Below, piece by piece: positions 1 to 24,000 of a stretch of 24,000 nt of DNA (position 1 is the first letter of the stretch; each line of letters begins with the position of its first letter). The DNA comes from Candidatus Desulfatibia vada (GTDB taxonomy: Bacteria; Desulfobacterota; Desulfobacteria; Desulfobacterales; UBA11574). The position numbers and the translations under genes were made by a program. The notes under the pieces were generated by a model. It was not told where the DNA came from and did not search any database. It saw nothing but the letters and a program-made list of their open reading frames with translations. The DNA lies in contig JACNIG010000211.1 in the NCBI GenBank assembly GCA_014383215.1, positions 9,181 to 33,180 of the forward strand, in the 5' to 3' direction.

Positions 1-1
1 T

Positions 2-397
2 GAGGCCCGCGGCGGTACCTCCAAAAAACTTTTAGGAGAAAAAAGAGACGTAAAAGTCTGGCTGGCCTGGCTGGAACGACATACCCACCGGGAAGTAGAA
101 GTGATTGAAACTCCCATCGGGTTTCTTCCAAAGTATAATGATATTAAAGATCTCTTTAAATCCATTATCGACAAGGAATACAGTGAAGAACTTTATATAA
201 AACATTTTTCTTTGTATATTGACAATATTGTTGCCAGAATAGACTTGCAGATAGAGGCATACGGCAAAGAAGCTAATGTTCCCCACAGACTATTCGAAGT
301 TTTCAAAGAGCAGCGAGCAGGCCTAACAGCCCTGAAAGAAAAGTTTGGTCCCATAGTAACGCCGTCGGACCTGGAGAAAGCTGAATCAGATTCTTAA
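2..397 (+). CDS. pckG: Phosphoenolpyruvate carboxykinase (GTP), C-terminal fragment; 5' end lies outside the window
   Basis: Frame 2 is open from nt 2 with no start codon in the window. Own translation: EARGGTSKKLLGEKRDVKVWLAWLERHTHREVEVIETPIGFLPKYNDIKDLF...PHRLFEVFKEQRAGL... The IETPIG-x-x-PKY-x-D tail and the following helical region match my memory of GTP-PEPCK C-termini. Stop at 395-397. Confidence 0.6.
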   Translation, partial: EARGGTSKKLLGEKRDVKVWLAWLERHTHREVEVIETPIGFLPKYNDIKDLFKSIIDKEYSEELYIKHFSLYIDNIVARIDLQIEAYGKEANVPHRLFEVFKEQRAGLTALKEKFGPIVTPSDLEKAESDS

Positions 398-477
398 TTT
401 AGCCGAGGAAAACAATTCACAACTCAGTACTGCCTGAAAAACGGGAACCCATCTTAAAAGTAATTTTCAGCGGTCGT

Positions 478-1674
478 ATGCTGGTTACTTTTGTTATGGG
501 TTTTGCCTGCGGTCTTCCCCTGCTGCTGACTATAACGGTGTTGCAGGCCTGGATGCAGGACGAGGGCGTCGATTTGGCCGTCATCGGCCTGATGGCCCTG
601 GTGGGTCTGCCCTATACGCTGAAATTTCTCTGGGCGCCTTTTCTGGATCGTTTTACACTCCCATTTCTGGGGCGCAGAAGAGGGTGGCTCCTGGTTGCAC
701 AGGTAGCCTTGATTTTTTCAATTGCCGGTCTGGGCTTCACCGATCCGGGGGAAAAGCCCTGGATGGTCGCAGTGGCAGCATTTATAGTTACATTCTTCAG
801 CGCCTCCCAGGATGTTGTAGTGGATGCCTATCGCCGGGAAGACCTTGTTGATGAGGAATTAGGCCTCGGTTCTTCTCTTTATGTCAACGGATATAGGGTG
901 GGGATGCTGCTGGCTTCCGGCGGCGGCCTGATTCTGGCCGACTCGCTGCCGTTTTCCTTTGTTTATCTAATTATGGCAGCCTGTATGCTTCCCGGCGTTT
1001 TAACCACACTGCTGGCACCGGAACCTGAGATTAATGTCGAAACTCCCCGAACTTTAAAGGAAGCGGTTTTCGATCCGTTGATTGATTACTTCAGGAGGCA
1101 GGAAGCCTTCTGGATCCTGGCCTTTATTCTTTTTTACAAAATCGGCGACACTATGGCCAGTGCGATGACCATACCCTTTTATATGGATATCGGATTTACA
1201 AAATCCCAGATCGGTGCGGTGGTTAAATTGTTCGGTTTCTGGGCTACCATCGTCGGGAGTCTGATCGGCGGAGTACTTATGCTGCGTCTTAAGATTAACC
1301 GCAGCCTCTGGATTTTCGGGTTTTTACAGGCCGTCTCAACGGCTTGTTTTGCTATTTTGGCGCGTATCGGCAGCAGTGTCGCTGTTTTATCGGGAGTCAT
1401 CGCCTTTGAGAATCTAAGCAGCGGTATGGGGACCGCCGCTTTTGTCGCATTCATGGCCAGTATCACCAATAAAAAATTTACCGCTACGCAATATGCGCTG
1501 CTGAGCAGTCTGATGGGTGTTCCCAGGGTTCTGGCTTCCGCCCCCACAGGCTTTCTTGCTAAATATATGGGATGGGAGGTTTTTTTTATCACATGCGCGC
1601 TTATTGCCATTCCCGGCCTGCTGCTGCTATTTAAATTTGCTCCCTGGCATTCTAAAGAGACGGCTGCAGCTTGA
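478..1674 (+). CDS. ampG: AmpG-family MFS permease (muropeptide permease-like)
   Basis: 398-aa polytopic membrane ORF. N-terminal signature GLPYTLKFLWAPFLDRF...GRRRGW is characteristic of the AmpG family. An in-frame stop at 400-402 limits any upstream extension. Confidence 0.8.
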   Translation: MLVTFVMGFACGLPLLLTITVLQAWMQDEGVDLAVIGLMALVGLPYTLKFLWAPFLDRFTLPFLGRRRGWLLVAQVALIFSIAGLGFTDPGEKPWMVAVAAFIVTFFSASQDVVVDAYRREDLVDEELGLGSSLYVNGYRVGMLLASGGGLILADSLPFSFVYLIMAACMLPGVLTTLLAPEPEINVETPRTLKEAVFDPLIDYFRRQEAFWILAFILFYKIGDTMASAMTIPFYMDIGFTKSQIGAVVKLFGFWATIVGSLIGGVLMLRLKINRSLWIFGFLQAVSTACFAILARIGSSVAVLSGVIAFENLSSGMGTAAFVAFMASITNKKFTATQYALLSSLMGVPRVLASAPTGFLAKYMGWEVFFITCALIAIPGLLLLFKFAPWHSKETAAA

Positions 1675-1676
1675 TA

Positions 1677-1705
1677 CCCTAATCGAGCCAAAACTCGATT
1701 AGGCG
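1677..1705 (+). terminator. 29-nt stem-loop (10-bp stem CCTAATCGAG/CTCGATTAGG, loop CCAAAA) 3 nt after the ampG stop; copy 1 of a repeated hairpin
   Basis: Perfect inverted repeat read directly. No U-tract follows, so it is not a canonical intrinsic terminator. The identical sequence follows the sat/cysC-like gene at 9243-9271 on the other strand. Confidence 0.45.
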
Positions 1706-1756
1706 TCAGTGGTCCGTAGTCAGTAGTTGTACAGGTTCTTAGGGCCTCTTTTGTAA

Positions 1757-2003
1757 TTTTTCAATAAGTTAGGGTTTAGAAAATCGTCGGGTTTCAGAAT
1801 TTTTCAAAAAAGGTGCTATCAAATACGCTGTTTAAGGGTGACCAAATATTTATGATTTGTCAAATTATTCGAGAAGTTGTAAAATGTTTCGGCAGCAATC
1901 ATAAATATTTAGTCACCGTGCGATGCCATGGCAGACGACCAGGATATCACCTTATTTTGAAAAACCCTGAAACCCTTTTCTCTGAGGTTATTGAGAAGTT
2001 ACC
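1757..2003 (+). repeat. 247-bp imperfect-palindromic dispersed element, copy A
   Basis: Aligns by eye over its whole length at roughly 90% identity, same orientation, with 22865-23111. Nested inverted arms include GGTGACCAAATATTTATGATT / AATCATAAATATTTAGTCACC and GGGTTTCAGAATTTTTCAAAAAAGGTG / CACCTTATTTTGAAAAACCCTGAAACCC. Confidence 0.8.
1857..1885 (+). promoter_or_regulatory. Sigma70-like promoter candidate TTGTCA-17 nt-TAAAAT in the central loop of element copy A
   Basis: Hexamers and the 17-nt spacer were counted directly. The candidate points toward the CDS at 2176. Copy B conserves it as TTGTCA-17-TAAAAC. Confidence 0.3.
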
Positions 2004-2175
2004 TCTTTTTGTGTTTCACCTGTAGTTGAACTACAACAGCGAGCGCATTCCCCGTAGCTTGCGGCAGGGTTCTTCAAATATAATCTCGCTTGCTTATTGC
2101 TTAGCAACGGACGACGGACAAAGGACAACGGACACCCAATTGAGCGTTTTCGCTCAATTGAGGTACAATTTAAAT

Positions 2176-3915
2176 ATGAACACAGATTCTGAAAACAAAA
2201 AGGCACTCGAACGCTACCAAACTTTGGCGCGGCAAAGAAGAAAGATCATGGAACTGCCGTCTAAAAAAGCTCTGGACGCTATTTTAGATGCGCCGCAGCC
2301 GGTGGCATTAGTGCATTCTTTTCCCGAGGAGGACTTCTATTTTTTGATTAATGATATCGGGCTTGAAGATTCACTTGAGTTGATGAGACTGGCATCGAAC
2401 CGGCAGTGGGAATATATCCTCGATATAGAGGTCTGGGAAAAAGACAGAATTGAAATACACGCGGTTACCCGCTGGCTCGATTTGCTCTTAAAGGTCGATC
2501 CCCAGCGTTTTCTCAAATGGTTCTTGGATGAAAAAACTGAATTCGTGGAATTCTATCTATTCAAAAACATTGAGGTCAGAATCAGAGAAAGCGATCAGGA
2601 TCCATCAGAATTTGATAAAGGGTTTTTTACGTTTGATGACACTATTTACGTCAGGTTGAAAGAGGATGTTTTCGATCCGGATGCCAAGGAGCAAGAAGCT
2701 GAGTCAACCATCAAAGAACATCGTGATGCATTCCTGTCAAACTTTTTCAGGCTCCTTGCGGATTACGACCACATCATTTATCAGAAAGTCCTGCTGGAAT
2801 CTTCAAGTGTTATCCCTGCTGAAACTGAGGAAGAAGCCTATCGCCTGCGCAATGTCAGACTGGCGGAAAAAGGCTTTATGCCCTTTGACGAAGCCATTGG
2901 AATTTACCAGTCGCTGAAGCCGCAGAATTTTGAAAAGCAGAGCGTAAAGTACACCGTCAAGGACGACGAACCCAGGCAGCTTCTTCCTGTGCCGCTTTAT
3001 CATGCCGGTATGTTAAAAGAAGATAATCTTTTTACCGGGGCCCTGAAACGGATTGAAATGAATGAGGTCTTAGAACAGATTCAGACTGAATTTGCCGGCC
3101 TGTGCAATCAGATTGTAGCCGCGGACCAGGAGACTATCAGAGACAGGGAGGCATTAGGCGCTATCGTTAAAAAGGCCTGCGGATATTTAAATATAGGCCT
3201 TGAGCGTTTAACTGCAAAAGGCACGCCACACGACATCAACCGGGCGACCGCACTGATACAGCAATATCCGCTTGCCGGAATTTTCAGAGTGGGCTACGGA
3301 CGTGCCCTCGATCTGAAATGGCGAGCTGAACGCTGGCGCAAAACAAGCTGGTTTGAAAAAGAAGGGCTGCTTTTGAACTTCTGGGACCAGGACGGGATGG
3401 GTGTGCTGGGAGGGCTGTTTATTAAAAAACCTTTGTTTTATGATAATTATGCTACCGGAGTGCTGTACCGGGAATTTGTCTGTTCAGACGACGTTGATAA
3501 GACTGCAAAAGTCTTAAATGAAATTATCTATCTAGACGAATTCCTGGCGCTGACGGCTGTTAAACCTGAGCAGATTTCAGATGACTTTCTGACCTATAAA
3601 AACTTGATCCTGACCCTCTGGGCCCGGAACTACCTGGGCCTTTCAAAAAAGCCGGCGCCCCTAACACTGGATGAATTCAAGCGGTTTTTTGACGATCTGT
3701 GGAGCGGTGAAGGTAAGCCGCGCAAAACCAGCCGGAAGATGAAAGAGGCATTTTTACATTGGCTTTCAGGCCTGACCGGACAGGCTTTGTACGAAATTTC
3801 ACAGAAACTGGACCAAACCCTGGAAAATCTTTTCAACGAGATCGAAAGGGAATTAGGGGAAGTTTCAAGCAAAGATCTTGTTCCCGTATATATCGATCTT
3901 TTTTTGATAGAATAG
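2176..3915 (+). CDS. Conserved hypothetical protein (580 aa), cytoplasmic, function unknown
   Basis: Long uninterrupted ORF. The track's TTG at 2026 would read through heptamer repeats and a hairpin, so the first ATG (2176, MNTDSENKK...) is preferred. I recognise no catalytic motif. Confidence 0.7.
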   Translation: MNTDSENKKALERYQTLARQRRKIMELPSKKALDAILDAPQPVALVHSFPEEDFYFLINDIGLEDSLELMRLASNRQWEYILDIEVWEKDRIEIHAVTRWLDLLLKVDPQRFLKWFLDEKTEFVEFYLFKNIEVRIRESDQDPSEFDKGFFTFDDTIYVRLKEDVFDPDAKEQEAESTIKEHRDAFLSNFFRLLADYDHIIYQKVLLESSSVIPAETEEEAYRLRNVRLAEKGFMPFDEAIGIYQSLKPQNFEKQSVKYTVKDDEPRQLLPVPLYHAGMLKEDNLFTGALKRIEMNEVLEQIQTEFAGLCNQIVAADQETIRDREALGAIVKKACGYLNIGLERLTAKGTPHDINRATALIQQYPLAGIFRVGYGRALDLKWRAERWRKTSWFEKEGLLLNFWDQDGMGVLGGLFIKKPLFYDNYATGVLYREFVCSDDVDKTAKVLNEIIYLDEFLALTAVKPEQISDDFLTYKNLILTLWARNYLGLSKKPAPLTLDEFKRFFDDLWSGEGKPRKTSRKMKEAFLHWLSGLTGQALYEISQKLDQTLENLFNEIERELGEVSSKDLVPVYIDLFLIE

Positions 3916-3993
3916 ATAAACTCTGCGTTCTCTGCGGCTCTAATGAGCAAAGCGAATGGGCGGTGAGTTATCGTATTAAAAATGGAGGCCACC

Positions 3994-4650
3994 ATGGCTA
4001 CTGAAATTTATGGATGGTGCGGCAAGATTCTCAATGTAGATTTGTCAAATATGCGGGTCACTGAACTTGATACCATGGACTATGCGGACCGTTTTCTCGG
4101 TGGACGCGGAATTGCCACAAAGATCTATTGGGAAGAAGTAGGGGCCGATGTGGATGCTTTTGATCCGGAGAACCGGCTGATACTGATGAGCGGACCTCTG
4201 GGAGCTACCGGTACCCAGGGCGCCTCCCGGTTTGAGGTCGTGGGGAAGTCGCCCATGTTGATGCCGGAAGGATTCTGCTACGGCAATCTTGGCGGATTTT
4301 TCGGCCCCTATTTAAAAAGGGCCGGCTACGACGGTGTTGTCATCTCGGGGCGGTCGGAAAAGCCGGTTTACCTTTGGATTCATGATGGCAAGACCCAAAT
4401 GTTAGATGCATCTTTTTTGTGGGGCAAGGGTGTTTATGCTGTCCGGGATATCTTAAAAGAAACCCATGGGAAAAACGTGCGCTTCGTAACAACCGGTGTC
4501 GCCGGTGAAAACATGTGCCGGAGTGCCAATCTGATGACGGACAATGAAGGCAGCGCCACCGGAGGGTTCGGTGCGGTGATGGGTTCTAAAAACCTTAAAG
4601 CCGTGGCAGTATTGGGAACCGGCCGGCCGTGGCTAACCCGGAGGAATTGA
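3994..4650 (+). CDS. Aldehyde:ferredoxin oxidoreductase (AOR) family, N-terminal domain segment, terminated by a frameshift
   Basis: MATEIYGWCGKILNVDLS...GGRGIATKI...ENRLILMSGPLGATG...GYDGVVISG is the typical AOR N-terminal domain. GGAGG sits 5 nt upstream of the ATG at 3994. The frame ends at TGA 4648-4650 right after ...AVLGTGRP. Confidence 0.8.
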   Translation: MATEIYGWCGKILNVDLSNMRVTELDTMDYADRFLGGRGIATKIYWEEVGADVDAFDPENRLILMSGPLGATGTQGASRFEVVGKSPMLMPEGFCYGNLGGFFGPYLKRAGYDGVVISGRSEKPVYLWIHDGKTQMLDASFLWGKGVYAVRDILKETHGKNVRFVTTGVAGENMCRSANLMTDNEGSATGGFGAVMGSKNLKAVAVLGTGRPWLTRRN

Positions 4651-5930
4651 AAAGACTGAACAAATTGGCAGTGCAGTTAAATAAGCGTGATCCGCTGATG
4701 GCCCCTTATCCTGAAGAACAGGTTCGCCGAACCGGAAAATCGTCCTGTTATCAGTGCGGTCTTGATTGTAAATATAGAAATGCTTTTCGAACAGAATCCG
4801 GCAAGGATGTTGTTAGAAAATGTCAAGCCATGTTCGTCTATTTTCCATGGGTAATGGGAAGGCCGGGAGAGTCCGCCGAGACCGCCGTGGATGCCACCGG
4901 CATCTGCAACGATCTGTCGATCTGTACCATGGAAATGTATAATATCATTCAGTGGCTGGATGCTTGCTACAAGGCCGGCTACCTTACCGATAAAGAGACC
5001 GGACTCGAGATTGCAAAACTGGGCACGCGTCCATTTTTTGAAAGCCTTGCCAATATGATTGCTCGTCGAGAAGGATTTGGCGATATTCTGGCCGCAGGCC
5101 TGCTGCGAGTCGGAGAAAAGCTCGGGAGTGAAGCCCGGTCTCATTTTGCCAATGAGGTTTCCGGTGTCGGGGACGGCGCCAACTATTCCGCCCGCGAATA
5201 TTTAATGAACGGGTTGTTGTATGCCCTGGAACCCAGGCAGCCGATCGCCATGCTTCACGAAATAAGCTGGTTAACCGGATTGTGGGTCATGCATCAGTCC
5301 AACCCTGAGTCTTCACCGGTAACATCTGCGGTTTTTCGGGCTGTGGCCGCTAAATTCTGGGGCAATGAGCAGGCCTGGGATTTAAACACCCATGCAGGCA
5401 AGGCCGAGGCGGCCGCTAAAATCATCGATCGAACCTACGCCAAGGACAGCCTTTTGTTGTGTGATTCCGCCTGGCCTATAATGGTCTCTTGGAATACGCC
5501 CGATCATGTTGGCGATGCGACTCTTGAGAGTCGAATTTATTCGGCAGTAACCGGCAGAAAAACGGATGAAGCCGGGCTGCATCAATATGGTGAAAGAATA
5601 TTTAATCTGCAACGGGGGGTTCTTTTGCGGGAAGGACGGCGGCCCAAAACAGATGATGTGCTGAAAGAGTTCAATTTTACTGATCCGGTTGAAACCGTGT
5701 TCATGAATCCCGATGTGATCGTGCCCGGGCCGGGAGAGGAAGTCGTCAGTCGCAAGGGCAAAACCCTGGATCGGGATGTCTTTGAAACCATGCGCAAGGA
5801 ATTCTATGCTTTGAGGGGCTGGGATGCTGAGTCGGGTTTGCAAAAGGCCGAGACCCTTGAAGGCCTTGGGCTGGCCGACCTGGTTCAGGACTTAAAAAAA
5901 ATAGACATGATTTTTGATGCAACCTGCTGA
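4629..5930 (+). CDS. AOR family, C-terminal tungstopterin/4Fe-4S domains segment (continuation in another frame)
   Basis: It continues as VANPEELKRL..., where AOR homologues continue after ...GTG. The CxxCxxxC cluster motif is present (SSCYQCGLDC), as is a later DSLLLC. The frame is offset by one nucleotide from the upstream segment. Confidence 0.8.
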   Translation: MANPEELKRLNKLAVQLNKRDPLMAPYPEEQVRRTGKSSCYQCGLDCKYRNAFRTESGKDVVRKCQAMFVYFPWVMGRPGESAETAVDATGICNDLSICTMEMYNIIQWLDACYKAGYLTDKETGLEIAKLGTRPFFESLANMIARREGFGDILAAGLLRVGEKLGSEARSHFANEVSGVGDGANYSAREYLMNGLLYALEPRQPIAMLHEISWLTGLWVMHQSNPESSPVTSAVFRAVAAKFWGNEQAWDLNTHAGKAEAAAKIIDRTYAKDSLLLCDSAWPIMVSWNTPDHVGDATLESRIYSAVTGRKTDEAGLHQYGERIFNLQRGVLLREGRRPKTDDVLKEFNFTDPVETVFMNPDVIVPGPGEEVVSRKGKTLDRDVFETMRKEFYALRGWDAESGLQKAETLEGLGLADLVQDLKKIDMIFDATC

Positions 5931-5996
5931 GCTCCATAGTTCTGAAATTTGTGCCCTTAGTGGCAAAAATCAATTGTTGAGCAGTACATTGTTTCA

Positions 5997-6071
5997 CGCA
6001 AAGGCGCAAAGTCCGCAAAGGAAAACAAAAATAAACTTTTTTAAGAATCTTGGCGTCTTTGCGCCTTTGCG
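5997..6071. repeat. Inverted repeat CGCAAAGGCGCAAAG / CTTTGCGCCTTTGCG (15-bp perfect arms, 45-nt spacer)
   Basis: Arms read directly at 5997-6011 and 6057-6071, between the AOR stop and the amrB-like start. The left side also has reiterated CGCAAAG units. Confidence 0.6.
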
Positions 6072-6140
6072 AGAGAATCTTATTTAATTCCGGTTTATCC
6101 GGGCAAGGTGTTTGATACTCACGGGAAAGGAGGTACTACC

Positions 6141-6992
6141 ATGCAACTAAGAAAAGCTGTTTTTGCAGGAAACTGGTACCCGGGCGATGCTGCCGGGTGC
6201 GAGAGAGAGATCAAAACTTTTCTTGAAGAAGGCAAGCAGAGGCCGGATGGGGACAGGAGCTTCATTGGCGGGATCGTCCCCCATGCCGGCTGGTACTTTT
6301 CGGGTAGCATTGCCTGCAACGTCCTCCATTGGCTTCAGGACGAAGAGCCTGTGGATGTGGTCATAATTTTCGGAATGCACCTGCATTCCGGTTCACCCTC
6401 TTATATTATGGCCGAGGGCGCCTGGGAAACACCATTCGGTCCCATTGAAATCGAACAGACCATGGCCGGCGAGCTTGCCAAGCAGTTTAGCTTTAGAATT
6501 GAAACTGCTGACAACTTTACCCAGGACAATACCATCGAACTCCAGCTTCCTTTTGTAAAATACTTCTTCAAAGATGCCAAACTCATTCCCATGGGTGTGC
6601 CGCCCAACAAAAAAACGATAGAGATCGGCAGGGCGGTGGCGGATATCTCAACCCGGCTGGGCCGGCGGGTAAAAGTGATCGGATCCACGGATCTAACTCA
6701 TTACGGAAACAATTATGGATTTGTGGTCAAAGGTAGGGGGCCGGCAGCGATCGACTGGGTGCGCAATGAAAACGACCGCCGGGTTATTGATGCCATGCTG
6801 GCAATGGACCCCGACAGTGTTATCAGCGAAGCTCTCGAGAACCAGAATGCCTGCTGTGGCGGTGCGGCCGCAGCGGCGATTGCCGCGGCCAAACAGTTAG
6901 GGGCCCAAAAGGCGCAAAGTATCGCCTATGCCACCAGCTATGATAAAAGCCCCGGCGATAGTTTTGTGGGATATGTGGGGATTGTCTTCTAA
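6141..6992 (+). CDS. amrB: MEMO1-family / AmmeMemoRadiSam system protein B-like
   Basis: MQLRKAVFAGNWYPG..., PHAGWYFSG, DNTIELQLPFVKY and GSTDLTHYG match Memo/AmrB family motifs from memory. The RBS GAAAGGAGG lies 7 nt upstream of ATG 6141, which I prefer over the track's start at 6108. Confidence 0.75.
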   Translation: MQLRKAVFAGNWYPGDAAGCEREIKTFLEEGKQRPDGDRSFIGGIVPHAGWYFSGSIACNVLHWLQDEEPVDVVIIFGMHLHSGSPSYIMAEGAWETPFGPIEIEQTMAGELAKQFSFRIETADNFTQDNTIELQLPFVKYFFKDAKLIPMGVPPNKKTIEIGRAVADISTRLGRRVKVIGSTDLTHYGNNYGFVVKGRGPAAIDWVRNENDRRVIDAMLAMDPDSVISEALENQNACCGGAAAAAIAAAKQLGAQKAQSIAYATSYDKSPGDSFVGYVGIVF

Positions 6993-7040
6993 CTAGTGAG
7001 ACCTTGCAAAAAAGGGCGTTTTGCAAAGGTCTTACTAGTT
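6991..7040 (+). terminator. Stem-loop of about 20 bp (one bulge, one G-U) starting at the amrB-like stop codon
   Basis: AACTAGTGAGACCTTGCAAAA ... TTTTGCAAAGGTCTTACTAGTT paired by hand. There is no clear U-tract. Confidence 0.45.
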
Positions 7041-7043
7041 CAG

Positions 7044-7318
7044 GTGTCGGGGAGTTTTCTCTTATGGTCGCTTCATGGAAAATCTTTTTTTAAACCGTGT
7101 GAACTCGTGTATAAGGGCTCGTAAAGAAAGAACAGAGGCTTTTATCACAAAAAACAACAGGTTTGCTTTACGATGGGCAATCGTTTGCAATAAAGCAATT
7201 GCGGCATCCGTCTGTTCTTGCTAACGGATTCCTAATACACTCAAACAGCACACGCTTTAAAAAAAGATCATCCATTCCGCTGACAGATAATACGCTATGA
7301 TAAAAACTCCCCGACCCC
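7044..7318. repeat. Long imperfect palindrome of about 275 bp (MITE-like or structured RNA)
   Basis: Perfect 13-bp outer arms GTCGGGGAGTTTT (7046-7058) / AAAACTCCCCGAC (7303-7315). Perfect 13-bp inner arms ATCTTTTTTTAAA (7082-7094) / TTTAAAAAAAGAT (7256-7268). Further imperfect complementarity runs toward the centre near 7181. Confidence 0.6.
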
Positions 7319-7658
7319 TCAACTAATTGAGCCGGACGATACACAACGCTGCCATAATCCCGATAATTACCCAGAATATTGTTTTAGTTGGAGAAGAGGG
7401 TCCAAGGATCACTCCAACTCTTTTGGAAATGACCCAAAATATTTAACAATTAAGAGTTGTTAGAAAGAGGGGGGCACTTCTTATACCCATTATGTACCGC
7501 TCAAAATCATTCTTGCTTTTTGACCGCAATAAGCTTTAATTCAAAAAATTCAGTTCTGTTTAACTCATTTTGATTTGTATTTTGTTTGCATCAACAAAAA
7601 GCATTCTTAAAAAGTTAAATATTTGCCCTATTATGGAACTATTGTGAGGCGTTGAAAA

Positions 7659-7802
7659 ATGAAAAATGTTTTGTTGCTGTCATTATGTACCGGGATGTTT
7701 GTTTTTGGCATGATTGGAGTGGCAGGTGTTATGACGTACGCGGATACTTATGTTGCAGAAATTTATTTAAGTATCATTTTACTATTCGTTAGCGCGGCAT
7801 AG
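7659..7802 (+). CDS. Possible small ORF (47 aa) with a signal-peptide-like N-terminus
   Basis: Own translation: MKNVLLLSLCTGMFVFGMIGVAGVMTYADTYVAEIYLSIILLFVSAA*. It is below the ORF-track size cutoff, has no convincing RBS and has no support beyond hydrophobicity. Confidence 0.2.
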   Translation: MKNVLLLSLCTGMFVFGMIGVAGVMTYADTYVAEIYLSIILLFVSAA

Positions 7803-7843
7803 CCGTTTATCCAAATGAACAGAAGTAAAACAAGGAAATAGAT

Positions 7844-8332
7844 ATGCAAGCTATTAGCCAAGAAAATAGTGATATCGGGCGTAGACGCTATGGTTCGGAT
7901 CGAAGGGTGTCCGCTGACCCCGGCTACACAGGCCTTGAAAAACGGATCGCCGGAGATCGAAGAAAGGGAATACGACAAAGAAATCTGCAACGATTTCTGA
8001 CCAGTGACCTTACTTTTGGAAAACTGCAGTCTGAATCCGATGAAGAAATTGGACAACTCTTGGATATAAGCAGGTCAGGGCTTGCACTTCGTTGTTTTAC
8101 AAATGGAAAAGATACACAAGATTATTCCGAACTAGATATGTTTCTGTCCGGTGGTGATTTCGCTATTGGCGGAATCTCTATCAAGACTGTTTCAGACACT
8201 GAGCTGGCTAACAGGTCACCATTTAGCACGGTTATCTTTAAGCGCTATGGCGTGAAGTTTGAGAATTTAACGCGCGAGCAAAAAGCCGGGTTGGATTATT
8301 TTCTTATTAATCATACTTCAGGTAAGGCTTAA
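7844..8332 (+). CDS. PilZ domain protein (c-di-GMP receptor candidate)
   Basis: RRKGIR (RRxxxR) is followed about 35 aa later by DISRSG (DxSxxG), the two PilZ c-di-GMP-binding motifs. The N-terminal leader is Arg-rich. AAGGA lies upstream of the ATG. Confidence 0.75.
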   Translation: MQAISQENSDIGRRRYGSDRRVSADPGYTGLEKRIAGDRRKGIRQRNLQRFLTSDLTFGKLQSESDEEIGQLLDISRSGLALRCFTNGKDTQDYSELDMFLSGGDFAIGGISIKTVSDTELANRSPFSTVIFKRYGVKFENLTREQKAGLDYFLINHTSGKA

Positions 8333-8344
8333 ATTTTGAGGCCT

Positions 8345-8569
8345 ATGAACGTAACTACTACAAAAGCTTTGGTACCAACTCAAAATTTCATTCCTTTGCA
8401 TGAAAGTGCCAAGAAAGTTGCGGTTTGCCTCGACCTTTATCCCCGGCGATATCGAAATCAAATTGTATTTGCAATGCGTGCAGCAGATGATTTAGATGGT
8501 AAATACGGGAATAACGGGAGAAAATTGGTAAACCCGAAACTCGCCGAATTTGTAGATATTTATATTTAA
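8345..8569 (+). CDS. Small hypothetical protein (74 aa)
   Basis: ORF starting 13 nt after the PilZ stop (ATG 8345; the track lists TTG 8336). No recognisable motif. Its position suggests co-transcription with the PilZ gene. Confidence 0.35.
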   Translation: MNVTTTKALVPTQNFIPLHESAKKVAVCLDLYPRRYRNQIVFAMRAADDLDGKYGNNGRKLVNPKLAEFVDIYI

Positions 8570-8594
8570 ATAAAATCGCTTCGCGATTTTATTT
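8568..8594. terminator. AT-rich palindrome AAATAAAATCGC-TTC-GCGATTTTATTT between convergent genes
   Basis: 11-12 bp stem paired by hand. A/T runs flank both sides, which is compatible with a bidirectional intrinsic terminator. It overlaps the stop codon of the response-regulator gene. Confidence 0.5.
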
Positions 8595-9080
8595 TAGCAA
8601 GATTTTTGCCAGAATGATTCCAAGGATCAGCCAGACGGGAACGGAAATAATTAGGGCCAGGGTCAGACCGCGGAAAATACCGAGTTGTTTAAAGAGAGTG
8701 TGCTTTTCCAGGGCCCGGCGGATAATTAGTTCCAGAGCCTCAAGATTGATCGGTTTGGGGATGAAATCGTAAGCCCCTTTTTTAACGGCGATAATTGACG
8801 ACTCAATGGTTCCGTAGCCGGTAATGATCAGCACTACGGCCCGGCTGTCCACGGCCTTGATAGCCTCTAAAAGCTCCATGCCGTCCATGTCCGGCAACTT
8901 CAAGTCCAGGATCGCAAGCTGAAAATCTCCCTGTTCAAACTGTGTCAGCCCCTCGCGGCCGCCATAGGCTGCCGTGGCCTGATAGCCCATTTTAACCAAA
9001 AATTCCACCAGCATGTTCGCCAACTGTTGGTCGTCATCAACCACTAAAATCCGTACAGTTTTATCAGTTTTCAGCACCAT
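8589..9080 (-). CDS. Single-domain response regulator (REC) with a C-terminal transmembrane tail
   Basis: The CheY-like residue set is intact: VVDDD, phospho-acceptor in AILDLKLPDMDG, IITGYG, and K in FIPKP. The last ~28 aa (GLTLALIISVPVWLILGIILAKILLK) are a hydrophobic helix. The RBS AAGGAGG precedes the ATG. Confidence 0.85.
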   Translation of the reverse strand: MVLKTDKTVRILVVDDDQQLANMLVEFLVKMGYQATAAYGGREGLTQFEQGDFQLAILDLKLPDMDGMELLEAIKAVDSRAVVLIITGYGTIESSIIAVKKGAYDFIPKPINLEALELIIRRALEKHTLFKQLGIFRGLTLALIISVPVWLILGIILAKILLK

Positions 9081-9242
9081 TACACGCCTCCTTTACCATG
9101 CTGCGATCTTCGACAGGACTGATCCTTGCCACGAAACAATGCCGGTTTGCATCAGTTATATTCATTTTATATTATGGGAGATATAGTTCAAGAAGAAAAT
9201 TTGCCTTACGCCAACAATTCAATTGTCCTCTCGTCCGGATAA

Positions 9243-9271
9243 CGCCTAATCGAGTTTTGGCTCGATTAGGG
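9243..9271 (-). terminator. Copy 2 of the 29-nt hairpin, 3 nt downstream of the sat/cysC-like stop on the minus strand
   Basis: CGCCTAATCGAGTTTTGGCTCGATTAGGG is the exact reverse complement of 1677-1705. The same RNA sequence therefore follows both genes in the sense orientation. Confidence 0.45.
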
Positions 9272-9273
9272 CT

Positions 9274-10989
9274 CTATATATATCCTTTTTGTCCTAACAA
9301 CAGCAGGACCTCCTGGGCGGCCTCATCGGGCGTCAGAGCGGTAGTATCGATTCGCAATTCAGGAGATTTCGGTATTTCATAAGGATCATCCACACCGGTA
9401 AAACCTTTGATAAGCCCGGCCCGGGCTTTGGCGTACATCCCCTTGCGGTCTCTTTTTTCGCAAACCTCTATTGGGGTTGAGACGTGAAGTTCGAAAAATC
9501 CGCCGTAGTTTTCAATGGTTTTCCGAATTTCCGCTCGGGTTTCATTGTAGGGCGCAATGGGAGCACAGATGGCAATGCCGCGGTTTTTGGTGATTTCACC
9601 GGCCACAAATCCGATACGGCGCACGTTGACATCCCGATGCTCTTTGGAGAAATTCAACAGGTTTGAAAGATGCCGCCGTACGATGTCACCGTCCAGCAGA
9701 GTGACCGGGCGGTCCCCTATCTCCAGAAAGCGCGCATATAGAACTTTGGCAATCGTCGACTTTCCGGCTCCTGAAAGGCCGGTCAAAAAAATAGTGAAGC
9801 CCTGTTGGCGCGGGGATGGATATGCTTTGCGAAGCTCCGCTATAACTTCAGGGAAAGTGGCCCACTCCGGTATCCGCCGTCCGGCCCTGATCCTGTCCCG
9901 GATATGGGAACTTGAAAAAGAAATCGTCTGGGTCCCTTCGGGAACCTGGTTCGCGGGACGGTACTCATCTTCAAACGGCAAATAAACCAGCTCTTGGAAA
10001 GGGACAACGGTCACGCCGATTTCTTGACTGTATTCTTCGGCAAGTTCACGGGCCGCATGGCTTTCATAAAAAGGCTTGCCGTTGGCATCAGATCCCGGGC
10101 TGGCGTGGTCGCGACCTACAATGAGATGGGTGCATCCGTAATTTTTTGCAATTATCATATGCAATAGTGCATCCCGGGGGCCGGCCAGACGCATGGAAAG
10201 CGGTAACAAATTCAGCACAAAAGAATCCGGCGGGTAGTGGCGGGTTACCGCACGATAGCATCTTACGCGCGTATAGTGGTCGAAATCGCCGGGTTTTGTC
10301 ATCCCCGTAATCGGAAGCAGCAGCAGATTCGTTTTGGCCTGCCGCATAGCCCTGATGGTCATTTCAAACTGCAGTCGCTGGATAGGGTTGCGGGTCTGAA
10401 ATCCTACGACCCTCTGCCATCCGAGTTTGTGATAGATGCTGCGGACCTCCCGCGGAGACATGCGCAGCTGCTTAAAGTCAAAGTGCAGTGGTAGACTCAA
10501 TACTTCCAGTTTGCCGCCGACATAATGGTTACCTTCGTTATTAAACAGATAATTAACTCCCTGGTGAGTCCGATCGGTAGTTCCGTAAACCCGGGAGGCT
10601 TCTTTCCGGTGATCCAGCGGCCAGATGTCTTCAATATGCATGATTCCCAGCAAAAACCCTTCAGGATCTCTTAAAGTGACCGACTGGCCGACATCAAGGG
10701 TCCTGGCCTGGATATCGGGGAGGCTGAGGCAAACCGGTAGAGGCCAGAGAATTCCACTTTGCAGCCGCATACGGTCCAGAACCGATTCATAATCAGAGCG
10801 GGTCATGAACCCGTCAAGCGGAGAAAAGGCTCCGGTTGCAAGCATCTCAAAATCACACAACTGACGATCGTTTAAAGTAATATCCGGCAGGTTCAGGGCA
10901 ATATCTTTCAGCAAAACGCTTCGTTCCTGATCCACCGGCAAATCCACCAGCGAACCGCCGTGGGGCTCAACCAATGACGCCTTGTTCAT
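9274..10989 (-). CDS. cysC: ATP-sulfurylase-like domain fused to adenylylsulfate (APS) kinase; the sulfurylase HxxH motif is degenerate
   Basis: The N-terminal ~390 aa carry sulfurylase motifs (GFQTRNP, LIVGRDHASPG). The C-terminal ~180 aa form an APS kinase (FLTGLSGAGKSTIA, LLDGDIVR, FSKEHRDVNVRR). I prefer the start at ATG 10989 (MNKASLVEPHGG), which has GGAGGAG 6 nt upstream. The track's longer ORF lacks an RBS. Confidence 0.85.
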   Translation of the reverse strand: MNKASLVEPHGGSLVDLPVDQERSVLLKDIALNLPDITLNDRQLCDFEMLATGAFSPLDGFMTRSDYESVLDRMRLQSGILWPLPVCLSLPDIQARTLDVGQSVTLRDPEGFLLGIMHIEDIWPLDHRKEASRVYGTTDRTHQGVNYLFNNEGNHYVGGKLEVLSLPLHFDFKQLRMSPREVRSIYHKLGWQRVVGFQTRNPIQRLQFEMTIRAMRQAKTNLLLLPITGMTKPGDFDHYTRVRCYRAVTRHYPPDSFVLNLLPLSMRLAGPRDALLHMIIAKNYGCTHLIVGRDHASPGSDANGKPFYESHAARELAEEYSQEIGVTVVPFQELVYLPFEDEYRPANQVPEGTQTISFSSSHIRDRIRAGRRIPEWATFPEVIAELRKAYPSPRQQGFTIFLTGLSGAGKSTIAKVLYARFLEIGDRPVTLLDGDIVRRHLSNLLNFSKEHRDVNVRRIGFVAGEITKNRGIAICAPIAPYNETRAEIRKTIENYGGFFELHVSTPIEVCEKRDRKGMYAKARAGLIKGFTGVDDPYEIPKSPELRIDTTALTPDEAAQEVLLLLGQKGYI

Positions 10990-11048
10990 GTTAAACTCCT
11001 CCAACAACCATTGTAAATAATAACGGTTCTTCTCTCGATTAGTTGATA

Positions 11049-11170
11049 CCAAGGGTTCCAGGATTCAAGGATTCAGCCGTCTTCGCTAAAGCTACGCCGT
11101 GCCAAGAGGGGTCGAGTGCTTTCTTTCAAACGATTTAATAAGTGCTTTGAGCATCCTCTCAACCTCTCGT
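11049..11170. repeat. Dispersed composite repeat (GGTTCCAGGATTCAAGG units, the TTCAGCCGTCTTCGC...GCTACGCCGTGCC motif, and GCTTTC..TCAAAC..GCATCCT.TCAAC)
   Basis: Sub-blocks recur at 16466-16630 and 21970-22006. Lies in the divergent intergenic region between the sat/cysC-like gene and the hydrolase gene. Confidence 0.5.
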
Positions 11171-11351
11171 ATCCCCTCTAAGAGTATCTTTACTTTGCAG
11201 CTATTATACCAGTATTATACCAGAATGAATACTATCAAAATACGATAACGGGGTAAACTTGACATTTGCCGCCTCCGGGTAGTACAATTCGTTGAATTTA
11301 TGATAACAAATAAAACGAATTAAACGCTTATTATTGGGAGAGAGGTGCGCA

Positions 11352-12035
11352 ATGACAGTAAAAATTACCTGGTACGGGCACGCCTGTTTTTTGATAGAAA
11401 CCGCAAAGGCCAAACTGCTGTTGGACCCTTTTATCAGCGGCAATCCCCTCTCTCCGGTTCAAGCCGATCAAGTTGCACCTGATTATATCCTGGTTTCACA
11501 CGGCCACGGCGATCATCTGGGGGACAGCGTTGAAATTGCCAAACGAACCGGAGCAACCGTTGTTTCAAATTATGAAATTTACAACTGGCTGGTGGGGCAG
11601 GGGATTGATAACGCTCATCCGATGCATATCGGCGGCGGTTTTGATTTCCCATGGGGGCGGGTAAAACTGACCATGGCCCAGCATGGATCAGCCCTGCCGG
11701 ATGGTACTTACGGCGGAAATCCCTGCGGGTTTTTGCTCTATCTTGAAACAAAAAAGATCTATCACGCCTGTGATACCGGACTGTTTTACGACATGAAGCT
11801 AATCGGCGAAGAGGGCATCGACCTGGCAATTTTACCCATCGGCGACAATTTTACCATGGGACCCGACGATGCCCTGCGGGCGGTCAAACTGATCGAACCG
11901 GCGCAGGTGGTGCCCATGCACTACAATACGTTTGATATGATCAAGCAGGATGCGCCGGCCTGGGCCTTAAGAGTGGAGCAGGAAACTTCCGCTCAAGTGA
12001 CTGTTATGAATCCGGGCGACCAGCTTACACTTTGA
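11352..12035 (+). CDS. UPF0173-type metal-dependent hydrolase (metallo-beta-lactamase fold)
   Basis: MTVKITWYGHACFLIE...LLLDPF...ILVSHGHGDHLGD...VPMHYNTF is the typical UPF0173/YtkL-like pattern with the HxHxDH motif. ATG 11352 is preferred over the track start 11334. Confidence 0.8.
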   Translation: MTVKITWYGHACFLIETAKAKLLLDPFISGNPLSPVQADQVAPDYILVSHGHGDHLGDSVEIAKRTGATVVSNYEIYNWLVGQGIDNAHPMHIGGGFDFPWGRVKLTMAQHGSALPDGTYGGNPCGFLLYLETKKIYHACDTGLFYDMKLIGEEGIDLAILPIGDNFTMGPDDALRAVKLIEPAQVVPMHYNTFDMIKQDAPAWALRVEQETSAQVTVMNPGDQLTL

Positions 12036-12120
12036 TAGCGTCGTGAAAAGTCCCATCTACTGCGTTATAGTATTTTTTTGTCTCTCGCAGAGCCCGCAGA
12101 GGGCACAGATATTTGGGTTT

Positions 12121-12174
12121 TTTTCCTTACCGCTGAGCCCCGCTATATCTAGCGGGACTCAGCGGTAAGGAAAA
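12121..12174. terminator. 25-bp stem (one mismatch), 4-nt loop hairpin between convergent genes; probable bidirectional terminator
   Basis: TTTTCCTTACCGCTGAGCCCCGCTA-TATC-TAGCGGGACTCAGCGGTAAGGAAAA paired base by base. T/A runs flank both sides. It is nested inside outer imperfect arms at 12081-12109 and 12190-12217. Confidence 0.7.
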
Positions 12175-12231
12175 ATGATAATTATCTTTCTCTGTGTACT
12201 CTGCGAGCTCTGTGAGAGCTTAAAATGCCCT

Positions 12232-15200
12232 TTACTCCACGTATTTTTCTATGTGACGTTTTATTTTTCTGCGTTTGGACGCGGGAGTGATCGACCAGGG
12301 CCCCTCGCCGTTATCAACGCTTTCGTACAATATTTCAAGACCCTCTTTGACAAGGTCTTCATTACCCTCATTCTCTTTTTTCAAGCGATCTAACTCTAAT
12401 AAAAAAATTACTTCGGCCCTGTGTCTCACGGGCAGTGACAGCAATCCTCTGATACTTTTATTTTCAGAACGTTTAAGGCTGGCAATTTGGGTGCTGTAAA
12501 CCTTTTCGAAATGGTTTAAAGACGAGGTATAGTCCCTGGTTTTAAAATTTTTCATGGCACCTTCAAGTGCGGTTTTACGATCAACTATTTCTTCAGGGGC
12601 CGCGGGTTTAGCGGTAGCTACTACTGCCGCTGTCCGGGCATTTCGGGCGGCCGCAAATTCCTGCTCAGGAGCCTGCAATTTTGCAAGAAGCTTCTGACTT
12701 TCATCAATTTTAAGACGGTAGATAAACTCAACATCAATGGCCGCCGGCAGAGCCTGGGCTTTTGTTGCGGCGCGCTGGTAAAACATCAAGGCTGATTCCA
12801 GATTTTGAACGGATGCGGGTGCAGTTGCGCTGAAGCGGTCGCCGGCATCGATCTCTCTGAAAAAAGCGATGAGCCCCAGGGTATTCTGAATGCGTTCTCC
12901 GGCCAGATGCCGGCTTAAGAACTGCTGGTTGTCATAAAGGAGTTTTTCAGCCGTCTGCCACTGGGAAGGGTTGAGGTCGGTGATGATGCGGTCATAGGTT
13001 TGGCCGGCGGCAAGTTCTTTTTGCTGTGTTTGCAGGCGCGCAAGGTGTTCCTGGCTCCCATTGATTTTAAGGCGGTGGATAAACTCAACGTCAATAGCAG
13101 TCGGCAGGGCCTGGGCTTTTGTTGCGGCGCGCTGATAAAACATCAAGGCTGATTCAATGTTATTAATGGATGCGGGTGTGGTTGTGCTGAAGCGATCGCC
13201 TTCATCGATTTCTCTGAAATAATCGATGAGCCCGGCGGTATTCTGTTTGCGTTCTTCATCCAAGTGCTGACTTAAGAACTGCTGGTTGCCATAAAGGAGT
13301 TTTTCAGCCGTCTGCCAATCAGACGGGTTTAAAGCCGCCACGATACGGTCGTAGGTTTGGTCGGCGGCACGCTGCTTCTGCTCGGTTTGCAGGCGCGCAA
13401 TCTGCTTTTGACTTTCATCGATTTTAAGGCGGTGGATAAACTCAACGTCAATAGCAGTCGGCAGGGCCTGGGCTTTTGTTGCGGCGCGCTGATAAAACAT
13501 CAAGGCTGATTCAATGTTATTAATGGATGCGGGTGTGGTTGTGCTGAAGCGATCGCCTTCATCGATTTCTCTGAAATAATCGATGAGCCCGGCGGTATTC
13601 TGTTTGCGTTCTTCATCCAAGTGCTGACTTAAGAACTGCTGGTTGCCATAAAGGAGTTTTTCAGCCGTCTGCCAATCAGACGGGTTTAAAGCCGCCACGA
13701 TACGGTCGTAGGTTTGGTCGGCGGCACGCTGCTTCTGCTCGGTTTGCAGGCGCGCAATCTGCTTTTGACTTTCATCGATTTTAAGGCGGTGGATAAACTC
13801 AACGTCAATAGCAGTCGGCAGGGCCTGGGCTTTTGTTGCGGCGCTCTGATAAGAGCTCAAGGCTGATTCACTGCTTTTGATCGATACGGGCGTTACCTGG
13901 ATGAGACGGTCGCCGGCATCAATGTCTTTGAAAAAAGCAACGAGCAGGGCAGTATTCTGTTGGCGCTCCTGATCGAGATTTTCACTTAAGAACGGCTGGT
14001 TGTCATAAAGGAGCTTTTCAGCCGTCTGCCATTCGGACGGGTTTAAAGCCGCTACGATACGGTCGTAGGTTTGGCCGGCGGCAAGCTGCTTCTGCTCGGT
14101 TTGCAGGCGCGCAATCTGCTCTTTACCGGCATCGATTTTAAGGCGGGGGATAAATTCAACATCAAGGCCGGTGGGCAGGCTTTTAGCTTTTTTTTCAGCG
14201 CTCTGATAAAACATCAAGGCCGATTCGATGCTTTTAATGGATGCGGGTGCGGCCTGGCCGAGACGATCGCCGGCATCGATGTCTTTAAAAAAGGCCGCAA
14301 GCAGTGCAGTCTTCTGTCGGCGCTCCTGATCGAGATTTTCACTTAAGAACTGCTGGTTGTCATAAAGGAGCTTTTCAGCCGTCTGCCATTCGGACGGGTT
14401 TAAAGCCGCCACGATAAGGCCGTAGGTTTGACCGGCGGCAAGCTGCTTTTGCTCGGTTTGCAGGCGCGCAATCTGCTCTTTGCCGGCATTGATTTTAAGA
14501 CGGGGGATAAATTCAACGTCAAGGCCGGTAGGCAGGCTTTTAGCTTTTTGCGCGGCGCTCTGATAGGAGCTTAGGGCTGATTCGCTGCTTTTGATCGATA
14601 TGGGCGTGGCCTGGATGAGCTGGTCGCCGGCATCGATGTCTTTGAAAAAAGCCACGAGCAGTGCAGTATTCTGTTGGCGCTCCTGATCAAGATTTTCACT
14701 TAAGAACGGCTGGTTGTCATAAAGGAGCTTTTCAGCCGTCTGCCATTCGGACGGGTTTAAAGCCGCTACGATACGGTCGTAGGTTTCCCAGGCCAATATT
14801 TCCTGCTGTATTTCTTTTGCAGTGATTTCATCTGTCTGGATATCGGAAGCATCAGATTCGATCAAGCTGTCGCCATGTTTATAAACGGCCTTGACATAAT
14901 ATTCATCTACCTGCCCGCTGGTTCGGAGCACTTTGGCATGCGTCTCTTTAACCTGCCCAAAAAGCTCTTCATTTATAAACAGCTTGTAGCCTACCGGTTC
15001 TCGGGCTGTTGCCGGCCGTTTCCAACCCACGATATTTTTATCGTTTTCACGTTGCATATAAAGGCCGTCCGGGGCGGTAGGCAGAAAGCTGATTTTTATT
15101 TGATAAACCCGATTATCCAAAGAGTAGATGACGGCGGCGTACTTGTTGATATTCGACTCTAAGATTTCGTAATTATGATCATTTACCAGAGGGATGCGGT

Positions 15201-15582
15201 CAATACCAAGATAAAAAGAGATACTGCTGTCGGTTTTGGGGAGCCATAATTCTAAATTATCGTTGCTGATATTGCTTATGGTCCCGAAGGTCTCCTGATA
15301 GTTGATAAGGCCGGCCTTGATCTTTTCCTGAATATTGCGGTCAAAGACCTGTTTTAAAATGATCGTGTTTCTGATCATTTTCTTTTCGGAGGCGTCGCTT
15401 TCGGCAAGTTTTTTGAATAAAATTTTGAGAGGGTAATCCTGATAAGGGCTCTTTTGGGCCTCGAATTCCTTTTTGGTTATAAAATCAACTGCAAAGGCAG
15501 AAGTGCTGTGCAGGCATGTTAAAAACATCCCCAAAAGAATAATTAGCGATATTTTAGCAAAATTTCCTGTTTGATTTTTCAT
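12232..15582 (-). CDS. Secreted 1116-aa repeat protein: signal peptide, N-terminal domain with an FN3-like segment, six 119-aa helical repeats, C-terminal domain
   Basis: The signal peptide is MKNQTGNFAKISLIILLGMFLTCLHSTSAFA. An FN3-like stretch follows (IVGWKRPATAREPVGYKLFINEE...YYVKAVYKHGDSL). It then has six repeats beginning (Q/E)TYDRIVAALNPSEWQTAEKLLYDNQ. The ATG lies 9 nt after the stop of the upstream ABC ATPase gene. Confidence 0.85.
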   Translation of the reverse strand: MKNQTGNFAKISLIILLGMFLTCLHSTSAFAVDFITKKEFEAQKSPYQDYPLKILFKKLAESDASEKKMIRNTIILKQVFDRNIQEKIKAGLINYQETFGTISNISNDNLELWLPKTDSSISFYLGIDRIPLVNDHNYEILESNINKYAAVIYSLDNRVYQIKISFLPTAPDGLYMQRENDKNIVGWKRPATAREPVGYKLFINEELFGQVKETHAKVLRTSGQVDEYYVKAVYKHGDSLIESDASDIQTDEITAKEIQQEILAWETYDRIVAALNPSEWQTAEKLLYDNQPFLSENLDQERQQNTALLVAFFKDIDAGDQLIQATPISIKSSESALSSYQSAAQKAKSLPTGLDVEFIPRLKINAGKEQIARLQTEQKQLAAGQTYGLIVAALNPSEWQTAEKLLYDNQQFLSENLDQERRQKTALLAAFFKDIDAGDRLGQAAPASIKSIESALMFYQSAEKKAKSLPTGLDVEFIPRLKIDAGKEQIARLQTEQKQLAAGQTYDRIVAALNPSEWQTAEKLLYDNQPFLSENLDQERQQNTALLVAFFKDIDAGDRLIQVTPVSIKSSESALSSYQSAATKAQALPTAIDVEFIHRLKIDESQKQIARLQTEQKQRAADQTYDRIVAALNPSDWQTAEKLLYGNQQFLSQHLDEERKQNTAGLIDYFREIDEGDRFSTTTPASINNIESALMFYQRAATKAQALPTAIDVEFIHRLKIDESQKQIARLQTEQKQRAADQTYDRIVAALNPSDWQTAEKLLYGNQQFLSQHLDEERKQNTAGLIDYFREIDEGDRFSTTTPASINNIESALMFYQRAATKAQALPTAIDVEFIHRLKINGSQEHLARLQTQQKELAAGQTYDRIITDLNPSQWQTAEKLLYDNQQFLSRHLAGERIQNTLGLIAFFREIDAGDRFSATAPASVQNLESALMFYQRAATKAQALPAAIDVEFIYRLKIDESQKLLAKLQAPEQEFAAARNARTAAVVATAKPAAPEEIVDRKTALEGAMKNFKTRDYTSSLNHFEKVYSTQIASLKRSENKSIRGLLSLPVRHRAEVIFLLELDRLKKENEGNEDLVKEGLEILYESVDNGEGPWSITPASKRRKIKRHIEKYVE
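12646..14787 (-). repeat. Six in-frame tandem repeats of 357 bp inside the 1116-aa CDS
   Basis: The period was measured from recurring GGCGGTGGAT at 13071, 13428 and 13785. As far as I can read, 13063-13487 equals 13420-13844 exactly (782 bp perfectly periodic). The outer units are more diverged. Confidence 0.9.
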
Positions 15583-15591
15583 TTTTTCCCT

Positions 15592-16410
15592 TTACACTCC
15601 AGGTTCCTTATTAAGAAAGCTGGTTGCTGACATTTCTTTTTGAACTTGCTGTATCTGCCGGCCAAAAAAATCTTGCGGATCATTATTTTCAAATATTTCT
15701 ATGTGCCGAGCGGTGATATTGGGAGGGCTGTTTTTTTGCCGGTTTTCGGTAACAACCAGCAGCGTGTTTAAATGCTGAAAGTTCTTATCGTCCTTAATCT
15801 TTTTACCCATCCAATGGTCGATGAAAAAGATGGTGGCAAGGTTTTTTCGATAAGCTCTTTGCAGGGTCATCCAAAAATAGTGACGTCTTTCGGCATCCAG
15901 ATTCGAGAGCGGTTCATCTAAAAACCAAACGGGCTTTTTTGCATCCAAGACTATATCCATTAATACTTTCTGCTGCTGGCCGCCTGAAAGCAGATCCGGA
16001 TATTCATGGGCAGAGAAAGCGGCGGCCTTTTGCCGGTCGGATCCATTTAAAACCATATAATTGTCACGTGTGGAAACAGGGAGGAAAAAGGCTTTTTGAG
16101 GGAAGATGCAAAAACTCTTTTCCCTGATTTCGGCAGCCCTGATGTAATTAAAACTCTTGGCATTATATGTTTCGTCGTTAAATTTGATTGTTCCCTTATC
16201 AGGGCCGGATGCTCCTCCTATGCTGCCAATTGTTAATGCCAGCATGTTGAGCAGGGTTGTTTTACCGGAGCCGTTATCTCCGTACAGGTAGTAGGCGCCC
16301 TGCTTAAATTCAAGGGTGTCGCCGCTTTCCAGAGTAAAAGTAATGCTGAATGAGTCGTTCTGGGTCAATATTAAAGGAAATGTAACCTCAAAACGGTTGG
16401 CCTTCGACAT
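15592..16410 (-). CDS. ABC-transporter-type ATP-binding protein
   Basis: Walker A GDNGSGKTT, Q-loop FPQKAFF, signature LSGGQQQK, Walker B VWFLDEP plus D-loop SNLD, and H-loop FFIDHW. N- and C-terminal extensions are present relative to minimal NBDs. Confidence 0.85.
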   Translation of the reverse strand: MSKANRFEVTFPLILTQNDSFSITFTLESGDTLEFKQGAYYLYGDNGSGKTTLLNMLALTIGSIGGASGPDKGTIKFNDETYNAKSFNYIRAAEIREKSFCIFPQKAFFLPVSTRDNYMVLNGSDRQKAAAFSAHEYPDLLSGGQQQKVLMDIVLDAKKPVWFLDEPLSNLDAERRHYFWMTLQRAYRKNLATIFFIDHWMGKKIKDDKNFQHLNTLLVVTENRQKNSPPNITARHIEIFENNDPQDFFGRQIQQVQKEMSATSFLNKEPGV

Positions 16411-16465
16411 AATCTGAACCTTGATAGTTTCGTAACAAGTTAAAGGTTAAGGCTCTTCTCCCATT

Positions 16466-16630
16466 TAGTTGGAGAAGAGGGTCAAGGGTTCAAGGATTCA
16501 AGGGGTCAAGTGGTTGCTTTCAAACAATTTTATCATTGTTTTGTGCATCCTTTCAACTTCTGCTGTTGAGGCATGGATATTTTAAGTATTTCACTCGAAC
16601 CCTGGAATCCTTGGCCCCTTGAATCCTAAT
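16466..16630. repeat. Composite repeat or hairpin in the permease-ATPase spacer (GGGTCAAGGGTTCAAGGATTCAAGGGG ... inverted CCCTGGAATCCTTGGCCCCTTGAATCC)
   Basis: The flanking arms are inverted complements of each other. The centre (GCTTTCAAACAATTTTATCATTGTTTTGTGCATCCTTTCAACTTCT) is homologous to 11119-11168. TTAGTTGGAGAAGAGGGTC also occurs at 7385-7405. Confidence 0.5.
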
Positions 16631-16635
16631 TTCAT

Positions 16636-18090
16636 TTATCTTCCTTTGTGCAATGTATGCAGGTTCAGGGTGTTGCCGGTAAACGGGCTGAAACACCACT
16701 TGTTAATGGGGTGGAAAGCTGCGGCCGCAGAAAAAAGAGTTATTGCCAGCGGCAGCGCAATGTGAGCTGAGGCCCCCAAGTCACCGAAAATTGAATACAG
16801 AAGATAGGCCGCAAGAATACCCCCTTTGACAAACAGCATCAGTAAGACCGGCAGCAGCCAAAAGATGAATAACAGCTCCCTGATTCTGTTTTTGAACATA
16901 AACAGGAAAGCAATTTCGGTTTTCAAATGGATAAATGCAAAAAGCGATATCATAAAAGGAAAAGCAATCCCCATGGATAAATCCGTGAGATAGAAATTTA
17001 TATGGTTGGAACGGATATCATCATTGATATTCTTTACCTTATCTTTCAAGATATGCGACTTTTCATAAGAATAAAGGTAGTGTCCCTGAGAATGCAGCTG
17101 ATCGATGTAATCCATAAAGTCGTTTTTTATATCGATATTTTGATACATCAGCCAGTTCCAGCGAGGTTCTAATACCTGCGGAACATAGAAGGGGACGTAT
17201 CTGGGATAGGCATCGATGTCTTGATACATTACGTTATCCTGATATATTTGGGGGATAGCCAAATATGCTTTGTCGGTTTTGATGGCCCCATCCTTTTCAT
17301 AACTGACTGATTCCGCCAAATCGATAATATCAGTAGTGTTGTCGTATTTGATGTTTGTCAATATGTGTAAAAAATTCAAAGGAATAATACATTCCACTCT
17401 GCTCAGGTATGGGTTCGGCATATGATTTGGGTTCAGGGGGATTCTTTTAATATTGTCGATAATAGATTTTTTAATAGAATTATAAACATCAATCCTTTTA
17501 TCCCAGACGTTTTCCCTTATCATATCGGCAAGGTCGATTAAATCAAATCTGAGTGTGTTGTGTCTGTCCGCAATAACAGCCTCATTGAGTGCGGTGCCGT
17601 TGTGATCAATATAATTGTTTATGACATTTATGGTATAATCGTCGGTGCGCTCTTTTAAAAAAAAGTCATCGACAAAACTTTGGATATGATAAACGCTGTA
17701 CAACAAATTGATGGCGTCTTTGTTGCTTAAGCTGTCCGGGTGACTTGTTGCGGATGGAGTAAAAAAGTGAATAAACAGATTATTTTGATATATAAAGGCC
17801 TGCTTGACAATTTCCGCGCCGAGATGCCGTAGTTTCCGGTAGTGCCCGGCAAGAAATCGTCCAAAGCTATTTTGGGAGCGCATACGCACAAAAAAGACTT
17901 TGAAAGCCTTTTGGTTTACGATTTCATTTTTCAACATTTCTGCTTTGTGGAATTTTTTTACGTAGCTGAATGTATTAAAGCCCATCATTACCAAGAAGGC
18001 TATCACGAGGCAGACGAATCGCTTTCTTGTGGACTTTCTGAAGAGCATCTTAAGGCACACAACCAGCAGTTTGTAAAAGTCATTTGTCAT
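16636..18090 (-). CDS. Membrane protein with FtsX/MacB-like (type VII ABC permease) topology
   Basis: It has one N-terminal TM (FVCLVIAFLVMMGFNTF) followed by a hydrophilic Asn/Tyr/Asp-rich domain of about 300 aa. The last ~110 aa contain 3-4 TM helices. It sits immediately upstream of an ABC ATPase gene. The family assignment rests on topology only, not on motifs. Confidence 0.65.
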   Translation of the reverse strand: MTNDFYKLLVVCLKMLFRKSTRKRFVCLVIAFLVMMGFNTFSYVKKFHKAEMLKNEIVNQKAFKVFFVRMRSQNSFGRFLAGHYRKLRHLGAEIVKQAFIYQNNLFIHFFTPSATSHPDSLSNKDAINLLYSVYHIQSFVDDFFLKERTDDYTINVINNYIDHNGTALNEAVIADRHNTLRFDLIDLADMIRENVWDKRIDVYNSIKKSIIDNIKRIPLNPNHMPNPYLSRVECIIPLNFLHILTNIKYDNTTDIIDLAESVSYEKDGAIKTDKAYLAIPQIYQDNVMYQDIDAYPRYVPFYVPQVLEPRWNWLMYQNIDIKNDFMDYIDQLHSQGHYLYSYEKSHILKDKVKNINDDIRSNHINFYLTDLSMGIAFPFMISLFAFIHLKTEIAFLFMFKNRIRELLFIFWLLPVLLMLFVKGGILAAYLLYSIFGDLGASAHIALPLAITLFSAAAAFHPINKWCFSPFTGNTLNLHTLHKGR

Positions 18091-18094
18091 TAGT

Positions 18095-18270
18095 TCGGGG
18101 TTCAGGATTCGGGGTTCAAGATTCAGGGTTCAGGGTTCAGGGTTCAGGATTCTGATTCCGGGTAACTGGTTGCGTGATAACTGATAACTGGTTACTGATA
18201 ATTTTTCGCCTTTCACTGATAACTGATCACTGACCTCTGGTCTCTGATCTCTGACCCCTGATCACTGCCT
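18095..18270. repeat. Heptanucleotide-periodic tract filling the spacer between cluster genes B and C
   Basis: Three consecutive 7-nt-period blocks: GGTTCAG/GATTCGG, then CTGATAA/CTGGTTA, then CTCTGAT/CCCTGAT. GGGTTCA is repeated three times exactly at 18125-18145. Confidence 0.8.
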
Positions 18271-18271
18271 A

Positions 18272-19150
18272 CTAGTTATCTCCGTATGTCCAGAGAGTTA
18301 TTATCATGTTTCTGCTCATACCGATTTCATATGCATATATTTTTAATTCTCTTGAATATTTCTTGCCGAATCTGGAAACGATGATTACCTGGTCGGCGAA
18401 ATCGGTTCCATGAAGAGATTTCAGATTATCAAGCACTCTCTGGTAATATTCCAGGGTGTCGTTTTCCAGGGAGAGCCCCATTTTGTCGGTATCCAGCTTT
18501 TCGATATCCTGATAAATTTTGAAATAGTAGCTGTTATAGTTGCCGGCTTCATAGTAATAGAAATAATGGGAGAAATCCGGATTTTTCAGCAAGCGCTTAA
18601 CGCTCCCATAGTATTTTCGCAGATCGGCATCGAAACTGTTAAAATCGTAAAATAAAAATCGTTTGGAGCCGCTGCGGATAATGCCTTCTTCATCGCTCAA
18701 GGTTACTGCGGCGATATGATCGATGTTCAGTACCGGATAATATTCGCTGCTGTCAAGCTTGACCCGGACCGGTCCGTTCAGGATGCGATAGCGGATATCC
18801 TGCCGGCTGCGGTCATAGGCAAATTCGATCTGAAATTTTCCCTTGTAACGGTTTTTAATAACCAGCTGCAGATCATAATTGCGCAGAGATGACGGAGGAT
18901 CGGCAACCAGTTCCCAATAACCTAACTTCCCAAGAGAGATCGACTCCTGCTTGGCATTTTCGATCAGGGCTAAAAAATTATAACCGGCAGTAGTGCCGGT
19001 TAAGCCGACCTTAAAAACGCGGTTGTTATCGTTGCTCAGTTGTATGTTACGGCCTTTAAAGAGTGTATCCGCGTGGATCTCACCGGCTAATGCCCAGCCG
19101 GCTAACAGGAAGATACAGAACCATTTGACGGGGTGTAATTTTGTTTTCAT
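18272..19150 (-). CDS. Secreted hypothetical protein (about 292 aa)
   Basis: Signal peptide MKTKLHPVKWFCIFLLAGWALAGEIHA. No recognisable domain; the C-terminal half is Tyr/Phe-rich. The track's GTG start (19168) lies inside the heptamer tract, so ATG 19150 is preferred. Confidence 0.7.
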   Translation of the reverse strand: MKTKLHPVKWFCIFLLAGWALAGEIHADTLFKGRNIQLSNDNNRVFKVGLTGTTAGYNFLALIENAKQESISLGKLGYWELVADPPSSLRNYDLQLVIKNRYKGKFQIEFAYDRSRQDIRYRILNGPVRVKLDSSEYYPVLNIDHIAAVTLSDEEGIIRSGSKRFLFYDFNSFDADLRKYYGSVKRLLKNPDFSHYFYYYEAGNYNSYYFKIYQDIEKLDTDKMGLSLENDTLEYYQRVLDNLKSLHGTDFADQVIIVSRFGKKYSRELKIYAYEIGMSRNMIITLWTYGDN

Positions 19151-19160
19151 AGGATGTATG

Positions 19161-19318
19161 CTGGTCACTGGTTACTGGATACTGGTCACTGGATACTGGT
19201 TACTGGATACTGGATACTGGTCACTGATCACTGACAACTGGATTTTAAAAGTAAGTTATCCTTATTTTATCCAGTATCCAGCATCAAGTATCCAGGATCA
19301 CTTCTCACTGATCACGGA
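19161..19318. repeat. Twelve tandem heptamers CTGG(T/A)(T/C)A (19161-19244) plus an inverted heptamer tract (about 19268-19318)
   Basis: Parsed by hand as CTGGTCA CTGGTTA CTGGATA CTGGTCA CTGGATA CTGGTTA CTGGATA CTGGATA CTGGTCA CTGATCA CTGACAA CTGGATT. The downstream CCAGTATCCAGCATCAAGTATCCAGGATCAC is the approximate reverse complement. Confidence 0.8.
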
Positions 19319-21639
19319 CCGGGGGCATAAAGCTCTCCAACCTTTAGGTACATAAATTTACGTTGCACGGCCTGATTAAAGGAATTGAGGTGGAACCCTC
19401 GCTTGGAAATATATTCCGCCAGGGGACCTTTATCCTCGCCCAGGGCTTTGTTCCAGAGAATCTCTTTCCCGGGTTCTTTGCTGGTTAAGGCTTTATAAAA
19501 TGCCGCATCCGCTGATTGGAAGGTTCTTTTTTCGATAAGAGGTTTAATATGATCGTATAGTTTTCTGCATCTTTCGATATCGTCAACACTCACCAGTGAA
19601 TTTATAATAATCAATTTTTTAAGATCGGACAGAGAAACATCATCCTGAGTTCTGATCGCTCTCAAAAAAGACTCTACCGGTTTGGCCGGAATTGCTATGC
19701 GTTGATCCCAAACAATGGGGTCCTCAACATTCTTTACATATTTAACGACGTGGTTCAGCACCTGAATTTTGCGATCGCTCCATTTTTGCATTTCCGTCAA
19801 CAGTTTTTGATCTGAAAAATAGAGGATAATGTCTTTGGGCATCTCTCCAGCGCCCTGGGTTTTAAAAACATGATCGACGTAAGCCTGGATTCCGTCCAAA
19901 AGTCGTTTGTGCTGTTTGGTGAAATCCTCTTGCCGTTCTTGCTTTGATTTCAGCTTTTCAGCTTTGAATTCGAATTTTCTAAAGGTGACATCTTGGCCTT
20001 CAGGATTACCGGCTTCAAACCGGGCGATCAGGTCTTTTAAATTACGGTAGGCATCGTCCGGAGTGTCGTTCAAATTGGCGGGGGTCAGGATACCGTGGTC
20101 GGTCGGATAGATAAAGTAGACGCTCAGATTAAGATCCAGCGCTTTTTGGGTAACATAGGATAAGGTTTCTTCGGACAGGTCATTGGGCCCGGCATCCGTT
20201 ATGACAAAAAGCAGTTTTGCATGCAAAGGAAGGATCTGCCGTTCTTTTTGTAAGGATTCGATTTCATGAAGGACTTTGACCATGGCCCGCATCAGAGGCT
20301 CGGCGTAATCACGGTCTCCAGAGCCCTTGACAAAGGTGAGGTTCTCGGGCCTTTTGACCCGGATAAAATTGGGTTCGGCTTTAATATCTTTGTAGCTTTC
20401 GGGTGAATCCCAGTATGCAAAGACGCGGTTCATTCTTAATCCAATACCTTTTTGCCTCATATCCTGAACGCTTTTATTAAAAGACTTCACATAGTCGGCA
20501 AAAGGACGCATACTTTCGGATACGTCCAATAAAAAGAAGGTATTTAAGTTTCTTTTGATGGAACTGGAGAGCAGCCGCATGAGCCTGGGCGTAAATGCGC
20601 CCGGAATGAACACCTTGGCATAAGAATCGTCTTTGGTGTACTGCGGGTGGGTTAACTGGGGAAACCCGAAATGAGTATAAAATTTATGCAGGCTCTCCTG
20701 ATCGAGTTTTTCCACGATGTCCCGAAAGAGCCTTTCTTTTAAATAAACATGCTCTACGTAAAATTTGTTGATTTCACCAGCTTCCAAAGACTCGTCTTTA
20801 CCCTCCGGGTCATTGAAAAATGGTACCGGCTGCAAGGGGTGGTAATAGAGCCTGGATCTCCACAGGGTGATATACTTTTTTTCGACCCAGCCGATGATTC
20901 CGATATCCTCTCGATTACTCCTGTAGTCGAATTCGTTAAAATCCTGGGCCAGCAGGTAATAGCCGTTTTGATAATCGAGTACTTTGTAAAAATCATAATC
21001 CACAAGGCTTTCCGGAGGAGTTGCCGAGTCTTTTTTATTATCTTGCCAGCTGTTCCAAATTGTAGGGAATTCATTGGCTTCGCCCGGCAGGCTTAGGAAG
21101 CCGTATACAGGAATGAAAGCTCTGTTTTTATCCAGCAGGGCATTGTACCAGAGAAATCCTTTCTCGAAATCAGACACATTAAGCGTAAATATCTTTTTAT
21201 CCCTTTGCCTTACTATTTTAAGCTCCTGTTTATCCCAATCGATTTCAACAACGTAAAAAACTTCCTGGAATTGGATTTTATCCTGTGGATAAAGGCTTTC
21301 CAGACCGCCATAAGGGAAGAAAGCTTTGGCGTGGGAGATGTAGAATATACCCTCATTGGGATCGGCGCTAAAAGCGTACCCTGCACCGTGTTTTTTTTCA
21401 ACCGCGCTGCGGGCCGAGGCCCATAGATTCATGTCAAGTTCGTGATAAATACGCTTGAGCGTGTTCATGAAGCCGTCGGGTTTGAATTGCCCTTCCCAAT
21501 CATGATCAATTGAACTGGGACATTTAATGTTTACCCGGCGGTCAGCATTCAAATCGGGCGGAATGGCGCTTGCCGGACTATGGGCTAACAAAAATGCCCC
21601 GGTAAACAGGAAAATAATCATTTTCTTAAAGCAGGTCAT
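19312..21639 (-). CDS. Secreted 775-aa protein with a von Willebrand factor A (vWA) domain
   Basis: The signal peptide is MTCFKKMIIFLFTGAFLLAHSPASA. The MIDAS motif DxSxS is present in TFFLLDVSESM, and LLFVITDAGPND occurs about 125 aa later. An SH3-like stretch (YKVLDYQNGYYLL...IGWVEKKYI) lies in the N-terminal half. A strong RBS, GGAGGTG, precedes the ATG. Confidence 0.8.
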   Translation of the reverse strand: MTCFKKMIIFLFTGAFLLAHSPASAIPPDLNADRRVNIKCPSSIDHDWEGQFKPDGFMNTLKRIYHELDMNLWASARSAVEKKHGAGYAFSADPNEGIFYISHAKAFFPYGGLESLYPQDKIQFQEVFYVVEIDWDKQELKIVRQRDKKIFTLNVSDFEKGFLWYNALLDKNRAFIPVYGFLSLPGEANEFPTIWNSWQDNKKDSATPPESLVDYDFYKVLDYQNGYYLLAQDFNEFDYRSNREDIGIIGWVEKKYITLWRSRLYYHPLQPVPFFNDPEGKDESLEAGEINKFYVEHVYLKERLFRDIVEKLDQESLHKFYTHFGFPQLTHPQYTKDDSYAKVFIPGAFTPRLMRLLSSSIKRNLNTFFLLDVSESMRPFADYVKSFNKSVQDMRQKGIGLRMNRVFAYWDSPESYKDIKAEPNFIRVKRPENLTFVKGSGDRDYAEPLMRAMVKVLHEIESLQKERQILPLHAKLLFVITDAGPNDLSEETLSYVTQKALDLNLSVYFIYPTDHGILTPANLNDTPDDAYRNLKDLIARFEAGNPEGQDVTFRKFEFKAEKLKSKQERQEDFTKQHKRLLDGIQAYVDHVFKTQGAGEMPKDIILYFSDQKLLTEMQKWSDRKIQVLNHVVKYVKNVEDPIVWDQRIAIPAKPVESFLRAIRTQDDVSLSDLKKLIIINSLVSVDDIERCRKLYDHIKPLIEKRTFQSADAAFYKALTSKEPGKEILWNKALGEDKGPLAEYISKRGFHLNSFNQAVQRKFMYLKVGELYAPGP

Positions 21640-21969
21640 TTTTCACCTCCGCTACCTTATTTAGCTCAATGATTCCGACGACGGGATTTCGCTTTGCTCA
21701 ACCCCGGTGCCGGTATCTTAGACTTTCAAATCTGCTGCACCCGCAATTTAGGGTAAACTTAAAACCGGATGTGGCGGTCTGCCAAATGCAAGAATTGCTT
21801 ACCTATTCGGGCTCAATTGAGGTATAGTGAATTAAAGCTTTGGAGTCAATCAAAAACGTGATCGGCATTTGGTCCCCGGGGAAGGCAAGTTGCGGGGATT
21901 TGGGTGGTTGATAACCGCTGCAGGAATTGGTATAGGTGGTTTAAAACGTTCGCATGATAGCTGTCAGGG

Positions 21970-22006
21970 TTCAGCCGTCTTCGCGTAGCTACGCCGTGCC
22001 GAGGGG
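21970..22006. repeat. Second copy of the TTCAGCCGTCTTCGC..GCTACGCCGTGCC.GAGGGG motif
   Basis: Matches 11072-11111 apart from a small indel and substitutions. GGGTTCAG/GGGTTCTGGGTTACTGA heptamer-type sequence flanks it. Confidence 0.5.
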
Positions 22007-22033
22007 TTCTGGGTTACTGATCGAGGGTTGGAA

Positions 22034-22819
22034 ATGAAAGATAAGCACGGCCATCCACAAATAGACGGCAGCAGGAAGCTTTTGGAAACAGACACGTTCA
22101 GGTTTGACTGCCATCCTCAAACCCCATGTTTTACACGATGCTGTCACGATGCTGACATGTATCTGTATCCTTATGATATTATTCGCCTGAAGAACTGCCT
22201 CAGCATTTCTTCTGAGAGGTTTCTGGAACAGTATACCTTAACCGCTTTCAGAGACAATCCTTATTTCCCTAATCTTATGCTGAAGATGTCGCCTGGTGAG
22301 AGAAAATCATGTTCCTTTCTTGCCCAGGGAGGATGTACCGTATATGAGGATCGACCGTTCTCATGCCGGGCCTATCCGCTGGAACGGGCGGTGGCGCGCA
22401 GCAGTGCCGGCAAGAAACGGGCGGTCCATTTTTTTCTTGCCTGTCACGAGCACTGTTTGGGGCATAAAGAACCCCGCGAATGGTCCGTCAATGAGTGGAT
22501 CAAGGACCAACAGATACAAATATTCAATGATATGAATGACCTGTGGGTCGATGTTGATGCGCTGTTTAGGGGAAACCCGTGGGGCCGTCAGGGGGTCGAC
22601 GGGCCGGCTTTTAAGATGGCCTTTATGGCTTGTTTTAATATTGACAAATTCAAGATGTTTGTTTTTGAAAGTACTTTTTTGTCCCGGTTCGATGTATCGC
22701 CGGAAAGAATTGACAAGCTAACTGCATCGGATGTAGAACTCATGAAATTTGGGTTTGACTGGATAAAATTATTCCTCACGGGTGCCGGTCCGCTGACATT
22801 AAAAATTCGTAAAAAGTAA
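22034..22819 (+). CDS. YkgJ/UPF0153-type cysteine-cluster protein (putative Fe-S or Zn protein)
   Basis: FDCHPQTPCFTRCCHD (CxxxxxCxxCC-type N-terminal cluster) and CSFLAQGGCTVYEDRPFSCRAYP are typical of the CxxCxxCC family. ATG 22034 is preferred over TTG 22028. Confidence 0.7.
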   Translation: MKDKHGHPQIDGSRKLLETDTFRFDCHPQTPCFTRCCHDADMYLYPYDIIRLKNCLSISSERFLEQYTLTAFRDNPYFPNLMLKMSPGERKSCSFLAQGGCTVYEDRPFSCRAYPLERAVARSSAGKKRAVHFFLACHEHCLGHKEPREWSVNEWIKDQQIQIFNDMNDLWVDVDALFRGNPWGRQGVDGPAFKMAFMACFNIDKFKMFVFESTFLSRFDVSPERIDKLTASDVELMKFGFDWIKLFLTGAGPLTLKIRKK

Positions 22820-22837
22820 AAATTTCCTTTTTACGAA
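22806..22837 (+). terminator. 11-bp stem-loop TTCGTAAAAAG / CTTTTTACGAA overlapping the stop codon, followed by T-rich sequence
   Basis: Paired by hand. The downstream sequence is CGTTTTCAGTTTTAGGTTTT. Confidence 0.5.
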
Positions 22838-22864
22838 CGTTTTCAGTTTTAGGTTTTAGGCAAC

Positions 22865-23111
22865 TTTTCAATAAGCTAGGGTTTAGAAAATTGTCGGGTT
22901 TCAGAATTTTTCAAAAAAAGCGCTATCAAATACGCTATCTAAGGGTGGCCAAATATTTATGATTTGTCAAATTATTCGAGAAGTTGTAAAACGTTGCCGC
23001 AGAAATCATAAATATTTGGTCACCGTGATATGCCATGGCAGACGACCAGGATATCACCTTTTTTGAAAAACCCTGAAACCCTTTTCTCCGGAGGTTATTG
23101 AAAAATTACGG
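22865..23111 (+). repeat. 247-bp imperfect-palindromic dispersed element, copy B
   Basis: Collinear with 1757-2003. Extra outer inverted arms, GTTTTAGGTTTTAGG (about 22846-22860) and CCAAAACCTAAAAC (about 23147-23160), extend the palindrome to about 317 bp. Confidence 0.8.
22964..22992 (+). promoter_or_regulatory. Sigma70-like promoter candidate TTGTCA-17 nt-TAAAAC in the loop of element copy B
   Basis: Same position in the element as 1857-1885. It points at the CDS starting at 23163. Confidence 0.25.
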
Positions 23112-23162
23112 TTTTAAGTATTTGCAAATAAGCGTAAAACAATAACCAAAACCTAAAACGTG

Positions 23163-23573
23163 ATGAATTCATCAACCCTTTATATGAAGCCTATATTAAT
23201 AACAAAAATTGACCTTGAAAATCATTTGATCTTGGAGATTTATGACGAGTCCATCAAAACGATTGGGGACAGATGGATGGTTAATATGGTGGCTCGTATA
23301 AAGGTTCCGTTCGATGAAGCCTTGATTCAAAAAAGCGAAGATTTTTCGGCAAACAAGGATAAAATCAAAAAGGCGCTTGGTAAAGAGGTCGTTTTCGAAC
23401 ATAAAAGCAATCGCATTTTTGTGGACGATAACGAAAAGGAAAGCATCTTTCAGGAAATGTATGACAGTTTTATTGACAACACCCTGCATTATCTATCCCG
23501 CCCGAACTTTCCCGAACGGTTTTTGTTAAAAAAAATCAGGGAAGAGATGAAGAGGCAATTACAAAAAAGATGA
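23163..23573 (+). CDS. Hypothetical protein (136 aa), function unknown
   Basis: ORF directly downstream of element copy B. It is Lys/Glu-rich and shows neither a motif I recognise nor a signal peptide. Confidence 0.55.
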   Translation: MNSSTLYMKPILITKIDLENHLILEIYDESIKTIGDRWMVNMVARIKVPFDEALIQKSEDFSANKDKIKKALGKEVVFEHKSNRIFVDDNEKESIFQEMYDSFIDNTLHYLSRPNFPERFLLKKIREEMKRQLQKR

Positions 23574-23584
23574 TTAACCGTTCA

Positions 23585-23760
23585 CAGGTTCAACGGATGA
23601 ACATCCAAAGACGGATGAACATCGACATCGAACGCCCAACATCGAATGATGAATAAAAAAACCGAATGAAATTAAATTGTAGAGCGGAGCGACATCATTA
23701 TTCGATGTTCAACGTTGGACGTTCGATGTTCAGTCTGTTCGATATTCACGTTCATCTTTC
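23585..23760. repeat. Low-complexity long palindrome (GATGAACATC / CGAACG units)
   Basis: GAACATCGACATCGAACGCCCAACATCGAATGATG (23617-23651) pairs imperfectly with CATCATTATTCGATGTTCAACGTTGGACGTTCGATGTTC (23693-23731). It lies between convergent genes. Confidence 0.55.
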
Positions 23761-23879
23761 AAAATAATTCCGTACGGCATAAATGTAACCTGTGAACGCC
23801 TGCGAAAGGTAACCCGACTCGGCTGAGCTCATCGCAGGCTGAACGGTGAACTCTGAACCCCTGAACGGTTCTTATGTCT

Positions 23880-24000
23880 TTATTCAAAAAGGGCTGTGGC
23901 TTTGTGCAGGCGCCGGACCACCCGGTCCCGGCCCAGGACGGTGAGAATATCAAACAGACCCGGGCCCGCCAGCTGCCCGGTAACTACTGCGCGCGTGCCG
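23880..24000 (-). CDS. gltX: Probable glutamate--tRNA ligase, C-terminal 39 codons (5' end outside the window)
   Basis: Own minus-strand translation: GTRAVVTGQLAGPGLFDILTVLGRDRVVRRLHKATALFE*. The pattern R-x-A-x-TG-x(3-4)-P-x-LF-x(5)-LG-x(5)-RL resembles GltX C-termini from memory. It is absent from the ORF track because it has no Met in the window. Confidence 0.45.
   Translation of the reverse strand, partial: GTRAVVTGQLAGPGLFDILTVLGRDRVVRRLHKATALFE

Follow-up and report, generated by a model that had tools for sequence, protein, structure and literature searches.

A conserved five-gene operon of Desulfobacterales encoding a putative type VII-like ABC system and exported proteins, including a vWA protein

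Organization and conservation of the locus

The window, a stretch of 24,000 nucleotides from a Candidatus Desulfatibia vada MAG, contains five ORFs (A to E) on the minus strand, where the original prediction had placed them. The 5' region of the operon (21640–22027, minus strand) holds the strong ribosome-binding site that had been claimed, a Shine-Dalgarno sequence GGAGGTG located 5 nt before the ATG of A, and no convincing sigma-54 site; a CxxCxxCC gene (22028–22819, plus strand) is divergent from the operon. At the other end, E is separated from a convergent MBL-fold gene (11334–12035, plus strand) by a bidirectional intrinsic terminator (12120–12175), recognized earlier as a stem beyond E, in which 26-nt arms (12120–12145 and 12150–12175) are 96% complementary and enclose a 4-nt loop, with a T run before and an A run after.

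The three spacers had been described as filled with repeats, and each indeed carries 7-nt tandem arrays. These are CTGGTTA/CTGGATA with an inverted copy in the A-B spacer (19151–19311), GTTCAGG, TGATAAC and CTGATCT in the B-C spacer (18091–18271), which is hypervariable among close relatives, and inverted heptamer arrays (16482–16512 and 16592–16622) in the C-D spacer (16411–16635), where there is also a sigma-70-like site at 16556→16527. About 215 nt of the C-D spacer are a strain-specific insertion, overlooked by the earlier reader and absent from loci L008, L009 and L010, in which about 10 nt lie between the stop of C and the start of D.

All related loci of sufficient length share the order A-B-C-D-E; they cover about 17 uncultured Desulfobacterales species and additional metagenome contigs, with all five genes present in 17 loci. 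The hosts include a Desulfonema sp. MAG and the Olavius algarvensis Delta 4 endosymbiont. Neighboring cluster genes abut or overlap in the relatives, as in locus L001, where the successive intergenic gaps from A to E are −23, 15, 1 and 2 nt, and the core order is kept even in clusters that are only 23–44% identical. The genes flanking the loci are unrelated between different genomes. Recurrence of the same gene order amid differing flanks argues, beyond chance, that A to E are one real, conserved operon, in line with the earlier description of a co-directional five-gene cluster, and homologues of the five genes are likewise co-localized elsewhere. No gene-for-gene counterpart among characterized systems was found in Pfam, NCBIfam, PADLOC or the literature, which agrees with the original prediction; the operon matches no described system and has never been studied before.

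The exported proteins A, B and E

Gene A (19312–21639, minus strand) encodes 775 aa, in which a hydrophobic N-terminal segment followed by an AxA-type site precedes a β-rich N-terminal domain (about aa 30–345), a vWA domain (aa ~365–558; 19966–20547) and an α/β C-terminal domain (aa ~560–775). Pfam VWA does not match A even at E≤1, and is sub-threshold in 15 of its 51 relatives. The fold is, however, clear from the AF2 model (pLDDT 79), for which 98 PDB fold matches were obtained at E≤1e-3, all of them to vWA, integrin beta-I, ITIH or CMG2 domains. The best of these, with E-values down to 3.5e-6, are the vWA domains of integrin beta-I, ITIH and the anthrax receptor, which have the DxSxS...T...D MIDAS in common with A; the likeness is confined to the ~200-aa vWA domain, and no relatives of the N- and C-terminal domains of A were detected. 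The MIDAS comprises DVSES (aa 372–376; 20512–20526) and a residue pair in the ITDAG strand (aa 479–484): D372, S376 and D482 are invariant among the 51 relatives, and S374 and T481 nearly so. Model and conservation together confirm a vWA fold with a conserved MIDAS in the exported protein A, in keeping with the original reading of an intact DxSxS motif. Orthologs of A are 58–93% identical, and in one of them a SPOR domain, which binds peptidoglycan, is fused at the C-terminus and so locates A to the periplasm.

Gene B (18272–19150, minus strand) encodes an exported protein of 292 aa belonging to an orphan family. It can also be called as a GTG ORF (18272–19168), and the ATG at 19150, proposed earlier as the start, fits the ortholog alignment. 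As anticipated, B combines a signal peptide-like N-terminus (a hydrophobic segment, then an AxA-type site) with the lack of a recognizable domain, as it has no match in Pfam, NCBIfam, PADLOC or the PDB. Its syntenic orthologs are 53–98% identical, with an invariant GxTGTTxGxN motif.

Gene E (12232–15582, minus strand) begins 9 nt beyond the stop of D and encodes an exported protein of 1116 aa, again with a hydrophobic segment and AxA-type site at its N-terminus. The N-terminal domain, conserved and in part FN3-like (aa ~33–265), is followed by six exact helical units of 119 aa (aa 267–980; 12643–14784), an Ala/Pro linker and, at the C-terminus, a second conserved domain (aa ~985–1116). The length, secretion, position and repeat structure all agree with what had been described. 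At the DNA level the repeats have a period of 357 nt (5.9 copies, 87% matches). Each unit carries an FFxxIDxGDR loop with IDxGD conserved, and repeat positions G53 and D54 are 93–95% conserved across 74 repeats. E is the fastest-evolving protein of the cluster, at about three times the rate of A; against L009, it is 78% identical and A 93%. Repeat number ranges from about 2 to 14 in orthologs, with one gapped locus scoring 1, and is polymorphic between strains, as 5 and 6 repeats occur within a single 90% cluster. This copy-number polymorphism had escaped earlier notice. Judged by sequence comparison, B, E and both ends of A are orphans.

The ABC ATPase D and the membrane protein C

Gene D (15592–16410, minus strand) encodes an ABC ATPase of 272 aa in which no catalytic motif is missing: Walker A reads GDNGSGKTT, the signature is LSGGQ, the Walker B/D-loop is FLDEPLSNLD, and there is an H-loop. 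Together with the Pfam ABC_tran match (55 bits), these uphold its identification as a complete nucleotide-binding domain. D is 24–26% identical to E. coli FtsE, LolD and the MacB NBD (E about 1e-10), and members of its cluster are labeled ‘ABC-type lipoprotein export system ATPase subunit’ in IMG, but in NCBIfam LolD/FtsE models do not stand out for D, whose best scores are to importer and exporter ATPases. A generic domain of this kind could belong to an ordinary small-molecule transporter formed by C and D and sitting among unrelated exported proteins. We consider this very improbable, given the strict five-gene synteny in about 17 species and in the divergent clusters, the lack of a substrate-binding protein, and the architecture of C, in which four TM segments and a 280-aa ectodomain are unlike known solute-translocating ABC folds.

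Gene C (16636–18090, minus strand) encodes a membrane protein of 484 aa with 1 + 3 hydrophobic segments, arranged as an N-terminal amphipathic helix, TM1, ectodomain, TM2, cytoplasmic helix, TM3, outside loop and TM4. The ectodomain (aa 59–341; 17068–17916) is an α/β domain of about 280 aa. The conserved cytoplasmic helix between TM2 and TM3 (aa 390–405) has K390, E392, M398 and N401 invariant, and basic residues can be read from the sequence beside the N-terminus, the TM2-TM3 loop and the C-terminus. The AF2 model (pLDDT 85, pTM 0.78), from a program whose training set included MacB-type structures, has four TM helices and a short TM3-TM4 loop. In Foldseek, type VII ABC permeases (YtrF, LolC/E, HrtB, FtsX and MacB) account for nine of the ten best PDB folds, and the next ranks are RND and Patched proteins, carriers of Porter-like domains; all these matches are weak, with a best E-value of 0.065 and all above 1e-3, TM-scores of at most 0.42 and rmsd of 9–14 Å.

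The original prediction called C FtsX-like. The 1 + 3 TM topology, the large ectodomain and the nearest folds agree with this, set against the type VII feature list of the MacB review (PMC5985334), whereas the sequence and profile tests all fail. Neither Pfam FtsX nor MacB_PCD matches any of the 71 C family members; a PDB profile search gave no FtsX/MacB link; an exhaustive profile scan covering 1.84 billion proteins returned only 32 hits, none of them FtsX; and hhalign against LolC, LolE, MacB and FtsX was negative (probability 0.09%). By topology and nearest folds C appears type VII-like, and on these weak fold matches its assignment to the FtsX fold itself is no more than tentative.

Related systems and a proposed mechanism

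Among known systems, the type VII ABC mechanotransmission complex FtsEX-EnvC (also -PcsB, -CwlO and -RipC) resembles C/D in having a separate ABC ATPase and a 4-TM permease with the ectodomain between TM1 and TM2. As we propose for C/D, it moves no substrate across the membrane and acts on a periplasmic, largely helical client encoded nearby. FtsX is among the fold neighbors of C, but the two have no sequence or profile similarity, and the FtsX ectodomain is about 100 aa as compared with about 280 in C. The partners also differ: here they are a vWA protein, an orphan protein of 292 aa and a variable repeat protein, and the cluster contains no LytM, CHAP, NlpC or amidase domain. YtrF of B. subtilis YtrEF is the top structural match of C (9o9x_C, probability 0.96) and Spr0695 of S. 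pneumoniae Spr0694-0695 the second, the E-values being only 0.065–0.86. Type VII engines do pair with periplasmic partner proteins, as in FtsEX-EnvC and E. coli YbbAP-TesA. The partner set here is unrelated to that of YtrEF, Spr0694-0695 or YbbAP-TesA, all of them type VII systems that stand alone and have envelope partners, and includes no lipid hydrolase.

The tripartite efflux pump MacAB-TolC shares with C the 4-TM topology, the long TM1/TM2 stalk and an α/β periplasmic domain, possibly with a Porter-plus-insertion layout, and MacB gives the best whole-chain TM-score for C (0.41). Unlike MacB, the NBD (D) is not fused to the permease (C), which has no Pfam MacB_PCD or FtsX match. In another reading, C2D2 would work as MacB does, or as the extractor LolCDE does, and drive A and/or E out of the periplasm or inner membrane towards the cell surface, where the vWA domain and long repeats would serve as adhesins or matrix proteins in aggregates or symbiosis. 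vWA domains, like long tandem repeats, typify bacterial adhesins, Sec signals are found on A, B and E, and some hosts form aggregates or live in symbiosis, such as the Desulfonema and Olavius Delta 4 bacteria. MacB itself exports periplasmic peptide toxins (PMC5985334). However, no membrane-fusion adaptor of the MacA type, outer-membrane factor or duct of the TolC type, or LolA-like carrier is encoded in or near any locus, no canonical lipobox can be read in A, B or E, and the A-SPOR fusion implies periplasmic residence. Export for display is thus improbable.

The vWA/MIDAS protein is also a signature component of MoxR-vWA systems, namely the Bat operon and the VMAP and iSTAND ternary conflict systems (PMC7159879). 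Here, an ABC ATPase paired with a membrane permease takes the place of the MoxR AAA+ NTPase, and A has a β-rich N-domain instead of a CoxE-type 4-helix one. The window lacks VMAP and iSTAND components and, as originally noted, MoxR, DUF58, a membrane-fusion protein and an outer-membrane factor. PMC7159879 nowhere mentions ABC or FtsX and describes no ABC-linked vWA system.

A link to conflict systems does appear in distant paralogous clusters, a clade that the earlier reader had overlooked. These retain A'-B'-C'-D' and the conserved N-terminal domain of E, which is common to all variants, while the rest of E is swapped, its repeats being replaced by FGE-sulfatase (FGS, C-type-lectin fold) or TPR+PEGA. 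They adjoin caspase-PEGA-FGS, kinase-FGS, HNH-TIR, LRR-TIR and nSTAND-WD40 genes, and one A' is a TIR-TM-PEGA-A' fusion adjoining a TIR-iSTAND gene. The TM, PEGA and TIR domains on distant A-family members and their iSTAND, FGS and caspase neighbors recall iSTAND systems. Conflict systems of multicellular bacteria use this same domain set (PMC7159879), and, with the fast evolution and strain-polymorphic repeat number of E, it favors a module for envelope surveillance or conflict, in which A to E sense or neutralize invaders (phage, toxins or foreign cells) from the periplasmic side. The variable arm of E or the vWA domain of A would bind a foreign ligand, the ABC engine would reset the complex or signal, and in some lineages the module would be coupled to suicide or immune effectors. 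The window's own clade, however, is devoid of effector domains and of FGS, TIR, caspase, MoxR or STAND neighbors, the flanks being housekeeping genes that vary from genome to genome. A is unusually conserved for a conflict protein (60–67% across species), no PADLOC model matches A, B, C or E, and no viral or plasmid copies of the cluster were found. We therefore regard a surveillance role as rather unlikely, if the most plausible of the alternatives.

The reading that we prefer, and hold at about even chances, is that the products of the operon are an ABC mechanotransmission machine of a type VII-like (MacB/FtsEX-like) kind and its periplasmic clients, which include a vWA complex. From the synteny, we infer a complex of A, B and E on which C2D2 may act. 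The C2D2 stoichiometry, the mechanotransmission, the physical contacts that A, B, C and E would make, the pairing of MIDAS with E repeats and the biological role are inferences as well. D would dimerize on ATP in the cytoplasm, and the motion would be relayed via the cytoplasmic helix of C (aa 390–405) and the long TM1/TM2 helices to the 280-aa ectodomain, which would work on the Sec-exported complex, with no solute crossing the membrane through C/D. The N-terminal domain of E may dock onto the A/B/C core, leaving its length-variable helical repeats and C-terminal domain as an output or recognition arm. The MIDAS metal of A would most likely clamp an acidic residue on a partner protein, for which the IDxGD loop of the E repeats is the best candidate. 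As the vWA domain is altogether absent from the L035 variant of A', the core mechanism cannot depend on such binding. Overall, the machine would use ATP to control how an envelope-bound protein scaffold is assembled, activated or released.

Layout and conservation of the operon

All five ORFs of the original prediction are present on the minus strand at 12232–21639. They are gene A (19312–21639), encoding a vWA protein of 775 aa; gene B (18272–19150), an orphan whose longest ORF runs from a GTG at 19168 and whose orthologs align from the ATG; gene C (16636–18090), a membrane protein of 484 aa; gene D (15592–16410), an ABC ATPase of 272 aa; and gene E (12232–15582), a repeat protein of 1116 aa that starts 9 nt past the stop of D. 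A Shine-Dalgarno sequence, GGAGGTG, lies upstream of A. At the other end, the proposed terminator is a hairpin at 12120–12175, bordered by runs of T and A, whose 26-nt arms show 96% complementarity; it is placed between E and a convergent MBL-fold gene. The annotations of the proteins (MBC8432212-16) are limited to "VWA domain-containing", "ATP-binding cassette domain-containing" and hypothetical. In keeping with the claim that the cluster corresponds to no named system, searches of A–E against Pfam, NCBIfam and PADLOC match D only. An Rfam and tRNA scan of the window found nothing.

Protein searches returned 105 clusters with C as query and 79 with A. These relatives are all from uncultured Desulfobacterales or Thermodesulfobacteriota and, occasional fusions excepted, carry no Pfam domain; viral contigs and plasmids hold no relatives of the cluster. 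Examination of gene context, together with a scan of 185,579 species genomes, yielded 18 genome loci plus metagenome loci. By tblastn, each locus of sufficient length has the five genes in the order A to E, and D comes after C in all loci. In the relatives the genes touch or overlap (the gaps in locus L001 are −23, 15, 1 and 2 nt), and flanking genes vary from locus to locus. This synteny leads us to reject chance adjacency, and that the operon is conserved as a real unit is close to certain. The sole recurrent neighbour is a PAS-sigma54 activator gene, found downstream of E on the same strand and 200–360 nt away in four loci of one subclade (L001, at 16742–18925, L015, L016 and L019); upstream of A, no convincing sigma-54 promoter was found in the window or in 14 loci.

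The five proteins evolve at different rates. Across species, identity to the window protein is 60–67% for A, about 55–65% for D and B, 42–60% for C and 34–45% for E. E is the fastest among the closest relatives too, with 78% identity to its counterpart in L009 as against 93% for A. The high conservation of A, together with housekeeping-like flanks, fits a role in envelope scaffolding or remodelling.

The three longer spacers, which had been described as repeat-filled, are all composed of 7-nt tandem arrays. The A–B (19151–19311) and B–C (18091–18271) spacers contain arrays of, for example, GTTCAGG, CTGGTTA, TGATAAC and CTGATCT, and those between B and C vary in length and sequence across all four close relatives. 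Intergenic heptamer arrays are common in this genome, with further examples in the window at 2105–2134, 7653–7668, 22846–22860, 23701–23731 and 23838–23867, and are reminiscent of the heptameric STRR repeats of filamentous cyanobacteria. The C–D spacer (16411–16635) includes about 215 nt unique to the window genome; in three relatives of 91–98% identity, about 10 nt separate the C stop from the D start (L008:6451-6520, L009:11382-11450 and L010:13534-13600). The insert carries inverted heptamer arrays (16482–16512 and 16592–16622, 84% complementary) and a sigma-70-like site with an extended -10 directed at D (16556->16527). One possibility is a small mobile hairpin element, which would decouple D and E from transcription of A–C.

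Elsewhere in the window, the coding sequence of an aldehyde:ferredoxin oxidoreductase is divided between two overlapping plus-strand ORFs, AFOR_N (3982–4650, 222 aa) and AFOR_C (4629–5930, 433 aa); a frameshift, a pseudogene or an error in assembly of the MAG could explain this. It is accompanied by a full-length DUF6178 protein (2026–3915, plus strand, 552 bits), a fused ATP-sulfurylase/APS-kinase (9274–11052, minus strand), and a weak PilZ protein adjoining a stand-alone response regulator (7844–9080). A low-GC stretch of about 770 nt (6993–7762) has no ORF of at least 80 aa and no Rfam match.

The membrane protein C and the ATPase D

D is a complete ABC ATPase, as had been proposed, though a divergent one (ABC_tran, 55 bits in Pfam). 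It carries a Walker A motif (GDNGSGKTT), Q-loop, LSGGQ signature, FLDEPLSNLD and H-loop, and is 24–26% identical to E. coli FtsE, LolD and the MacB NBD (E about 1e-10). No NCBIfam subfamily is specially favoured and PADLOC-DB 2.0 returns generic ABC/AAA matches only; members of the D cluster are labelled as a LolD-type COG in IMG.

Hydropathy bears out the topology assigned to C, with one N-terminal and three C-terminal hydrophobic segments. The AF2 model (pLDDT 85, pTM 0.78) consists of an amphipathic helix (3–16), TM1 (22–58), an alpha/beta ectodomain between TM1 and TM2 (aa 59–341, pLDDT mostly 80–95), a very long helix (342–400), TM3 (403–436) and TM4 (442–466), with an outside loop of 5 residues between the last two. 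K/R-rich stretches mark the N-terminus, the TM2–TM3 loop and the C-terminal tail. The best-conserved stretch in the entire C family is a cytoplasmic segment after TM2, HLKTEIAFLFMFKNRIRE (HLKTEIAFLxMFKN), in which K390, E392, M398 and N401 are invariant.

Type VII permeases have an N-terminal amphipathic helix, a major coupling helix between TM2 and TM3, and a Porter subdomain of two beta-alpha-beta motifs around an insertion, joined to stalk helices; they act as (TMD-NBD)2 dimers through ATP-driven long-range movement of periplasmic domains (PMC5985334). The order of elements in the C model resembles the type VII feature list of that MacB review, helix 3–16 being a candidate for the amphipathic helix and the conserved segment after TM2, which lies where type VII permeases have the coupling helix, a candidate for the latter. 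C has four TM helices with both termini cytoplasmic, TM1 and TM2 are separated by a large extracytoplasmic domain, and the adjacent gene encodes a cognate ABC ATPase with intact motifs.

The prediction that C adopts an FtsX fold receives tentative support from structure and none from sequence. A Foldseek search against 350,542 PDB chains gave nothing at E<=1e-3, and the best match, YtrF, has an E-value of 0.065 (probability 0.96). Nine of the ten best PDB matches are nevertheless type VII permeases (TM-scores 0.39–0.42), among them Spr0695, LolC, LolE, HrtB, FtsX and MacB (TM-score 0.41); next come RND and Patched proteins, whose Porter-like domains are akin to the MacB Porter. As type VII permeases make up a tiny fraction of the PDB, this enrichment is meaningful, though the individual E-values are weak.

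At the sequence level every test was negative. The Pfam families FtsX (PF02687) and MacB_PCD (PF12704) match neither the window C nor 10 distant members at E<=1, nor any of 71 C-family members at E<=10. A PDB sequence-profile search with the C alignment was empty, and hhalign of the family against aligned LolC, LolE, MacB and FtsX of E. coli gave a probability of 0.09%, whether distant members were included or not; the local alignment falls on the TM2-to-TM3 region of LolC and is not significant. When 1.84 billion representatives were searched exhaustively with a HMMER profile of the C alignment, 32 matches came back, all of them C family apart from one insect-allergen false positive. C is thus not assignable to the FtsX family by sequence. 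On the predicted model it looks like a type VII permease, and we consider it probable that C and D function in a type VII-like manner.

The exported proteins and their distant variants

The N-termini of A, B and E all follow the basic, hydrophobic, AxA-type pattern of an export signal, in agreement with their earlier designation as secreted. A, B and E are the presumed exported partners of C/D. The AF2 model of A (pLDDT 79) has a beta-rich N-domain, strand–helix alternation at aa 365–558 and an alpha/beta C-domain. That A contains a vWA domain is confirmed by 98 Foldseek matches in the PDB at E<=1e-3, every one a vWA-type domain (including integrin beta-I, ITIH1, CMG2/ANTXR (anthrax-receptor), TRAP and VWF-A1). 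The DxSxS motif of the MIDAS, the metal site of the domain, is intact (DVSES, aa 372–376); across 51 relatives D372, S376 and D482 are invariant, with S374 and T481 at least 90% conserved, and the site looks functional. At the sequence level, Pfam finds no VWA domain in the window A, PF00092 is found below threshold in 15 of the 51 relatives (best E 4.4e-4), and a PDB sequence-profile search with the A alignment gave nothing significant. B, which had been called domain-less, belongs to an orphan family with no match in Pfam, NCBIfam, PADLOC or the PDB profile search.

E consists of a conserved N-terminal domain, repeats, an Ala/Pro linker and a conserved C-terminal domain. The six 119-aa repeats attributed to it are exact units (aa 267–980), seen in the DNA at 12643–14784 as a 357-nt period with 5.9 copies and 87% matches; the DNA copies are 68–83% identical to the reference copy. 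At the protein level, copies 4 and 5 hardly differ, which suggests recent duplication. Species differ in repeat number, with counts of about 2 to 14 (a score of 1 comes from a locus with an assembly gap), and within one 90%-identity cluster proteins of 997 and 1116 aa differ by exactly one 119-aa unit. The Gly-Asp of an FFxxIDxGDR loop, 93–95% conserved over 74 repeats, is among the best-conserved positions. A PDB sequence-profile search with the E alignment gave nothing significant beyond weak FN3 hints in the N-terminal domain and a weak TPR-like match of the repeats to a Rap protein (E 0.007); E as a whole is rich in helical repeats. Used as query for other architectures, the N-terminal domain returned 14 orthologs only, mostly partial.

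Distant paralogous clusters that are 23–44% identical retain the order A'-B'-C'-D' and gain an extra gene of about 270–310 aa. Their last protein joins the N-terminal domain of E to a different module, which is an FGE-sulfatase (C-type-lectin-fold) in L005, L037 and L039 and TPR plus PEGA in L038. The neighbours of these clusters encode FGE-sulfatase fused to caspase and PEGA or to a Ser/Thr kinase, HNH-TIR, LRR-TIR, an AAA/ABC-like ATPase and nSTAND1-WD40. Effector-type gene islands lie beside A'–D' at L005:742-9812, L007:2570-9849, L037:1-3800 and L038:300-2540. No TM segment was detected in the LRR-TIR protein, a second, shorter A paralog is found at L005:4279-6207, and the metagenome Ga0272440 is the source of several variant clusters.

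Fusions and losses affect A as well. P0179 (L032:120-3305) is a TIR-TM-PEGA-A' fusion with an N-terminal cytoplasmic TIR, adjoining a TIR-iSTAND gene, and the A' of L035 has no vWA domain at all. In the main clade, to which the window belongs, P0130 is an A ortholog with a C-terminal SPOR domain, and P0117 (L033:223-3222) has an annotated 225-aa N-terminal extension with a HEIGH (HExxH) motif ahead of the membrane segment, although a wrongly assigned start codon may account for this extension. Judged by the SPOR and PEGA fusions, the system sits beside peptidoglycan.

The domain vocabulary of the variants is that of conflict systems of multicellular bacteria (PMC7159879), a paper that covers MoxR-vWA systems and nowhere mentions an ABC or FtsX component. 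The variant clade, the fast evolution of E and its polymorphic repeat number would fit envelope surveillance or conflict as the role of the system, a reading that we regard as doubtful.

Relation to known systems and proposed mechanism

The closest systems to the C/D engine are FtsEX-EnvC, MacAB-TolC, YtrEF, YbbAP-TesA and LolCDE, and the closest to A are MoxR-vWA systems (Bat, iSTAND). The original prediction set the cluster apart from Bat, MacAB-TolC and Lol, and this stands. No MoxR AAA+, DUF58, VMAP or iSTAND is encoded in the window or in main-clade loci, the only iSTAND gene being the one beside the distant A' fusion in L032. Pfam and NCBIfam find no HlyD/MacA adaptor or outer-membrane factor in A, B, E or their neighbours, and the defining components of LolCDE are absent. 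FtsEX-hydrolase systems differ in having a coiled-coil partner that either contains a LytM, CHAP, NlpC or amidase domain or activates one; membership is rejected, as A, B and E contain no hydrolase or LytM domain. A role in export or as an adhesin has no outer-membrane component to go with it and seems improbable. Among known anti-phage systems (PADLOC-DB 2.0), A, B, C and E match no model, and literature searches on vWA combined with FtsX, ABC or type VII gave nothing relevant. We rate the cluster as a type VII-like ABC system whose set of partners is new and made up mostly of orphans, undescribed in the libraries and literature searched.

Whether the presumed permease/ATPase assembly C2D2 acts on A, B and E by mechanotransmission is in our judgement evenly balanced. 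In such a mechanism, ATP-driven closure of D would push the conserved 390–405 helix of C, the TM1/TM2 helices would relay the motion to the ectodomain, and the ectodomain would work on a periplasmic A/B/E complex, with no solute moved. The N-terminal domain of E, retained in all variants, is likely the docking piece, and the repeats and C-terminal domain, replaced elsewhere by FGE-sulfatase and PEGA modules, may form an exchangeable output or recognition arm. The MIDAS of A is expected to bind an acidic side chain, for which the IDxGD loop along E is the obvious candidate; with such pairing, E would act on A as a multivalent ligand. As a vWA-less variant exists, the core of the mechanism must lie outside this pairing.

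A bolder and unlikely proposal is that the A-B-C-D core represents a family, not recognised before, of ABC-powered vWA machines that face the periplasm and serve as the envelope arm of immune or conflict systems in social bacteria. The swappable E arm (TPR-like repeats, FGE-sulfatase/C-type-lectin or TPR-PEGA) would recognise an envelope ligand. Clamping of this ligand would fall to the vWA/MIDAS protein, much as in integrins, while the type VII-like ABC engine would either reset the complex or pass the event across the membrane. Some lineages might signal directly to TIR, caspase or STAND effectors, the TIR-TM-PEGA-A' fusion resembling a Toll-like-receptor-style design, and among the members of the family the window operon would be the most widespread, one without effectors.

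The described partner logics of type VII systems are few, and they include efflux duct, lipoprotein extraction, hydrolase activation, haem/peptide detoxification and lipid hydrolase. The present system is known solely through genomes, and its function by inference; as all carriers are uncultured Desulfobacterales, testing calls for heterologous reconstitution. The findings should surprise specialists in both ABC transporters and bacterial immunity. Four orphan protein families (the ends of A, B, C and the N-terminal domain of E) would join the map. If the mechanotransmission model is true, an engine coupled to a MIDAS vWA protein and to a repeat protein of variable length would be a fifth or sixth type VII logic, widening the presumed envelope tasks of mechanotransmission. 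As the variants tie the core to FGE-sulfatase, PEGA, TIR, caspase and STAND, the family may be a missing membrane-proximal component of conflict systems.
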